A DNA stretch of 64,000 nucleotides, from the sequence record KU935715.1, one strand, 5' to 3'. Every line of letters begins with the position of its first letter. Position 1 is the first letter of the stretch. The notes beneath the pieces are model-generated. The model saw nothing but the letters and a program-made list of their open reading frames with translations, ran no database searches and was not told where the DNA came from. This document shows positions 1 through 64,000 of the stretch, in pieces. Both the position numbers and the translations under genes were made by a program. This DNA comes from Acinetobacter phage vB_AbaM_ME3.

Positions 1-349
1 CATCAAAATATTGTTTGCACTCTTTATGAAACTCTTTAAAATTTTGAAGAGTAGTATGTATTGGATTAAGTACAGTAAGAAGAGAAAGAACTGTTTGAAA
101 TTTAATTGTTTTAAAATTTAAAAGAGAGAGAAGTTGATTCACTTTCTTAAGGTCTTTCTCTTCACCATTCATTAAATCTTCAACAAACAGAATAATTAAA
201 TATATTACTTGATCAGTTGTATATACTTCTTCTAATTGATTTAAAAGTGATGATCTTTTTCTTACAGATTTATTATCGTAATACAGTGAGTCCATATACA
301 TAGCTTCACTGTACGTTAACTCTATAGGAATATGAGAAAATTTACTCAT
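1..349 (-). CDS. hypothetical protein, 3' end lies beyond window start
   Basis: Minus-strand ATG at 349 (ATGAGTAAATTTTCTCAT...) remains open to position 1; co-oriented with all neighbours. Not in the ORF track because no stop lies inside the window. Confidence 0.4.
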   Translation of the reverse strand, partial: MSKFSHIPIELTYSEAMYMDSLYYDNKSVRKRSSLLNQLEEVYTTDQVIYLIILFVEDLMNGEEKDLKKVNQLLSLLNFKTIKFQTVLSLLTVLNPIHTTLQNFKEFHKECKQYFD

Positions 350-353
350 ACAG

Positions 354-548
354 TTACTCACTATCTGAAACAATACCTATTAAAAATTCTATAGGAATTT
401 GTTCAATGGTTTTTGAACGATTTTTTAAAACTACTAAAGCTTTTTCTTGATTAGCTGTTATAAGCAAACCTTGTAAACCCTTATGTAAGCCATTATAAGG
501 ACGAACTAAAGCAACTAATTGATGCCCATAAATATCTTTTAATTTCAT
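354..548 (-). CDS. hypothetical protein (64 aa)
   Basis: ORF track; co-oriented; 4-nt overlap with upstream gene. Confidence 0.4.
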   Translation of the reverse strand: MKLKDIYGHQLVALVRPYNGLHKGLQGLLITANQEKALVVLKNRSKTIEQIPIEFLIGIVSDSE

Positions 549-763
549 TTAATAGATTGATACCACTTAGCTATTTTACCAGTGTGCCATAAATAATAAA
601 TGATTAAAGATAGAATGCCTGCACCACATAAAGTACAAATCATTCCTACAGTAACAACACTATACAATAAATATGTATGTTCTTGAGATACTGGGGCTTT
701 CTTATCAGCAAGAATAAATCCAATTGAAAGTAAGCTTACAACAAGAAGAAATAATATAAACAT
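545..763 (-). CDS. small membrane protein (two predicted TM helices)
   Basis: Hydrophobic stretches FILFLLVVSLLSIGFILA and VVTVGMICTLCGAGILSLIIYYL; start overlaps the stop of the upstream gene. Confidence 0.5.
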   Translation of the reverse strand: MFILFLLVVSLLSIGFILADKKAPVSQEHTYLLYSVVTVGMICTLCGAGILSLIIYYLWHTGKIAKWYQSIK

Positions 764-1110
764 TATTCAACTCCTTTAAATATTTTAAAACTATCTAGAA
801 TTAACAAAGATTCTGAAGGAATACTAAATTCAGTAAACTCAATTCGATTTTCTTTGAAATATTCATAAGTGGACATGAAATTGTTTAAGACAATCCAAGC
901 AGAGTAAAAACTATCTGCACTTCCAAAATGATCAACATAATGCTGAAAGTAATGAAAGAAAAACTTATTATCATCAACAGTTAATGGAAGCTTTAAAGTA
1001 TTTAAAGGTACTTGAAGATTGTTTAAAGATTCGTATAAAGACGTATAGACATCAATAAGTTGTCTATACGTCTTATCTACGACTAATACACTTAAAGTGA
1101 CATTAATCAT
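763..1110 (-). CDS. hypothetical protein (115 aa)
   Basis: ORF track; coupled to neighbours (763 shared, 1103/1110 overlap). Confidence 0.5.
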   Translation of the reverse strand: MINVTLSVLVVDKTYRQLIDVYTSLYESLNNLQVPLNTLKLPLTVDDNKFFFHYFQHYVDHFGSADSFYSAWIVLNNFMSTYEYFKENRIEFTEFSIPSESLLILDSFKIFKGVE

Positions 1111-1606
1111 CTACAGCCTTTTTCTTTTTACACTTACCTGTAAAGTTATTAAGCTTACTATCATGAACATATTCAAGTGCAACTTCACCACCTTTATGTA
1201 CAAAGGTAGCAACTTTACGGAATGGAGCTACTTTTTCAAACTTCTTGATACGTGCGTAAGCTTTAGCAGCTGAACGAGTAACAGGAATTGGTTGAGAATA
1301 AGTATTAGCTACTTGTGAAAAATGTTCTACAGATTTAATAACAATTACTTGACCTTTACTATTTAAGTAAGGAACAAAAGTCATTGCATTACGTAACGAC
1401 TCTTTAACCCAGCCAAGTTTTGCTACAGGTTTAGTACGAATTTTACGAGAAGCAACACCAGCTAATGCTGTTACTGCTTGTTGATCGTTAGGGTGAGCCT
1501 TAAGATGCTTGGCTAATTTACGCTTAGCATTCTTAGAGAAATTACCTTTCATTGCATATGAAGTAAATTTTGCTTTACGGCCAGCACCAGGCTTAAGTTT
1601 AGACAT
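1103..1606 (-). CDS. highly basic Lys/Ala-rich protein, possibly nucleic-acid binding
   Basis: N-terminus MSKLKPGAGRKAKF..., many K/R/A residues. AAAGGA Shine-Dalgarno sequence upstream of the ATG at 1606. Confidence 0.5.
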   Translation of the reverse strand: MSKLKPGAGRKAKFTSYAMKGNFSKNAKRKLAKHLKAHPNDQQAVTALAGVASRKIRTKPVAKLGWVKESLRNAMTFVPYLNSKGQVIVIKSVEHFSQVANTYSQPIPVTRSAAKAYARIKKFEKVAPFRKVATFVHKGGEVALEYVHDSKLNNFTGKCKKKKAVDD

Positions 1607-1767
1607 TTCTTTAATCCTTTTTTGGAAATTAATTGAAATAAAAAGAGAAATACACAGAGAAGTTTTAATTAGTCTTCAGAATTATCAATCACAATTGAAG
1701 CATAGTAATCTAAGCGACTATTGATCTCACTAATACTTTGAGCTAATACAGTTAATTTAAACATTAG

Positions 1768-2169
1768 TTATCCTTTAATAACACTTGTCATTTTTACATT
1801 TAATTCTACTTCAACCACATCATGATTTTCATAATAATGTACTAGTTGACGTAGAACAGGTTCAGGGATTGTTTCAAATACTCGTTCCTTAAATGTAGGA
1901 ACTTGAGGAGTATATGTTTGATCTTTTGTTTTAGGAATTTCTTTAATAGGTGTCTTAGTTTTCTTAGCAAAAACATCTTTTGAAGAAAGCAACTCTTTAG
2001 TCAATGGAACAATTCCATTGATATGATCTTTATAACGTTCCCAGCGACCTTTATTATAAAGTTCATAACTATCTTTTTCTCTTTGACGAAAAATAGTTAC
2101 AGTGTTCTTCTTTTGATTAAAGCGAACATGTGTAGAAGTCTCAGGAATAAATGTGTTACTTAAATTCAT
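1768..2169 (-). CDS. hypothetical protein (133 aa)
   Basis: ORF track; co-oriented. Confidence 0.5.
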   Translation of the reverse strand: MNLSNTFIPETSTHVRFNQKKNTVTIFRQREKDSYELYNKGRWERYKDHINGIVPLTKELLSSKDVFAKKTKTPIKEIPKTKDQTYTPQVPTFKERVFETIPEPVLRQLVHYYENHDVVEVELNVKMTSVIKG

Positions 2170-2176
2170 TTTAGAA

Positions 2177-3622
2177 TTACTCTTTAACTAATGCATAACG
2201 ATCTACTAATAGCGTTTCTTTCATAATAGCTTCAGGTGAAAACTCATCTAAAGTATTAGAACAAACTGCTTTTAATAGAGAAGGAGAAAAGCTAGATAAT
2301 AAACAAGCACCTGATTCATCATATTTAACAGGAAAGTTATTATTAGAAGGAGTGTTAAGAACCCAAAAGATTAATTTAGGACATTTTAATCCTGCTTCTT
2401 TAAACTTAACTTGAGCATCAACATATGCTGAGCTTTCACGAGAATTAAAATTAAACTGAGTGTCACTGAAGAAAACTAAATATTCAGGTAATTGATCTGA
2501 AGAAATATTATTAGAAACTACTAGATCTAATAGTAGTTTAAAGACACCTTCAACATTTGTACTATAACCAACTTGACTTTGAGCAATAAGATCATAACGC
2601 TCTTTTAAAGTTTTACAATCTTTGAGATCAACAAAAGAAGGATGATCTGCAAATGTAGTTACAAGGTTTTTAAATGGACCTTCAATACGTTCACTGATGT
2701 AAGCACCTAAAGTAATTGCAATATGTTTATATGTTGCATTACCTACAGCAGGAGCTTCCATTGAACCACTTAAATCAACTACAGGAAGAATCGATAAACC
2801 TTCTTTAATTAAATTAGGAAAGCTATTCCACTGAGCTTCTACAACAGGATTAGGTTCGAAATAAGGAGAATAACGAGACCCTAATATTGAATAAACTTCA
2901 GAAATTTCATGAAGAAATAATGTAGACGAATTTAAAGTTGCAGTTCCCTCACTCACTTTATTAATAAAATCATTAAAACGATCTGAGTCTTTAGACAAGA
3001 ATGTATTTTTATAACGATTAAAAGCTTTAGAAGGAACTGTACTATAATCTATTTCAGCGATACGATGCTCACACAATAAACGTTCAGTAACTTTAGCTCG
3101 TAAAGGGACAATTAACTGTCTTAATTCTTTAGGAGTGACCTTAAGATAAGAACGTAACATAGATGCAACATTGCCTTTCAAAGGTAACCACTTTGCAACT
3201 AATATCTGAGTTTCAGGATTTTTCAAATGTTCAGCTAATAGTCGAATAATCTTTTTCTTAATACGAAGATCAACATCACATTCTACTAAATTAAATAAAT
3301 CAGGATAATACCCTAACTCTACAATTTTAGATAAAAGATTAGTTTTTAAAAATACATCAATATCTATATGAGCTAAATGAATCATACAGAGATTAAATGA
3401 ATTACGAATACCTTTACCTTGTCTAATATCACGAGAATTCAAAAGATTACGAATTGCTAAATCTTTGTCTTCTAGATAAGCTTTTCGAAAATCTAAAATA
3501 GCTTCTTGAGAATAGTTAGGATCACCTAATTTAACAAAGAAATCTAAATTATGAGAAGCAGTACTAGAATAAGCTACTGCCCCATTAGTGGTTTGTGTTT
3601 TTAAAGCTGTTGCTGCAAACAT
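2177..3622 (-). CDS. von Willebrand factor A (vWA) domain protein, possibly with TROVE/Ro60-like N-terminal region
   Basis: MIDAS-type motif VVDLSGSM followed by conserved T (GNATYKH...) in the C-terminal half. The long alpha-rich N-terminal region is reminiscent of phage DUF2828/TROVE-vWA proteins, which is inference. Confidence 0.6.
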   Translation of the reverse strand: MFAATALKTQTTNGAVAYSSTASHNLDFFVKLGDPNYSQEAILDFRKAYLEDKDLAIRNLLNSRDIRQGKGIRNSFNLCMIHLAHIDIDVFLKTNLLSKIVELGYYPDLFNLVECDVDLRIKKKIIRLLAEHLKNPETQILVAKWLPLKGNVASMLRSYLKVTPKELRQLIVPLRAKVTERLLCEHRIAEIDYSTVPSKAFNRYKNTFLSKDSDRFNDFINKVSEGTATLNSSTLFLHEISEVYSILGSRYSPYFEPNPVVEAQWNSFPNLIKEGLSILPVVDLSGSMEAPAVGNATYKHIAITLGAYISERIEGPFKNLVTTFADHPSFVDLKDCKTLKERYDLIAQSQVGYSTNVEGVFKLLLDLVVSNNISSDQLPEYLVFFSDTQFNFNSRESSAYVDAQVKFKEAGLKCPKLIFWVLNTPSNNNFPVKYDESGACLLSSFSPSLLKAVCSNTLDEFSPEAIMKETLLVDRYALVKE

Positions 3623-3637
3623 TATGTTATTACCTAA

Positions 3638-4078
3638 TTATCGAATACGTTTATGAAAAGATATAAAATCAGGATCATCTATAAAACGTTTAAACATTTT
3701 TAGATTATATTCTGAAAAAGGAGAAGAGGAAGGGTTGGTTAATTGTTCAGGAGTTACATACTCTACCTTAGCTCCTTCTTTATTCACAAAAGGAAGTTTT
3801 GGTAAGTCTTTAACAACACCATCATATACATAAGTTAATGTATCATACTCACCATCCCAATCTTGGAATAGAAACATTAATTTTGTAGGATCTAACTCAA
3901 TACCTACTTCTTCACGAACTTCACGAACAAGTCCTTGAATTAATGTTTCTTCTTCCTCTGCCTTACCACCTGGAAGTCCTAATAAATTATGATTGTCTTT
4001 ACGTGATACTGATAACACCTTAGAACCAGTTTCTGGATCAGGGTAGAGTAAGAGTATAGCTTGTTTTAAATCTTTCAT
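3638..4078 (-). CDS. NUDIX hydrolase
   Basis: Nudix box GGKAEEEETLIQGLVREVREEVG (GX5EX7REUXEEXGU) is clearly present. Confidence 0.8.
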   Translation of the reverse strand: MKDLKQAILLLYPDPETGSKVLSVSRKDNHNLLGLPGGKAEEEETLIQGLVREVREEVGIELDPTKLMFLFQDWDGEYDTLTYVYDGVVKDLPKLPFVNKEGAKVEYVTPEQLTNPSSSPFSEYNLKMFKRFIDDPDFISFHKRIR

Positions 4079-4096
4079 TACGAGCTTCCTATAAGC

Positions 4097-5197
4097 TTAG
4101 AGAGCATATGCTGATTGGTTTGTTAAAAAACTTTTATACATTGGTTGAATAAGGAATTTAAGTCCTTGATGAATAATTGTAATTTCACGTGTCATTGGAT
4201 TTTGACTAATTTCACTATTCATGTGAGTAATATATACATCAAATGCTTGATCACCTAATTCTTCATCAGTTGAGTATGGGTTCCATTCATTACGATGTTT
4301 ATTTAAAAACTCTAATAAACATGAAGAATTAGCTACAAAATCAGCAGGATCATATTCAGAATTAGTATTAAGATTAAACGCTCGAATATTAAATTCAATA
4401 GTGTCATTATTCAATTGAGTTTTAATATTAAGAATTTCAGTTAAACTTGCAATTGACTCTTCAGGATACTGATTCATTTCTTTAATTAATACAGATAACA
4501 TATCAATATTAAATTTAGAGAACTTTCCTACAAATTCCAATACTTCACTAGTACGTGATTGATCTTCTAAGTTATCTTTCATGTACTCTTTAAGTAGTTC
4601 AATATCTAATGATTTGAACTCAATATTAAAATAAACACGACCAGGACGATTGCTAAAGTACTCTAAATGGTGACCATATAAAGTTGTATTAGCAGTCATT
4701 AAGAATAAAGTATGTTGAGGCCATGTACCATCTAATAAGCTTAACATAGAATTACGAGGTTCAGCTTCCATGTATACTTTTTCAAATTCATCAATCACTA
4801 CAATTTTATCTTGAGTAATACTTTGAAGGAATTGATTAAATGTAGAACCAGCATAAGGTTGATCAACAATTAAGACAATTCCTTGATGAGATTCTACAAA
4901 GTTAATACAAATACGTTTAAGTAATAAGCTCTTACCACTTCCTTTTTCACCTACAAAGGCAGCAGATGTAGCTTTGTCTTGACGTTCAAAGTATGTATCT
5001 AAGATACGACCAGCCCAACGATCTGATTTTCCATATACTTTATGGTAAATAGTAAAAGGATTTGTAGGGCTTAAGAAGAATTGTTTAACTTGGTCATCCC
5101 ATTGAACAGAATAATAACCAGCTGGAATAACAGGTACAATAAACTTTGCTAGATTTTCAGCAACATAATAACCATTAGGTTTATTTAAATAAGACAT
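4097..5197 (-). CDS. P-loop NTPase (Walker A/B ATPase) of unknown family
   Basis: Walker A GEKGSGKS and a Walker B-like IVVIDEFE; 366 aa. Confidence 0.55.
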   Translation of the reverse strand: MSYLNKPNGYYVAENLAKFIVPVIPAGYYSVQWDDQVKQFFLSPTNPFTIYHKVYGKSDRWAGRILDTYFERQDKATSAAFVGEKGSGKSLLLKRICINFVESHQGIVLIVDQPYAGSTFNQFLQSITQDKIVVIDEFEKVYMEAEPRNSMLSLLDGTWPQHTLFLMTANTTLYGHHLEYFSNRPGRVYFNIEFKSLDIELLKEYMKDNLEDQSRTSEVLEFVGKFSKFNIDMLSVLIKEMNQYPEESIASLTEILNIKTQLNNDTIEFNIRAFNLNTNSEYDPADFVANSSCLLEFLNKHRNEWNPYSTDEELGDQAFDVYITHMNSEISQNPMTREITIIHQGLKFLIQPMYKSFLTNQSAYAL

Positions 5198-5697
5198 TAT
5201 AAAAGTCCTTGTCTGATTTCATTTCGAATTTGCATTAATACTTCACCAAGAAGATTACGACCATTCCATTGAGAAGGATCTGTAGCTCTTGGATCATCTT
5301 CTTCTAAACCAACGCCCCAAATCTTATCATTAGGATTACATTCAACTAAGGTTAGTTCTTTAGTTGCTAATAAGTAGTCACGATACTTAGGAATAGTATA
5401 TTTTTGACGATTAATTTCTAGCATATAGTTATAACGAACTTGTTCCCAAGATGCATCATTATAATTAGATACTTTACGACCGAGTTGCTTAGCTTGGATT
5501 GGCTGTAACTGAGTATTTTCTAAAAGCTTCATTGTAGCTTTATCATTAAAATGAAGAGCTTTAGCATACATAAAAGCATTTTCTGTATATAAAAATGTAA
5601 CACCTTTATATTCAAAACCAGCAAAAGCAAAATTACTAAATGGGCCTCTTAAAAAGAGTAAGTAATTATCTTTAATTGTACATTGAGGAATATTCAT
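5197..5697 (-). CDS. NADAR (YbiA/DUF1768) domain protein
   Basis: Matches the NADAR family pattern: FLRGPFSNFA...FEYKGVTFLYTENAFMYAKA...KIWGVGL...WNGRNLLGEVLMQIR. Confidence 0.75.
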   Translation of the reverse strand: MNIPQCTIKDNYLLFLRGPFSNFAFAGFEYKGVTFLYTENAFMYAKALHFNDKATMKLLENTQLQPIQAKQLGRKVSNYNDASWEQVRYNYMLEINRQKYTIPKYRDYLLATKELTLVECNPNDKIWGVGLEEDDPRATDPSQWNGRNLLGEVLMQIRNEIRQGLL

Positions 5698-6071
5698 TAC
5701 ATTATCCTAGGATTAATAATTTGAAGATATACAGCATTTTTATTAGGACCATTACTAAACTTAAAGTAAGAGTCAGAATTGGGTAAGAGCATTATTAAAT
5801 CATTGTAAACTTGCTTAGTGAAAATAAAAGTAATACCTTCATTTTCAATTAAGATGTTTTCAAAGTTACTGGGATCTTTACTCCCAAAAGCTAGTGCAAA
5901 AAGATCAGAATAACCAATTTGAGGAATAAAAGTAACAACTTCTAATTCAGGAGCTTTCCTATAAACTGAGAAGAAATTTTTCCACATTCGAAGTGTATTC
6001 TGATGAATATTTCCAGGATGTATTCGAATCTCAGGTACATAAAATTTATTTAACTTTGGCATGTTAAGCAT
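5697..6071 (-). CDS. KFK-family paralog (member 1 of tandem array)
   Basis: N-terminus (L)NMPKLNKFYVPEIRI shares the M-x-K-L-x-K-F-K signature of the downstream array. The true start is probably the internal ATG (MPKLNKF). Confidence 0.5.
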   Translation of the reverse strand: MLNMPKLNKFYVPEIRIHPGNIHQNTLRMWKNFFSVYRKAPELEVVTFIPQIGYSDLFALAFGSKDPSNFENILIENEGITFIFTKQVYNDLIMLLPNSDSYFKFSNGPNKNAVYLQIINPRIM

Positions 6072-6448
6072 TAACTGTTAATTCAAATGTAATCACACTT
6101 GGTTCTGATAAAAATATTAAGCCTGTAGCATTTGAAGTTAATATAAAATATGAATCAGCTCTTGATAACTTATTATTTATATTCTCACGCATAGTGGCAC
6201 TGAATCCAAATACTAACCCATTGGACTCAATAAAGAGCATATCTTGAGATGTATAATGTTCTTTATCTCTAGGTAATACTCTTACTATGTATAATCCTTG
6301 TACGAATATGTTCGATATCATATACATAGAGAAAATCAACATTATCTCTAGAATTTAAAAAAGTTCTATACGAATCTGCTGTTTCCTGAATGATATGTCC
6401 ACCTACAATATTACATGGACTTACATTAAATTTTAAAAGGGGTTTCAT
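6064..6448 (-). pseudogene. KFK-family paralog with apparent +1 frame disruption
   Basis: ATG at 6448 overlaps the stop of the upstream gene (AGATGA). It opens a 59-codon ORF, MKPLLKFNVSPCNIVGG..., ending in TAG. The 92-aa track ORF 6064..6342 continues in the +1 frame, and the fused length (~128 aa) matches the family. Confidence 0.4.
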
Positions 6449-6786
6449 CTTTCTTTAAACTCAAATCTGGAGTTTTGAGAATTATAATCCAGAACAAAAT
6501 CTAGTCCTCTAAATTTAGAAAATATTGACTGAATTACATAGAATACATTGTTATCAATATAGAAGGACTTCAGATTAGTTTTAAATATAATCTTTAATGA
6601 ATTTTCAGTTGGTATATAAACAGGTGAAACTAATACAGATTGATTTGAAAGCTGAGATATTAAAAATTTAGAAACACCAGCTTCTCTATAAAGGGCTAAA
6701 GCTGCTTTAGCTGAATCAGATATATATAGTGAGTACTGAGATAAGTCAACAAATTGATTAAGTTTATTCATGAGGTTTGCAATCAA
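6445..6786 (-). CDS. KFK-family paralog
   Basis: MIANLMNKLNQF... N-terminus; tandem array member. Confidence 0.55.
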   Translation of the reverse strand: MIANLMNKLNQFVDLSQYSLYISDSAKAALALYREAGVSKFLISQLSNQSVLVSPVYIPTENSLKIIFKTNLKSFYIDNNVFYVIQSIFSKFRGLDFVLDYNSQNSRFEFKER

Positions 6787-7111
6787 TAATTTTATAAGGT
6801 TCTTTAAAATCTATTAAAGGTAATAATCCATATCTAATGCTTTTAGGTCCAAATACATAATCTGTTTCAAATGATTTACGCATAACTTGACCATCTATAT
6901 AAATAATGCATTGATTGATTTTAAACCATACAGAATCTTTTAAATCATATTTTGAAGGAGGAACTCGATAGAATCCTAAACAATCCTCAGCGTATGTACT
7001 ATCACTAATATAGACACTTTTATAGATATCCTTTATTTTTAATAATCTACTATACATATCTAAACACATTCGTATAGAATGATTTATCTTAAACCGAGAT
7101 AAAGTGTTCAT
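6764..7111 (-). CDS. KFK-family paralog
   Basis: MNTLSRFKINHSIR...; array member, overlaps its neighbour. Confidence 0.55.
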   Translation of the reverse strand: MNTLSRFKINHSIRMCLDMYSRLLKIKDIYKSVYISDSTYAEDCLGFYRVPPSKYDLKDSVWFKINQCIIYIDGQVMRKSFETDYVFGPKSIRYGLLPLIDFKEPYKIIDCKPHE

Positions 7112-7113
7112 AA

Positions 7114-7455
7114 TTATAAGACCTCAACGTCAATATATGCTGATGATGGGTTATCAATCATACGAAATGAATAACTAGCAAAAGAGTCTCTAAGCATAAC
7201 ATGCCCAGAGATAAAGAAATCAGTTAAGTCCCCACTAATTGAAACAATTTGTTGATTACTCAATCGTATTTTTATCTCATTATATGATTCATATAAGGCA
7301 GGTTTGATTCCACCTAAATGTACCTGATCGATCCCTTTTGAATAACGAGCAATATGTAGATGACCAAATTTTCCTGTATACTTAATAAGCTCCTCTACAC
7401 AACTTGAGTGTACTTTTATAGTAGTTAATTTTTTAAATTTAAGAAGAGTTGCCAT
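7114..7455 (-). CDS. KFK-family paralog
   Basis: MATLLKFKKLTTIKV... and the central motif ISGDLTDFF. Confidence 0.6.
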   Translation of the reverse strand: MATLLKFKKLTTIKVHSSCVEELIKYTGKFGHLHIARYSKGIDQVHLGGIKPALYESYNEIKIRLSNQQIVSISGDLTDFFISGHVMLRDSFASYSFRMIDNPSSAYIDVEVL

Positions 7456-7802
7456 TAAATCACATCCACTGGTAAATACTCATTATTTATATTAAAAGGA
7501 ACAGCACAATAAGACAACAATGAACTTCCAAGTTGTTTCTCTAAACAAAAACCATTTGATAGTAAATGAGCTATATCACCACTTATATAAATAGGACAAT
7601 TAATACCTATTCTAATTGCAAAAGAGCCTTCATCAATAAACTGTTTTGGTTTTATTGTCTGCAACAGATTTGCTGAAATATGTTCACTAATTTTGCTAAT
7701 ATATAATCTCATTTGGTATTTAGAATAAATTCGTAAATCATTAAAACAATCTTGACTTAATTTTATAGTTGTTGGAAGTTTAAATTTATTCAATTTTTGC
7801 AT
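7455..7802 (-). CDS. KFK-family paralog
   Basis: MQKLNKFKLPTTIKL... and the central motif ISGDIAHLL. Confidence 0.6.
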   Translation of the reverse strand: MQKLNKFKLPTTIKLSQDCFNDLRIYSKYQMRLYISKISEHISANLLQTIKPKQFIDEGSFAIRIGINCPIYISGDIAHLLSNGFCLEKQLGSSLLSYCAVPFNINNEYLPVDVI

Positions 7803-7818
7803 ATTAATCCTTTATATA

Positions 7819-8142
7819 TTAAGTAATCACTTCATCTAATGTTTTATAAAGGATATTTGATTCTTCTTTTTTACAAAATAATCCTTCTCCAGGAATTCGA
7901 TAAATTACCTTTTGAAGATCATAGTCTTTCTCAACTAAAATAGTAAGATAACCGTCACTATATATATTCATATTATTAATAACAGATTGAGCACAATGAC
8001 GTTTATAATAAACATGAAGTCGTGATCTACGTGTAGTATCTAAAGTTAATACAATAGAATCATTAACTCCTGATAATAATTCATATAGTTCATATTCTAA
8101 TTTTAAACCTTGAAAAGACTTAAACTTTTGTAAACTATTCAT
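7819..8142 (-). CDS. KFK-family paralog
   Basis: MNSLQKFKSFQGLKL... Confidence 0.55.
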   Translation of the reverse strand: MNSLQKFKSFQGLKLEYELYELLSGVNDSIVLTLDTTRRSRLHVYYKRHCAQSVINNMNIYSDGYLTILVEKDYDLQKVIYRIPGEGLFCKKEESNILYKTLDEVIT

Positions 8143-8506
8143 ATACTTCTATAAACTCTTCTTCTCGTATATCTCTAATAATACATCCTCTACCTGGATA
8201 TTCATCATATTTACGAGACATAACTTTGCTATCATTTTGAAGTAATTTAACTATGTCACCTGACATATGTAAGGTACAATTATTTTTAAAAGGAATTTTT
8301 AAAGAATCTTCTTCACAGTAATTCCTGTTGGTTTGAGTATAAAAACTAATAGCTTCTTTAAACTCAGGAACATCTTCTCTAGACATGTATTGTATATAGA
8401 TATTTTTATAAGTTCTTGAATGTTCTAATACACTGTTATAGACATCTTTAGTAAATTTAATAGAAGGTGGTAATTTGAATTTAGATAGTTTCATATTGAT
8501 CCTCAA
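8135..8506 (-). CDS. KFK-family paralog
   Basis: ...MKLSKFKLPPSIKF... and the central motif MSGDIVKLL. Confidence 0.6.
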   Translation of the reverse strand: MRINMKLSKFKLPPSIKFTKDVYNSVLEHSRTYKNIYIQYMSREDVPEFKEAISFYTQTNRNYCEEDSLKIPFKNNCTLHMSGDIVKLLQNDSKVMSRKYDEYPGRGCIIRDIREEEFIEVYE

Positions 8507-8840
8507 GATTTATTTCAATTACTTCATCTAAGTCACTTAAGTCATCAATTGAACTAATTATATAATCACCTGTAACTCCTCTAGCCATACATGCATTAGA
8601 GTTCAATTTATCTATAATGCTTCCGCATATAACTAAAGTATTATTTTGAAAAAGTTTAATTATACCTTTTGTATCTAATTGCATTCGTTTCCGAGGTATG
8701 GAATACAAAGAAAATTCATCTCGATCAAACCAGCAAGCATACATAATATTATGAGCTTTAGAATAGTTTATAAAGGTATCATAGAGGTCTTTAGTTATTT
8801 TTATAGATTTTGTATCTATAAATTTTTGTAATTTATTCAT
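8481..8840 (-). CDS. KFK-family paralog
   Basis: MNKLQKFIDTKSIKI... and the central motif ICGSIIDKL. Confidence 0.55.
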   Translation of the reverse strand: MNKLQKFIDTKSIKITKDLYDTFINYSKAHNIMYACWFDRDEFSLYSIPRKRMQLDTKGIIKLFQNNTLVICGSIIDKLNSNACMARGVTGDYIISSIDDLSDLDEVIEINLEDQYETI

Positions 8841-9171
8841 AATATATTTCTATTAATTCATCTTGAGATACTAATTCTTTATCAATTATTTCATACACAT
8901 TTTTAGATATTCTAGATAAACATACAGACTCATTTAATTGTTGAGCAACTGTACCACATATAAATAATAAAAAGTTATTTTCAAATCTTAAACATATATC
9001 ATTTACAGCTTGATAATTTGGAAGAGCTTTACTATACAGCACAATAGTACTACTACCTTGCTGTTGTATAACTAGTACCTTCTGCATAGCAAAATTATGA
9101 GAGAGATCAAGTGCTACTCTATGTGTTATGAATACACTTTTACGAATTTTAAATTTACTCAATTGCATCAT
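8833..9171 (-). CDS. KFK-family paralog
   Basis: MMQLSKFKIRKSVFI... and the central motif ICGTVAQQL. Confidence 0.55.
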   Translation of the reverse strand: MMQLSKFKIRKSVFITHRVALDLSHNFAMQKVLVIQQQGSSTIVLYSKALPNYQAVNDICLRFENNFLLFICGTVAQQLNESVCLSRISKNVYEIIDKELVSQDELIEIYYE

Positions 9172-9475
9172 AACAGTCTATTTCTATAACTTCTTCAAAA
9201 GTACTATTAAGAAAAACATAAACCCCTGGTTCTTTTCTATATAAATATTTTCCTTCTTCTATATCTAAACTATTTAAATAGAAGCGGGTTTGATCTATAT
9301 AGAAAATTACATATCTATCTAAAGAAAATTTTTTTGGACGACGAGTTCCTAAATATAATCCTTCATCATTAGAATAAAAATAAAAATCTCTTGAATTAAA
9401 TTTAGTCAAAAATTGGTAAAAAGAATGTGTAATTAATAGGGTAGTTTTAATTTTAAAAGACTTAAGAAAAGCCAT
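9155..9475 (-). CDS. KFK-family paralog
   Basis: MAFLKSFKIKTTLLI... Confidence 0.55.
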   Translation of the reverse strand: MAFLKSFKIKTTLLITHSFYQFLTKFNSRDFYFYSNDEGLYLGTRRPKKFSLDRYVIFYIDQTRFYLNSLDIEEGKYLYRKEPGVYVFLNSTFEEVIEIDCYDAIE

Positions 9476-9785
9476 AAATTTCTATCTCCATAATTTCTTC
9501 GTCTACATTATGAAGAAATTGATAATCAGCAGCACCTAATCTATGTAAAATTTTTCCTTGAAGAATACTTTCAAAATGTTCGGGATTTAATAACATATTA
9601 GAAGTTCCAATTCTAAATCTAATATAATTTATTCTTGAAACAGGTCGAATCATTTGAAGTCGCATACCACTATCACGATTGTTAACAAAAGTTAAAGGAC
9701 TTAACTCTATATCATTTATAAATTTATATGTTGACTTCGATATACGTATTACAGAAATTGTTTTGAATTTATTAAGCTTCTTCAT
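9462..9785 (-). CDS. KFK-family paralog (start refined to internal ATG MKKLNKFK)
   Basis: The track ORF extends to 9872, but the family signature MKKLNKFKTISVIRI begins at codon 30, which avoids a long overlap with the next paralog. Confidence 0.5.
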   Translation of the reverse strand: MKKLNKFKTISVIRISKSTYKFINDIELSPLTFVNNRDSGMRLQMIRPVSRINYIRFRIGTSNMLLNPEHFESILQGKILHRLGAADYQFLHNVDEEIMEIEIYGFS

Positions 9786-10113
9786 CAATGATTTCAAAAC
9801 TCCTAAAAGGTATATCAGTTTTAATAAACTTAGATACAATTCCATCCTTAACCAAAGCAGTACCTTCTTCAATACTATTTAAATGCCTTCTTGTTATATA
9901 GCATTTAATATTATCAATATAAAAATGTACATAAGGTCCTAAATCATAATGCCTTGCTAGATACATAACCCAACGATCAGCATCCATATGATAATATGTA
10001 AGGACAATCTCAGTTTCTTCATATCCTTCAAGATGATGTTTTAGTTCAGTAATCAAACTATCTGTTATGTTAATAACTTTAGAAAAAGTTTTAAACTTAT
10101 TAAATTTTTTCAT
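9772..10113 (-). CDS. KFK-family paralog (last member of first array)
   Basis: MKKFNKFKTFSKVINI... Confidence 0.55.
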   Translation of the reverse strand: MKKFNKFKTFSKVINITDSLITELKHHLEGYEETEIVLTYYHMDADRWVMYLARHYDLGPYVHFYIDNIKCYITRRHLNSIEEGTALVKDGIVSKFIKTDIPFRSFEIIDEEA

Positions 10114-10675
10114 CTTCTATATCCTGATGATATTTTTCGATAATGTCATCTAAAGAAAATACTTTGTGTTCTACGTCAAGACCAACATCATATTGGAACT
10201 TCTTACGATCTTTATAAGTACCGTGACAATGACCAAATAAATTAATTGATCCTCGATGAGACTGATCCCAAGAACCTAATGGATAATGACTCATAGTAAT
10301 ACGAGTAGTTAAAGAATCTGAAATTTTAACATCTCTTAAACAGAAGTAATGATTTATATATTTATGAGGATTTAGTTTATAGACTTGTTGAAAAGCTTGC
10401 ATAATCATATTAGCAAATTTTTCATCATGATTACCTAAAGCGATATAAACCAAAACACCCTTATCTTTAAAATATGTAAAGAACTTAATAAACTCTTGCA
10501 ACTTAATCCTAAAATTACAAGAGATATCTCCTAATAAGTAGAGAATATCTCCTGATTTTAAATGATCAAATTTAGACATGATCCATTGATTATGCTCTTC
10601 TTCAGTACATGGACGATTACAATATTTAATGATATTTTTGTGCGACAGGTGCAAATCCGATGAGAAATGGATCAT
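10100..10675 (-). CDS. calcineurin-like metallophosphoesterase (Ser/Thr phosphatase-like)
   Basis: Motifs SDLHLSH, LLGDISCN and GNHDEKF match the phosphoesterase signature D-x-H...GD-x-x-D...GNH[DE]. Confidence 0.75.
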   Translation of the reverse strand: MIHFSSDLHLSHKNIIKYCNRPCTEEEHNQWIMSKFDHLKSGDILYLLGDISCNFRIKLQEFIKFFTYFKDKGVLVYIALGNHDEKFANMIMQAFQQVYKLNPHKYINHYFCLRDVKISDSLTTRITMSHYPLGSWDQSHRGSINLFGHCHGTYKDRKKFQYDVGLDVEHKVFSLDDIIEKYHQDIEDEKI

Positions 10676-10684
10676 TTTTTTAAA

Positions 10685-10999
10685 TCACTCTTCTTCAATT
10701 TCTAAATCTAGGGATGGAGTATCTCCACGAGAATCACTTCCAAATAATGATTCAATAGTTTTAGCTTCTTCGTCTGTTAATTCTTTAATTTTGAGAGTAC
10801 TGAATACATCATCATAATTACGATAATAGATTTCTTCATTAGTACCAACCCAATGAATAAGGGGCTCACCACCATTTTTAAAATATTTTTCAATATCTTT
10901 TAAATAATTGTCAAGCCAATCTTTATCACAAATAGTCCATCCGTAGATGTCCATTTCATCAGCCCAGTTATCATTAACTTGTACTAACACTTGGGTCAT
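10685..10999 (-). CDS. hypothetical acidic protein (104 aa)
   Basis: ORF track; Asp/Glu-rich C-terminus. Confidence 0.5.
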   Translation of the reverse strand: MTQVLVQVNDNWADEMDIYGWTICDKDWLDNYLKDIEKYFKNGGEPLIHWVGTNEEIYYRNYDDVFSTLKIKELTDEEAKTIESLFGSDSRGDTPSLDLEIEEE

Positions 11000-11002
11000 T
11001 TA

Positions 11003-11323
11003 TTACACTCCTAAACGTTCTTTAAGAACAGCTAAAGGAGCCATACCACGAACAGTATTAGTAACTACACCATTTTCATAAACTAACATAGTAGGTACGG
11101 TAGTAATATTTAATTCTTTAGCTAAATTTTGTAAATCGTCTGTTTCAGGAGTCAAAGAAAAGAAAGACACACCTTCTGTTTCTTGTGAAAGTTTATTAAA
11201 TAAAGGAGCTAAAGCTTTACATGGAGCACAAGTACTTGTACTAATTTTAACAATACTTTTTTGTGTATTTGTAAGCACATCAGATTTATATTGTTCTGAT
11301 GATTGAATTTCAATAATTGACAT
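11003..11323 (-). CDS. trx: thioredoxin
   Basis: Redox-active site STCAPCK (CxxC) at the expected position in a 106-aa Trx-fold-sized protein. Confidence 0.8.
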   Translation of the reverse strand: MSIIEIQSSEQYKSDVLTNTQKSIVKISTSTCAPCKALAPLFNKLSQETEGVSFFSLTPETDDLQNLAKELNITTVPTMLVYENGVVTNTVRGMAPLAVLKERLGV

Positions 11324-11332
11324 ATATTCTTC

Positions 11333-11746
11333 TTATTTTTTATTAACTAATTGTGAAATTGTTTTAGCATCGTATTGAGATACATGGTAATTAGCTTTAA
11401 ACCAGTTCATAACAAATGCAGTTTTATTACCTTTATCTTCAGACCAATTTCCACACACTCTTTCAACAATTTCAATTGTTTTTTCAGGAGATAATGGTTG
11501 AGGTAATAAACTATTTAAAATTTCTAATTCTTCACGTGCAACTTCATTTAAAGGAGAGACACTTAATACTTGTAAAGCTGAATCACGAAACTTTTTTAAA
11601 GTATCTAAAGTAATAGTATTTCTATCTGCTTTTACTTTCTTTTCGGCTTGTTGAACTTCACCTAAAATAGTTGTAAACAGATTTGTATGAACTTTATTCT
11701 TATTTTTACGAGCTTCTAATGATTTTTCAGTAATTGTTTGAAACAT
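11333..11746 (-). CDS. hypothetical protein (137 aa)
   Basis: ORF track. Confidence 0.5.
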   Translation of the reverse strand: MFQTITEKSLEARKNKNKVHTNLFTTILGEVQQAEKKVKADRNTITLDTLKKFRDSALQVLSVSPLNEVAREELEILNSLLPQPLSPEKTIEIVERVCGNWSEDKGNKTAFVMNWFKANYHVSQYDAKTISQLVNKK

Positions 11747-11757
11747 TTTATATCCAA

Positions 11758-11792
11758 TAAAAAAGCCTCTACTATAATTTAGTAGAGGCTTT
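11758..11792 (-). terminator. intrinsic terminator (bidirectional hairpin)
   Basis: Perfect 14-bp inverted repeat AAAAGCCTCTACTA / TAGTAGAGGCTTTT with a 5-nt loop. It is followed on the minus-strand RNA by UUUUUUAUU and lies just downstream of the gene ending at 11797. Confidence 0.7.
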
Positions 11793-11796
11793 TATT

Positions 11797-12420
11797 TTAA
11801 GTTAAAGGAAGTATAACTGATCTTACAACATCATCTGATCCACGTACAGAGATCTTTAAATTGAAATCATCTATAACACTTAAAGATATATTAGAAGGTA
11901 ATCTAGCAGAATCTACTTTAGTACTCAAACCACTTGTTATTGTGGAATTTAAAGTAGATTCAAGAGTAGATACCTTAGAATCAACATATGGCTTAATAGA
12001 ATGAGGATCTTCTGAAGTTGTATGTTCTTCAATCTTTCTATCTAGTTCCATATCAACATAGTCGACATTATTATTAGAGATTTTGTTTAACATCTCATTT
12101 TGAATATCAACCATATTAACAGTAATAGAGTGGGGATCTAACATAGTAATAGGTAATTGACTAAGAGAGATCATCCCATTAACTAAATCTGCTTTAGTGT
12201 TATTAAGATTTTGAATAGCAGGATTGAATGTATCTCTCACTGCTTGTTCTCTCAAATCTATATACTGTTTTTGACTAATAGATAATGGTTTATCTATATC
12301 ACTAGTATTATCTACTTTATCGAGATCTAAAATTTGAGGAACATCAAGTAGTACCCAATTCTTTAATTTCTGAGTAGTTAGATGATATTTACCACGTCCG
12401 AGCAATAGGTATTTGTTCAA
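11797..12420 (-). CDS. hypothetical protein; probable true N-terminus in the +1-frame short ORF 12389..12487
   Basis: The track ORF begins with TTG directly after an in-frame TAG and has no Shine-Dalgarno sequence. 66 nt upstream, an ATG with AAGGAAG Shine-Dalgarno opens the 32-codon ORF MADAYLGQTISQVPEFPHELVGIEQIPIARTW, which runs into this gene out of frame. Deleting one A in an AAA run fuses the two. Confidence 0.5.
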   Translation of the reverse strand: MNKYLLLGRGKYHLTTQKLKNWVLLDVPQILDLDKVDNTSDIDKPLSISQKQYIDLREQAVRDTFNPAIQNLNNTKADLVNGMISLSQLPITMLDPHSITVNMVDIQNEMLNKISNNNVDYVDMELDRKIEEHTTSEDPHSIKPYVDSKVSTLESTLNSTITSGLSTKVDSARLPSNISLSVIDDFNLKISVRGSDDVVRSVILPLT

Positions 12421-12499
12421 TACCTACTAACTCATGAGGAAATTCTGGTACTTGACTTATTGTTTGCCCAAGATAAGCATCAGCCATTATAATTCTTCC

Positions 12500-13945
12500 T
12501 TATGTTCTTTGTTGAAAACCAAAACCAGTATTTACTAATTCTGTGCTTTCATTTTCACGTCTACCTGCTAATAAAGCAAATAGATTAGCTAAAGTAATAC
12601 GATCTGGAAGACTTTCTTCTAAGTCTAAACGATCACAACGATTTAGTACTTTAACTGCTTGTTCTTTATGCAATGCATCTACATGAATAGCTTTATAGCA
12701 ACGGCCTTCACGTAATAGAGCTTCATCAACATCTGCTAAATTATTTAAGTTAGAAGTAAAGATAACTTTCTTTTCTTTCTTAGCTGTTAATCCATCAGTG
12801 ATGTTAAGAAGTTTTTTCATCACTTCATTACCATCTTTCTGACGACTATTAATATAAGTATCAGCATCTTCAATAATTAAGAATCGTTCATCACTATCAT
12901 AGAAATGAGAGAATAACGAATCCATATTAGCAATATCTTTATTGTATGTGATTAAACAAGATTCATTAGCATAATGTAAAATTTGCTTTAATAAACTTGT
13001 TTTACCAGTACCTGGAGCTCCATACAATAATAACACAGCTGAATCAGATTCTAAATAGCCATTAATAAAATCTTGAAGATTAATATCATTTAAGAAAGGA
13101 TAAGCTTCTTCAATAAAAGTCTTATTACGAGGAATTGGAATAGTTTTAATATTCAAATCACCTGACTGTGTAATACGATCAACCCATTGAACTTCAACTG
13201 TCTTAGGTTTTAATTCTAATAAAGGGTGAAGTTCTTCAGCTAATGTAGTAGGCATGATTGCATTATTAATAAAGTAATCAGCAGGAACCTTATGAGTATG
13301 TTCAATAGATATAAAACCACCATCCATTAAAATCTCATAATGCTTTTGAAGCTTTTCACCATAATGAGTAAATACTGTTAAAGCTTTTGATTTAGCAAAT
13401 TCTAAAATAGCTTCAAATGATGCTTTTGTAATTTCAGTATATGTATAAGTAGATAAAGGAATTCCTTTATCTAAAGAATTTTGTTGAATATTAACTAGGT
13501 ACTGCATACCGAATGAAGCAGTAACAATACTAGGACTTAAATTATTTTGAGAAGTCATTGGAGGGCTCATAGGAATATTATATACAGGTACTTTAGTATA
13601 AGCTGGATTTACATCTGGTGAATGATAATAGTTAGGACCACTTACTGCGTAGACATGCTTGCCTGTATAAGATACTTGAAGATCATATGAATCTCTGGGG
13701 TTAGCATTGTACTGTGGACCAACCCCTGTAAGAGTATTATAAATAGACTTATTAAAACTTGAAGCAGTAATTTGTCTTAAAAAAGTTCTATAATACATAG
13801 ATACGTAACTAATACGATCATATGAATTTAACTCTCCAAACTCATTATTAACAGTTGGAGAAACACCTTCAACAATTTTAAAAGCGTTTCTAAATATAGA
13901 CATTATTTGAAATGGTCTATGTCTTCGAAGAGTTACTCTTGCCAT
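12500..13945 (-). CDS. AAA ATPase (classic AAA clade, single C-terminal AAA module)
   Basis: Walker A GAPGTGKT and Walker B FLIIEDAD. The second region of homology FTSNLNNLADVDEALLREGRCY matches T-N-x-x-x-x-LD-x-ALLR-x-GR. The roughly 250-aa N-terminal domain has unknown function. Confidence 0.8.
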   Translation of the reverse strand: MARVTLRRHRPFQIMSIFRNAFKIVEGVSPTVNNEFGELNSYDRISYVSMYYRTFLRQITASSFNKSIYNTLTGVGPQYNANPRDSYDLQVSYTGKHVYAVSGPNYYHSPDVNPAYTKVPVYNIPMSPPMTSQNNLSPSIVTASFGMQYLVNIQQNSLDKGIPLSTYTYTEITKASFEAILEFAKSKALTVFTHYGEKLQKHYEILMDGGFISIEHTHKVPADYFINNAIMPTTLAEELHPLLELKPKTVEVQWVDRITQSGDLNIKTIPIPRNKTFIEEAYPFLNDINLQDFINGYLESDSAVLLLYGAPGTGKTSLLKQILHYANESCLITYNKDIANMDSLFSHFYDSDERFLIIEDADTYINSRQKDGNEVMKKLLNITDGLTAKKEKKVIFTSNLNNLADVDEALLREGRCYKAIHVDALHKEQAVKVLNRCDRLDLEESLPDRITLANLFALLAGRRENESTELVNTGFGFQQRT

Positions 13946-13951
13946 ATTATA

Positions 13952-14140
13952 CTATTCACTTTTAAATTGCTTAATCATGTATGTGTTATGTTCATTCAAG
14001 AAATCATTCATAATTTGTAGTGTTTCTACATCTTGAGTTAACTTTTGATTTTCTTTAGTTAACTCGTCACATTTTTGATTAAGAACATAAATCGCTGCTA
14101 ATAATAAAAGAATAACAGAGATAACAAGACTAACCAGCAT
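13952..14140 (-). CDS. small single-pass membrane protein with coiled-coil tail
   Basis: TM segment LVSLVISVILLLLAAIYVL is followed by a heptad-like tail QKLTQDVETLQIMNDFL. Confidence 0.45.
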   Translation of the reverse strand: MLVSLVISVILLLLAAIYVLNQKCDELTKENQKLTQDVETLQIMNDFLNEHNTYMIKQFKSE

Positions 14141-14141
14141 A

Positions 14142-14831
14142 TTAATTCTCTTCTACAGAAGGCGCTACTGTAGCGCCTTTAAGAGCAGCTAAACGTTCTT
14201 GAGCTGATTTTTGAGTAGTATTGTATTTCTTAACTACTTCTTGACCAACTGGTTTAGTCTTCTCTTTTACACGTTTAATACCCTTATAACGAGAAGACAT
14301 TTCATCAGCATCGCGACGAACTTGTTCAATTTGGGCACGTAATCCATTAGGAATACTATCAGAGTGAAGTTCAATTAATGCTTTAGCAGCATCATAACGT
14401 ACTTCAGCTAATGTAAGCGTTTGCTGTGCTTGAACAATGTCTTCATCAATTGTTTTAAGCTCTTCTTCTAGATCTTTAGAATGTTCTACAAAAAGATCTA
14501 AAGTAGATTGTAATACTTCTAGTTCTCTTTCAGCAGCATCTAATTCACTTGCAATTATTTCTACATCTGAAGTATTACCTTCAGCATCAGCTTGTAATAA
14601 AGCTGAATTTAAAGCTTCAATTTGTTTTTGAGCTTCTACTACTTTACCTTCATATAAAGCCGCTTTACCTTCTGTAGTTTCAAAAGTTTTAACTACAGCA
14701 CAACGAGCTTCATTATATTGCTTTAAAATACGATGACTACGATTTTTAATTGAATCTAATTCATCTAATGTACGATCTAATTTAGATCCAAAAATTAAGA
14801 AGAATTTTTTGAGTAACTTAAAAAAGTTCAT
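14142..14831 (-). CDS. PspA/IM30 (Vipp1, ESCRT-III-like) family coiled-coil protein - tentative
   Basis: 229 aa and almost entirely coiled coil. It has an N-terminal amphipathic segment MNFFKLLKKFFLIFGSKL, E/Q/A/L-rich heptads, and a length and profile typical of PspA. Assignment is by pattern only. Confidence 0.45.
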   Translation of the reverse strand: MNFFKLLKKFFLIFGSKLDRTLDELDSIKNRSHRILKQYNEARCAVVKTFETTEGKAALYEGKVVEAQKQIEALNSALLQADAEGNTSDVEIIASELDAAERELEVLQSTLDLFVEHSKDLEEELKTIDEDIVQAQQTLTLAEVRYDAAKALIELHSDSIPNGLRAQIEQVRRDADEMSSRYKGIKRVKEKTKPVGQEVVKKYNTTQKSAQERLAALKGATVAPSVEEN

Positions 14832-14833
14832 GA

Positions 14834-15244
14834 TTATTCCTTTGTATATCTACGAATTAGTTGTTCACGTCTTGAACCAGTAGTTGACGTATTTAAGAGA
14901 GAAGCTAAAGTTTCAGGATTAAATATCACAGCTGTCTTTTCTCCTCCCATTATCTTATTACGATTAATAGTATCGAATAGAACATGAACTGCTTTAGGAC
15001 AAGTTTTTGGATAATTACTCTTTTGTTTTTCAAGCTTATTATACAACTTAGTAATAGTTGGAAATTCATAAGGATTGAAACCTAACAAACGAGTAACTGT
15101 ATCTGTATATGATTCAATTGTCTCTTCTACTGGTGCAGGAATTCTTTTTAATTTTTTATAACGTTTAAATAAAAATACAATTACAAAAAATAGACATTGT
15201 GCTAGAAGAAGTCCTAGACAAAATGCAGCAATTTTCTCACCCAT
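14834..15244 (-). CDS. N-terminally membrane-anchored protein (136 aa)
   Basis: Hydrophobic segment AAFCLGLLLAQCLFFVIVFLF followed by basic KRYKKLKR. Confidence 0.5.
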   Translation of the reverse strand: MGEKIAAFCLGLLLAQCLFFVIVFLFKRYKKLKRIPAPVEETIESYTDTVTRLLGFNPYEFPTITKLYNKLEKQKSNYPKTCPKAVHVLFDTINRNKIMGGEKTAVIFNPETLASLLNTSTTGSRREQLIRRYTKE

Positions 15245-15776
15245 GTAAATTTACCTTTTTATATTTCTTAATTGAAAAAGAGACCCCAGAAGAAGAGACT
15301 TTATCTTCTTGTTCTACTAACTGGAATTCAGAAGTATCTAAGTTATGATTATAGAACTTATTACCATTTTCAATTTCAATACCTACTACTGTAGCTATTA
15401 CTTCATCTGGCGGGTAAGACTCATATACTTTTTCACCACCTACTATAAGAATCTCTTCATTAGGATTAGCTTTAATATAATGATCCAATATTGGTTTAGT
15501 CCAATAAGAAATATTATTAGAATCTAATCCATAATCATCAATTAATTGTTGGGCTTTAATTGGATTTTGAGTAATAACTACAATATTACGCCCAGGAAGA
15601 ACTTCATGACTTTTTGCATAACCCACTACACTACGAAAAGTATTACTTCCCATATAAATAGTTTTTCCTAAAGTTAATTCTTTAAAGAGTTTTAAGTCTT
15701 CAGGTAAATGCCAAGGAAGACCATTGTCAATTCCAATTACATCATTTAAAGATTTAGCTACAATATGTTTAATCAT
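15237..15776 (-). CDS. frd: dihydrofolate reductase
   Basis: Collinear with bacterial FolA: IGxxNxLPWHLPEDLKxFKxxT, the GRNIVVITQN block, and the GG motif LIVGGEKVYE. Confidence 0.85.
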   Translation of the reverse strand: MIKHIVAKSLNDVIGIDNGLPWHLPEDLKLFKELTLGKTIYMGSNTFRSVVGYAKSHEVLPGRNIVVITQNPIKAQQLIDDYGLDSNNISYWTKPILDHYIKANPNEEILIVGGEKVYESYPPDEVIATVVGIEIENGNKFYNHNLDTSEFQLVEQEDKVSSSGVSFSIKKYKKVNLHG

Positions 15777-15778
15777 GG

Positions 15779-16117
15779 TTAATCCTCTAGAAGATCTCTA
15801 AAAATTTGTTCTCTTGTTCGTCCTGTCGTTAAATTAGGAACACGTCCATATTCAGAAAAATCAGAAGGTATTACCCTTGAATTCCTAAGTCTTGTACGAC
15901 TTTCTTCTCGGACATAATACTCATTAAATAGACGAGCATCAGTAGGAGGTAGACAACTAACAGAGCCTATTTCAGTCATAGTTGCCAGTAGTTCTTGAAT
16001 TTCTTTTGCCCATAAAGGATCATCTCTAACAATTTTCTTAAATTTAAGAAATGTTCCTTTTTTCTTCGATGGAGGATAGAAAAAAGGAAACCCTATAGTT
16101 GTAATATCATCCATCAT
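15779..16117 (-). CDS. hypothetical protein (112 aa)
   Basis: ORF track. Confidence 0.5.
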   Translation of the reverse strand: MMDDITTIGFPFFYPPSKKKGTFLKFKKIVRDDPLWAKEIQELLATMTEIGSVSCLPPTDARLFNEYYVREESRTRLRNSRVIPSDFSEYGRVPNLTTGRTREQIFRDLLED

Positions 16118-16517
16118 TTAGATAAGTCTCCAAGCAAGGATTAATACCTTCAGTAGTACCTGTAATTAACGTAGGTTGTCTTATAGGATAAGATGCTGAA
16201 GTTAATGTAAACATTGGAGGACTATAAGCTGTATTTAATTCAGCTCTTTGTGGTCTATACCTATCAGATAACATATATCCATAAAGTTGATCAAGTAAAA
16301 GATCATTTATTAATTTGGAAGTTTCATTCCAAGAACCTTCATACACACCATCTAGCCAACATTTAGAATCTTCTTCTATTAAAGGATTAGTATGAACAGT
16401 AGTCTTAAATTTATTAAGTTTTTGACCTTTATCTTTTTGTTCTTCAGGCTTGGTATATTTATAATATTTAATTTGAATAGGAGTTTCTAGTCTCCAATTT
16501 GAATAATCTCTTCTCAT
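16107..16517 (-). CDS. hypothetical protein (136 aa; contains internal KLNKFK signature)
   Basis: ORF track. The KFK-family signature QKLNKFKTTVHTN sits at codon 33, so the start may be misplaced. Confidence 0.45.
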   Translation of the reverse strand: MRRDYSNWRLETPIQIKYYKYTKPEEQKDKGQKLNKFKTTVHTNPLIEEDSKCWLDGVYEGSWNETSKLINDLLLDQLYGYMLSDRYRPQRAELNTAYSPPMFTLTSASYPIRQPTLITGTTEGINPCLETYLNDG

Positions 16518-16525
16518 GAATTCCT

Positions 16526-16738
16526 TTAATATGTAATTGTTTTATGTTTTATATTACCACATTTTTTACATTGTTTAATAAAGGAAACACCATAAGGAAT
16601 AGATTCATCTTTTTCGACTAAACTAATTTCTTTAACAACAACGTATTCATGTTTACAACTTAAAAATCTTGAGTACACTATAAACATACATAACGAGAAA
16701 AAGAAGCCAATAAATAATCCAATTATTTCATTAATCAT
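16526..16738 (-). CDS. small membrane protein with C-terminal CxxC...CxxC zinc-ribbon
   Basis: TM segment IIGLFIGFFFSLCMFIVY, then CKHEY...CKKCGN. Confidence 0.45.
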   Translation of the reverse strand: MINEIIGLFIGFFFSLCMFIVYSRFLSCKHEYVVVKEISLVEKDESIPYGVSFIKQCKKCGNIKHKTITY

Positions 16739-16747
16739 ATTAACTCC

Positions 16748-17239
16748 TTAATAAGAGTTAAACACATCTACACTACCATCTGGCTTAATGTGGTATGTCT
16801 CTTTTTTATTTTTTATTGAGTAATTTAATGTATACCATGTCCCACTTAATTTAGGAGATGGGTCTTCGTTTTCTAAAGTAATAGCAATCATAATAGAAGA
16901 TTCATTAACAATATCTCTATTACGAGCAAAGTAAGTTTTATCTTCTCTTACTTGATCACTTTTAAAATCACCTACCAATTTCTTACTGACTGGTGGATGA
17001 GCAACAACAGTAAAGTCATAAAGATCTTTTACTAGTTTTGCAGCTTGAGTATCAACTCCAATACAATCTCCTTGATGAAAGGTATCAAGCATTGGATATC
17101 GTTCTAGTAGTTTAGCTACAACAGAGAGGAAAGCCTTCTGTTGTAGCTTATTCATACCTTGACGAGTACCTGTGATACCTAAATCAGTAATCTTCACCTT
17201 GGATACCATAAGTAACTCCATTGATATTTGAAACACCAT
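16748..17239 (-). CDS. hypothetical protein (163 aa), possibly Rossmann-like
   Basis: ORF track. Weak G-x-T-G-T-R-Q-G and HQGDCIGVD motifs. Confidence 0.45.
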   Translation of the reverse strand: MVFQISMELLMVSKVKITDLGITGTRQGMNKLQQKAFLSVVAKLLERYPMLDTFHQGDCIGVDTQAAKLVKDLYDFTVVAHPPVSKKLVGDFKSDQVREDKTYFARNRDIVNESSIMIAITLENEDPSPKLSGTWYTLNYSIKNKKETYHIKPDGSVDVFNSY

Positions 17240-17837
17240 ACATTTTAAGTTCTTTTTTATTTAACTGACGATCATAGTGTTGGACTACAGGATAATATTC
17301 GTAATTATAACAACGAAGTTCTGGATTCCAAATTCTTTTAGATGCAGTAAACCAATAAAACATATATGGTGAAGGTTTATAAAAATACCCATCTTTTAAA
17401 ATTAATTTAACACCTTTTACATTTATTTCAAAGCGACCTTTCTCTTTCAATTTAGAAGGAGACCAACGACAAGAAGGATAACGAGATCGTACTAAGATTC
17501 CATTTTCAATTTTAAAATCAAATGGTCGATAACTAATAACACCTTTTTCAAGATCTTTTAAGTAATGTAATGACCAATTCTTGAAAAATTTATTATGTTT
17601 AAACTTAGAATTATTAATAACCTTATATCTAACTTCAGAGAAAGGTTTATTCTCATATTTAGCTAAAAGTCTTTCAAAGTAGTTTCTAACTTGATCAAAA
17701 TTATTGTGTTCAATACGAGCTACTTTGAAATCAATATAATCCCAATAGTTTTGTTTCTTGTGTTGTAATGTAAAACTTTCTTTTGTATAGATAGGTAGTT
17801 TAGATAGCTTTTCAGCTTTTTGATAGCAATTATTCAT
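17184..17837 (-). CDS. hypothetical protein (217 aa)
   Basis: ATG at 17837 preceded by GGAGGTG Shine-Dalgarno. Its 3' end overlaps the next ORF by 56 nt in another frame. Confidence 0.55.
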   Translation of the reverse strand: MNNCYQKAEKLSKLPIYTKESFTLQHKKQNYWDYIDFKVARIEHNNFDQVRNYFERLLAKYENKPFSEVRYKVINNSKFKHNKFFKNWSLHYLKDLEKGVISYRPFDFKIENGILVRSRYPSCRWSPSKLKEKGRFEINVKGVKLILKDGYFYKPSPYMFYWFTASKRIWNPELRCYNYEYYPVVQHYDRQLNKKELKMYGVSNINGVTYGIQGEDY

Positions 17838-17840
17838 TTA

Positions 17841-17874
17841 CACCTCCGTTAGTAATTGCACTAATGAGGGTGTA
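17841..17874 (-). promoter_or_regulatory. stem-loop able to sequester the Shine-Dalgarno of the gene starting at 17837
   Basis: On the mRNA, UACACCCUC (from 17866..17874) pairs with GAGGUGUA of the GGAGGUG Shine-Dalgarno (8 of 9 pairs); the loop is about 17 nt. Confidence 0.35.
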
Positions 17875-17901
17875 AACTCCTATGATTAAATAAAATCATA
17901 A

Positions 17902-18495
17902 TTAACGACGAGAGGAACGACTACTACTTCGAGTACTATATGACTTAGTTTTTGATAAGGTTGTATAAGACTTTTTAGTAGTAATATTAATAGGTTTCCT
18001 ACTAACTGTTTGAGGAGCTTTTTTAAGACTCACAGTCGAGGGAATAGAGCTAATAGTGGAAGGTTTATTAGCGGGCAAAGAAGTTTTAGATGGACTATCA
18101 GTAGAAGTAGTCTTTACTGGTTGACTATTGTAATTGTTAACTACAACAGTCTTTTTAACCACAGTTTGTTTAGGTTGTCTAACATAATTCTTACGATCAT
18201 AATCATTAGAATTATTAGCAATCATATGACCAGCTACAGCACCTGCAATACCAGAAAGTAAAACATCACTACCAGTATAACCACTCTGAGAAGCTACAGC
18301 TTGAGCTTGCTGAGGGTTTTGTTGGTATTGGGTAGTAAGAGCAACCCATTCATCTAACGTGCCTGTATATCCATCTGATTGAGCTTGCTTGTACGTAGTA
18401 ACAATTTTACTACTTTCATAACTCTCTGGAGCTTTTGTACAACCAACAAAAGACATAGATATAGCAATTACAGAACAAAGAAAAAACTTTTTCAT
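17902..18495 (-). CDS. lipoprotein with glycine-zipper segment and Ser/Thr-rich C-terminus
   Basis: Signal peptide plus lipobox MKKFFLCSVIAISMSFVGC. Glycine zipper GIAGAVAGHM. C-terminal third rich in S/T/K/R. Confidence 0.6.
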   Translation of the reverse strand: MKKFFLCSVIAISMSFVGCTKAPESYESSKIVTTYKQAQSDGYTGTLDEWVALTTQYQQNPQQAQAVASQSGYTGSDVLLSGIAGAVAGHMIANNSNDYDRKNYVRQPKQTVVKKTVVVNNYNSQPVKTTSTDSPSKTSLPANKPSTISSIPSTVSLKKAPQTVSRKPINITTKKSYTTLSKTKSYSTRSSSRSSRR

Positions 18496-18538
18496 TTCAA
18501 TTTCCTTAAAAAATAAAATTTAATACAACAGTAAGTAT

Positions 18539-18850
18539 TCATTTAATAACAACTATATCTATTTCAGTTGTAATTTGAATTGTTAAAGGGGTAAAAGAAT
18601 TAATAATAGAATCTATTCCAATATTAGAATATTCTTTAAAATCTAATTTGTGATTTAAAGGAAAACGAGTAGCATGATTAATACTATCTGTATAAGTAAT
18701 GTAGTGATGTAGCTGATTAAAAGCTTCTCGAAATTCAATTACTTTTAAATAACGACCTTTTAAATCTTTATATATTTGGTGTTGAACTACTTCTTTAGTT
18801 TTTAAACCATTAGGAAGTTCACCACTACCATACCCATCCCACATTTCCAT
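18539..18850 (-). CDS. hypothetical protein (103 aa)
   Basis: ORF track. Confidence 0.5.
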   Translation of the reverse strand: MEMWDGYGSGELPNGLKTKEVVQHQIYKDLKGRYLKVIEFREAFNQLHHYITYTDSINHATRFPLNHKLDFKEYSNIGIDSIINSFTPLTIQITTEIDIVVIK

Positions 18851-18862
18851 GCTATACCTCGT

Positions 18863-19354
18863 TTAACGAACATAAAAGAAAGCTATAAGAAGACAAATAC
18901 AAATAACTAATATAACTGCTAGAATATTTGTATAGTCTTTAGGCTTATCTTTTTCCATTTTAAGTTTAGCTTTAGCCTGACACTTATTCCAAATTTCTTG
19001 ATCTCTCACATGACAATCATATACATAATCAAAGAAATTACGGTTGTTTGTAAAAGCTTGAGAAAGATTTCTAAAAAGGTTTTCTTCTGTGTATCCCGTT
19101 TGAACTGTTGTAGTTAAAGCTTGATTAACAGATACTACAAGAGAATCAGGAATTTTATGGTCATTATAATATGAAGCAAATCCATATTTATAACGTAACC
19201 ACCAATATCCCATATGTCTAACTTGTAAAGCATTTAATTGTTTAAAAACTTTTGTATGACATGCAACTATAGTTTTAGCTGAAGGATTTGTTTTGCAGTA
19301 ATGTAAATACTGTTCATGCCAGCTATCTCTTAATTCTTCTTCAGTTAGCATCAT
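18863..19354 (-). CDS. hypothetical protein with C-terminal TM anchor
   Basis: C-terminus ILAVILVICICLLIAFFYV. Confidence 0.5.
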   Translation of the reverse strand: MMLTEEELRDSWHEQYLHYCKTNPSAKTIVACHTKVFKQLNALQVRHMGYWWLRYKYGFASYYNDHKIPDSLVVSVNQALTTTVQTGYTEENLFRNLSQAFTNNRNFFDYVYDCHVRDQEIWNKCQAKAKLKMEKDKPKDYTNILAVILVICICLLIAFFYVR

Positions 19355-19553
19355 CTTCTAATATCTCAATAAAAGGGTGTTGATTTCCAGAGGAATCAAT
19401 AAGCGTAACACCTACATGATTCCCATCATCCCCTTTAAAACCAACATATACAGCTGTAAAGCTAATAACTTTATTAACTACAGTGTAAGGCTTATTGATA
19501 GAAACTTTTCCACCAAATGTAAGATAAGGTTGTTCAGTAAATTGAATAATCAT
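19341..19553 (-). CDS. hypothetical protein (70 aa)
   Basis: ORF track; overlaps neighbours at both ends. Confidence 0.45.
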   Translation of the reverse strand: MIIQFTEQPYLTFGGKVSINKPYTVVNKVISFTAVYVGFKGDDGNHVGVTLIDSSGNQHPFIEILEDDAN

Positions 19554-19951
19554 GTATAAATTCCAACTCGTAATTTCTCTGAAAGTTTTAAATCATAGTC
19601 ATTGAAAGCACCAGCTCCATAAAGAACATGAGTTCTTTCTTCTAAACTTTGAAGAATTTTATAACGAAGAGTAGAAGCGTATTCAATATCTTGATGAATT
19701 CCAGGTCGAACAAAGTTACACCAATTAATGTACATTGTAAAAAACTCTGAATTATCAATTGGCTCTTTTATTCTTAAGAACTGTTCTACTTCTTCAACTT
19801 TAAATATTTGCTCAGTCTTAGAGTAAGTATTAAAGAATGTATAAGAAACAATTTCACCTTTTTCATTCTTTGTTATCTTACGACATACAAATCGAATCCA
19901 ATGCTTAGCTTCTACTTGAATTATGTATTCACGTTCTTTTCTGAAATTCAT
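19550..19951 (-). CDS. hypothetical protein (133 aa)
   Basis: ORF track. Confidence 0.5.
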   Translation of the reverse strand: MNFRKEREYIIQVEAKHWIRFVCRKITKNEKGEIVSYTFFNTYSKTEQIFKVEEVEQFLRIKEPIDNSEFFTMYINWCNFVRPGIHQDIEYASTLRYKILQSLEERTHVLYGAGAFNDYDLKLSEKLRVGIYT

Positions 19952-19954
19952 AAC

Positions 19955-20212
19955 TTAACCTTTATAGTTTTTTAAAACTACTAAACATTTATCCCAATTC
20001 TCTTGAGCACCATTCCAAAAGCCAACTGATGTATCAAATATTTTACTTAACTTCTTACAATCTTTGTCAGTTAATTTTCTTCCACTTGTAACTAATGTTA
20101 CAAGATAATTGATGTGCTTTTTACGAATATTGCCAACTTGTAATTGCATACAAAGCATTTTTAAAATTGCTTCATAAGGATTATCAGGTTTAAGTGGAGT
20201 AATAAGACTCAC
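19955..20212 (-). CDS. hypothetical protein (85 aa)
   Basis: ORF track. Confidence 0.45.
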   Translation of the reverse strand: MSLITPLKPDNPYEAILKMLCMQLQVGNIRKKHINYLVTLVTSGRKLTDKDCKKLSKIFDTSVGFWNGAQENWDKCLVVLKNYKG

Positions 20213-20625
20213 GAGATTTCCTTAAAACTTAAGTCGTTATTAAATAAAACAACTCGGATAGCGACAATATGAGGAACTGCACCCATTGAATTTGAATTGC
20301 AAAGGTCTGTATCAACATCCCACAATCCTGTTAATCCTTTCGTATCAAGGATCTCTTGATAACGATTAATTAAACTACGATCAATTAGATTACATTCTTC
20401 ATCAATAGTAGGATGATACTCAATTGTAATTTCTTCTAAAATCTTAGAGTACACATCTGAAGGTTGCCAAGTTCCATCTATATAGACATGCTGTTGTTCA
20501 TTTTCCTTGGCAATGAAGATTGTTCCATACTTATCAGCACATAAACAATGAGTTGCATATTTCCAAGGCTTTTTATTCATGTCATCAGTGATAAGCATAA
20601 TGCACCTATTGAGATTTAGGAACAT
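20209..20625 (-). CDS. hypothetical protein (138 aa)
   Basis: ORF track. Confidence 0.5.
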   Translation of the reverse strand: MFLNLNRCIMLITDDMNKKPWKYATHCLCADKYGTIFIAKENEQQHVYIDGTWQPSDVYSKILEEITIEYHPTIDEECNLIDRSLINRYQEILDTKGLTGLWDVDTDLCNSNSMGAVPHIVAIRVVLFNNDLSFKEIS

Positions 20626-21025
20626 CCGTTAAGTCGACTTTTACATCAACATCAGGAATAATTGATTGAGGTTTAAAGATAACGCGATAATGGTATGCAC
20701 TTACATTAGCACTATTCAATTGTTCACTAAAGTAAGTAACATTATCAGATAAGCCTAATGAATGTTTTTTATATTCATTAGGCCCAGTCTTACACATTAC
20801 ATCAACTTTACGTCCATTTTCATTAGGAGTAAAAGAACACTTACCTTCAATACTGAGAATGTAATCACTCGTAATCCCATTATAGAACACAATACGACGA
20901 TCAATTTCAAAGTTATCAGCAGCTGTAGCTATATTTTGTGATACTGTTTGAGCATCATTTTGTCCACAAGCTGTTAACGCTAAAGCGGACATAGCAATGC
21001 CAAGTCCAAGAGTTAATTTTTTCAT
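20606..21025 (-). CDS. lipoprotein
   Basis: The real ATG is at 21025 (the track start at 21037 is TTG). Signal peptide plus lipobox MKKLTLGLGIAMSALALTAC. Confidence 0.65.
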   Translation of the reverse strand: MKKLTLGLGIAMSALALTACGQNDAQTVSQNIATAADNFEIDRRIVFYNGITSDYILSIEGKCSFTPNENGRKVDVMCKTGPNEYKKHSLGLSDNVTYFSEQLNSANVSAYHYRVIFKPQSIIPDVDVKVDLTDVPKSQ

Positions 21026-21201
21026 TATACCATCCAAGGTTTAAACCAATGTAAAGAAATTAAATACATAATAAAAAGTATTAACCAAATGCTTAAAGTA
21101 TTTCTTAATATTTTAACTGGTTTAATTAAAATAGAACTTAATACAACTACTAATATATAAACTAGTAAACCAATTGAAGACCATACAACTAAGTTGTCCA
21201 T
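21025..21201 (-). CDS. small two-TM membrane protein (58 aa), not in ORF track
   Basis: ATG at 21201. Translation: MDNLVVWSSIGLLVYILVVVLSSILIKPVKILRNTLSIWLILFIMYLISLHWFKPWMV. Its stop overlaps the lipoprotein start (TAATG). Confidence 0.45.
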   Translation of the reverse strand: MDNLVVWSSIGLLVYILVVVLSSILIKPVKILRNTLSIWLILFIMYLISLHWFKPWMV

Positions 21202-22046
21202 ACATTACTCTCTATATAAGACTGAAGTTGTTGAGAAATGTTGTCAAATTCATCATCATTTGTATAAAAGAATGGATTAGTATGATGACCAACTTGATAC
21301 CAACCTTCAGCTTCTTTTACTTTACGAATAACACCTAAAGAGCGACCTTCCTTGTCTTCCATTTCCCAACCAAAACGTTCTTCATATAATGCAATACCAC
21401 AAGGAGAAACGTAAACTAATGGTTTTCGAACAATTTTACAAACGGAATAGACATAGATTAAATCAATATCAGGTTCATTATAAAGATAGTCAGCTTGGGA
21501 TTTTTGATTTCCAATATAACTTCCCCACTTTTCCCAACGCCAGCCACCACTTGGAGGTTGATGTTCTTTAAAAATAGGAGTTAAGAAAATACAATATTCA
21601 TCATCTTGTTGTTCAAGCCATTTATACATTCGATAAACTTGATCTTCATTATCACAAACACCATAACCTTTAAAATAATATTGATCTGTATAGGTCTTTT
21701 GAAGCTTTTGTAATTCAGCTCTAGAAAGATCTTTAACAGCATCCCAATGTTTTAAATGAAATTCAGTCTGACGGAAACCTAGCGCTTTACGAAACTTACG
21801 ATTTCGTTGATCAATTGGTTTACTTAATTTAATACGAGTTAAATGAGTTTCAATTTCGTATGAAGGGGGAGTACAAATATGTGGGTTTAAACTACCACAG
21901 ATCATGATACCTTTATATTTTGTTGCATAGAATCTTTCTCCATTTTGATAATCAATATACTTATGCATTGATTCTTCTGGAAAAGCTTCTTTAGCTTTTA
22001 GAGCATATACAGGATGATAGTGTTCAGAAGTAACATTACTTAACAT
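21189..22046 (-). CDS. hypothetical protein (285 aa)
   Basis: ORF track. Confidence 0.55.
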   Translation of the reverse strand: MLSNVTSEHYHPVYALKAKEAFPEESMHKYIDYQNGERFYATKYKGIMICGSLNPHICTPPSYEIETHLTRIKLSKPIDQRNRKFRKALGFRQTEFHLKHWDAVKDLSRAELQKLQKTYTDQYYFKGYGVCDNEDQVYRMYKWLEQQDDEYCIFLTPIFKEHQPPSGGWRWEKWGSYIGNQKSQADYLYNEPDIDLIYVYSVCKIVRKPLVYVSPCGIALYEERFGWEMEDKEGRSLGVIRKVKEAEGWYQVGHHTNPFFYTNDDEFDNISQQLQSYIESNVWTT

Positions 22047-22419
22047 TTTCAGATATCCAAGTTTGAATAGCAGATGGAGAAGTTAAATTTACAACAACAT
22101 TTAACTCATATTTATTATTAGAAATTTCATAAATAACTAAACGAGAAGCTTCTGATAAAATTGAATCAGGTAACAATGATGTAAAATTATCATGAACAGA
22201 AGCCATAAGAGTAAAACCAGGTCGAGATGGAGCTGTGTCTTTCCAACTATTACTATACAAATGTAGATCAACTGTACTTAATCTATTCCTTCTATTAAAT
22301 CCACTCCCAAATCTCCAAGTTTCAAAAAGACTACTATAAAAGGCTACAACGTATCTTTTATCTCCTTTCACAACTTCTGAAAACTTCATTAAAGGTTTAA
22401 GAATATTCATCGTAGACAA
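22036..22419 (-). CDS. SVHxN-family paralog (second tandem array)
   Basis: Central motif ASVHDNFTSLL; ~125 aa. Confidence 0.55.
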   Translation of the reverse strand: MSTMNILKPLMKFSEVVKGDKRYVVAFYSSLFETWRFGSGFNRRNRLSTVDLHLYSNSWKDTAPSRPGFTLMASVHDNFTSLLPDSILSEASRLVIYEISNNKYELNVVVNLTSPSAIQTWISENVK

Positions 22420-22769
22420 ATTCCTAGAGTCTTTTCTAGAGATTCTATTGTTGGTTGATGAATATCATATATAAGTTTTAATTCATCTTTAGAAATGAAA
22501 GTCTTTTCTGTATCAAAAAATGAATATACTTTAAAAGATGTAATAGCGGATGCAGGAACTTGCATAATATTTAAAATTGCAGCACCTTTTAACTTATCTA
22601 AGCTATCAATTGGATAAGCATGTCCAGAGACATTTTCAATCCTGATAATCCTAGAAGGTAACTCTGAAATTCCACTATTTAAATATACTTCATGTAGAAT
22701 TCCAGCGTTCGAAACCATTACAGAACAGATATACTGTTGAGGGTTAGAAAATCTGCTTAATCGTCGCAT
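22407..22769 (-). CDS. paralog of second array
   Basis: N-terminus MRRLSRFSNPQQY resembles the KFK signature; ~120 aa. Confidence 0.5.
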   Translation of the reverse strand: MRRLSRFSNPQQYICSVMVSNAGILHEVYLNSGISELPSRIIRIENVSGHAYPIDSLDKLKGAAILNIMQVPASAITSFKVYSFFDTEKTFISKDELKLIYDIHQPTIESLEKTLGICLR

Positions 22770-23149
22770 TCAATCTCCAAGGCTTCAAATAAAGATTTAA
22801 TAGTTGGATTAGTAAGCCTATGAAGAAGTGACAATTCATTTTTTGCATACACTTTATTCTCATAAGGAGGTAAAGCATATATTTTAATTAGATAAACACT
22901 TCTTCTTGGGTCTGAAAGTATTTGTAAAAGATTAGATTGTTTTAATACATTAGGATCTGTAATAACAAAAGCTAATTGAAGATAAACAGGCATATCACTT
23001 GTTACTGAATGATTAATTGTAACTCGACGTACAGGATTTTCAGTTAAAGAGTGATATAAAAATACTTCATTAGAATCAACTAAAGATTGAATAGAGATAA
23101 CATATTCCACATGAGATTTAAATTTCTTTAAATATTTTGTCTGATCCAT
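22757..23149 (-). CDS. paralog of second array
   Basis: N-terminus MDQTKYLKKFKSHVEY. Confidence 0.5.
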   Translation of the reverse strand: MDQTKYLKKFKSHVEYVISIQSLVDSNEVFLYHSLTENPVRRVTINHSVTSDMPVYLQLAFVITDPNVLKQSNLLQILSDPRRSVYLIKIYALPPYENKVYAKNELSLLHRLTNPTIKSLFEALEIECDD

Positions 23150-23496
23150 TCTTCTATCTCTTCTTGGGATTTCAGATTTGCAATAAGAGAAGGGTATTCA
23201 TAATACTCTTCAAAACCATAGATTTGAATTGATGTTGATCTTTCAATAAGAGACTTACTAAGTAAAGCTATAAAATTTGTATGAACTGAAGTTGTTAAAT
23301 TTGCAGAGCAAATGTTCTCATGAAACTCAGGAAACATTCTACGAACATTAATACAAGCAATTCGATTCTTGGAATTAATTGCGGATGCATAAATCCAGTC
23401 CGAATCCAAACTATCTTCATAGAGTTTGGATTTAAAAAGAGCAAAAAACTTAGAAGGAAATCTTACAGAAGGCTTAAATATAGATAATATTCTCAT
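23128..23496 (-). CDS. SVHxN-family paralog
   Basis: Motifs RMFPEFHENICSANLTTSVHTNFIALL and EEIEEWI are shared with the gene at 27194..27583. Confidence 0.55.
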   Translation of the reverse strand: MRILSIFKPSVRFPSKFFALFKSKLYEDSLDSDWIYASAINSKNRIACINVRRMFPEFHENICSANLTTSVHTNFIALLSKSLIERSTSIQIYGFEEYYEYPSLIANLKSQEEIEEWIRQNI

Positions 23497-23627
23497 ATAT
23501 AGCCTAGGTGTTTTAAAAACATATATGTAATAACAAAACCTAAACCAACAGCAGATAGATTAGTCTTAGGTTTTTCTACAAATAAACTAATTAAAATAAA
23601 AAGAGAACCTAAAACTAAAAAGGGCAT
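23493..23627 (-). CDS. possible small membrane protein (44 aa), not in ORF track
   Basis: ATG at 23627 overlaps the upstream stop (TAGTATG) and carries a GGAAAT Shine-Dalgarno-like sequence. Translation: MPFLVLGSLFILISLFVEKPKTNLSAVGLGFVITYMFLKHLGYI. Its TGA overlaps the next ATG. Confidence 0.35.
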   Translation of the reverse strand: MPFLVLGSLFILISLFVEKPKTNLSAVGLGFVITYMFLKHLGYI

Positions 23628-23628
23628 A

Positions 23629-24708
23629 CTATTTCCTTAATTCGTTAGGAACAATTCTTTTAAATCGCCAATGGTTACTTCCATCAGCAATATGATTTGC
23701 TCTAACTAATTTACAAAGTTTATTTCGAAATTCAGAATAATGAAAAGATTTAGTTGTACGAACTACTATACCTTCATGTCCTGCTTTAACAACTTGTTTA
23801 AATAAATCATTAATTACAACTTCATCGTATGGTCCTCGATATATTTCTTGAACCATTGTCATACCTAACAATTCAAACCATTCTTTTGTATCATCCCAAG
23901 ATAGACATATGTCCTTATCCCACACTTGGAATCCGTACAAATATGAATCTAAATCTTGATAATGAATTGCATGTTTAGCATATAAATTCTCTGCATAGTA
24001 ACGCATACCTTCAGGAATATTATAAGCAATATGTTGATAATGGAAGTTCTTTGCCCAAGCACGAGATTCATGATCTAAAGAATCGATAGAACGAGCATGA
24101 CAATAATCGGGGTATCCCGCAAAGTTCTCTCCATCCATTTTAATAGTTATTACAATTTCATCAGATACTAAATGATGTGATATATTGTAATTAGTTTTAT
24201 CATCTTCAGTTTTATGAGCACTTAAAGGATGATGATACGAACGAGGATACTTGTAATAATGAGTAAATTCATCTAGTACTCCGCCATCAGATAAAACTTT
24301 CTGAACTGATTCATCATAGAATAATGGACCAGGCATTCTCTTACCATTAAGAAGAATGATGTTACCCCATTTATCATATTGATGATCAGGGTACATATAT
24401 TCAGGAAGAACAACTTTTTGAGCTCCTACCTTCTCTCTTACTTCATCACAACTAATAACTGTTTGTTCGCACTTTAAATGACAAGAATCACAGACGGTAC
24501 CAGCGTTTTCGATATGATAGCCAAAACAATCCGAAAATAAACGTCTTTCGACAATGTGATGCACAGATAATTTCTCTGTACTACCACAGAAGATACACTT
24601 GTGGTTGTCTCTTATTAAACCTTGTTCTCTAAATTCATCTCTAGATAAAGGTTTCCCATCTGTTCCATGACAACCACAAATTGTTGAGTGAGGTTTACTA
24701 GATTTCAT
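23629..24708 (-). CDS. Rnl2-like ATP-dependent RNA ligase with N-terminal Cys/His (HNH-like) zinc-finger domain
   Basis: Nucleotidyltransferase motif I IKMDGEN (KxDGxN, as in T4 Rnl2 KIHGTN). Motif IV/V HEGIVVRTTK...FRNKLCK. The N-terminal 80 aa is rich in C/H pairs (CGCHG...CIFCG...HHIVERR...CDSCH). Confidence 0.55.
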   Translation of the reverse strand: MKSSKPHSTICGCHGTDGKPLSRDEFREQGLIRDNHKCIFCGSTEKLSVHHIVERRLFSDCFGYHIENAGTVCDSCHLKCEQTVISCDEVREKVGAQKVVLPEYMYPDHQYDKWGNIILLNGKRMPGPLFYDESVQKVLSDGGVLDEFTHYYKYPRSYHHPLSAHKTEDDKTNYNISHHLVSDEIVITIKMDGENFAGYPDYCHARSIDSLDHESRAWAKNFHYQHIAYNIPEGMRYYAENLYAKHAIHYQDLDSYLYGFQVWDKDICLSWDDTKEWFELLGMTMVQEIYRGPYDEVVINDLFKQVVKAGHEGIVVRTTKSFHYSEFRNKLCKLVRANHIADGSNHWRFKRIVPNELRK

Positions 24709-25091
24709 ATTGGATTACCTTTTATTACTTTAATAATATCCCATCTAGAGACACCTTGATCAAATATAGTAACTTTAAAAGAAGAGAAGTTAACAGAGTT
24801 ATTATCATCGACTTCATATTCACATATTGCAATCTGATTGACACTACTAAAGTATGGTGAAAAATCATCAACAATTGTTTCTAATGAGGATGTTAATGTT
24901 ATTGAACCAGTATGATTAAAATTATGTTTTTCTATTTGAACCCTATTAGTTCTGAAATATTTTAAGCCTTGACATGACTTTAATGCCATACCATGCCAAT
25001 TTTCAAAGTAATCAGGAACAAATGAATTTAAACGATAGAAAAGTCCATAGTACTTTTGAGTACATAATTTATATTTTTCTAAGTATTTCAT
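24705..25091 (-). CDS. hypothetical protein (128 aa)
   Basis: ORF track. Confidence 0.5.
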   Translation of the reverse strand: MKYLEKYKLCTQKYYGLFYRLNSFVPDYFENWHGMALKSCQGLKYFRTNRVQIEKHNFNHTGSITLTSSLETIVDDFSPYFSSVNQIAICEYEVDDNNSVNFSSFKVTIFDQGVSRWDIIKVIKGNPI

Positions 25092-25106
25092 TTTGTTCCT
25101 GTCTAA

Positions 25107-25325
25107 TTAAATTTCTGTAGAATCTAATTGAAGAACAATAGTTTTAATGATAGATTCTTCGTCTACCATACGAAAAACAAGATGCTTAGTTACAACTAAT
25201 TCTTCAATTTGTTTTTCAGTTAAATTATAAAAATAATTTAGTTTAGAAGTTAATTCTTCCCGACCATTTGCAATTAGAGGTAGGTTATCTCCAACTTGGA
25301 CAGATACTAAATATAAAGTAGCCAT
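25107..25325 (-). CDS. hypothetical protein (72 aa)
   Basis: ORF track. Confidence 0.45.
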   Translation of the reverse strand: MATLYLVSVQVGDNLPLIANGREELTSKLNYFYNLTEKQIEELVVTKHLVFRMVDEESIIKTIVLQLDSTEI

Positions 25326-25334
25326 AATTATTCC

Positions 25335-25748
25335 TTAAATAATTAATTTAAAATGCTCTGGATTACTATCCAAATTTAAAGTTTCACTACGACCATAACA
25401 AGCTAGCCCATTAGTGAATCCAGCACTTAACTTTTTACGAAAATTTTCATCTACATACTGGACGGCATCAAACATAAAATCATGGTTAATACTTTTACTA
25501 AATAGTACTATTTCCTGAACACCATTTTCATTTTCCATACAAATATATTTCAATTCATCACGGAACATTGGTTTGTAGTCTTCAATAACTTCAAGAATTT
25601 TACGTTCTGGTCTAATCCAAATCCCACGAGTTCCATGTTTAATATATTGAAGATTCTCTCTAAAAGCTTGAAGACCAATAGATGAAGAAACAATAAAAAC
25701 TTCTTCTTGTTCAGTGTGGAGATTTAAAGTTTTAATCTTGATCATCAA
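25335..25748 (-). CDS. hypothetical protein (137 aa)
   Basis: ORF track. Confidence 0.5.
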   Translation of the reverse strand: MMIKIKTLNLHTEQEEVFIVSSSIGLQAFRENLQYIKHGTRGIWIRPERKILEVIEDYKPMFRDELKYICMENENGVQEIVLFSKSINHDFMFDAVQYVDENFRKKLSAGFTNGLACYGRSETLNLDSNPEHFKLII

Positions 25749-26070
25749 AAGTTATCTCTTGTTCAATAGATAATAATTTAGCTTTAATTGCTTTCGTTGC
25801 CTCTTCTAAGAAGAAACCACGTTCATCGTCTTCAAAGTAACCATCACCTTTTGTATTAGCAGAATATATAGTTTCTCCACCACAATCAGGATAATCAACA
25901 CGAAAGTGACCATGACGAAGTCTTAAATAACCAACTTGAATACCATTGGAAAAGACTTCATATTGTTCAGGACAAGCTGTACATGTTTGTACAAATGTAA
26001 ACTCAGTCATATTATTTCTTCTTAAAAAAGAAACGAGTAATGAGTCCACCAATAATAGTTTTGACAACAA
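25732..26070 (-). CDS. hypothetical protein (112 aa)
   Basis: ORF track. Cys pairs CTACPE...DCGGE may be a Zn site. Confidence 0.45.
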   Translation of the reverse strand: MLSKLLLVDSLLVSFLRRNNMTEFTFVQTCTACPEQYEVFSNGIQVGYLRLRHGHFRVDYPDCGGETIYSANTKGDGYFEDDERGFFLEEATKAIKAKLLSIEQEITFDDQD

Positions 26071-26115
26071 ATAAAGTGACTGTTTTAAATATAGACCACA
26101 TATAAATTCCTAAAA

Positions 26116-26457
26116 TTATTGAAGAGATTGATAATATTCATTTACCTCTTGTCTGGTTTTTAAATGAATAATAGGTGTTAAAGTTTTATCTGAATGGTAG
26201 TAACAGATAACAGCTTGTTGAGCAAAGCGTTGAACTCCTTTAGACATTAAATCTTTTAAATTTTCATGAATAGAAGCTGAATGATTTATAGGAGAATATT
26301 TTTTAGCTACATCACATTTTTGTGAAATAATACTAGATCCTACCCTATTCGCTGCATTGTATCCTAAAGCATATTGCCAACGAGATTCTGTTAATTCTGT
26401 AAAAAGTACAACATATCTAGGAATAAATTGCGTTTTAAAATTAGATAATTTTTCCAT
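26116..26457 (-). CDS. SVHxN-family paralog (third array)
   Basis: MEKLSNFKTQFIPRYVVLF... and the motif SASIHENLKDLM. Confidence 0.55.
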   Translation of the reverse strand: MEKLSNFKTQFIPRYVVLFTELTESRWQYALGYNAANRVGSSIISQKCDVAKKYSPINHSASIHENLKDLMSKGVQRFAQQAVICYYHSDKTLTPIIHLKTRQEVNEYYQSLQ

Positions 26458-26461
26458 ATTA

Positions 26462-26827
26462 TTAAGAACCTAGAGATTGTTTAAACTCTCGAATTTGCTC
26501 TTTAGTTTCAAGTTTTTTATATTCGTGAAGATTATAAATATCATCAACTTTAGTTACAGAACAAATAATGATTTCTTGAGAAACTAACATTATATTCGAA
26601 CTTAATAAGTTATTAAGATTCTTATGTAAAGAACCTCGATTATTAATAACTTTATAAGTTTGCATTACTTGATCTTCAGGATCAATATAACATCGTCCTG
26701 TAGAATGTGATGCATTAAACCCTAAGCCTACTTGCCAACGAGGATATCTTTCTTCTCTAAAGAGTACAACATATTCTCCAGTATCAATTTGATTTAAACT
26801 TTTTGTAAAACTATTTAACTTTTTCAT
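26462..26827 (-). CDS. SVHxN-family paralog
   Basis: MKKLNSFTKSL...YVVLFRE... and the motif RGSLHKNLNNLL. Confidence 0.55.
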   Translation of the reverse strand: MKKLNSFTKSLNQIDTGEYVVLFREERYPRWQVGLGFNASHSTGRCYIDPEDQVMQTYKVINNRGSLHKNLNNLLSSNIMLVSQEIIICSVTKVDDIYNLHEYKKLETKEQIREFKQSLGS

Positions 26828-27215
26828 AATAGTCTATCCAAGGCTGAAGATGTTCTAAGTCATGTTGTCGAATAAATGCAACGATATTATGAGAAGTTAA
26901 ACTAGTTAGTGATCTAATTTCTGATAAATCAGGAGATAATTCAATAATAGTTTTTGACCAAGATATAGGAAGACTAGTAGGTAAAAGAGTTTTCAAATCT
27001 TTATGAACAGAAACTGTATTATTTATCAAGTCATGCATAATTCTATAATCATTTAACACTTCACTTTCTGTATAAACTTTAACGTGTCTACTTCGTTCAG
27101 TTGCGTTTAATCCACTAGCAAACATATCACTAATGACTAATGCAAATACAGAATCAAATTGAAATCGATTTTGTACATAACTTTTAAATTTAATTAGCTG
27201 TTGTTGACTCGCCAC
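26811..27215 (-). CDS. SVHxN-family paralog
   Basis: ...LIKFKSYVQNRF... and the motif TVSVHKDLKTLL. Confidence 0.55.
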   Translation of the reverse strand: MASQQQLIKFKSYVQNRFQFDSVFALVISDMFASGLNATERSRHVKVYTESEVLNDYRIMHDLINNTVSVHKDLKTLLPTSLPISWSKTIIELSPDLSEIRSLTSLTSHNIVAFIRQHDLEHLQPWIDYYEKVK

Positions 27216-27583
27216 TCTTCAGCCTCTTGTATATTTTTGAAATGAAGAATTTCATGTACTACAGGTTCACCTTTATAATAACGATATACTTTAATTTCTT
27301 TAAAATAGTTATCTTCTACAATTTCTTCAGAAATTAAAGTTAGAAGATTATCATGAACAGAAGCTTGAGTATTTTGACTATCACATGCTTTATGTAATTC
27401 TGGGAACATGTCTTCAACATCTATATATGTAAGTCGATTATCAGATGTTACACCATCTCCATATTCCCAATAGCAAACTTCATAATCTGTTTCATCGTCA
27501 TAATGATTTTCATCAAATCTGAACAGCATGAAATAAAGAGGATCACCTTTTAAGGCAGGGTTAAAATTATCTAATCGTTTCAC
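27194..27583 (-). CDS. SVHxN-family paralog
   Basis: MKRLDNFNPAL... and the motifs EDMFPELHKACDSQNTQASVHDNLLTLI and EEWRVNNS. Confidence 0.55.
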   Translation of the reverse strand: MKRLDNFNPALKGDPLYFMLFRFDENHYDDETDYEVCYWEYGDGVTSDNRLTYIDVEDMFPELHKACDSQNTQASVHDNLLTLISEEIVEDNYFKEIKVYRYYKGEPVVHEILHFKNIQEAEEWRVNNS

Positions 27584-27953
27584 GTTTAATCTTAATTCCT
27601 AAATTTTTTTCAAGATCTTCTAATTTAGGATTGGTAAAAGACCAATACAATTTTAAATCAGAAGGAGTTAACTCAGTATCAGATGTAGTCTCAATAAGAA
27701 CTTCATATATTTTAATACTTTGAACATTTCCTTGATTAAATACTTCTTGAGTTACAGCATTAAATTGAAAAGCAGTTTGAAAATCTTCAAATACAGTTAC
27801 AGATGAAGATATTTGTCTGCTAAACATTCCTTCTATATAAGCTTCAAAACCTTCTTTAAGAGAGCTACGTAGAAATACATCTAGAATGTTATGAGAATCT
27901 AAAGAAACAACATATTGACTTCTTTTAGAAAATTTATTTAATTTAGCCATCAT
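27567..27953 (-). CDS. paralog of third array
   Basis: MMAKLNKFSKRSQYVV... Confidence 0.5.
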   Translation of the reverse strand: MMAKLNKFSKRSQYVVSLDSHNILDVFLRSSLKEGFEAYIEGMFSRQISSSVTVFEDFQTAFQFNAVTQEVFNQGNVQSIKIYEVLIETTSDTELTPSDLKLYWSFTNPKLEDLEKNLGIKIKRETIR

Positions 27954-28712
27954 GTTCTCTTTGATAATTATCCAAAGTTTTTGTCAAACTATTGAATATA
28001 ACTCGAAGAGAAAATTCATGATCTGTATTTTCTACAATATGTTTAATCTGATCTAAAAGGTTAATGCAACCTTTCTTACGTTTTTCTACTTTACAAGGTT
28101 GTTGCTGTGATAAGTAATCAATCAATCGTTCTAAACTTCGTTTAACACAAGATACATTGTTTGTATAGATGTAATCACCTTCAATCATTGTATCGTTATA
28201 AGAAGTTGGTAATCGAATTTCTCCTATACAACCATTTTTAATATGTTCTTCAGTAATATATTTAAAATAATTAGATGGAAGAGGAATACGGAAAAGATGC
28301 TGTTTAACTTCAGAAGAACAGATCATATCTTGAGAATGTTCATTGAAATAACGTCTATAAGTTGAAAAATCATCAGCTTTATATGTTGGAAAATTTGCAT
28401 CAACTAAAGCGTCATCTTTAGGTAAGTCTACATAACAACTTGCATATGAATAAGCTGCTGCTTTACTAACAGCATTCTTACTACATTTAATTGATTTAAT
28501 CTCTTCTTTAGAGAAAACAAATCTACTAGAAGTTTTAATTACCTTTCCATTTACTAATGTAATTTCAATTTCTTTTCGATTACGATTATGAACAATAGAA
28601 AAAGTAGTATTTAAATATGGAATAACTACTACATAATCTTTATTACTCTTCTCGTCTGGAATAAGAGTGCTATTCATATTTACAAAATTAATAGCAAATA
28701 TTTTTTCAATCA
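27943..28712 (-). CDS. hypothetical protein (~256 aa; start refined)
   Basis: The track ORF extends to 28842, but its first 43 codons are the alternative frame of the S/G-rich upstream gene. ATG at 28712 (MIEKIF...) overlaps that gene's stop (TATGATTGA). Confidence 0.5.
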
Positions 28713-29083
28713 TAACTACCACCTGATGATCCACTGTCACATGAACTTGATCCTGAATCTCCACCAGAACAAGATGAGTACCCACCACTATAATCATAAT
28801 GACTAGAAGTTGATGGACTACTATGTGAAGGAGAAGTTTCACTTTTAGTAGTCTTTTTATTATTTCTGGTCTTTAGTAATTTATCAACAATTGTGGGAGG
28901 GGAGGAAGTTTTTGAAAGAGATCGAGACAATTTATTATATTTAGAAATAAGATTTTCATAGCTCTCTTTCAAAAGTAAATTTGCAGAATTAGCTTGAGCA
29001 AGTTTTCCATTTAAAGATAAAGCTTTAAAAATTAAAATAATATTAGAGACTAATAAAACTATTAAACAAAAAGTACTAAACAT
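28706..29083 (-). CDS. membrane-anchored protein with coiled segment and Ser/Gly-rich low-complexity tail
   Basis: TM segment FCLIVLLVSNIILIF, then ...SGGDSGSSSCDSGSSGGSYD. Translationally coupled to the next gene. Confidence 0.5.
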   Translation of the reverse strand: MFSTFCLIVLLVSNIILIFKALSLNGKLAQANSANLLLKESYENLISKYNKLSRSLSKTSSPPTIVDKLLKTRNNKKTTKSETSPSHSSPSTSSHYDYSGGYSSCSGGDSGSSSCDSGSSGGSYD

Positions 29084-29116
29084 AACAGGATTTTTCCATA
29101 ATTGCTACTAACATAA

Positions 29117-29656
29117 TCATTCGAAATTAATTCCTAAACCTACTGCACGTAACATTTCAAATGTGAGTTGAGGATGGGTATGATGAATTGCATGACCACC
29201 AGCTTCAAGCCATTGTTTAATAGTTCGATCATAATCATCAATTAGTAAAGAGCCAGATTCAGCAAATACTTGTTTCTCCGCACTACCTTTAGCAAAGTTA
29301 ACTTTCAACTTACAATCGTAAGCTTTTAACCAACTAAGTTTTTGTCTTTCTAATTCTTCACGATGACTATTATACTTCATAGTTGAAGTTAAGATTTCAA
29401 CTTCTATACCTTGTTTTAACCAATGAGGTACATAAACTAAAAACATTTGTAATCCAAAATTAGTAATTGGAGCAGTTTCAAATAATTTTTGTTCAATACA
29501 TTTATTAATTAAAGGAAAAACAACTTTATTTTTATAACCTAAAACTTTAGCTTTTAAGATTTCAGTTGTTGTTCCTTTACCTAATTGTTCAAACATGCCT
29601 AGATCATTTACTAGAACACCATCCATATCTAAATAAATTTTTTTAATACTTGACAT
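29117..29656 (-). CDS. HAD-family 5'(3')-deoxyribonucleotidase-like phosphatase
   Basis: HAD motif I IYLDMDGVL in the first 15 residues. The real ATG is at 29656 (MSSIKK) with an AGGA Shine-Dalgarno. The track start at 29692 is a TTG inside the terminator hairpin. Confidence 0.65.
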   Translation of the reverse strand: MSSIKKIYLDMDGVLVNDLGMFEQLGKGTTTEILKAKVLGYKNKVVFPLINKCIEQKLFETAPITNFGLQMFLVYVPHWLKQGIEVEILTSTMKYNSHREELERQKLSWLKAYDCKLKVNFAKGSAEKQVFAESGSLLIDDYDRTIKQWLEAGGHAIHHTHPQLTFEMLRAVGLGINFE

Positions 29657-29674
29657 AAATATTCCTAATACAAA

Positions 29675-29708
29675 AAGAAAAGGAGAAGTCAATTTTGACT
29701 TCTCCTTT
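29675..29708 (-). terminator. intrinsic terminator downstream of tail fibre gene
   Basis: Perfect palindrome AAAAGGAGAAGTCA-ATTT-TGACTTCTCCTTTT. The minus-strand RNA hairpin is followed by UUUUCUUUUU. Confidence 0.7.
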
Positions 29709-29717
29709 TGTAAAACG

Positions 29718-32700
29718 TTAAGCTATTTTAGCAATAGCTGTAGGGTTAATATAAATCCAATCTGTATAAGATCCATCCCAAGCTGAATTGATTACTAAAT
29801 CATGATCAGTAGGAGATAAGTAACTTACTAGTCTAACATTAGATTCTAAACCACTTCCATAATTTAATTCTACACTACCTAATTTAGCAGGAGTATAATC
29901 AGAAGTACCTTTATAAATAGGTGAAAGGATTCTAAAAACTGATTGCCCAGCTGTTAATGAGACAGGGAGTTTTAATTTTCCTCTAACCCATAAGTACCCA
30001 TCAAGATTAGCAAACTCTAGTAAGCAATTTTCATAAGTGACTCCTGATTGAGGATCACCGATGTTTACCATACTAATCCACTTTTGAATAGGTTTATTAA
30101 GAAGAGAATATTTGTAATTCAGATTATTTTGATCCGAAGTTAAAACTTCAACTACATCTCCAGTATTATAAATAGAACCATCTATTTCTAATCCGTCTAC
30201 AGTAACATTAATCATGTCACCTGACTTAGCTAACCAAGGTTTAAATGAAGTATCTGTATGCCTAATTTTAGAATAACTATTAAAATTAGATGTATCAAAA
30301 CTTACATTTAAAGTATCTTGTAAACTTAGTTTAGTTTCTGACTGCATATTAGGAGTAAAAGTAAAGAAAATAGATCCATCCCAAGATCCAGTCTTAGTGA
30401 CGTTTAATCCATCTGGATATCTATTACTTGTTACAGTAAAAGTATATTCACTTTCAGATATTTTTCTAACAAGGAAACCTAATTGAAGATCAAATGAATA
30501 AGTGACTCCTGGAATTTCAGAAATTCTAAATTGATTTCTACCATCTACTGAAACAGTTGTACCTCCAATAACAATAGCAAAGCTACCCTGAATAGCATTA
30601 ACTGTAAAAGTTGTATAATCTTCTGAAATAGTTAACTTCCTACCATATCGATATGTAGCAGGAGGAGCATATCCATAAATAATTGGTACAGTAATATTTC
30701 CAATATCTGATGTTGGTACTAATTTCCATGCATTAGTATTATCATCACTATGGAGTGATGGTAAATAATTGTTATAAGGTTTAAATCCAACATATGCTTT
30801 AGAATCTAAAGAATTTGATAAAGCTTCTACCTTATTAGTAACAAAAGAAGAAACAGCATTAGAATTAACTGGGTTATATCTAGAAGTATCTAAATCGTTT
30901 AATGTATAATTGGCTACATTATAGTCTTTATCTCTGTATACAACAAAATCAGATGTATCTTCATCAACAAAAACTATTAAATCATTATCTTCTAAAATTA
31001 TCGGATTATTTAATTCAAATTTAGACCAATTAGGAAAACTTCCAATAATCTTATAGTAAGTTTTAAAATTGGCTCCTACTGGTTTCTTAATTCTCATAGC
31101 TGGTTTAACAGCATATTTAAATGAAGTTGCAGAAATATAAGAATTATTTACTGAGAGATCTTGTAAATTAACATAAAGATTAGCTGGTTTTAAATATCCT
31201 AGATAATCTGATAAATCTAAAAATCCTAAAACTTCATTATTAAAATCATAATCAGGAAGGAAGTAAACTTTTCCAACATCTTTATCAAAATAAAGAGTAA
31301 CTGTTGGATCAGTGTTTGTTCCTTGATACCAGTTAAACTGAGCAACATCTATTATGTTGTAAAGATTATTAAAAGCAAATTGGATTTTAATCTTTTTACC
31401 ACCAAAGTCACCTTCTTCATGTGTAAAAATTAACACTGGACTAGGAAGAGAACTTGGATTATTGATATATATAGTATCTAACGAAGCATCATTTGATAAA
31501 CTTAACACTAAAGGCTTTGTTTCAAGTAATCCTATATTAAGTACTGATTTATTACTAATTGGTTGAGAAGCACATAACCCTTGCATTGGAAGTATATTTG
31601 GATTATCCAGAACAGTAGTCGTATCCGTTCCTGAATCATAAGTAGCAGTTGTATAACTTGATACTTGAAATGCATTACCAGTTGTAAAAGACTCTTGTAA
31701 ATCACTACTATTAATAGGAATTACTTGTGAAACAACATCAGGAATTTCTGGGTTAGTTGTTGACTGTTCTGGAACTCTATCGATATAAATAAATTTAGTA
31801 CCATTATCATAAAATGATATTACACTATTAGCTTTAACTGTTTGAGATAGAATAGTTAAATCAACAGGAACAGTATAGAATACACCATCAACAGAATTAA
31901 TAGTTATTGTACTAGTATTTCTTTTACTCAAATCGAAAGGAATTGTTTGCGCATATAAATTTGCTCCATTCATTACAGCACCAACAGATACAAAATATGT
32001 ATTGTCTGTAAACTGATATTCGAATGTATATGCGTCTGTTGCAACAATTGTATCTTCTAAATAAATAGATAACTTATTATTTTTAATTTCTAAATAAATA
32101 AATTCATTTGCATAGTTAGGTCGAGAAAAACTATAAACTGGGGCACCAGTAGATAGTTTAACAACACTGACATCAACTGTACCAGTACCTTTACTTACTG
32201 TAATAATCTCATCATAATTAGATGTTGTACCAATTAAAGGAACAATATCAATAGGACTTGTAACTTGAGTCTCACTAAAAACTACTGAAACAGCCTTTGA
32301 AGAAGCTACAAATCCAAATTTAGATGTAAAAGGAATATTAACATTTGGAATATATGTTGCTTCTGGAACACCACCAGTGAGTGTTTTAGAAGTTATTACA
32401 CCTTTATTAAGAGTCCCTTCAAGTAACTGATCATTAGTTCCTAGTATTAAATTTGTTGATTTACCATCTACTGTATATGGTAAAGGTTCTACACCTACTG
32501 AACCACTTCCACCACCAGTTGGAATTTTACTAATTTCCGTAGTTACATAATCGCTAACTGCTTTAACTGTAGGATACTTAGTAGTATCAGCAATGCTTGT
32601 AGAATCAATTATAGTAGCTTTAGAAGCAATCTTTTCTAAAGATGATGTATCTATAGTAACAGAATTTAAATCTTCTTTAGTAGCGTAATCAGAAAGAACT

Positions 32701-33270
32701 GAAGCATCTGCTTTAGTACTAACAATATTCGTCAAGTTTGTAACTTGAGATTGAGTTGTAGTAATAGCTGAAGAATTAGCTGCAATGCTACTATTTGTTT
32801 CTGTTTTAAACTGGTCTAATTCAGAATTTAAAGTATCTAAACTGCTAGTTGTAGAAGTTTTGTGATTAGCTAAATCTGCTTGTACAGTAGACATAGTTAA
32901 ATCATTAGAACTTTTATAACTATCTATTTTTCCATTAACAGCAGTTATACTATCTTGTAAAGCACTTAAATTTGTCGTAGTATCATTTTTAAAATTATTA
33001 AAACTAGAATTAGTAGTTATAATTCTACCTTCAATCGCAGTTACTGAAATAGTAAGATTTTCTATAAGTGCTGTAGAAGATGTTGCTTTTGTATCAACTG
33101 CGGCTACAGAATCTGCAATTACAGAAAGTTCAGTTTCTGTATTAGTTTTAAGTTCATCTAATTCTAATGATACGTCTGTTAATCTATCTCTTGTTGTTGT
33201 AGCAATTGTATTAGTAGAAGTGAGACTACCTTCAGCAATTGTTAATCTATCATCTAAAGCCTCAATCAAC
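29718..33270 (-). CDS. long tail fibre protein (main body, 1183 codons)
   Basis: The N-terminal quarter is T/S/N-rich with coiled, repetitive segments, followed by a long beta-rich T/S/N/G-rich region typical of fibre shafts. The size is like T4 gp34-class fibres. The track start is TTG with no Shine-Dalgarno sequence. Confidence 0.7.
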
Positions 33271-33385
33271 GCTTTATTAGTGTCTCCAGTAATAATACCT
33301 TCAATATCTTCTTTATTCTTTTTAGATTGATAAGCTAATTTAGCAATAGAAGAAATAATAGTATCTTGATCTGTTACAGGAATAC

Positions 33386-33525
33386 TAGTTCCAGGTATAA
33401 CTAATCCGTTTTAATTGAGTATTACGAATTTCTTCTCTTGTATATCCAGATGTACTACCAGTAATAGTTACTTCTTGATCAACAGATTCTACTGCTTGAT
33501 TAATAATTGAAATTGTATTACTCAT
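33386..33525 (-). CDS. probable true N-terminus of the tail fibre gene (46 codons, +1 out of frame with the main body)
   Basis: ATG at 33525 overlaps the upstream stop (TAATG). Translation: MSNTISIINQAVESVDQEVTITGSTSGYTREEIRNTQLKRISYTWN. The main-body frame is open back to 33411 without an ATG. Removing one A from the AAAA run (CAATTAAAACGG, ~33405) fuses the two. Confidence 0.5.
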
Positions 33526-33761
33526 TAACGTGTTACCTCTAAGTCTAATGCTAGTGAACCTTGTACTACTCTATATCGATCTCCATTAGGAAATTCTACT
33601 TCTAAGTCATAAACAGCTTGGCAAAAATGAAATGCAGCTGTTTCACTAGCAGTCATTTTTAATTCAATTCGATTATCATCTAAATTAAAATTAATTTTTC
33701 CATTTTCTGTAGATAACTCTAATAGAATATCTGGATCCCCGATAGATTCACGAATTTGCAT
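33525..33761 (-). CDS. hypothetical protein (78 aa), possibly N-terminally extended by the short ORF 33799..33882
   Basis: ORF track. Weak Shine-Dalgarno at its own ATG. An upstream 27-codon ORF (MIGIKPLIKNFVIYQGSTFKAAFNWRS) with a strong AAGGAG Shine-Dalgarno is +1 out of frame with it. Confidence 0.5.
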   Translation of the reverse strand: MQIRESIGDPDILLELSTENGKINFNLDDNRIELKMTASETAAFHFCQAVYDLEVEFPNGDRYRVVQGSLALDLEVTR

Positions 33762-33917
33762 AGAAGCTTTACAATCTTGAGTTAAAGGATAATCCTCTTC
33801 AACTCCGCCAATTAAAAGCAGCTTTAAATGTTGAACCTTGGTAAATTACAAAGTTTTTTATTAATGGTTTAATACCTATCATCAATTTCTCCTTGATTAA
33901 GATATTTTTGGTTGTAT

Positions 33918-33948
33918 GTGAAGGAGATCCAACCAAAGTCTCCTTCAC
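33918..33948 (-). other. hairpin immediately downstream of stop of gene 33949..34308
   Basis: 10-bp inverted repeat GTGAAGGAGA / TCTCCTTCAC with an 11-nt loop. No clear U-tract follows on the minus-strand RNA. Confidence 0.4.
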
Positions 33949-34308
33949 TTATAATTTCATATAACGGTCTCTAGTACCCTTAAATGTTTCTAATTCTTTT
34001 TGTAAATCTTCTTCAACAAGTTTAGCATGTTCAGTTACTTTTTGTAAATAATGATCAATTGCTTCTTGCTCTGTTGCAAAAGCATATATTTCTGCATAAG
34101 GTGAATAACTGTATAAGTTATTATACCAATTTACTTCCCCATTCTTAGAAACAGGTGAAATAAATTTATCCTTATGGTGTGCAGAAACTGCTATAGGTTT
34201 CCTAACTGTTGTAGCTCTCTTATTTCCTGGTAACCAATTAAAACCAGAGATATAGAAGACATCAGGTAAAAAATTTCTAATAGATGCAATATCACTAATT
34301 TTAATCAT
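33949..34308 (-). CDS. hypothetical protein (119 aa)
   Basis: ORF track. Confidence 0.5.
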   Translation of the reverse strand: MIKISDIASIRNFLPDVFYISGFNWLPGNKRATTVRKPIAVSAHHKDKFISPVSKNGEVNWYNNLYSYSPYAEIYAFATEQEAIDHYLQKVTEHAKLVEEDLQKELETFKGTRDRYMKL

Positions 34309-34583
34309 TTAGTTACTAATTCAGCTAAAGACTTAGTAGTATGAGTTATAGAAAACTCTTGTACAATTCCTGTACTTCCAATAAAAGTAAACTTGAGTCT
34401 ACCTTTTTTGTTACAAACTTCTAAAGTAGTGGCCTGAACACCTTTAGTAACACTACTTAAGAGGGAAGAATATTTTAATTTATATTCTTTGTCATCAATA
34501 ATAATACTATTTGTATTAGGTTTAGGCGTAATCTCTAAACCATCTATAATTAATTCTTTTAATTTTGTAATTGTGATAAACAT
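34305..34583 (-). CDS. hypothetical protein (92 aa)
   Basis: ORF track. Confidence 0.5.
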   Translation of the reverse strand: MFITITKLKELIIDGLEITPKPNTNSIIIDDKEYKLKYSSLLSSVTKGVQATTLEVCNKKGRLKFTFIGSTGIVQEFSITHTTKSLAELVTK

Positions 34584-34954
34584 TAAGATCTCATAAATTT
34601 AATAAAATTTTCAATATAACAATTAATATTTTCTTTTCCAATAGGATTCATACTATGAACATACCATGTTAAATCATTAGGTTCTAAACTCATATCAACA
34701 ATAGTATCACATAAATATTTAGCAGCATGATACCCTGTATATTCATTATGAGTATTATCAAAACAAGCTAAATCATGATCAAAAGAAAATACATAATCTT
34801 TCAAGTCTACAGAAAGATGGCATAACGAATCACACCAATCTTTAAATTCATCATATGTTCGTAGAATAGTAATAGAAGAAAATAACTGATTATAATTCAA
34901 CCATGTTACATCTTCAACAACTCGTTCATCATCTAAAAAAATTAATTTTTTCAC
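34583..34954 (-). CDS. hypothetical protein (123 aa)
   Basis: ORF track. Confidence 0.5.
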   Translation of the reverse strand: MKKLIFLDDERVVEDVTWLNYNQLFSSITILRTYDEFKDWCDSLCHLSVDLKDYVFSFDHDLACFDNTHNEYTGYHAAKYLCDTIVDMSLEPNDLTWYVHSMNPIGKENINCYIENFIKFMRS

Positions 34955-35418
34955 TTAGAATTTCTTTTTAAATAGTCTTCAAAAGTTTCATTATTAGAAT
35001 GATTACAACCCCAATAAAAGAAATCTCTACATAATCCACAAAAGATAAAAATATTAAAAACTAAATATGAAGCTGCAATTACTGCTGCGATATTAACAGC
35101 AAATGTAATTAAACCTCTAATTTCAGCATCTGTTTCATTTGGACGATAGAGAGTAACTTCTTCTCCAACTTCATATTTATAATATGTTTCTTTTGTTACT
35201 GAGATAGGAGCTTGTCTAGGAAATTTAACAGTATATTTAACTCCATAAAGATCCTTAGTCATTTCTTCAATAACACCAGAACCAACTAACTCTTGTTTGA
35301 TAGGATGTTCTTTTCCTAAGTATGTATAACAATATGAACAAATACCAATAGAAATAAGAATTAAACAAGATCTTACAAAATAAAGAAAAATCGATTGAGA
35401 TTTAAACTTTCTTATCAT
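34951..35418 (-). CDS. membrane protein (N- and C-terminal TM segments)
   Basis: Hydrophobic segments IFLYFVRSCLILISIGICSY and ITFAVNIAAVIAASYLVFNIFIFCGLC. Confidence 0.5.
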   Translation of the reverse strand: MIRKFKSQSIFLYFVRSCLILISIGICSYCYTYLGKEHPIKQELVGSGVIEEMTKDLYGVKYTVKFPRQAPISVTKETYYKYEVGEEVTLYRPNETDAEIRGLITFAVNIAAVIAASYLVFNIFIFCGLCRDFFYWGCNHSNNETFEDYLKRNSK

Positions 35419-35620
35419 ACTGGAATATTCCTAATGAAGATTTCTTAATAATTTCAGTATATCCATAAGGGATAGTTGCTGCTAATTGGCCACCATTATA
35501 AATCTTAAATGGTTCAATACATACTATTCTACAATAGTCTTGTTTAATGTTATGAAGCACCTCTACTTTATACCCGATAGGGTGCTTCATAACTTTAACT
35601 TTAAGAAGCTGCCTTGGCAT
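35402..35620 (-). CDS. hypothetical protein (72 aa)
   Basis: ORF track. Confidence 0.45.
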   Translation of the reverse strand: MPRQLLKVKVMKHPIGYKVEVLHNIKQDYCRIVCIEPFKIYNGGQLAATIPYGYTEIIKKSSLGIFQYDKKV

Positions 35621-36017
35621 CTAAGATAGCAAGTTGAGCTTGAAGATCTTCTAAAGATCCTGAAGTTAATGCTTCTTTTTGTTTAGCTTCAATAGCTTCA
35701 CGAATAGCAGCACGTTGCTCATCAAGACGTTGACGATCTAATTTAGTTTTGTTTTCAGCCATACGTGTATCAATGATATGTTTTACAATATCAAAACGTA
35801 ATTGATTTAATTTATCTGCTTCAGATTGAACTGAATTATCAACAAAACTAATTTGAGTAGATGCACGTAATTCGCTGTGAAGGTCTACTGCAATACTGTT
35901 TAAACTAGATCCAGTCTTAGCTGTAAGAGCTAAATCCCACAGTTGTTCAACTGTTAATTCTCCACGAGTAGAAGGGAAACGTAGTTTAAGACGGCTTGCT
36001 TTTTCAAATAAAGACAT
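35601..36017 (-). CDS. hypothetical coiled-coil protein (138 aa)
   Basis: ORF track; the C-terminal half is heptad-rich. Confidence 0.5.
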   Translation of the reverse strand: MSLFEKASRLKLRFPSTRGELTVEQLWDLALTAKTGSSLNSIAVDLHSELRASTQISFVDNSVQSEADKLNQLRFDIVKHIIDTRMAENKTKLDRQRLDEQRAAIREAIEAKQKEALTSGSLEDLQAQLAILDAKAAS

Positions 36018-36027
36018 AGCTTATCCT

Positions 36028-38055
36028 TTAAATAGATACTTGATATACACGTTGGGTTTTACCTGATACACGTACTACAAATTCATTGTTAGTACTGTCA
36101 TTAAATCCAACACCACTTAATTGTTCTTCTGAAGGAGCAACACGTAGTTTACTTCCTAAGACTTCGAAGACTTTACGATGTTTCGTTAATTCTGGACGTA
36201 AGAATTCGTTAAAGAAACTACGAGGTGTTTCTGGATTCTTACAACCTTCTAACATAAACATATAATGCTTATTACCTTCAGCTTGATCGCCCCAATGATT
36301 TGGAGAATTCATGACTAAGCTTACAGGAACAAACGTATTTGTATTAATACCCCAAATCTCTTGACCTGGACCATCAGAGCTTTCTAATAATTGACAAACT
36401 TTTTTAACAGTAAAACCAGTACCATCAAATTCAATATCAAGCATTGTTTCATTTTGATTGAAAGCTTTTTCATATGTGAAGTTTTGTACTACACCATCAG
36501 CTTCAACTTGTAAAACAAAACCAACATTAGTATTAGAACGTTTAGAGTAATTATTTACAATTACACGATAAACCCCTTTAGTCATACGACGACGATCAGG
36601 GTAGATAATATTTTCAACTGGCTCTGTATCTGAATGTTTATCCAAACCATTCATATCTAAATCTAATGTACCACCATTACTAGAATGCTTATTTCGATAC
36701 CAGATACGTTGACCTGTTGGCTCCTGAATAGATAGATCTAAATCATCAGCATTAAACCAACTCAATGATACTCGAAGATCACCTTCAACTGAGCCACCAA
36801 ATTTCTTAACAGTTTCACGAATTGAATCTGTAATGTCTCCATTGTAAGCCCATGAAAAACCATTATCCCAACGTAATAATGAAGTACGTGGTTGAACAGG
36901 GGCAATTAAAGAAACAAAGTTTGGTTTCAATTTGTTAGTGACTAACAATTCAACTTTATTAGATGTAGGTAATACATTTGCTAAAAAGTCTTTAATTCCA
37001 ATAGCAATAGCTTTGGTTAAGATTTTAGGATCAAATTTTGAAGAAGCTTCTTGTGTAAGATCATCAAATACATTTAAAGCTTTTTTAGCATTTGCAGAGA
37101 ATAATACTTCAGATACATTAATATCTGTTTCTTTAGCAAATCGACGTTGGAGATCATCTTCGAGTCCTAAACTTTTAACTACTTCTTGTGCTTCTGAAAT
37201 CATACGAGGTGTGATTACAGCTGAAGTACGTTTGTAGTTAGTAGGAGCAACTTTAGATTCAAATTTAGAAACAGCAGTATCTAAATCAATACCTGAACTA
37301 ATATCTTCTACTAATGTTCCAATAACTGTATTACGGAAACGAGCATTAAAATGTTCTGTAGCAACTGTATGCCAAATAAATGCTTCTTTATTAGCTTCAG
37401 GAACAGCTTCATATTTCTTTTTAAGATCTACAAAAGCTTTAACTTGAGAACGGAATTCATTTCCACGATAAATAGAATTACCATCAATTAGCTCAAGAAC
37501 TGTCTCAGCAGCATCTAAAGAAAATTCCTTTAATCCACGTTGAATTACTTGATAAGAATTATTGTATTCACCAACAACAGAAGAAAAATCATTTACCGAA
37601 ACAACTAAAGACTTAGGAACTTCAGCGTAAAAATGATTCCAGCTTACATTACGAACTAAGTCTTTAGTTGTAGCTGAACCAATAATAGCTGTTTCAGAGC
37701 GATATACAGCTGCAATAGGAGTATCAAGAACAAATTTATTTAAAGCATTTGCTACAGCTTGATAGTATCCCTCTACTTCTACATTCCAGATAGATGTTTT
37801 CTTAAATGTACGAGGATCAATTGCAACAACACCACCCATACGACGAATAAAAGACTTACAATTATTACAATCGTATTCACGTCGTTCTTTTAACATTGGG
37901 TTAGTGCCTTCAGGGAATGCAGATAAATAAGTTTCCCAAAGAACATCTGGATTAATATCAACACGAACAAGCACTAATCCAGCAGCAGTTAAAGTACGAA
38001 TTTGTTGATAGATAGCTTTTTGAAAATTAATAAAGTTACTCATCTTCTTCTCCAA
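36028..38055 (-). CDS. large protein of the Ter-associated operon; C-terminal region with TerD-like signature
   Basis: 675 aa. The C-terminal segment LRVSLSWFNADDLDLSIQEP...GGTLDLDMNG echoes the GWD...DLDLS core of the TerD domain at 41521..42132. First gene of an overlapping-ORF operon. Confidence 0.5.
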   Translation of the reverse strand: MEKKMSNFINFQKAIYQQIRTLTAAGLVLVRVDINPDVLWETYLSAFPEGTNPMLKERREYDCNNCKSFIRRMGGVVAIDPRTFKKTSIWNVEVEGYYQAVANALNKFVLDTPIAAVYRSETAIIGSATTKDLVRNVSWNHFYAEVPKSLVVSVNDFSSVVGEYNNSYQVIQRGLKEFSLDAAETVLELIDGNSIYRGNEFRSQVKAFVDLKKKYEAVPEANKEAFIWHTVATEHFNARFRNTVIGTLVEDISSGIDLDTAVSKFESKVAPTNYKRTSAVITPRMISEAQEVVKSLGLEDDLQRRFAKETDINVSEVLFSANAKKALNVFDDLTQEASSKFDPKILTKAIAIGIKDFLANVLPTSNKVELLVTNKLKPNFVSLIAPVQPRTSLLRWDNGFSWAYNGDITDSIRETVKKFGGSVEGDLRVSLSWFNADDLDLSIQEPTGQRIWYRNKHSSNGGTLDLDMNGLDKHSDTEPVENIIYPDRRRMTKGVYRVIVNNYSKRSNTNVGFVLQVEADGVVQNFTYEKAFNQNETMLDIEFDGTGFTVKKVCQLLESSDGPGQEIWGINTNTFVPVSLVMNSPNHWGDQAEGNKHYMFMLEGCKNPETPRSFFNEFLRPELTKHRKVFEVLGSKLRVAPSEEQLSGVGFNDSTNNEFVVRVSGKTQRVYQVSI

Positions 38056-38239
38056 AGATTTCTTTTTGTGATTCTTCAGTTAAACCTGTTTTAATGAATT
38101 CACGTTCAGTAGGTGTTAAATGAGGGAAAGCATTTTGAATTAATGTACCACTAGCATAAGAATCTAGTTGAGCTTGAGTTACATTTAAATCAAGAGTATT
38201 CAATTTCCCTGTATAAGGATCAACTCGTTGAATTTGCAT
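38036..38239 (-). CDS. hypothetical protein (67 aa)
   Basis: ORF track; 20-nt overlap with the upstream gene; acidic C-terminus. Confidence 0.45.
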   Translation of the reverse strand: MQIQRVDPYTGKLNTLDLNVTQAQLDSYASGTLIQNAFPHLTPTEREFIKTGLTEESQKEIFGEEDE

Positions 38240-38241
38240 AA

Positions 38242-39309
38242 TTATCTCAAAATAGCTATAGCTTGATAAGGTGAAATATTTGAATCAATCTCTATTTCAA
38301 CTTCTAATGGATCTGCAAGAGATTTCATAAAATGATAAACAGAAGCTGAAGAACCTGAACAAATAATTAATCGAGGTTTTCGACGAAGTAATGCACGAGT
38401 GCATTCACTAATCGTTGGCTTGATCTTTAGTTCATCTTGAACATTATAAGTTTCAGTAACATGATCAATAACAAAATTTGTACGCCGATCACATTGCTGC
38501 TTCAGATAAGAAGTAACCTTAGCAGGAATACTATCAAATTTATCTAATACTTCAGTAATTTGATCAAGAAAGTAGTTAGTTACATCATACTCTTGAAGAT
38601 TCTGATATATTGCACATGTGTGATATTTACCTTTATCTGAAATTACAGAACGAGATAATAACCCACTAATTACACTATTAAGAATTCCAAAAGGAATAAT
38701 TTCATCAGTGTCTGTAGCATAGATATCAGAGATATGATTAATGTCATTTAAGACTACTAAACGAAAAGGTTTCATACCTAAAGGTAAACCTAACTGTCTC
38801 CAACTTTCACGCAACTGATTGAAAATTGTTCCTTTACCAGTCCAACCATCTACAAAGAATAGATCACATTCTGCACTATGTTTTTCGATAATATGATTAA
38901 ATGCTAATTCATCTAATCCAAAATCTCGAATAATAGATAGTGCATAATGGTGTACTTTAATCTTATAACGTAGTTCTAGAGAACGTTTAATTAATACACC
39001 TAAAGGTAGTCCAGCTCGAATTAAACTAGCTAATACAATATTGTTTTTATCTTTTGATTGTTCAAAAATTGCATCAGCTAATCCATTAATCCATTTACCT
39101 AAACTAATACGATATGAGTAAGAACTCATTAAACGATTAAATTCAGATAATTGTTCACGAGATGGAGCATCTTCAGATAACAGAAAAGATGAATAATGTT
39201 CACCAGAAGCAATACGAGCTTCTTTTTCATCTTTAGTGATAAATGTATGATCTGTAGAAATATTTAATAAAAGGGTAACATCTTCTGGTTTAAATGTACT
39301 AAAAGTCAT
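38242..39309 (-). CDS. phosphoribosyltransferase (type I PRTase-like) paralog A
   Basis: PRPP-loop-like LFFVDGWTGKGT. Its N-terminal region AGLPLGVLIKRSL is paralogous to the second PRTase (AETGLGLGYLVHNQL). Confidence 0.5.
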   Translation of the reverse strand: MTFSTFKPEDVTLLLNISTDHTFITKDEKEARIASGEHYSSFLLSEDAPSREQLSEFNRLMSSYSYRISLGKWINGLADAIFEQSKDKNNIVLASLIRAGLPLGVLIKRSLELRYKIKVHHYALSIIRDFGLDELAFNHIIEKHSAECDLFFVDGWTGKGTIFNQLRESWRQLGLPLGMKPFRLVVLNDINHISDIYATDTDEIIPFGILNSVISGLLSRSVISDKGKYHTCAIYQNLQEYDVTNYFLDQITEVLDKFDSIPAKVTSYLKQQCDRRTNFVIDHVTETYNVQDELKIKPTISECTRALLRRKPRLIICSGSSASVYHFMKSLADPLEVEIEIDSNISPYQAIAILR

Positions 39310-40025
39310 GATAATAACTCTTTAATAATTTGAACATTATCTTTAGTAGGAGTCATTAAGAAATCACATTCTAACATAAAGAACAGATCAGATTTTGAAT
39401 CACCTATACCAATAGTAACTACACCTGGATGTAGCTCTAACATCTTTTTCTTAATGAAACGAACAGCATCTGTTTTAGGTTTTAATGTTTTAGGGAATAT
39501 AGAAAAACCAGTACCATTAATATACAACTCAAGCCCTTTGTGTTGCTTTAGAATAGAATTTAATTTTAATAAATCCGTAGACTTGTTGTTAATGTTCCCT
39601 TCAATATAAAACCCATAAGTTTTATGAGTAATTAATTTTGAATGAACATTATACAAATGAAGGTACTTAATACTTTCTCTTAATTCATTCTGACTACTAG
39701 ATACTTTACCAATAAGGGTGTCAGTAAATTCTGGAATCAATTTATTATCATAGGTATAAATAAATACACCATAATTACAAACTTTAAATGAGTTAAAGTT
39801 AAAAGTTGATTCAACACGTTTTAAACTTTCAATAGATCTAGCAGTTACAGGAATAACACCACTAGAGCCTGAGTTAAATTCATTAAATAAAGAAATTTGT
39901 TTAGGGGTAGTGCAAATATTACTACCAGAATCTGATGTATAAACAACGTGACGTGGTTCATCAGACTCTAGATGGCGTTCAGTTTGAATGAAAGTTAAAT
40001 CGAGATCACAAAAGCTTAAAAACAT
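39306..40025 (-). CDS. HAD-superfamily phosphatase
   Basis: Motif I FCDLDLTF (DxDxT) at the N-terminus. Motif IV GIGDSKSDL near the C-terminus. Confidence 0.6.
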   Translation of the reverse strand: MFLSFCDLDLTFIQTERHLESDEPRHVVYTSDSGSNICTTPKQISLFNEFNSGSSGVIPVTARSIESLKRVESTFNFNSFKVCNYGVFIYTYDNKLIPEFTDTLIGKVSSSQNELRESIKYLHLYNVHSKLITHKTYGFYIEGNINNKSTDLLKLNSILKQHKGLELYINGTGFSIFPKTLKPKTDAVRFIKKKMLELHPGVVTIGIGDSKSDLFFMLECDFLMTPTKDNVQIIKELLS

Positions 40026-41133
40026 TTACATTATTCCATGCAACCAATGATTCTATTAATGAACTTTGAGGAGCATCTTCGATAGATAAACACACAGAAT
40101 CAAGTCCTTTATTTAATAGGTCATCGAAATTATATAGATATGATTCCATTGTGGAATCATAAAGATTAGGAAGTACAAGTTTAGTCTTAATAATAGTATT
40201 AAGCTTTAACGGAGAAGATGAAATAGACAACAATACTGAATCTTTTCCAGTATTATTAAATTTATTTATACAATTTAGAAGAGAAGCAAAGATTAATTCA
40301 TCATAATAAATCTGAATATCAGAACTATTGAAGTACTTAGGATCTTTACATTTAGAGACAATGTCTGACAAAGAGTCAAACGAAGGTAATCTGAAATGAT
40401 CATTAGTTACATTTGTTAATGATACATTATCAGATTTTTTATAAGGAAGATGTGGTACTGGAACATTCGAATCTTGTTCCCAAGTATAAGTACCTTTAAC
40501 TAACGAATAAGTCTTTAGTTCAACATCATCTACTGTTAAATTTGAAGACCAATCTGTTAAAGAGAGAACAATAACTTTTCTTAAACAAGGTAATTTTTCT
40601 TTAAGAGATTCAACTAAATTCTTAATAGTATTACCTGTAGTGACTTCATCATCTACAATAATTAAAGTATTTGTTTGTTCTAAATGCTCATTAACAGATT
40701 TGTCAAAAGACTTATAGATATAATGATTAGGGAAATGACTATGAGGTTCTACAAATTCAGCAAGAACAGGAGCAGATAATGTTCTTCGTGTAGTTTGTAG
40801 ACGTAGAATATTAACCCAATCTTTAGATAATTGGTTATGAACTAAATAACCTAACCCTAAACCAGTTTCTGCTAAAGAGAGCAGAGAAATTTTATTATTT
40901 TCACCTTCTAAGTCTTTAGACTCAATTTGTTCACTAAGAGACTTAGCTATAGAGTTTAATATACTAAAAGGTGTAGGGGTATAACGACCAATTACTTTAG
41001 ATACGAACATGAACTGACGTTTAGGATTTAAACGTTCAGCTAAAGAGCAAATACTATCAAAACGATAATGTTCAGTTTCGAAATTCAGAGATAATTTTCC
41101 AGTATTTAAATTATACTCTTTAAAATTTGACAT
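40006..41133 (-). CDS. phosphoribosyltransferase (type I PRTase) paralog B
   Basis: Canonical PRPP-binding loop TLIIVDDEVTTGNT (hhhhDDxxxTGxT) at about residue 150. It has a ~200-aa C-terminal extension. Confidence 0.65.
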   Translation of the reverse strand: MSNFKEYNLNTGKLSLNFETEHYRFDSICSLAERLNPKRQFMFVSKVIGRYTPTPFSILNSIAKSLSEQIESKDLEGENNKISLLSLAETGLGLGYLVHNQLSKDWVNILRLQTTRRTLSAPVLAEFVEPHSHFPNHYIYKSFDKSVNEHLEQTNTLIIVDDEVTTGNTIKNLVESLKEKLPCLRKVIVLSLTDWSSNLTVDDVELKTYSLVKGTYTWEQDSNVPVPHLPYKKSDNVSLTNVTNDHFRLPSFDSLSDIVSKCKDPKYFNSSDIQIYYDELIFASLLNCINKFNNTGKDSVLLSISSSPLKLNTIIKTKLVLPNLYDSTMESYLYNFDDLLNKGLDSVCLSIEDAPQSSLIESLVAWNNVNVFKLL

Positions 41134-41136
41134 GTC

Positions 41137-41436
41137 TTAATCCTTTTTAGGATAGATATATTGTTGGTATTGAGCAATTGCAGCAGCTGAAGAGAAACCT
41201 TTATCAAGAAGAATACATCGAACAGTATCTTCAATATTCTCCAGACTAACCATAACATCTTGTAAAGATAAAGGTGGTTTTGGTTCTTCATCGAAGTCTT
41301 GATAATCTAATTGAGATTCTATCTTTTCAGCAGATCCTTTCTTTTCTTTTTCAGAAATATCTAATAAGGACTCTTCAATATGATGCAGGCTCATTAAGAT
41401 GTCTAAAATGAGTTTTGTATTATCTTGGTGTGACAC
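41137..41436 (-). CDS. hypothetical acidic protein (99 aa), GTG start
   Basis: GTG at 41436 preceded by an AAGGA Shine-Dalgarno. It lies downstream of the intra-operon terminator. Confidence 0.5.
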   Translation of the reverse strand: MSHQDNTKLILDILMSLHHIEESLLDISEKEKKGSAEKIESQLDYQDFDEEPKPPLSLQDVMVSLENIEDTVRCILLDKGFSSAAAIAQYQQYIYPKKD

Positions 41437-41447
41437 TTTAAATCCTT

Positions 41448-41482
41448 CTGAAAAAGAAAAGGACAGAATATTTCATCTGTCC
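41448..41482 (-). terminator. intrinsic terminator after TerD gene
   Basis: 7-bp stem GGACAGA / TCTGTCC with an 8-nt loop. The minus-strand RNA hairpin is followed by UUUUCUUUUUC. Confidence 0.55.
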
Positions 41483-41520
41483 ATCTCTTTGTTATTTATT
41501 CAATTTAGAAATTTTAAATC

Positions 41521-42132
41521 TTATTCGGTTTTAGCACCATAAGATTGTAATACTTCTTCTAAGCCGTTATCAAATCCAAGATCGATTTTCTTAACTCGCC
41601 AACCACCATCATGACGATAGATTTCAGCAACATTAACAGCTTTAGATGCAGCATGATCTTCAGTCAAATCAATTTTGAGTGAATCCATACCATCAACATT
41701 TACATCAACGTAAGCATTTTCAACTTGACCAAATGTGATACCAAGATTCTTTTCATCATGGATACTCATAAGTACCATGATACATCCAATTTCGGGTGGT
41801 AGGGTTTCTAAATTTAGATTACCATTTTCATCATAACCGTCACCAGAACCATCACGATTGTCTTTATCAAGAACAATACTACCACAAGCCGATTTTAACA
41901 AGTTATAGAAAACAATTCCTGGATTTCCATCAGACTGTGTTACAAGATTTTTAGATTTTGAATCTGCTAATAAAATAAAACTTAAATCTAAGTCATGTTT
42001 AACATTAGATTGACGAGCAGAATCCCAACCACAGCCTACATGTACACTTTTTAAAGATACAGCAGAACCATCAGGTTTAGCTAAACGAATAGGTACACCT
42101 TTAGTTAAAGGGATAACATGTTGAGTAGTCAT
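41521..42132 (-). CDS. terD: TerD-domain protein (tellurite-resistance TerD/TerZ/CABP family)
   Basis: Collinear with bacterial TerD: KG..I.L.K, the VGLGWD block (HVGCGWDS), DLDLS, the acidic Ca-binding run DNRDGSGDGYDENGNLNLE, and the C-terminal block EIYRHDGGWRVKKIDLGFDNGL. Confidence 0.85.
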   Translation of the reverse strand: MTTQHVIPLTKGVPIRLAKPDGSAVSLKSVHVGCGWDSARQSNVKHDLDLSFILLADSKSKNLVTQSDGNPGIVFYNLLKSACGSIVLDKDNRDGSGDGYDENGNLNLETLPPEIGCIMVLMSIHDEKNLGITFGQVENAYVDVNVDGMDSLKIDLTEDHAASKAVNVAEIYRHDGGWRVKKIDLGFDNGLEEVLQSYGAKTE

Positions 42133-42142
42133 AATAAAATCC

Positions 42143-42493
42143 TTATGAAATTGTAAAACGAATAACAGGAGGAAGACCTGTTACTGAATAATTTATAATT
42201 GGTTCACGTTGGTTAGTTTTAATGTGTCTATAAGATGTAAGCTTTTTAACTAACCTTTCATGTTCCCATTTTTTAAACTTAGTCTCAGACTGCTCTAACA
42301 TCTGAGAAATATAAGGCGCCAAAAAACTTCCTGTATCTTTTAAGCTAAGGAGTTCTTTTCTGTACTCTTGAAGAGTTGACGCATATACTAAAATGAGCCT
42401 ACCTGACTGAGTACGAATTAAAGTTCCTTTATCAGTAATAAATAATTCGTACTCAAGTTGAGGTAGTTGTTTATTATGCTGCAAGTGTTCCAT
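42143..42493 (-). CDS. hypothetical protein (116 aa)
   Basis: ORF track; operon member. Confidence 0.5.
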   Translation of the reverse strand: MEHLQHNKQLPQLEYELFITDKGTLIRTQSGRLILVYASTLQEYRKELLSLKDTGSFLAPYISQMLEQSETKFKKWEHERLVKKLTSYRHIKTNQREPIINYSVTGLPPVIRFTIS

Positions 42494-43586
42494 TATCAGA
42501 ACTACTTTCTTTTTTGTTTTCTCGAATAGATGAGAAAACAGCTAAGATGATGAAGGCAATACTAATAAGGCCTACAGCAACTTCTGGTAGATGAATAAAC
42601 GGAGAAGAAAGCATAATCAATGCTAATGCTGCAATTGCATACATAGCACCATGTTCAAGATAACGATATGTATCAAGAGTTCCTTTCTTAACTAAATAAA
42701 CAGTTAAGCAACGAACAACCATAGCACCAATAGCTAAACCAAGCATGATAACAATAATGTCAGTAGTAACAGCAAAAGCTCCAGCTACACCATCAACGCT
42801 AAATGAAGCATCAACTAATTCTAGATAAAGGAAACCACCAATACCTGCTTTAACTGTACCAGTTGCTACTTGACCATTCGCTTCAGATTCTTCTTCAGTA
42901 TCACCAGTAAACATTTCAATAATGGAGCCTAAAGCTTGCACACCAAAATAAGAAGCGATACCTACGAGACCACCTTTAAAAATCTGACTACTTAAAATAG
43001 CATCTGACATTGTAATTACAATTAAGGCTGCAAGAACAATAAATGCAAACATATAAGGAGTAAACCAACCAAAGGTTTTACCTAATACTTCACCAACCTT
43101 CTCTAAAGGTCCTAACCAGTTAACATCTTTTTCATCATCAAAGAAGAAGTTTAAGAACACCAACAATAAGAACATACCACCAAAAGAAGCAACTAATGTA
43201 TGGCTTGCTAAAAGATGTTTAGAGTATTCGGTAGGACTATTAAGTGCTAATGTAAAAGATTCAATAAACGACATTTCTGTTGTGGATGAAACAATTACAA
43301 TAGGAAATACGAGTCGCATACCAAATACAGCAACAAGAATACCAACTGTTAAAAATAACTTTTGCCAGAATGGATTCCAATGTTTTAAAACTGTGGCATT
43401 ATATACAGCATTATCAATTGATAATGAAATTTCCAGTACAGCTAAAATAACTGTAATGAATAAGATATTGAATGCTTGACTTAATCCTGCATCTACACCG
43501 TGATTTAAACCCCAGAAGAAAGCTAAGGTTAAACACACCAGACCAAAGATGATAGAAAGTTTGAAGTTATCCCAAATATTTTTCAT
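42474..43586 (-). CDS. polytopic integral membrane protein (TerC-like?)
   Basis: 370 aa with about 8-9 hydrophobic helices. Its position in a Ter-type operon suggests a TerC/DUF475-like transporter, which is inference. Confidence 0.5.
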   Translation of the reverse strand: MKNIWDNFKLSIIFGLVCLTLAFFWGLNHGVDAGLSQAFNILFITVILAVLEISLSIDNAVYNATVLKHWNPFWQKLFLTVGILVAVFGMRLVFPIVIVSSTTEMSFIESFTLALNSPTEYSKHLLASHTLVASFGGMFLLLVFLNFFFDDEKDVNWLGPLEKVGEVLGKTFGWFTPYMFAFIVLAALIVITMSDAILSSQIFKGGLVGIASYFGVQALGSIIEMFTGDTEEESEANGQVATGTVKAGIGGFLYLELVDASFSVDGVAGAFAVTTDIIVIMLGLAIGAMVVRCLTVYLVKKGTLDTYRYLEHGAMYAIAALALIMLSSPFIHLPEVAVGLISIAFIILAVFSSIRENKKESSSDNGTLAA

Positions 43587-43598
43587 GATTAATCCTTA

Positions 43599-44288
43599 TT
43601 AACCAAATTTTGCAATAACTTCAGGATTGACTACAGCATCAATTAATTCTGCATCAGTCTTACTGAAATCAGCAATACTAGAGTAACCAACTGAATCGTA
43701 ACGATCACCTAAGCTACTTAAGAAGTTTGAATGGAAGCCTACACAAATAAGTTGAACATATACATTATTTGATGATTCGATTTGTTTGATTTTAGCTTCA
43801 AACTCACGTTCGTCAGATGAAGAGGTTTCACCATCTGTAATAAAGGTAATAAGTTGTTTACCTTTAATGGAAGCCAATGGGTTACCAAATAACCCACCAA
43901 GGAATCCACCGCCACCAAGTTTCTTAAGAATAGCATCGATAGCTGGTGTATAAGCTGTACCGCCAAAACCATACTTACGAATGCTTTCACCTAAGATATG
44001 TTCTACTTGGTCATATTGGCTTACATTTAATGTCCCAGCATCAAATGCTTGGCTATGATAAACAACAAATGGTAAGTTACCATCATCATCAATTACATTA
44101 CTAATACCAAGAAGATGACGAAGAATATTAGCTACAGTACCATTACCAAAGTAGTTAGACATACTTCCTGATTGATCTAATACTAAAGAGACATTAATGT
44201 CTTTAGGAATATTTGTAACACCTTTCTTTTGAAGAGAAATTACTACATCTTCAGAAACTTTTTTCAGAGAGATTACTTGAGAAGTCAT
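43599..44288 (-). CDS. vWA-domain protein (TerY-like)
   Basis: MIDAS motif VSLVLDQSGSM and a downstream conserved T (GGTAYTPAI); 229 aa. Confidence 0.7.
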   Translation of the reverse strand: MTSQVISLKKVSEDVVISLQKKGVTNIPKDINVSLVLDQSGSMSNYFGNGTVANILRHLLGISNVIDDDGNLPFVVYHSQAFDAGTLNVSQYDQVEHILGESIRKYGFGGTAYTPAIDAILKKLGGGGFLGGLFGNPLASIKGKQLITFITDGETSSSDEREFEAKIKQIESSNNVYVQLICVGFHSNFLSSLGDRYDSVGYSSIADFSKTDAELIDAVVNPEVIAKFG

Positions 44289-45250
44289 TATACTTCACCT
44301 ACATAATGGTTAGCGGTAACTTGGTATTGATCACCAAATAATTTAATAAGTTCTTTCTTGAGAACATCCATAGGATAATCATCAATGTTAGAGATTTTAA
44401 CAATTTCATAACGTTCTTGATTATGGAAATTTTGATAAATAATCTTACGACCAATAGCTTTATCAAAATGATCATTTACATGACATAATGCAGAACTTAC
44501 TGCCATATATGTCATTCCATTATGAACGAATAATAAAGCTAATCCAGTAATACCACCAGTAGAATTTAAATCTACTTCTTCGTTAGGATTTTTAACTTGC
44601 TGTTCGCAAATGTATTCAAATGTTCCATACATATTTTCGTAGAACTTATTATTATAACGACGAATATAAATTGGAATTGTTTGAATATTACGTGCAAGTA
44701 ATCCTTCAAATTGGGCAGTAATAGTAGACTTAGCTAAAATCTCTAACTCTGCTTCTTTGGCAAAAGTAAGAGGATGTACACCAGTATCTGGTTTTTCTTG
44801 TTTAGGTAAAGGAGCTTTTTCAAGAACTACTTTATTAATGAAACGATAGAATTGGCTCAATACTTTAGGATATTGGCGATCTTCAGTTTCTAAGATAATT
44901 TGATTATTAATTAATTGAGATTTTAAACGATCTTTTGCTTCTACACGACCGATTAAGCGAGAATAAGTATCTTCTTTACTACAAATAGCATAAGAATACT
45001 GAGGAAGAGAAAGTGAAGGGGAAACTAAAATAGCAACACATACACCGTTAATACGATTTGTGTTATAACGACGAGCGTTATTAATTTTAGTGGCTAATAA
45101 GTGACTGTGGTGAAAGATATATACTTTCGAGTCTGGATAGTTTTCTTTAAACCAACTATTTAGTTGGATGTCAGATTCATGATAAGCAACATTGAAATTG
45201 ACTTGACGATTTTTCTTAGCAGATGGATTTCCAATCTGAGCAACTGTCAT
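44288..45250 (-). CDS. hypothetical protein (320 aa), last gene of Ter-associated operon
   Basis: ORF track; 1-nt overlap with the vWA gene. Confidence 0.55.
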   Translation of the reverse strand: MTVAQIGNPSAKKNRQVNFNVAYHESDIQLNSWFKENYPDSKVYIFHHSHLLATKINNARRYNTNRINGVCVAILVSPSLSLPQYSYAICSKEDTYSRLIGRVEAKDRLKSQLINNQIILETEDRQYPKVLSQFYRFINKVVLEKAPLPKQEKPDTGVHPLTFAKEAELEILAKSTITAQFEGLLARNIQTIPIYIRRYNNKFYENMYGTFEYICEQQVKNPNEEVDLNSTGGITGLALLFVHNGMTYMAVSSALCHVNDHFDKAIGRKIIYQNFHNQERYEIVKISNIDDYPMDVLKKELIKLFGDQYQVTANHYVGEV

Positions 45251-45345
45251 TTTTACTATATCCTTAAAAGGTAAAGTGTGTGGAAAGAAGTTTTAGTTGC
45301 ACATTAAGGCAACTATTCTTCAGTAATAAATAAAAAATAAAAAGA

Positions 45346-45942
45346 CTATAAGCCTAAGTTCTTTAACAGAGTCTTAGATAAGTTCTGTTTAGCCCAAGTG
45401 ATATAAGCTGGATCAACATGTTGAACTTCTTTTACAGTTCTTCCTTTATATCGACCCATAGTAAATGTAGGTTCAGAATAAGTATAGAAGTGCATAGGAT
45501 GTACTTTAATCTTATTAAATACTGAATCAAAGTATTCATTCATTGATTGAATAGCTAAAGGATCTGTTACTACTAAAGCCATATCATCATAGCTACTTCC
45601 TGTAAGATTTATACCACCTATGATAGCTTTATTACCACGAGATATATACTTTAAATGAAGATTTTTAGCTACATGAATATTATAATTTTTAGACAATCCT
45701 AATAAATTATTAGATCGTTTTTGATTATTCACATCACAAGCTTTACAACCTACAGTACAAGAACTATATGAAGTTCCAATCATTATCGATGAGGGTGCAG
45801 CTAAAGTTAAATCTAAAAAACGTTCAGTATCTTCATTACGAACAGATAAATTAAAAGAGGATATACGAACTTGACCTCTTTCTCTTTGCAGTATATTAGT
45901 AGCTTCACTAATAAACTCTGCATAAGTTTTTAATACTTTCAT
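45346..45942 (-). CDS. hypothetical protein (198 aa)
   Basis: ORF track. Confidence 0.5.
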   Translation of the reverse strand: MKVLKTYAEFISEATNILQRERGQVRISSFNLSVRNEDTERFLDLTLAAPSSIMIGTSYSSCTVGCKACDVNNQKRSNNLLGLSKNYNIHVAKNLHLKYISRGNKAIIGGINLTGSSYDDMALVVTDPLAIQSMNEYFDSVFNKIKVHPMHFYTYSEPTFTMGRYKGRTVKEVQHVDPAYITWAKQNLSKTLLKNLGL

Positions 45943-46568
45943 TAAGGAGTGTACTCAACTATGTAGAGATCTACTAAACCATCTTCAAAGACAGAAGTTA
46001 ACAAAGGAAAAACTTCATCTTCCCAACTCATTCCACCACGATCACTAGCAAGTTTATATGGTACATAAACTGGAATTTTTGCATTCTTAGCTAAGGTTTT
46101 AACTTGTTGTAAACCTTGTTCTAAAGAACTTAAACAAGTATTACGAGATGGAATACGACTAATACGAAATTGAGAAAAGATATTAGCAATAAATAAATCA
46201 GAATTAATTGAATTAAAAGAAACTTTACCTAATAAGTCATCTTTATTATCTTCAATAAAAGCTAAATACTCTTCTTCCCAACCTTGATACATCTTTTTAA
46301 TTGGTACTACAACACCTGAACCACTACGTCCTAGTGTATTAACTTGATGGGTAATAACACCTTTATCTGTATGTGTTATATCTCCCTTAATCCAATGAAT
46401 GTTATTCAAAATAGTAACATCTCCAATAGCAATGTTACCTAACACTGAAGGATTATTCTTGTACTGAGAATAGTTTAAACGTATGTTTCCTTTTACATCA
46501 TCTACTGAATGAATATGAAATGTATGAGAAAGACTAGAATCTTTTAACTTAAAGCACTTACCTAACAT
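45942..46568 (-). CDS. macro-domain protein (ADP-ribose binding/processing)
   Basis: Macro signature GDITHTDKGVITHQVNTLGRSGSGVVVPI (cf. GDIT...IVNAAN...GGGV..AI) and a C-terminal block IPVYVPYKLASDRGG. The ATG is at 46568 (the track start is TTG at 46574). Confidence 0.6.
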   Translation of the reverse strand: MLGKCFKLKDSSLSHTFHIHSVDDVKGNIRLNYSQYKNNPSVLGNIAIGDVTILNNIHWIKGDITHTDKGVITHQVNTLGRSGSGVVVPIKKMYQGWEEEYLAFIEDNKDDLLGKVSFNSINSDLFIANIFSQFRISRIPSRNTCLSSLEQGLQQVKTLAKNAKIPVYVPYKLASDRGGMSWEDEVFPLLTSVFEDGLVDLYIVEYTP

Positions 46569-46590
46569 AGGCAACTATTCTCCAGTTGTA

Positions 46591-46666
46591 TTAAAAAATT
46601 AAACAATGTAAATACATAGACTTTAAAAGATAACACTTAATAAATATAAGTCTATGTATTTACATT
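46591..46666 (-). terminator. large hairpin terminator / possible RNase III site
   Basis: Perfect 19-bp inverted repeat AATGTAAATACATAGACTT (46605..46623) / AAGTCTATGTATTTACATT (46648..46666) with a 24-nt loop. On the minus-strand RNA it is followed by GUUUAAUUUUUUAA. Confidence 0.55.
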
Positions 46667-46698
46667 ACTACATATTATTTAAGTTTAAAATGTTCATA

Positions 46699-46756
46699 AA
46701 AGAGTTTTAAAATTCTTTTAGAAAATTAATATTTTTACATTAAAGAGTTTTAAAAT
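46699..46756 (-). promoter_or_regulatory. 15-nt direct repeat pair in intergenic region (candidate tandem promoters/operators)
   Basis: AAAGAGTTTTAAAAT occurs at 46699..46713 and 46742..46756. On the coding strand each reads ATTTTAAAACTCTTT, followed 17 nt later by TATTAAT/TAAATAAT-like -10 hexamers. Confidence 0.35.
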
Positions 46757-46810
46757 GACTAGTAATAATACCTGTTTATATACTACAGATTAAGGTCTAC
46801 TCAGAATGGA

Positions 46811-46846
46811 AATAAAAGAAAAAAGAGACTTGTTAAAGTCTCTTTT
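46811..46846 (-). terminator. intrinsic terminator after gene 46851..47492
   Basis: 11-bp stem AAAAGAGACTT / AAGTCTCTTTT with the loop GTTA. On the minus-strand RNA it is followed by UUUUCUUUUAUUU. Confidence 0.7.
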
Positions 46847-46850
46847 AATA

Positions 46851-47492
46851 TTAGTCTGGAAAATTAGTAACATCAAATAATTGTCCAGCATAACCTAATT
46901 GAACTGCTAGTTGTTCTAGATCTAAAAGTGAATAACGAGTACATCCAATAGATATATGATTATCTCCTCGATTTAATCGAACACGATAATAATCTTGGTA
47001 AGCTATTTGATGTGAATCATCATATACTTCAATTACTTTCGAAATGTTAACACTATAATGAATATTAAATAAACGTTTAACTGTTAAAATACTAGTACAA
47101 CGTTGCATACCATTACGTTCTTTAATTTTAGAATGCAATATTTCATAATGATCTAAAATATTAAATGAATCCAAAGGTACTATAGTAAGATTATTAAAAT
47201 TAAAATCTTTTATAGACAAACCATCTTTAAGCTCATGAAAAGCATTAATAACTTTTTTAGCATTCTCTTCAGATAAATTATGAGGAGAAGATACTAAAGC
47301 TATTCGTAATAGTTTAGGATTTATTTTAAATTGGTTAAACATATGTCCAATATTATCTAAATTTAATTTAGGGATAACATGAACTTCTAGTTCAACCTTT
47401 TCAAATGTACATTGTTTAATTAAAGCTATTTGATCTTCAGGTTCCATTTTAGACCAAATATCTCTATCTACATATTTAACAGACTTTGTCAT
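46851..47492 (-). CDS. hypothetical protein (213 aa)
   Basis: ORF track. Confidence 0.55.
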   Translation of the reverse strand: MTKSVKYVDRDIWSKMEPEDQIALIKQCTFEKVELEVHVIPKLNLDNIGHMFNQFKINPKLLRIALVSSPHNLSEENAKKVINAFHELKDGLSIKDFNFNNLTIVPLDSFNILDHYEILHSKIKERNGMQRCTSILTVKRLFNIHYSVNISKVIEVYDDSHQIAYQDYYRVRLNRGDNHISIGCTRYSLLDLEQLAVQLGYAGQLFDVTNFPD

Positions 47493-47502
47493 AAATTATC
47501 TA

Positions 47503-48273
47503 CTATAATTCTGTTCGAAAGATAAAATCAGTATTAAATCTAAATCGTTTAAATTCAGAAGAATTAATTCGATCTTGAATTCGATTAGCTACTGAATGAG
47601 GTACTGTTATTCCTAATTCATAATCTTCAAATTGTTGGTAAGTAAATCCAAGTTCTTGTTCATCTGTTCGTCCTGAAGCTAAACCTCCTTTAGGTGGAGT
47701 ATTTAATATTTCTTCAGGTATATTAAAATATTTAGCAATTGCTATTACTTCACTTTTATAAAATTCAATAATAGGATGAATACCAAGAATATCTAAATAC
47801 TGACTAAACCAACCTAAAGACCATTCAGAATAATTAGTAGTACTTACAAGAATACTATTTTCATTTCGTGTAGCTTCGGCATAAAAAGCCATTGGACGCA
47901 ACCAATAGTCATTTTGTTGTTGAAGATAAGGAGAAGTTAAACTTAAAGCATTTACACAAGCTTTAGCTACTTCTCGTAAACTTATAAATTTTTCTTCATA
48001 TTCGAAATGAGTACAAACAGCTTTACCTAAATTATAAGCTTCTTCTTGTTCTGTAGTTCCATCACTTTCTGAAATAGGAGCAAGAATAGGAATTACTGTA
48101 TATGTATTAGGATACATAGTATCTAAAGCTTTTAGAAATCCTAAAACTACAGCAGAATCAACACCACCTGATACACCAACAATTAAAGTTTTACGACTTT
48201 CTTTTTGTAAAACATTATGAAGAAGATTTACTTTCTTTGTAATCAATTCATGAGTAATTGTTTTATAGATCAT
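47503..48273 (-). CDS. nadE: NH3-dependent NAD+ synthetase-like PP-loop ATP pyrophosphatase
   Basis: PP-loop motif LIVGVSGGVDSAVV near the N-terminus. The C-terminal block TPPKGGLASGRTDEQELGFTYQQFEDY parallels the NadE block KAPTADLE...DE.ALGVTYD.IDDY. 256 aa. Confidence 0.65.
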   Translation of the reverse strand: MIYKTITHELITKKVNLLHNVLQKESRKTLIVGVSGGVDSAVVLGFLKALDTMYPNTYTVIPILAPISESDGTTEQEEAYNLGKAVCTHFEYEEKFISLREVAKACVNALSLTSPYLQQQNDYWLRPMAFYAEATRNENSILVSTTNYSEWSLGWFSQYLDILGIHPIIEFYKSEVIAIAKYFNIPEEILNTPPKGGLASGRTDEQELGFTYQQFEDYELGITVPHSVANRIQDRINSSEFKRFRFNTDFIFRTEL

Positions 48274-48908
48274 TTATGAGTAACTCCTATAGAATTTAGG
48301 TCTAATAAAGATTTAAATTCTAAACAAAATCTTCGATAATCATCAAAATAAATACTAGCTTTCTTATATAAGATTTCTTTATTTTGATGATATTTAAAAC
48401 GAGATAAGTAATAAATGTTTGGTAAAAAATCAGCAATTTGAACTACTAGACCTGATGTAAGAAAATCATCAAAATCTAATATTTCATTTTCATTCATTTC
48501 ATCAGGAGAAATATTTAAAAATGAAAATGTTTCAACTGTACAGCCTTGAGATTCCAATAAAGTTTTAACTAAATTGAAACCAATGCCATTTACAATATCA
48601 TGATCATATAAAACAATATTATTGTTATTGTATTTACGACCATCATATTTAATAACATGATGAAGATAATTACCTTCTATATCATGTACACGACTAACAT
48701 CAATGTTATGATCCAGAGTAATGAATTTATCTATAGATACAAATGTTTTTTCAGGAAAGTCTTTAACTAATCCTAATAAAACTTCTTTCTGTTCATGAAT
48801 ATTATAAATAAAAACTTCTTTATAAAATTTCAAAAAGAAATCTTTAATATTTTCTAAAACAGTTTTAGAATATTTAGAACAGTCTATTCGTAAATACAAT
48901 GATTTCAT
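48270..48908 (-). CDS. hypothetical protein (212 aa)
   Basis: ORF track; 4-nt overlap with nadE. Confidence 0.5.
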   Translation of the reverse strand: MKSLYLRIDCSKYSKTVLENIKDFFLKFYKEVFIYNIHEQKEVLLGLVKDFPEKTFVSIDKFITLDHNIDVSRVHDIEGNYLHHVIKYDGRKYNNNNIVLYDHDIVNGIGFNLVKTLLESQGCTVETFSFLNISPDEMNENEILDFDDFLTSGLVVQIADFLPNIYYLSRFKYHQNKEILYKKASIYFDDYRRFCLEFKSLLDLNSIGVTHK

Positions 48909-48918
48909 GTATTATTAC

Positions 48919-49116
48919 CTATTTTAAATAATGTAAATAAATATAAACCCAACTCATAAGGACATAGGGAAAACAGATGAGAGAAACTAAATATGTCCAT
49001 GAAATTTCTTTTGGAATATTTACACGAATCATCTTTTCATCTGTTTCTCTATATTCATCTATTTCTTCCCCTAATCCATAATATTCAGTCATTCTATGTT
49101 GGCTCCAAATCATCAT
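48919..49116 (-). CDS. small membrane protein (65 aa)
   Basis: C-terminal TM segment WTYLVSLICFPYVLMSWVYIYL. Confidence 0.4.
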   Translation of the reverse strand: MMIWSQHRMTEYYGLGEEIDEYRETDEKMIRVNIPKEISWTYLVSLICFPYVLMSWVYIYLHYLK

Positions 49117-49402
49117 CTAATTTTTGAGTAATTAATTCAATTGTATCAAATTTTCCTAAATATGAAAGATCTACAGATTTACCAATTAAACTAGAAAGTT
49201 CTTTATTTAATTTATCACATATTTTGATAAAATCAGCTTCTTGATTATCTGTAAATCTAGAATCATATTTAGGATATTTTGGTTGAAATTCTAAAAATAA
49301 TTTAAGAACTTCTTCTGCTTTCTGTCTATTCAATGTTTTGTAATTAGGACTTGATATGCCTTCAACAGAATGAATAACAGTTACAATATAGATATTTTTC
49401 AT
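49094..49402 (-). CDS. hypothetical protein (102 aa)
   Basis: ORF track. Confidence 0.5.
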   Translation of the reverse strand: MKNIYIVTVIHSVEGISSPNYKTLNRQKAEEVLKLFLEFQPKYPKYDSRFTDNQEADFIKICDKLNKELSSLIGKSVDLSYLGKFDTIELITQKLDDDLEPT

Positions 49403-49411
49403 AAAATGTGT

Positions 49412-49804
49412 CTAAATTTGAAGATTAATAGCTATTCCATATGTTATTAAAAGACAAGTATAATGCAAAGTTTGATCTAAACCTATAATACTAAAGAATC
49501 CAAAATTAGGAACTGTAGGACTACCAAGTTTACCAGCTGCATATTTTTTGCTAGCTACTCGGCTAGTAACATAGTCAATACCAAAATGTAAATAACCATT
49601 AACTGCACAAAATAGAAAAGTTACTATAAGATTTTTAAAAATAAATAAAGATGGCAAAGTAAAAATCAAACCATAAACCCAGCAATGAAATACTAATGGT
49701 TTATTATCTTTTGATTTATTACGAGCCATCCAATCAGTTTGACAGACAAAGTCTGCAATATAGTGTAACCACACAATGATTAACACATGAGATAAATGTA
49801 ACAT
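49412..49804 (-). CDS. polytopic membrane protein (about 4 TM, 130 aa)
   Basis: Alternating hydrophobic helices, for example VLIIVWLHYIADFV, LVFHCWVYGLIFTLPSLFIF and LIVTFLFCAVNGYL. Confidence 0.5.
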   Translation of the reverse strand: MLHLSHVLIIVWLHYIADFVCQTDWMARNKSKDNKPLVFHCWVYGLIFTLPSLFIFKNLIVTFLFCAVNGYLHFGIDYVTSRVASKKYAAGKLGSPTVPNFGFFSIIGLDQTLHYTCLLITYGIAINLQI

Positions 49805-49811
49805 TAAATCC

Positions 49812-49997
49812 TTATTTCTTTATACAAAATGCATGATAAATTTTAGGTTGTTGTTTAGTAAACTGTGCAGCTTGTATACAACGTTCACGAGATGAAAGTT
49901 CGACAGCTAACATTTGAGGAGCCAATCTTTCAGAATTATTTGGATTTGTATTAGATCCACTAGGAAAATAACTACTTAATACAATCATAATCCACAT
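49812..49997 (-). CDS. small secreted/membrane Cys-containing peptide (paralog pair, member 2)
   Basis: MWIMIVLSSYF... signal-like N-terminus and the motif C-I-Q-A-A-Q-F-T-K-Q...A-F-C, shared with 50009..50170. Confidence 0.45.
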   Translation of the reverse strand: MWIMIVLSSYFPSGSNTNPNNSERLAPQMLAVELSSRERCIQAAQFTKQQPKIYHAFCIKK

Positions 49998-50008
49998 AAA
50001 TTATTTCC

Positions 50009-50170
50009 TTATCCTTTAGGTACACAATAAGCATCTTGAATTAATTGACGCTTTTTACTAAATTCAACTGCCTTTACACAACTTTCTTTAGTTTTAAAGT
50101 TGTCTACAGAAGTAATAATATATGAAGAACTAGTACCATATGTTACAGTAATTAAAATTAAAGCCCACAT
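50009..50170 (-). CDS. small secreted/membrane Cys-containing peptide (paralog pair, member 1), not in ORF track
   Basis: ATG at 50170 with an AGGTAAAG Shine-Dalgarno. Translation: MWALILITVTYGTSSSYIITSVDNFKTKESCVKAVEFSKKRQLIQDAYCVPKG. It ends 11 nt before the next ATG. Confidence 0.45.
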   Translation of the reverse strand: MWALILITVTYGTSSSYIITSVDNFKTKESCVKAVEFSKKRQLIQDAYCVPKG

Positions 50171-50171
50171 A

Positions 50172-50951
50172 TTATACTTTACCTATAGCTTGATAGAATA
50201 CATCAAAACGAATAATAATACGTTCTTTGCCTTCTAAATTTTGAGATACATCATGTGGAAGATAATGAGGAAAAAGCAAAACTTTACCTTGTTCACTTTT
50301 GACTGTTCGTAAAACATCAGATTCTTGAGCATCTTCTGTCCAGTCTTCATGATCTCGATTATGAAAAGGTAAATTACCTTGATAGTCTTCAATAAATCGA
50401 GTATAGACTTCATTGTCAGTAAGATATAAAACACCTGAAAGAACAGTTCGAACTAAAGGATTATCTTTAACTTTATAAGTTGCATCATAATGAACTGCAT
50501 GTTTACCACCTTCTTGATATTTCATATAACGAAACACAGGTGACACATGAAGAGGAACCCAATAATTTAAGTTATTAGGATTATCAGATTTCCAATCTAC
50601 AGGTGACTGATCATTAAATACAACAGGTGTTAAACGACCTTGTAATGAGTTCCATATAATTTGTGTTAAATATTTTGAAAAGTTTTCATCATGTACTGTT
50701 ACACGATAACTACCAATCTGTTCATCTTGAGATACATCTGACTTACCTTGAATACCTACAGGATGAAATCGACTATTATTTTCAAAATGTTCAATAATAG
50801 AACTACAATCAGTGTCATTAAATAAAAGCATTTCTTTAATAGGAATATGTGTATTCAATTCTGAAGTACAATCAAACTCTTTAAGAGTTAAACCTTTAGA
50901 TAAAGCTTCTTTTTGATTACTAAGAAAAGACATACTAAACACCTTCTTCAA
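50172..50951 (-). CDS. 2OG-Fe(II) oxygenase superfamily protein - tentative
   Basis: HxD...H...R pattern: HAVHYDATY, LFPHYLPHDVS, RIIIRFDV. 259 aa. Confidence 0.5.
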   Translation of the reverse strand: MKKVFSMSFLSNQKEALSKGLTLKEFDCTSELNTHIPIKEMLLFNDTDCSSIIEHFENNSRFHPVGIQGKSDVSQDEQIGSYRVTVHDENFSKYLTQIIWNSLQGRLTPVVFNDQSPVDWKSDNPNNLNYWVPLHVSPVFRYMKYQEGGKHAVHYDATYKVKDNPLVRTVLSGVLYLTDNEVYTRFIEDYQGNLPFHNRDHEDWTEDAQESDVLRTVKSEQGKVLLFPHYLPHDVSQNLEGKERIIIRFDVFYQAIGKV

Positions 50952-51153
50952 AAGTATTTTCTGTTAATCGTACTGTACTTAAAATAGGTTCTGGTTTTCC
51001 ATGATGATTTACATTAACATTATGTAAATCTCTAATAGTTACAAACTGAGAACTTGTAGCAGGAAAATTCCAAAGCTCTGTTATAACTACCTCACATCCA
51101 TCTTGAATTACAGGACAATTCGCTTTTAATAAAACTTTAGTTTCACCAATCAT
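50935..51153 (-). CDS. hypothetical protein (72 aa)
   Basis: ORF track. Confidence 0.45.
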   Translation of the reverse strand: MIGETKVLLKANCPVIQDGCEVVITELWNFPATSSQFVTIRDLHNVNVNHHGKPEPILSTVRLTENTFEEGV

Positions 51154-51170
51154 ATAAAAACCTTATAAAT

Positions 51171-51203
51171 AAAAAGCGATGCCTGTTTTAGACATCGCTT
51201 TTT
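51171..51203 (-). terminator. intrinsic terminator (bidirectional) after 3' exon gene
   Basis: Stem AAAAAGCGATG / CATCGCTTTTT with an 11-nt loop; U/T-tracts on both sides. Confidence 0.65.
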
Positions 51204-51213
51204 AAATTACGTA

Positions 51214-52341
51214 TTAAGACATTAAAGAAATCTCTTTCATAAGATCTTCAAAGCTTTGTTTATTCTGTTCACGTGCAACTTCAGTTTGATGTTCATGCTG
51301 ATAGATTACATTATAAATTGGTTCTAACAACATACCAAAATAAGTATCTTTCTGAATGAACTTCTGATGTTCTTCTAGCTTTTCTTTTACTTTATCTTTA
51401 GGTTGAGTACCTTTATTATAAAGTTTAAGAAAAGCTGCACATGCTTCATACATACCTGTAATTTCAGCCCAAGATGTAATACGAACAATATCACTTACAG
51501 ACTTATCATCTAATTCTAATGGACCTAACAATAATTCACGAACCTTTTTAGAGTTCGCTTCTTTTGCAATATTCTTAAGGAATAACATTTCAAAGTTGGC
51601 ACTGCCACCTTCATTATGTTTAATCCCAGTAACAACGAAATCCTGTAAACCTCGAATATAAGCAAAATGATACTTAAAGAACTTAGCACGAGATAAAGAA
51701 ATCATTGGAATCTTTTTGTTAGGTTCATTAGGTGGTGAATATTCATAATTATTTCGTTTAGCATAACTTTCATATGCTTCAAGAATCATTGCAAATATCC
51801 AACCATCATTAGTTGCGAGTCCTACCGCCCCTTTAGCCTGAACAGCTTGAAATAGGTATGTGCTATAAGATGGAATTACTTCACGACCTTTCTTAGAGTC
51901 TTCCAAAGCAACGTCATAGAGTTTATATGGTTCATCTACTAATTTCTTAGTAACTGGATCAATTAATGCATCATTAGCATCATATTCACCTTTAATGTAT
52001 GTTTGAGTCCATTCAAGTTCTTCTTTACATACATCAGTTAACACAAACTCACGAAGAAGCTTTTGACACTCTGGTGAATTACCTGTAAACACAGGTGAAT
52101 GATCGCCATCAACATCGGAGTGTTCCGCCCCTAATACGTTTTTACTAAATAACAGAATTGATTTATTCTGCTCTTTAAGTAAATACTTTTCAATAGAAAT
52201 ACCATATTGATTCATAAGATAAATACGATAATCATCATAAGACCAGATTTTTACTCGGACGAGCTGGGTTCTCCATAACGAAATCTTCAATACAAGCCGA
52301 AAACTTGTACCAGCAGCATTATCTGCATCTATAGTTATTAA
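51214..52341 (-). CDS. 3' exon of intron-split gene of unknown function
   Basis: The frame is open from just after an in-frame TAG at 52342..52344 to the stop at 51214. There is no ATG or Shine-Dalgarno at its 5' end (the track start is TTG). It lies directly downstream of the group I intron core. It contains an acidic DVDGDH motif. Confidence 0.55.
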   Translation of the reverse strand, partial: LITIDADNAAGTSFRLVLKISLWRTQLVRVKIWSYDDYRIYLMNQYGISIEKYLLKEQNKSILLFSKNVLGAEHSDVDGDHSPVFTGNSPECQKLLREFVLTDVCKEELEWTQTYIKGEYDANDALIDPVTKKLVDEPYKLYDVALEDSKKGREVIPSYSTYLFQAVQAKGAVGLATNDGWIFAMILEAYESYAKRNNYEYSPPNEPNKKIPMISLSRAKFFKYHFAYIRGLQDFVVTGIKHNEGGSANFEMLFLKNIAKEANSKKVRELLLGPLELDDKSVSDIVRITSWAEITGMYEACAAFLKLYNKGTQPKDKVKEKLEEHQKFIQKDTYFGMLLEPIYNVIYQHEHQTEVAREQNKQSFEDLMKEISLMS

Positions 52342-52673
52342 CTATACGTCGAGACTATATCTTAATTTATACATATACTTATAGAATGATTATGTTATCT
52401 TTATCATTCAATATATGTATAAACCACAAGCACTTCGGAAACTCTTGTTCCCTACTCCTTCCTACAGGATAGTCGTTGAACCTTACTCTTAGGTAAAACC
52501 CTTAGAGTCTTGGCTGCTGATATTGCATTTACTCAGCGTAATTATAATAACTAATAGATAATTACACATGAATCTTCACACTTTTTAAACATTCACGCTT
52601 GCTATTTCTAGCTACGTTGTAGTGTATGAAGCTTTAGCCTTTCCCAGCAATTCACTTGTGTTACGACAGATGT

Positions 52674-53405
52674 CTATTCATCTGAAGAGCTTTTAATCTT
52701 TTCTTCAATAAAAGATTTAATTTCATTTAAAGCTTTAAATTTAAATAATTCAGTACAGCCTTTAAATGCATTACCATCTGAAATGTAATAACGATCAGAG
52801 TCAAAAGTACTAAGTACTAATTTTTCTATATTAACTACATCTCTAGCTTTAGCTTCTAAGTCTAGTATTACTTCTTTTTCGAATTGTTTATAAACAACAG
52901 GTTTAAACCTATCTTCAACAGTTCGTGAAGTTACACCAACTTTTATAAATTCATACTGTTTTGATTTAAATTTAACTAAATAAATACGAGCAGGTTCTAA
53001 TCCAGATTCATCAAGATTAGTCATTCCACCAAAACGAGAAAGTTTTAATCTTCCACATTTTGGACAACCATTGCCTTGTAAGTGACTATTAGGTTCTTGC
53101 TTAAAATCACCATGATGAGGACATCCAATAGTAATTTTAATATTCCAAGCCTTATAATCAACTTTTGAATAATCGTATTTAGTACCATGCATTTTTACAA
53201 AATCTTCAATAACTTTATCTTTCGATTTAGTATTTCTTTTAGATTTTGCATTAGTCTCACAAGGTTTACAACCATTAAAATGTAGATGATTTGCAGGTGT
53301 CTGTTCAAAAGTATTAGAACATTGATTACAAATTATCTTAATCTTAACATTGTTTTTATTGTAGTCTATTAACGAATAATCAAAACGATTTCCGCCATAC
53401 TGCAT
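52674..53405 (-). CDS. intron-encoded homing-endonuclease-like protein (T5orf172/GIY-YIG-like C-terminal domain, tandem Cys zinc-ribbon repeats)
   Basis: The C-terminal block ARIYLVKFKSKQYEFIKVGVTSRTVEDRFK fits the GIY-(10)-YIG / T5orf172 pattern. The N-terminus has two repeats: F/YDYS..DY....KI.I.C..C/HH..F.Q.P..HL.G.GC..C. An upstream ATG at 53451 with an AAGGAG Shine-Dalgarno is +1 out of frame with it. Confidence 0.55.
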   Translation of the reverse strand: MQYGGNRFDYSLIDYNKNNVKIKIICNQCSNTFEQTPANHLHFNGCKPCETNAKSKRNTKSKDKVIEDFVKMHGTKYDYSKVDYKAWNIKITIGCPHHGDFKQEPNSHLQGNGCPKCGRLKLSRFGGMTNLDESGLEPARIYLVKFKSKQYEFIKVGVTSRTVEDRFKPVVYKQFEKEVILDLEAKARDVVNIEKLVLSTFDSDRYYISDGNAFKGCTELFKFKALNEIKSFIEEKIKSSSDE

Positions 53406-53462
53406 GAGCTTTCTGAATAAAATTGTCTTTTCTTTCTTCTATTGATTGCATTTAGTTCTCCT

Positions 53463-53476
53463 TATTTATATTTATA
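53463..53476 (-). promoter_or_regulatory. T4-type late promoter motif(s) TATAAATA upstream of intron ORF
   Basis: On the minus strand the sequence reads CATTATATAAATATAAATAAGGAGAACTAAATG. Two overlapping TATAAATA octamers lie 12-25 nt upstream of the Shine-Dalgarno/ATG. Confidence 0.5.
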
Positions 53477-53552
53477 TAATGTTAATTGGTTATATTTCAA
53501 ACCATAAAACAATTATATAATACTTCTTTGGAGAACTCAATTCATAGATTAA

Positions 53553-55949
53553 TTAACTAGGATTACGTACATGAAGTCCATATAAACCATGTTGTAAAGA
53601 TTCAACAGGTCCTCGTTCTTTACCAAAACAATCATATTCAATACTTTGATAAAGTTTATCATCAGTAATAACAAGAGTATTAGGAGGTAACAAAACATCT
53701 ACTGATTGCTTCATAGCAAAACCTTGCATATGAGGATTACTAAATGTTGTTACTCGCATTTCTTTTGCTTTATCACTAGTAAAAATGATTCCATAAATGT
53801 CACGTAAATAACGGTCACTCAATGTATCTCGTTTTACCTTTGCTGTACGACGATTAAAGATATAATGAGGAGTATCAGTGAGGAAAGCCTTAATCATTTT
53901 TCCAATAGTGATAAATACTGCATGATACATCCATGCCCCTGTTTTTAATTCACTCTCAAACATCTTAAGCGTTTTAGCACAAGGAATACGGATTAGTGGA
54001 CCTAACTGAGGACGGAAATCAAAGAAAAATCCATTAGGGTTAAACTCTTCATCTGTCAATATAGTTGAAGATTGAGTTAACTGTACAGTTGATGTAATGA
54101 TATCATCGTCACTAAACATCTTTAAACGTTTAATATCTTTAACTGTATAATGTGGTAATTCTTTTTCACCATGAAATACATCAGATTGTAATAGAATCTT
54201 TTGAAATTCTACTAAAGCTTCTTTCATATCTTCATCAATAAAACGATTCCAAATATGATGAAAGAGTCTTGAATCTAAATTATGGAATAAATTACGACCA
54301 CATTCATGAGATAACGATTGAGGTTCATATGAAGAATATGTATCAGTTAATTCAGTATAACGATAATATACAATACCAATTTGAACATTTTCTTGAAGAT
54401 TACCAAATTCATCATAATACTTATAGTTAGGAAGAGATTGAGAAGCTGTATTAATTTCTAACTCATCTAAAGTATTTAATAAATTTGACCAATGTTTAGG
54501 TTTATAATATCCAAGATCAGTTGCTAAGGCTGCACGAGCAAGTTTAATGCCATTTTGTTTAGCTTTAAAACTATTCATACCAAAAGCCATATCAGGACGA
54601 AGTTCTTTACCATCTTCTAAGATAATCTTACCTAAATAAGGTTTACCTTTAGTAACAGCTTTTAAACCTGTATTACTATCAATACGAGCATTTCCTGCAC
54701 GAACTGCAATACGTAAACTAATGTTTTCACGACCATAAGGACCAGTAGTCATACGTCGACGAACAAAACGAACAGCTTTTACACCTTCAACATATACATC
54801 ACGGAAACCACCATTTTCTTCTACACGTCCAATAAGAATCTTATCTTTAACATGTTCAAAACCATGCTTATCAATATAAGAATCTGCATGAACAATTGAA
54901 CCATCTTCAGGAATACAAAGATGATCAAAAGCATCTAAGATTTTATGTTCTTTCCATACATATGTATTATAAAAATCTTCAGTAACTTCACATTCTCCAT
55001 AAAGATACTGTTGAGTTTCTTCATTAATAGGACGAATTACAACTAAAGCAGATTTATAACATTGGTCTTTAGGAAGATAAGCTTGATGTTCTTCAGAATA
55101 ATTATAATCTTGAGCAAAATGTGAATCAGGCTCAAAAGCATAAATTTCTTTAGCATCAGCAGTTACGTGAGTTTTATTTCGAGCTGTAATATTTTGAGCT
55201 GCTTTAAATAAAGATTTAAAGAAATATTTTCCTTTACTATCTTGAAATAAAGTATGACCAACAGAACGATAAATAGGCCCATTAGTATAAGGACTTAATA
55301 CTAACTTACCTGTTTTAGAACAACCTGATTCACTACTATAATGAATTGGTAATTGATCTTTTAAACGAGCCCAAACAATATTGTTCGGAATATACCCTTT
55401 ACGATGAAGAAGATCTCCAAGAGTACCTCGTTTGAATTCATTTTGATCTGTAAATAATGAACAGATAATATATGAATGTTCATCTTTCGCTTTAGCATTA
55501 AAAGCTTCACATAACGTATTATTAGCGAAAGAGTTAACTGCTTTAATGTCATTTTCTAATAAACGACTATAAGCAACAGGTCTACCTACAAATGTTAACA
55601 AGCGATGTTGTAATGCTATGTAAAGCATTTCATTTTGATTAAAGATATACCGATCTGAAGTATCAGTAAAGTAATCTAATTTCGCTTTAAAAGAACTACG
55701 CTCAATTAAAAATTGAGGATAACTAACTTTATTTTTAGCAGGATTATAAATCGTGTCAGGAATAATGATTTCATTATCACGATACTCATCATTAAGTAAC
55801 GTAATAGAAATTTCATGTTGCTTTAATTGAACCTGAATAAGATCTTCAAATCCTTCTGGAATTAACATTAACGGTTGAGTACCAGTTAATACAGATGGAA
55901 TTCTTGGAACTGAACGAAATTGTCCATTATAACCAATAGGTTCTTGCAT
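53553..55949 (-). CDS. 5' exon (798-codon ORF) of intron-split gene of unknown function
   Basis: A long ORF directly upstream of the intron. No P-loop, polymerase or RNR catalytic motifs were recognised. It contains the motif YYRYTELTD. Its last codons may be intron-encoded. Confidence 0.55.
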   Translation of the reverse strand: MQEPIGYNGQFRSVPRIPSVLTGTQPLMLIPEGFEDLIQVQLKQHEISITLLNDEYRDNEIIIPDTIYNPAKNKVSYPQFLIERSSFKAKLDYFTDTSDRYIFNQNEMLYIALQHRLLTFVGRPVAYSRLLENDIKAVNSFANNTLCEAFNAKAKDEHSYIICSLFTDQNEFKRGTLGDLLHRKGYIPNNIVWARLKDQLPIHYSSESGCSKTGKLVLSPYTNGPIYRSVGHTLFQDSKGKYFFKSLFKAAQNITARNKTHVTADAKEIYAFEPDSHFAQDYNYSEEHQAYLPKDQCYKSALVVIRPINEETQQYLYGECEVTEDFYNTYVWKEHKILDAFDHLCIPEDGSIVHADSYIDKHGFEHVKDKILIGRVEENGGFRDVYVEGVKAVRFVRRRMTTGPYGRENISLRIAVRAGNARIDSNTGLKAVTKGKPYLGKIILEDGKELRPDMAFGMNSFKAKQNGIKLARAALATDLGYYKPKHWSNLLNTLDELEINTASQSLPNYKYYDEFGNLQENVQIGIVYYRYTELTDTYSSYEPQSLSHECGRNLFHNLDSRLFHHIWNRFIDEDMKEALVEFQKILLQSDVFHGEKELPHYTVKDIKRLKMFSDDDIITSTVQLTQSSTILTDEEFNPNGFFFDFRPQLGPLIRIPCAKTLKMFESELKTGAWMYHAVFITIGKMIKAFLTDTPHYIFNRRTAKVKRDTLSDRYLRDIYGIIFTSDKAKEMRVTTFSNPHMQGFAMKQSVDVLLPPNTLVITDDKLYQSIEYDCFGKERGPVESLQHGLYGLHVRNPS

Positions 55950-55976
55950 TTTACATCGATCCTTTATTTTAAAGTA

Positions 55977-56204
55977 TTACACAGTATAAGTACTTTCTTT
56001 TAAAACAACATTTTTTGTACATTGATGCAATGTAGCTTTATGCACTTTAGGTTGAGTTACAACAATTGAAGTACCAGAGACGACATTAGGATTATGTGTT
56101 AGAAAATAATCTAAAGCTTGTTCAGGAGTATTAGCTTCAATAAGTTGCACATAATCAATATCATCAGAACCTTCAATTAAAGTTGTTACTAAAAATAAAG
56201 TCAT
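55977..56204 (-). CDS. hypothetical protein (75 aa)
   Basis: ATG at 56204 preceded by an AAGGGGAGGT Shine-Dalgarno. Confidence 0.55.
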   Translation of the reverse strand: MTLFLVTTLIEGSDDIDYVQLIEANTPEQALDYFLTHNPNVVSGTSIVVTQPKVHKATLHQCTKNVVLKESTYTV

Positions 56205-56222
56205 ATTTTGGTACCTCCCCTT

Positions 56223-56345
56223 GTTTAATAACTTAATGTAACTATTCTCAAGTTAAAGATACATTAAGTTATTAAACAGAAAAGCTCACACAGATATTAA
56301 ATCCATATGAGCTTTATATAATTCTACTGTAATTCTGTAGAATTA
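56223..56345 (-). promoter_or_regulatory. cluster of three hairpins in intergenic region (candidate terminator / RNase III processing site)
   Basis: Perfect 18-bp inverted repeat GTTTAATAACTTAATGTA (56223..56240) / TACATTAAGTTATTAAAC (56260..56277) with a 19-nt loop. An 8-bp stem AAAGCTCA/TGAGCTTT lies at 56281..56315. A 9-bp stem formed by the last codons of gene 56324..56959 lies at 56320..56345. Confidence 0.5.
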
Positions 56346-56959
56346 AATTGATTAATTGGTATTCCATAGTTATGCAAGAACTGCTTTAAATTAGCAATTG
56401 TTTGTGTAACATCATCTGAAGCAAAATTGAAAACAGGAATTTTATGGTTTTTTGCTAAACCAATAGCACTGCTACTAAATCCTTTAACAATTCCATTTAC
56501 ATCTGGTTCATCATAAACAATTAGAAAAGTAGAAGGAGTATTTAATTGTTCACCAAACATAACTAATGCATTTTTACTATGCATATATTTTGATTGGTTC
56601 CCAATACCACGCCAATAAGGTGTAACAGATTTAACTAATTCTGAACAATGTTGATAGTTAGAACTATTAATTGTTACATAACACTGTTTATAAGGCACAC
56701 AATTTGTATACTTTATATAGGGACGACATATTTTTAAACGAGCTGGTGAAACAACGCCTTTAGACATTAAATCCAAATAAGAAGAAACTGCTAAAGATTC
56801 GATACCTTGTTCAGTACCACTAGTTCTTAAAGTAAAACCTAAATAGCCTAGATTAGTTAACAAACCTTTAATGAAAATACCTAATTCAGAATTTTCACTT
56901 AAGGGCGAATGTCCTAGAACACTTACTATACGAGATTGTAACATAATTTGGTACCTCAA
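56324..56959 (-). CDS. hypothetical protein, possibly Rossmann-fold DprA/LOG (SLOG)-like
   Basis: 211 aa. The segment LVMFGEQLNTPSTFLIVYDEPDVNGIVKGFSSSAIGLAKNHKIPVFNF resembles SLOG/DprA-like nucleotide-binding cores. Weak. Confidence 0.45.
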   Translation of the reverse strand: MRYQIMLQSRIVSVLGHSPLSENSELGIFIKGLLTNLGYLGFTLRTSGTEQGIESLAVSSYLDLMSKGVVSPARLKICRPYIKYTNCVPYKQCYVTINSSNYQHCSELVKSVTPYWRGIGNQSKYMHSKNALVMFGEQLNTPSTFLIVYDEPDVNGIVKGFSSSAIGLAKNHKIPVFNFASDDVTQTIANLKQFLHNYGIPINQFNSTELQ

Positions 56960-57071
56960 TATTATATAACTGGCATTTAATATATCCCTGATATTAAATA
57001 ATAATCAAATGTGAGTATAAACCCACACATTAAAGTTTTAAAGATTAAACATTAAAATAGTGTCTACATAG

Positions 57072-57257
57072 CTATATATACCCTTGTTCAATGTCCATCT
57101 TTGTTAATACATATGCTTCTACAAATGTTTTTACAAAACCTGATAACAAACCAAATATACCAGTTTCATTTCTACTGATCCATCTAGCTTTCCAACCACC
57201 CCACAAATAAGTAAGGTATCGTTGAAAACATTTAAGTGTTACAGTTACCCAAGGCAT
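57072..57257 (-). CDS. hypothetical protein (61 aa)
   Basis: ORF track. Confidence 0.4.
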   Translation of the reverse strand: MPWVTVTLKCFQRYLTYLWGGWKARWISRNETGIFGLLSGFVKTFVEAYVLTKMDIEQGYI

Positions 57258-57426
57258 AAGGATACTCCTCTAAAGTATTACTAATCAAATAAAAGAGTAT
57301 TCTTATACTCACATTATAGAGAACAATTAGAACATGTCTTTATAACTACTTTAAAATTACTACCTATTATAGAAAAATCTAAAGAATTTCTACAATAATT
57401 TAAAGCATCATATAATGATAATTGCG

Positions 57427-57465
57427 TAACAACCACTTGTTTACATTTCTTACAAGTGGTTGTTA
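57427..57465 (-). other. hairpin 6 nt downstream of stop of gene 57474..57800
   Basis: Perfect 13/14-bp inverted repeat AACAACCACTTGT / ACAAGTGGTTGTT with an 11-nt loop. No U-tract follows on the minus-strand RNA. Confidence 0.45.
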
Positions 57466-57473
57466 AATTTGTG

Positions 57474-57800
57474 TTAACCATTTGAATTAAATTCTTTCAG
57501 TAAACAAATATCTAATTTCTTCACATGAAAAGTTTTAGATACACTATGAAAATTAAGAACTTCATTGTTTGAAAGTTTTGTCGTATATTCATAGTGTATT
57601 GTTTTAACATCAGTAGAACAATTAACTGTATTAATTGAATACTTTAACATTTCAAATGGAATGTATTCTTTCTCTTTATATTGTACTATTGGATATTGAA
57701 TATTAAGGATTTCAATATTATTTGAATTCTGTTGTTTATCAACAACAGGAGCAATAATAAAAGGAGAAAAGAATACACTAAATAGAATTAAATCAAACAT
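57474..57800 (-). CDS. secreted/membrane-anchored protein (108 aa)
   Basis: N-terminal hydrophobic segment MFDLILFSVFFSPFIIAPVV. Confidence 0.5.
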   Translation of the reverse strand: MFDLILFSVFFSPFIIAPVVDKQQNSNNIEILNIQYPIVQYKEKEYIPFEMLKYSINTVNCSTDVKTIHYEYTTKLSNNEVLNFHSVSKTFHVKKLDICLLKEFNSNG

Positions 57801-58185
57801 CAGTATCTTCCTTATAAGACTGTCTATAAAGTTCTAAAGCTTTTTCTAAAGAATACTCTTCTTTACCTACTTGCGATACTTGAACCATAGATGAAGTTGT
57901 ATTTCGTCTATGAAGCATAAGACTTACTTTATTTTCTTTAAAACTACTTATATAAATACCATATATGGAATTCATTTCTTTATAAAAATGATGAAGTTCT
58001 TCTTCAGTAATTTTACAACAAAGTGCGCAATATACTGAACTTAATGTAGGAAACTTTTCTAACATTCCTTTAACATTAATTTCTAAACTATCTAAATATT
58101 CTCTTGAAAGAGTAGTAACAGAATTAGAGAAATTATTTAAATGATTAGTCATGTTCAATACATCCGTATGATTTAAAAGCTTCAA
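57793..58185 (-). CDS. hypothetical protein (130 aa)
   Basis: ORF track. Confidence 0.5.
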   Translation of the reverse strand: MKLLNHTDVLNMTNHLNNFSNSVTTLSREYLDSLEINVKGMLEKFPTLSSVYCALCCKITEEELHHFYKEMNSIYGIYISSFKENKVSLMLHRRNTTSSMVQVSQVGKEEYSLEKALELYRQSYKEDTDV

Positions 58186-58483
58186 ATAATTGATCTCTTC
58201 CTATAATATCAAACTGAGAATTTTCAGTATTACTTGAAACTATTAATTGTATTCCATAAACTACAGATGTTTGTTGAGGAAGAGATATCCAATAATTTTT
58301 ATCTAAAAATTCAAAAATATTATTAAATTCAACTTCAGTTAATTTTCGAACTACAATATAAATATATGGATTTGTTCGAAATTCTTTAAGTGTTGATTTA
58401 ATCTCTTCCAAATTTATTAAATATTTTTTAGATAACAGAGGTATTTTAAATTTCTTTAAATATTTAGTCATACTACTTTTCAC
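58145..58483 (-). CDS. KFK-signature protein (isolated paralog?)
   Basis: N-terminus MKSSMTKYLKKFKIPLLSKKYLINLEE. Confidence 0.45.
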   Translation of the reverse strand: MKSSMTKYLKKFKIPLLSKKYLINLEEIKSTLKEFRTNPYIYIVVRKLTEVEFNNIFEFLDKNYWISLPQQTSVVYGIQLIVSSNTENSQFDIIGRDQLFEAFKSYGCIEHD

Positions 58484-58865
58484 TTGAAGACATTACTAAA
58501 AATAAAGCAATGAAAGGCACAAAGGTTAAAGGAAGAATAGAAAATATAAAGTAATTAACATAAAAAGGAGTAATATCTTCTACTTTATATATAGTAAATT
58601 CTTGACCTCTTCTATGAGTTCTAAATGCTGTTTCAGATATTTCATAAACTTGATTATCTATAGTAAAACCATAGCGTGTACATGTATATCGTTTATGTTT
58701 ACCACAAGCATAATCTTCACTAAAAGAATCTTGAATAATTCCTGTATGATAAGGGATATTTTTATTAAACTTACCATTACTCCACTGTATTAAAAAATAG
58801 TAACCTAATCCAAGATGCATTAAATATAGTAAAACACCAATAGAAATTAAAAATTTAGCTTTCAT
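58473..58865 (-). CDS. membrane protein (N-terminal signal/TM and C-terminal TM)
   Basis: Hydrophobic segments FLISIGVLLYLMHLGLGYYFLI and FIFSILPLTFVPFIALFLVM. Confidence 0.5.
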   Translation of the reverse strand: MKAKFLISIGVLLYLMHLGLGYYFLIQWSNGKFNKNIPYHTGIIQDSFSEDYACGKHKRYTCTRYGFTIDNQVYEISETAFRTHRRGQEFTIYKVEDITPFYVNYFIFSILPLTFVPFIALFLVMSSSEK

Positions 58866-59092
58866 AATTTAAATCTTCTTTCAATATTCTCTAATAATGT
58901 TACAGTTTCATCTACAATAAAAGCGAATAAGGATGGAATAGAATCTTTAATCATTTGTAGAGAATCATAATCTTCTTCTATACAAACTTTAATTATTAAC
59001 AGCTGTAAAGGAAGTTTAGATTCTTCATGAGGTAATTGAAGAAGACGAGTTAATTCAATCTGTAACTCGTCTTTAATTTTCTTTTGACTCAT
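58862..59092 (-). CDS. hypothetical protein (76 aa)
   Basis: ORF track. Confidence 0.45.
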   Translation of the reverse strand: MSQKKIKDELQIELTRLLQLPHEESKLPLQLLIIKVCIEEDYDSLQMIKDSIPSLFAFIVDETVTLLENIERRFKL

Positions 59093-59144
59093 GAAGAATC
59101 TCCTTAGATATTAAATTTAAAACTTAAAAATAAAAACCAAATAA

Positions 59145-59642
59145 TTAAGATACAAAACGAGAAAGACAAGTTTGTAAATCTTTAATATCTGAATCTTCCA
59201 ATGCATCTAAATTAGTACAGATAGATAATAATCTTTCTTTTAATTCAGAACGTAAACGATCTTCTGGTTTAATATCTTCATAAACAATATGATGTGTTTT
59301 ATAAGTATCAAGAACTGCTTTAGAAAAGATATTAATATAATTGAAATAAGTAAAGCCTTCGTTAGGATTTATGATAGATAATTCATAATATAACCAATCA
59401 GGATAATTATCTTCTCCATCATAACATTCTTGAGAAATAGCAATTAACTCTTCATAAGTTCCATTTTTCTTCATCCAATTAATATATTTAACTAAAAATT
59501 TAGTAAACATACCTTTAGGAAGATTATAATAAAATGGTACTATAGATTTTAACTTTCCTTGTTCTTTATTGAATACATCCCATTTAAATTCTGAGTAAGC
59601 AAAGAAAGGAGAAGGTTTAAACCACTCAAATTTATGCGACAT
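59145..59642 (-). CDS. hypothetical protein (165 aa)
   Basis: ORF track. Confidence 0.5.
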   Translation of the reverse strand: MSHKFEWFKPSPFFAYSEFKWDVFNKEQGKLKSIVPFYYNLPKGMFTKFLVKYINWMKKNGTYEELIAISQECYDGEDNYPDWLYYELSIINPNEGFTYFNYINIFSKAVLDTYKTHHIVYEDIKPEDRLRSELKERLLSICTNLDALEDSDIKDLQTCLSRFVS

Positions 59643-60186
59643 TTTTAACCTCCTTATACATCTGAGTTACTTTTACTTTAGGAATAAGATGGAAACTGAC
59701 ATCAAAATTAACAAGTAATCTCATATAACGTACAAAGTTACGACGAGTAATATATACATCTTTAAGATTATACAAAGATAAATGTTGAATTTTTGATAAA
59801 TAAGCTAAATGATTTGTAGGTACAGGCTTAATAATTTCAAAAAGAATCTTATTAAGACGTACAATGTGATCATTAACAAATTTAGGATCTGTAATAGAAA
59901 ATACTATTTTTTCTTTACCTTTAGTTAAAATTAAATCATGGTTAAAGAAATAACAAAGTTTAAATAATTGAGCAATAGAAAGTGATTTGTCACTATCTTT
60001 TAAAACTCTTGTAAGATATTTAACATTTAAATTTAAGCTAGAAGCAATAGCAATTCTCTCTTTAGAATTTAAAACATCCCATTTATCACTAAAAACCTGT
60101 ACAAGTTCTTTATAAAGAGTAAAAACAACAGAAGGAGCTACAGGGAGTTTAACAAAAGAATCAACTTCAACTAAATTTTCTAACAT
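59632..60186 (-). CDS. hypothetical protein (184 aa)
   Basis: ORF track. Confidence 0.5.
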   Translation of the reverse strand: MLENLVEVDSFVKLPVAPSVVFTLYKELVQVFSDKWDVLNSKERIAIASSLNLNVKYLTRVLKDSDKSLSIAQLFKLCYFFNHDLILTKGKEKIVFSITDPKFVNDHIVRLNKILFEIIKPVPTNHLAYLSKIQHLSLYNLKDVYITRRNFVRYMRLLVNFDVSFHLIPKVKVTQMYKEVKNVA

Positions 60187-60584
60187 TATACAATACCCAT
60201 ATATTTCAATTGACCATAACTATATTTAACTAAACAAATCTTTTCTTTAAAAGACTTATTTAATACATCTTTACTATTCTTCATGTAACCATTACATAAT
60301 GATTCCATAGACATTGTATAGTATGTATAACCTACAGTATCTTTTCCATATGCTTTTTTAATATTCTTGTCTAAACGTTTATATTCATTATTAAACATAG
60401 AAACAGAACAAGATAAAGTATTACATTTAGATACTACTTTAGTAGTAAATTTATCCAATTGATTATCAGCATATTTTAAAGAAATATTAATATCTTTTTC
60501 AGCGTAAGCTTCGAATGATATTAAACTACATATTAATATCATTATAGAAATCAATAACTTAAACATTGAGAATAATCCTATCAT
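60186..60584 (-). CDS. secreted protein with signal peptide and 4 Cys (132 aa)
   Basis: N-terminus MIGLFSMFKLLISIMILICSLISFEAYAEKD. Confidence 0.5.
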   Translation of the reverse strand: MIGLFSMFKLLISIMILICSLISFEAYAEKDINISLKYADNQLDKFTTKVVSKCNTLSCSVSMFNNEYKRLDKNIKKAYGKDTVGYTYYTMSMESLCNGYMKNSKDVLNKSFKEKICLVKYSYGQLKYMGIV

Positions 60585-60746
60585 TTATCTTTTAATATCA
60601 ATAAGATATAAAAATATTAATAAATCTTTTAAAGTTCTAATTTATAAAACAATAATTCGATTCTATATTTCATTGATATTAAAAGAAAAAGCTACAACAC
60701 TTTTTACAATGTTGTAGCTTTTTACAGAATTTCTACAAATTAGAAA

Positions 60747-62144
60747 TTAGATAATGTCTTTCTTAGAAGAACCTAATTGAGATTGATTATCTGATTCATC
60801 AGCAGAAAAGGTTACAGAACCAGCAACACCATTATCGATACTAGCTCCATCAATAATTGACTGAGCATTAGCAATCATTTGAGATAAATCATCTGAATCT
60901 GAATTTACTTCAAAATCACTACCAAGAGCAGCTTCAAAAGAAGTGATATTAGAGTTAGTACGATGTTTAGTATATTCATTCACTACAATAGTAGGACGAG
61001 TTAAACCATTGGTAGAACTACCAGCATCTTGAGACATAACAATCGGGAAATACTTACCAATTACAAATAACTGTTCATTATTTTGAGTGTTGTCATCGAA
61101 GATTTTAGCTAAGCTAATCTGGTTCTGATTGTTAGGATTAGAATAACCCTGATCCTGACGACGAAGTAATACAGAAGCTTCATTTCCGAAAGTATCAGAA
61201 ATGATAGCAAGCTTAGTTGCTTCAGTACGTTTAGAATTATTGATTGTCTCTTCACCACCTTCGACTTCTTTACTTAATGGACGAATACCAGTAGTTAAAG
61301 ACTCATTGAATTCATCTGAAATCGCTTCAGAATTAACACGAGCAAAGCCAAAGAACTCATTGATAGTTGGCATATAGCTTGCTTTTTCTAGAATAGCTGA
61401 AGAACGTAAGAATGGGTTAACATTCTTAGTACCACTATCCATAGTAATAGCAGGAACTAAAGAACTATCAGCAACACTTAAAGCATAAGCTAAACGTAAA
61501 TGACCAGACTGAATAAGTTTAGTCATCTGTGTTTGATATGCAGCATAAAGAGTTGCCATATGAGATTGATAATCAGCATTAAATGCTAAATCACCAGTAG
61601 TACGAGCTTTCAAATAATTGTGTGCATTAATAATGTCTTTAGAGCAAGAATTAAATGCTTGAACTAAACCTTCATCATTAAACAAAGCAGGAACAGGAAC
61701 CAAACGGAAGAAACCAGATGCAAGCAATGTATTCCAAGGATTGTTAAATGTTTTTCCACCTTCTTCAATAGATTCAGTTAAGAACATATTAAGTACAGCA
61801 GGGTTAGAATTACGAACAATCATTTGATTCGTTTCAGGATCAGCAATAACCCCTTTATCATCCATACTTACTTGTAAATACTGAACACGATTACGATATG
61901 CAGCAGTATTAGAAGTAGAGTTATGAACACGAACTGGAATAAGTTTATACACTTGTAGTTCACCTTCTTTAGGAAGATAAACCATATTTAATACTGCATG
62001 ACGAGTTACGTTAGCAATATTAAAGAATTGTAAAACTTGACGATGTGAAGGATTACGTTCCCGATCAACGTTAGCAATAACTTCTGATTGAGAATTCATC
62101 ATCAATGCTTGAGCAATCTGATTTTGAGTATATTGAGTAGTCAT
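60747..62144 (-). CDS. hypothetical protein (~466 aa; start refined to ATG at 62144)
   Basis: The track ORF runs through the intergenic hairpin to 62270. MTTQYTQNQ... at 62144 has an AGGA upstream. The C-terminal third is acidic and S/N/D-rich. Confidence 0.55.
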   Translation of the reverse strand: MTTQYTQNQIAQALMMNSQSEVIANVDRERNPSHRQVLQFFNIANVTRHAVLNMVYLPKEGELQVYKLIPVRVHNSTSNTAAYRNRVQYLQVSMDDKGVIADPETNQMIVRNSNPAVLNMFLTESIEEGGKTFNNPWNTLLASGFFRLVPVPALFNDEGLVQAFNSCSKDIINAHNYLKARTTGDLAFNADYQSHMATLYAAYQTQMTKLIQSGHLRLAYALSVADSSLVPAITMDSGTKNVNPFLRSSAILEKASYMPTINEFFGFARVNSEAISDEFNESLTTGIRPLSKEVEGGEETINNSKRTEATKLAIISDTFGNEASVLLRRQDQGYSNPNNQNQISLAKIFDDNTQNNEQLFVIGKYFPIVMSQDAGSSTNGLTRPTIVVNEYTKHRTNSNITSFEAALGSDFEVNSDSDDLSQMIANAQSIIDGASIDNGVAGSVTFSADESDNQSQLGSSKKDII

Positions 62145-62229
62145 ATAAATATGTCCTATATAAAGTAGTAATAAATAAAAGTAAATTAAAGGAGTCTTTC
62201 CATATTGTAAGAATAACAAAAAATTGTCA

Positions 62230-62286
62230 CTCCTACATGTAAAGTAGCGGAAGATGAATTTATTTATCAACTAACTTACATGTAGG
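62230..62286 (-). other. hairpin in intergenic region (candidate terminator for upstream gene)
   Basis: Perfect 12-bp inverted repeat TCCTACATGTAA / TTACATGTAGGA with a 33-nt loop. On the minus-strand RNA, AAUUUUUUGUUAUUCUU follows within 10 nt. Confidence 0.45.
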
Positions 62287-62372
62287 AACGAACCGAAGAT
62301 ATTCAGTCCTTCCTTCACTTTAAAATCCTAAGTATTTACAAAGATTAATTCGATTATTACCGAATAAAATAC

Positions 62373-62702
62373 TTAAGATTTAAAATTAATATTTAACAAA
62401 GAGTAAGTAATTTCTTTATAAACTGAAAGATCTATATTAGAGTTATTAATACAAACTAATAATAAATCTGAAGCATCAGCAATTAACATATTCTTTGTTT
62501 TTCCCTTTAATTCTTCAATTTTCTCATCTAATTGATCCATTAAGAAAGAACAATCACTAATAACAATACAATTATGTATAGATAAGAAAGAAGAATTAAA
62601 TAAATTGTTAGTACGGATATGATTATCAATAGCTAAAGCAATATCGGAAACAATTAAAGACTTAAGAATTATTGTAGCATTCATAAATATCCAAATAAAC
62701 AA
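62373..62702 (-). CDS. hypothetical protein (109 aa)
   Basis: ORF track. Confidence 0.5.
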   Translation of the reverse strand: MFIWIFMNATIILKSLIVSDIALAIDNHIRTNNLFNSSFLSIHNCIVISDCSFLMDQLDEKIEELKGKTKNMLIADASDLLLVCINNSNIDLSVYKEITYSLLNINFKS

Positions 62703-62722
62703 TTTTCATAAAAGAGTTTTAA

Positions 62723-63139
62723 TTACTCTATAGTAATATCTTTTTCTTCAAATCCTAAAGAAGCTAATGTACTTAAAACATCGATCTTATTACCATAAGC
62801 AATAAGAGTAACATTAGTACTAATTTCAATATCATCAGCACCAATAAGAATTAGCTTTTCATCATCATCAGAACTACAAGGCATATGAGAAATACAATTA
62901 AATACATCTATATGAATAGAAGCTCTATCATTTTCATATCTAGTGCATATAGGATCTAATATAGCTTTTACATCTTTATTTAAGACATGAGAAAGAACTC
63001 CAATACGATTGATATCATTCCAGCCCCATCCAAATTCAATCCTTAAAGGATTCTGAAATAATGTAGCAGCAATGAAATACTTACATGTAGGTTTAGTAAG
63101 TTTATTAAATCTTTCTAATTGTTTCACTTTTTCTCCCAA
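62723..63139 (-). CDS. hypothetical protein (138 aa)
   Basis: ORF track. Confidence 0.5.
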   Translation of the reverse strand: MGEKVKQLERFNKLTKPTCKYFIAATLFQNPLRIEFGWGWNDINRIGVLSHVLNKDVKAILDPICTRYENDRASIHIDVFNCISHMPCSSDDDEKLILIGADDIEISTNVTLIAYGNKIDVLSTLASLGFEEKDITIE

Positions 63140-63480
63140 GTTAAATCACTAAATTTAAAAGATGATTTATCAACACGTCGAGATGTAATAACTAATATTT
63201 TATCTTTACCTAAAAAATGACTATAAGAGAAAGTATTAATCAATTCATCATCTTCTAAAGCCACTAATTCTTTAATAGCTTTAGTAAAGTAAGAATGTTC
63301 AAAACAAAGATCATCGTATAAAACTTTATGATTAATATAATTAAATAAATCTAAACGAAAGCTATGATTCATTAAAGCATATTTTTCAAATGAAGAAGAA
63401 ACAAAGCTTTCTGCTGTTGTCTTATCTTCACTATACCAATTGTTTAATGATACTAAAGTTAACACTATTTGAATTTTCAT
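63124..63480 (-). CDS. hypothetical protein (118 aa)
   Basis: ORF track. Confidence 0.5.
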   Translation of the reverse strand: MKIQIVLTLVSLNNWYSEDKTTAESFVSSSFEKYALMNHSFRLDLFNYINHKVLYDDLCFEHSYFTKAIKELVALEDDELINTFSYSHFLGKDKILVITSRRVDKSSFKFSDLTWEKK

Positions 63481-63524
63481 AAGATTTGATACTCACCCCT
63501 ATATGAAAATGGACGTTAAGAGAA

Positions 63525-63734
63525 TTAAATAACTTTATAACGAGTCCAAATAGAATCAGAAACTACAATAATCGAATCATTAGCTTGCCATTCTACTTTT
63601 GAACATTCATCACTATTCAAGACAGTATAAGTATCAGGAATGAAATGTTGATTGCTACTATAAGAAGATTCAACAACTAACTTTAAACCTTCAGGAAATA
63701 AAGGCTGTGAGAAAAAGATAATATTACTAGGCAT
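63525..63734 (-). CDS. hypothetical protein (69 aa)
   Basis: ORF track. Confidence 0.45.
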   Translation of the reverse strand: MPSNIIFFSQPLFPEGLKLVVESSYSSNQHFIPDTYTVLNSDECSKVEWQANDSIIVVSDSIWTRYKVI

Positions 63735-63753
63735 TCTGTTTTTCCTCTATCAA

Positions 63754-63945
63754 TTAAACAAACTTATATCCAACTACACTATCAATACTAATACGAACAC
63801 CTAAGTATTCATTATAGAAGTAATAGTTATTACCATGTCCTTGTTCCCATTTAAGATCACAAGTAATAGTATCACCAGATTTTAATTGAACAACAATAGT
63901 ATTTAAACTATGTGTTTCCATATATGTATAAATCATATCACACAT
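63754..63945 (-). CDS. hypothetical protein (63 aa)
   Basis: ORF track. Confidence 0.45.
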   Translation of the reverse strand: MCDMIYTYMETHSLNTIVVQLKSGDTITCDLKWEQGHGNNYYFYNEYLGVRISIDSVVGYKFV

Positions 63946-64000
63946 AGAAGGAATGAAAGGAATATACTCATTAGATGATTGAATGAGATACTTTAATGTA

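Follow-up and report, generated by a model that had tools for sequence, protein, structure and literature searches.

We propose that positions 53555..52279 (minus strand) of the jumbo Acinetobacter phage vB_AbaM_ME3 (ME3) are a mobile, self-splicing group I intron of the phage type (with P7.1/P7.2 and P9.1/P9.2), that an apparently throttled homing-endonuclease gene sits in its P1 loop, and that the gene it interrupts, between codons S798 and L799, encodes a single-chain two-barrel RNA polymerase. We put the probability of this reading, as a whole, at about 90%. The RNA polymerase gene of this phage was previously unrecognised. An initial annotation of this DNA had proposed one gene of about 1150 amino acids that is divided by a group I intron containing a homing-endonuclease ORF, and this was borne out: the spliced product has 1152 amino acids. 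Positions refer to the window (the whole 64 kb stretch that we analyzed), and all of the features that we describe are on the minus strand.

Boundaries and structure of the intron

The Rfam model for group I introns (Intron_gpI, RF00028) matches 52720..52329 with 51.0 bits (E = 5e-10), which is above the gathering score of 50 bits, and this is the sole Rfam match in the window. The four core strings that were noticed initially (P, Q, R, and S, at 52652-52350) are present and lie within the catalytic core (52329..52660). The three reported open reading frames were also found: 798 codons at 55949..53553, 243 amino acids at 53405..52674 (labelled "endonuclease" in GenBank), and 358 codons at 52290..51214.

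The intron (52279..53555, 1277 nt) starts with UAAUUAAUC and ends with ...UUGAAGAUUUCG. The residue before it is a U, its last nucleotide is G52279, and its first three nucleotides are an in-frame stop codon in the unspliced RNA. Uninterrupted homologues of the gene establish the exact junction. In 16 full-length uninterrupted homologues, ...R-x-P-(S/F)-L-W... runs across the insertion site unbroken, and the 30 amino acids encoded across the ligated ME3 exons are the same as in L001, a relative with 95% identity in which the gene is uninterrupted. At the protein level, the junction is ...RNPS|LWRTQ..., so the 3' splice site is directly after G52279. This is 50 nt past UAUAG (52329), where the intron had been thought to end, and two hairpins further on. 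Splicing at UAUAG was rejected, as it would insert 17 residues that are absent from every homologue. Exon 2 begins at 52278 and not at TTG 52290.

P1 pairs the 5' splice site with a distant strand. In its 5' strand (53546..53558), exon AGU (53558-53556) and intron U53555 are predicted to pair with AGCU, and intron nucleotides 4-10 (UUAAUCU, 53552-53546) with AGAUUAA; the 3' strand (52688..52699), with the internal guide sequence, reads AGAUUAA-A-AGCU. U53556, at the very end of the exon, and G52690 form a U.G wobble. According to RNAduplex, the architecture of P1 is identical in five introns, and the distal helix covaries (UUAAUCU/AGAUUAA, UGAAUUCU/AGAAUUCA, UGAAUUUU/AAAAUUCA, and GAUUUAUCAA/UUGAUAAAUU). 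The exon contributes just 3 bp to P1, with one intron pair beside them, and P10 has 2-3 bp at most, so recognition of the splice sites must depend on tertiary contacts.

The P2 hairpin (CAGAUG-AAUAGA-CAUCUG, 52667..52684) is kept in the related introns of L002 and L006, and shows a compensatory change in L019 (CAGACG/CGUCUG). The Rfam alignment of the catalytic core gives P3, a P4-P5 extension, P6, P7, P7.1/P7.2, P8, and P9. The rest of the intron (52279..52328) has the peripheral hairpins P9.1 (GCAG..CUGC) and P9.2 (GGUACAAG..CUUGUAUU; a C-G pair becomes U-A in L006) and then GAAGAUUUCG with the terminal G. RNAalifold predicted 127 pairs, and 36 of the 127 show a compensatory change. Copies at the same site that have no ORF score below the gathering score (39.6 bits in L005, 38.3 bits in L019), and the introns of L002 and L006, which are nearly identical to ME3's, were not detected by the Rfam model. 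Thus, the covariance-model evidence at this site consists of three matches (ME3, L005, and L019), and only that of ME3 exceeds the gathering score.

The ME3 intron probably splices itself. Transcription of the polymerase gene would pass through the intron, and P1 would be made by long-range pairing over the ~840-nt endonuclease insert. Pairing of exon AGU and intron U to AGCU would place the U.G wobble at the cleavage site, guanosine would attack after U53556, and docking of the terminal G52279 would be followed by exon ligation to give ...CCU AGU UUA UGG.... On unspliced RNA, translation would terminate at the UAA of intron nucleotides 1-3, which would yield a fragment of 798 amino acids that lacks the metal-binding aspartates.

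The interrupted RNA polymerase gene

Exon 1 (53556..55949, 798 codons, 3' end ...CGU AAU CCU AGU) holds a beta-like double-psi beta-barrel with the invariant residues G428 and K430 (in "NTGLK") and K462. Exon 2 (51214..52278, 354 codons plus the stop) begins with UUA UGG (L799 W800) and has the invariant S852-D853-x-D855-G856-D857; R795, P797, L799, and W800 are also invariant in the homologues. The AlphaFold2 model of the spliced protein (pLDDT 84, pTM 0.80) was compared to the PDB with Foldseek, and the top matches are exclusively Rpb2/beta chains, with E values down to 6e-8. At the level of sequence, the protein has no match among the Pfam RNA polymerase families or PDB chains. Both motifs that were pointed out initially, YYRYTE and SDVDGDH, are found in the sequence, and the guess that SDVDGDH resembles the Mg-binding loop of RNA polymerases was right: the structure search led to two-barrel RNA polymerases, and D853, D855, and D857 are invariant. 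From the predicted structure and the motifs, including the invariance of SDVDGD across the family, we conclude that the gene encodes a 1152-aa single-chain two-barrel RNA polymerase. We regard the fold as established, and the protein is probably active as a polymerase. The insertion point is in the beta'-type motif R-x-P-S|L-W, and the catalytic S-D-x-D-G-D loop comes 55 codons downstream.

The closest known single-chain two-barrel RNA polymerases are YonO of SPbeta, gp66 of the crAss-like phage phi14:2, gp96 and gp62 of Thermus phage P23-45 (P74 gp62), and QDE-1 of Neurospora. The ME3 protein has no detectable sequence similarity to these enzymes or to Pfam families of any kind, and both its large N-terminal region and its helical C-terminal region are peculiar to it.

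Could a two-barrel enzyme of this kind be something other than a DNA-dependent transcriptase, such as an RNA-dependent RNA polymerase of the QDE-1/RDR type or a primase-like enzyme? This is unlikely, as the best structural matches are DNA-dependent polymerase subunits and phage transcriptases (phiKZ, AR9, P23-45 gp96, and P74 gp62), and all of the characterised phage single-chain two-barrel enzymes (YonO, crAss-like gp66, and P23-45 gp96 and gp62) transcribe DNA (PMC5467207, PMC10770324, 10.1101/2020.03.07.982082). Another idea is that the intron is a dead remnant and that the two ORFs are translated apart and assemble as a split polymerase, like the beta/beta' pieces of the phiKZ type. The deposited annotation of ME3 does have two separate uncharacterised proteins for the exons (798 and 333 amino acids), and jumbo-phage polymerases are known as several polypeptides (PMC7824862). 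But neither a start codon nor a Shine-Dalgarno sequence is present at the 5' end of exon 2, and a start at its first methionine, M820, would remove the invariant L799, W800, Q803, and W810. The break would fall inside a strand-forming motif of the barrel, and the gene is uninterrupted in both close and distant relatives. Furthermore, the intron core is better conserved than the exons and has compensatory changes, which implies selection for the RNA structure. We consider a split enzyme to be very improbable.

The endonuclease gene and its expression

The 243-aa ORF matches T5orf172 (PF10544, 25.7 bits; Pfam cutoff 20), which confirms the domain that was initially proposed, and the treble-clef zinc finger DUF4379 (26.5 bits; cutoff 24.5). 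It also matches phrog_681, "endonuclease," at 1e-44. The ORF had been placed immediately 5' of the core; it is present, but its actual location is inside the P1 loop. Similarly, AAGGAG does precede the ORF, but the ATG that goes with it (53451) opens a 23-codon ORF in frame 0; relative to that ATG, the frame of the 243-aa ORF is +1.

The gene is divided between these two frames. The frame-0 leader (53395..53451, from ATG 53451 to UGG 53397-53395; MQSIEERKDNFIQKAHAVW) has a homologous counterpart at the N-terminus of in-frame relatives (P0202, for example); if read on in frame 0, it stops at TGA 53382-53380. The main part, in the +1 frame (52674..53393), is supported by Pfam and PHROG matches and by identity to the ME3 protein. 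Its product has two DNA-binding modules, each a helix plus a treble-clef zinc finger, and then a C-terminal T5orf172 nuclease-like domain, which is akin to the GIY-YIG superfamily. The stop codon (UAG 52676-52674) falls in the P2 loop. A candidate +1 frameshift site, UGG-CGG-A (53391..53397), lies between the two parts, with C53394 as the extra nucleotide and GGA (53393-53391) as the first +1 codon. The fused trans-frame product aligns gap-free with in-frame homologues. A leader with a Shine-Dalgarno sequence and ATG in frame 0, joined to a main ORF in the +1 frame, is common to five diverged copies. In these copies, which are 58-76% identical as protein, A-UGG-CGG-A is invariant, and CGG is the rarest sense codon in the window (3/14,954), which suggests that the full-length endonuclease needs programmed +1 frameshifting at this site.

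Alternatively, the gene might be a decaying pseudogene, or it might be translated from an internal start (ATG 53405 in ME3), in which case the C would be an inherited insertion and there would be no frameshifting. We find this plausible but somewhat doubtful. Degeneration is common among homing endonucleases, GenBank annotates the 243-aa ORF, and in-frame ATGs in ME3 and in L006 (at 8514) could give shorter products. Also, beyond the rare codon, we identified no upstream Shine-Dalgarno-like element or downstream stimulator at the site. However, L002, L021, and L022 have no +1-frame start codon near the junction, and gene callers yield products of just 116-183 amino acids for them. The Shine-Dalgarno sequence and the frame-0 ATG are kept in all five copies, the protein sequence of the leader is conserved (dN/dS about 0.15-0.22), and the +1 part is open for 237-243 codons with dN/dS of 0.23-0.29 despite dS of 0.57-0.99. 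Finally, the invariant junction with the rarest codon has a precedent in glass-sponge mitochondrial genes, where +1 frameshifting occurs at CGG_A or UGG_A: there too, the codon after that in the P site is a rare zero-frame codon, the ribosome skips one nucleotide (an extra C 5' of GGA) and reads GGA next, and the site is kept in diverged copies (PMC5009743). The ME3 site differs in being a candidate from sequence, with no identified stimulator, and our literature search turned up no homing-endonuclease gene with such +1 recoding. Yeast Ty3 and E. coli prfB are further cases of programmed +1 frameshifting at slow codons.

Besides a dependence on frameshifting at the rare codon, expression of the endonuclease may be throttled by pairing of its Shine-Dalgarno sequence with an upstream arm in the read-through pre-mRNA. 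In the predicted stem, AGUUCUCC (53530..53537) pairs with GGAGAACU (53454..53461), which includes the Shine-Dalgarno sequence. The fold of 53575..53440 has -26.4 kcal/mol (z = -3.45), and none of 200 shuffles was as stable. The stem is also found in L002, L006, L021, and L022, with both arms changed (covarying).

The best match in a scan for sigma-70-like promoters, TTGAGT-17-TATAAT (10/12, 53512..53540), has its -35 box over the 5' arm of this stem. Similar matches are at the equivalent place in L021 (10/12), L022 (9/12), and L006 (9/12). The ME3 match could be an internal promoter for the endonuclease, but matches of this kind are frequent by chance in AT-rich DNA such as this. The initial annotation instead had the endonuclease transcribed from a T4-type late promoter, TATAAATA, as for I-TevI and I-TevII. 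Two overlapping copies of the motif (TATAAATATAAATA, 53463..53476) do lie inside the loop of the sequestering stem, 12-25 nt upstream of ATG 53451 and followed by AAGGAG, and a transcript that began there would leave the ribosome-binding site unpaired. But TATAAATA occurs 24 times in the window, versus 20.95 ± 4.4 expected by chance; just 8 of the 24 are on the coding strand, fewer than on the non-coding strand, and most of the remaining ones on the coding strand lie inside genes. The motif is missing from the four homologous endonuclease-bearing introns. Also, no homologue of T4 gp55 or gp33 is among the larger ORFs of the window that we scanned, and ME3 is reported to be related to Bacillus phage 0305phi8-36 rather than to T4 (PMC5000817). 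With the sigma-70-like match, at its conserved position, being at least as good a candidate, a late promoter here is quite unlikely.

Mobility and comparison to other phage introns

Homologous introns are at the same site in L002/L003, L005, L006, L018, L019, L020, L021, and L022/L023. They share the termini CCUAGU|UAA... and ...GAAGAUnnCG|UUAUGG, and the termini in L002, L006, L005, and L019 are identical to ME3's. The intron cores are 78-90% identical, versus 59-66% for the flanking exon DNA. Intron-plus alleles all have AGT|TTATGG, while intron-less alleles have TCT|CTG, TCA|TTA, or GCG|CTT. In L019, the same intron has a P1 loop of 54 nt and no ORF. By analogy with other mobile introns, the ME3 enzyme may cut intron-less alleles of co-infecting relatives, so that the intron and flanking exon sequence would be copied in.

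The group I introns of the T4 td, nrdB, and nrdD (sunY) genes also have extra P7.1/P7.2 and P9.x helices. Like ME3's, they are inserted in conserved parts of essential enzyme genes, and their free-standing endonuclease ORFs (I-TevI, I-TevIII, and I-TevII) are looped out of the ribozyme and are restrained by pairing of the ribosome-binding site in read-through RNA. An arrangement the same as I-TevI's had been proposed, and the logic of sequestering the ribosome-binding site holds, but the position of the ORF (P1 loop, versus P6a or P9.1 in T4), the endonuclease family, and the frame structure do not. The T4 hosts are nucleotide-metabolism genes instead of an RNA polymerase, the ME3 endonuclease has N-terminal zinc fingers and a C-terminal T5orf172 domain (the reverse of the order in I-TevI), its ORF is divided between two frames, and a T4 late promoter is unsupported.

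Another jumbo phage, PhiPA3, has a group I intron with a homing endonuclease in gp210, its virion RNA polymerase beta-subunit gene, adjoining conserved catalytic-region aspartates (Birkholz et al., Science 2024; PMC11620839). As for PhiPA3, a part for the ME3 intron in competition among co-infecting relatives is plausible. In PhiPA3, which is a nucleus-forming phage, the host gene encodes one subunit of a multisubunit polymerase, while the ME3 chain has both barrels; the PhiPA3 enzyme is an HNH nickase, while ME3's is of the T5orf172 type; and in relatives, the ME3-type gene is interrupted as many as four times.

Among related metagenomic phages, interruptions of the gene recur at four sites, each in an invariant motif. 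They come after residue 798 and after residues ~855, ~951, and ~1021 (tblastn alone was used to map the intervening sequences at the last three). The sites are filled patchily: a single one in ME3, all four in L002, and none in L004. Several independent group I introns in one essential gene are also found in orf142 of Staphylococcus phage Twort and in the DNA polymerase genes of the SPO1 group. There too, the introns are at conserved sites, with or without endonuclease ORFs; the ME3 family differs in its four patchily occupied sites. At site 855, L005 has a weak Rfam match (27 bits).

Intron boundaries and ribozyme structure

The element is a bona fide group I intron with a homing endonuclease gene. 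The initial annotation proposed a group I intron, and a search with Rfam agrees: family RF00028 matches 52720..52329 (-) across the full model (1-253) with 51.0 bits (gathering score 50, E = 5e-10), and it is the only Rfam family at or above its gathering score across the 64 kb. All four of the proposed core strings are present between the 243-aa and 358-codon ORFs. The three ORFs are also where they were described (798 aa, 55949..53553; 243 aa, 53405..52674; and 358 codons, 52290..51214). All of the genes in the window are on the minus strand.

The intron's end had been placed at the UAUAG at 52329, which is also the end of the Rfam match. To map the splice sites, we compared the product that would be spliced there to 5.8 billion proteins. 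This gave 46 matches, every one of them an unnamed metagenomic protein, and 15 of the 46 are full-length and uninterrupted homologues (1138-1314 aa, 29-58% identical). In the alignment, the uninterrupted homologues run ...H-x-R-x-P-(S/F)-L-W-x-x-Q... across the junction without a break. Splicing at UAUAG would be in frame but would add 17 residues (YADNAAGTSFRLVLKI...) that are missing from all 15 homologues, so this end is rejected in favor of G52279. More precisely, the 5' site should follow a U, the 3' site should follow a G, and the junction should look like that of the uninterrupted homologues. Just one pair of sites fits all of these rules: exon 1 would end with ...CCU AGU at 53556 and exon 2 would begin with UUA UGG from 52278. 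The intron is then 53555..52279 (-), or 1277 nt, with UUUCG at its 3' end and G52279 as the last nucleotide (the omega G). We infer that splicing joins RNPS to LWRTQ, without a gap or an insertion relative to the uninterrupted homologues; 30 residues from the ligated exons are identical to the gene of L001 (a metagenomic relative whose protein is 95% identical), which is uninterrupted at this site. The spliced product has 1152 aa, as expected from the earlier suggestion that one gene of about 1150 aa is split by the intron. Nucleotides 1-3 of the intron are an in-frame UAA, so unspliced RNA would give a truncated product of 798 aa.

For comparison, we retrieved contigs that encode members of the polymerase family and mapped their genes by tblastn. 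Related introns are found at the same site in the metagenomic loci L002/L003, L005, L006, L018, L019, L020, L021, and L022/L023; the cores of the ME3, L002, and L006 introns are nearly identical. The 3' termini of the related introns are all ...GAAGAUnnCG|UUAUGG. For four introns, RNAalifold predicted 127 pairs, of which 36 have changes on both sides. It recovered P3, P4-P5, P6, P7.1, P7.2, P8, P9, P9.1, and P9.2, and the compensatory pairs include some in P3, the P5 extension, P7.2, P8, P9, and P9.2. (P7 is invariant in the introns that we compared, so it gives no covariation evidence either way.) Two more hairpins, P9.1 and P9.2, are formed by the 50 nt from the Rfam end to G52279, and both are conserved and covary.

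P1 appears to be a long-range helix. The exon's AGU and the intron's first U pair with AGCU (52691..52688), which gives a U.G wobble at the cleavage site (U53556 with G52690). Past a small internal loop, nucleotides 4-10 of the intron pair with the bases immediately upstream of the AGCU. Five introns share this P1; the distal helix shows covariation and remains complementary in each (UUAAUCU/AGAUUAA, UGAAUUCU/AGAAUUCA, UGAAUUUU/AAAAUUCA, or GAUUUAUCAA/UUGAUAAAUU). The loop that is closed by P1 has 817-844 nt in the endonuclease-bearing introns but 54 nt in L019, which lacks the ORF, so the endonuclease gene is an insertion in the P1 loop. The weak points of this model are that the exon part of P1 has just 3 bp and that P10 has at most 2-3 bp. 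We also considered other candidates for P1. Among nucleotides 1-40 of the intron, the sole exact complement of the exon's end belongs to P4. Neither L002 nor L006 conserves a local hairpin that involves G20, and we prefer the long-range P1. The "P1/P2" hairpin of the Rfam alignment (52717..52695) is not conserved in L002 either, so its placement is due to chance.

At the gathering score, Rfam has no match in the homologous loci and misses the copies in L002 and L006. Relaxing the threshold adds just the copies without an ORF (39.6 bits for L005 and 38.3 bits for L019). The Rfam model is insensitive to introns of this group with large inserts.

The interrupted gene and its annotation

The exons do not match any family in Pfam or PHROG, and neither do eight distant relatives. 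A profile of 16 full-length sequences had no relevant match among PDB sequences. (A weak match of exon 2 to phrog_36555, "ribonucleotide reductase," with E = 0.006, is noise.) Because of these negative results, we consider this to be a new family within the two-barrel superfamily and not part of any family described before. When 1.84 billion representatives were searched with the profile, 188 clusters of the family (at 50% identity) were found in metagenomes, and the family has no Pfam model.

We modeled the spliced protein with AlphaFold2 from the 16-sequence alignment, and the model is confident (pLDDT = 84.4 and pTM = 0.80). When we compared the model to the PDB with Foldseek, the top hits were only second-largest subunits of multisubunit RNA polymerases, with E down to 6e-8. 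The model places a β-like barrel and a β'-like barrel in one chain. S852, D853, D855, G856, and D857 are invariant in the 16 full-length sequences (29-58% identical), and S852-D853-x-D855-G856-D857 is the predicted metal-binding loop. The initial annotation had likened SDVDGDH to Toprim or to the Mg-binding loops of RNA polymerases, and both the invariant motif and the structural matches bear out the comparison with RNA polymerases. Among the other invariant residues, R795-x-P797-x-L799-W800 resembles N-R-x-P-(S/T)-L-H, a universal motif of β', and G428, K430, and K462 probably lie in the β-like barrel. K430 and K462, which are invariant in the 16 sequences and lie in a strand-rich region (408-545), are candidates for the two basic residues that face the aspartates in this superfamily. 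We infer from the predicted structure and these motifs that ME3-like phages have their own single-chain two-barrel RNA polymerase. A small number of minimal two-barrel polymerases are used to study the evolution of transcription enzymes, and this family would be a new branch among them.

We looked for other polymerases of this kind. An hhalign comparison of the family's profile to the 1183-aa and 675-aa ORFs of the window gave probabilities under 1%. Bacillus phage 0305phi8-36 reportedly has a YonO-like enzyme, and we rejected a link to it: in the 50 kb that we retrieved, the only large candidate (gp201) is an unrelated P-loop protein. Outside the window, Foldseek found similarity to the polymerase model over 705 columns (E = 1.4e-5) in segment 2 of another ME3 protein, A0A172Q021. 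This protein is so long that BFVD divides it into segments. It might contain a second polymerase domain of the two-barrel type, perhaps within the 5,419-aa ME3_104. If so, it would parallel the virion and non-virion polymerases of Thermus phage P23-45. The 675-aa protein (36028..38055 (-)) belongs to phrog_1735 (E = 4e-257) and has homologues of 47% identity in over 500 phage genomes (from Klebsiella, Salmonella, Bacillus, and others). Some of those records are annotated as "DNA-directed RNA polymerase" and most as hypothetical; we did not find any profile similarity between the 675-aa protein and the intron-bearing polymerase.

The genome announcement for ME3 (PMC5000817) says nothing of an intron or a polymerase, and our literature search did not find a paper that connects ME3 to an intron. 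In a 2021 survey of jumbo phages (PMC7824862), two-barrel enzymes are attributed only to the survey's group 1 and to two further phages, 0305phi8-36 and c-st. BFVD has separate entries for the 798-aa protein and for a protein of 333 aa that starts at M820 in exon 2; both are "uncharacterized proteins." The annotation of this published jumbo phage should be corrected: three ME3 "genes" (798 aa, endonuclease, and 333 aa) would become one 1152-aa polymerase gene with a mobile intron.

When we compared the exons and the distant relatives to 50,697 GenBank phage records with tblastn, we found only fragments in a scrambled and UNVERIFIED record, the 40-kb "Lokivirus" record of Acinetobacter phage PBAB25. 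Positions 22717-28351 of this record (MG366115.1) include three pieces of the window (51940-52954, 54401-55237, and 55076-55280), which are rearranged but 100% identical. The assembly behind the PBAB25 record is chimeric, and the Korean sewage isolate contained an ME3-like jumbo phage.

An endonuclease gene in two frames

The 243-aa ORF was described as T5orf172-like, and indeed it matches PF10544 above the curated threshold (25.7 bits, cutoff 20). It also matches a treble-clef zinc finger (DUF4379, 26.5 bits, cutoff 24.5) and phrog_681, "endonuclease" (1e-44), and it is 100% identical to a protein that is annotated as "endonuclease [Acinetobacter phage vB_AbaM_ME3]." Judging from these similarities, putative nuclease and DNA-binding domains are recognizable in an ORF that is looped out of the ribozyme.

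The ribosome-binding site upstream of this ORF is probably sequestered. The Shine-Dalgarno sequence and ATG 53451 pair with an upstream arm (AGUUCUCC at 53537..53530 with GGAGAACU at 53461..53454), and the predicted fold has -26.4 kcal/mol and z = -3.45. All four of the other endonuclease-bearing introns have such a stem as well, with differing sequences. This is the same logic as in the introns of T4. The T4-type late promoter that was proposed earlier is not supported: TATAAATA is present at 53476..53463 (-), but it is not enriched in the window (24 occurrences versus 21 expected) and it is not conserved in the four homologous introns. A scan of the window's larger ORFs found no homologue of gp55. 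There is also a σ70-like match (TTGAGT-17-TATAAT) at 53540..53512, whose -35 box overlaps the 5' arm of the sequestering stem, and L021, L022, and L006 have a match in the same place. Because the DNA is AT-rich, we view this candidate promoter as only suggestive.

ATG 53451 opens an ORF of just 23 codons in frame 0 (MQSIEERKDNFIQKAHAVWRKSF*), and the long ORF occupies the +1 frame. L002, L006, L021, and L022 have the same two-frame layout, and pairwise identity among the proteins is 58-76%. Each of the five copies has a Shine-Dalgarno sequence and an ATG, 19-21 conserved codons in frame 0, A-UGG-CGG-A, and 237-243 open codons in the +1 frame (the junction regions are ME3 53451..53380 (-), L002 2569-2650, L006 8495-8575, L021 near 3226, and L022 near 1044). 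A-UGG-CGG-A is invariant in these diverged copies. In-frame relatives such as P0202 (RIDNFLIKARLKHGNKFDYS) align without gaps to RKDNFIQKAHAVW-GNRFDYS, so there is exactly one extra nucleotide, the C (C53394).

How might the endonuclease be made? Our tentative preference (probability roughly 0.45) is that it is made only via a conserved and programmed +1 frameshift at UGG-CGG-A, which would add a throttle to the sequestered ribosome-binding site and might be sensitive to the supply of tRNA. No other sense codon in the window is as rare as CGG (3 of 14,954, or 0.2 per 1,000 codons). In glass-sponge mitochondria, a +1 shift occurs at a rare CGG_A, with an extra C before GGA (PMC5009743). Purifying selection seems to act on both parts of the gene: dN/dS is about 0.15-0.22 upstream (frame 0) and 0.23-0.29 downstream (+1 frame, at dS of 0.57-0.99). 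Alternatively, the extra nucleotide could be an inherited lesion, with translation from internal starts and no frameshifting. This is possible but on the doubtful side; three of the copies lack a +1 start codon near the junction. The conserved two-frame gene is a candidate, open to direct tests, for a new kind of control over the nucleases of selfish elements. If the frameshift is real, homing-endonuclease genes would gain their first described recoding signal, and the frameshift-controlled endonuclease would belong to an intron whose target is the catalytic barrel in a family of single-chain phage RNA polymerases that had not been recognized before.

Probable mobility and a proposed hot spot for introns

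The intron cores are 78-90% identical, versus 59-66% for the neighboring exon DNA, and cores this similar are shared by phages whose polymerase proteins are just 48-58% identical. L001 encodes a 95%-identical protein and has no intron at site 798 (its sequence there is ...AATCCTTCTCTGTGGAGA... / CGTAATCCTTCTCTGTGGAGAACC). Alleles with an intron at this site are all AGT|TTATGG, while intron-less alleles have TCT|CTG, TCA|TTA, or GCG|CTT, with the same amino acids. This pattern is what co-conversion during homing would leave.

Across the relatives, the gene is interrupted after residues 798, ~855 (inside SDxDGD), ~951, and ~1021. All four sites are within patches of invariant residues. ME3 is interrupted at 798, L001 at 855, L007 at 951 and 1021, L006 at 798, 855, and 951, and L002 at all four sites; L004 has no interruption. 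Also, the fragment boundaries of the 188 clusters concentrate at the same four positions of the profile. Using tblastn, we identified candidate inserts at sites other than 798 in L001 (8578-9979), L002 (3981-4468 and 4757-6139), L006 (9889-11215), and L007 (4159-5664 and 5875-7309). The insert at site 855 in L005 (8977-9395) has a weak Rfam match to group I introns (27 bits), and several of the inserts at sites other than 798 contain DUF723-type ORFs.

The closest published parallel to the ME3 intron is in gp210 of PhiPA3, a polymerase subunit gene of another jumbo phage (PMC11620839). What is new in ME3 is the position of the endonuclease ORF in the P1 loop, the conserved two-frame endonuclease gene, and the host gene, which by its predicted structure belongs to an undescribed family of single-chain two-barrel polymerases. 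The four-site hot spot that we mapped by tblastn is also new. The recurrent sites mark the most constrained DNA of the polymerase gene, and they provide natural pairs of intron-plus and intron-minus alleles for studying homing and phage-phage competition, as shown for PhiPA3.

We also noticed some other features. L017 (a viral contig, IMG/VR UViG_3300011977_000007), which was found via a shared P4 motif (AATTGCTGGGAA..GCTAAAGCTT) and has no homologue of the ME3 polymerase, contains three Rfam-significant group I introns (51-58 bits) within 2 kb (2441-4424). The G+C content of the window is 29.6%, and the genome announcement reports 40% for ME3 overall (PMC5000817). There are no tRNA genes in the 64-kb window. 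At 38242..45250 (-), there is a cluster of the tellurite-stress type (StiP protease with a PELOTA domain, PRTase_2, TerC/DUF475, and vWA-TerF-like); in L004, the polymerase gene is accompanied by the same kind of neighborhood (TerD, TerC, and vWA-TerF). Finally, 23629..24708 (-) encodes an RNA ligase (PF09414; phrog_24030, 9e-193) whose N-terminal ~70 aa match HNH-endonuclease PHROGs.
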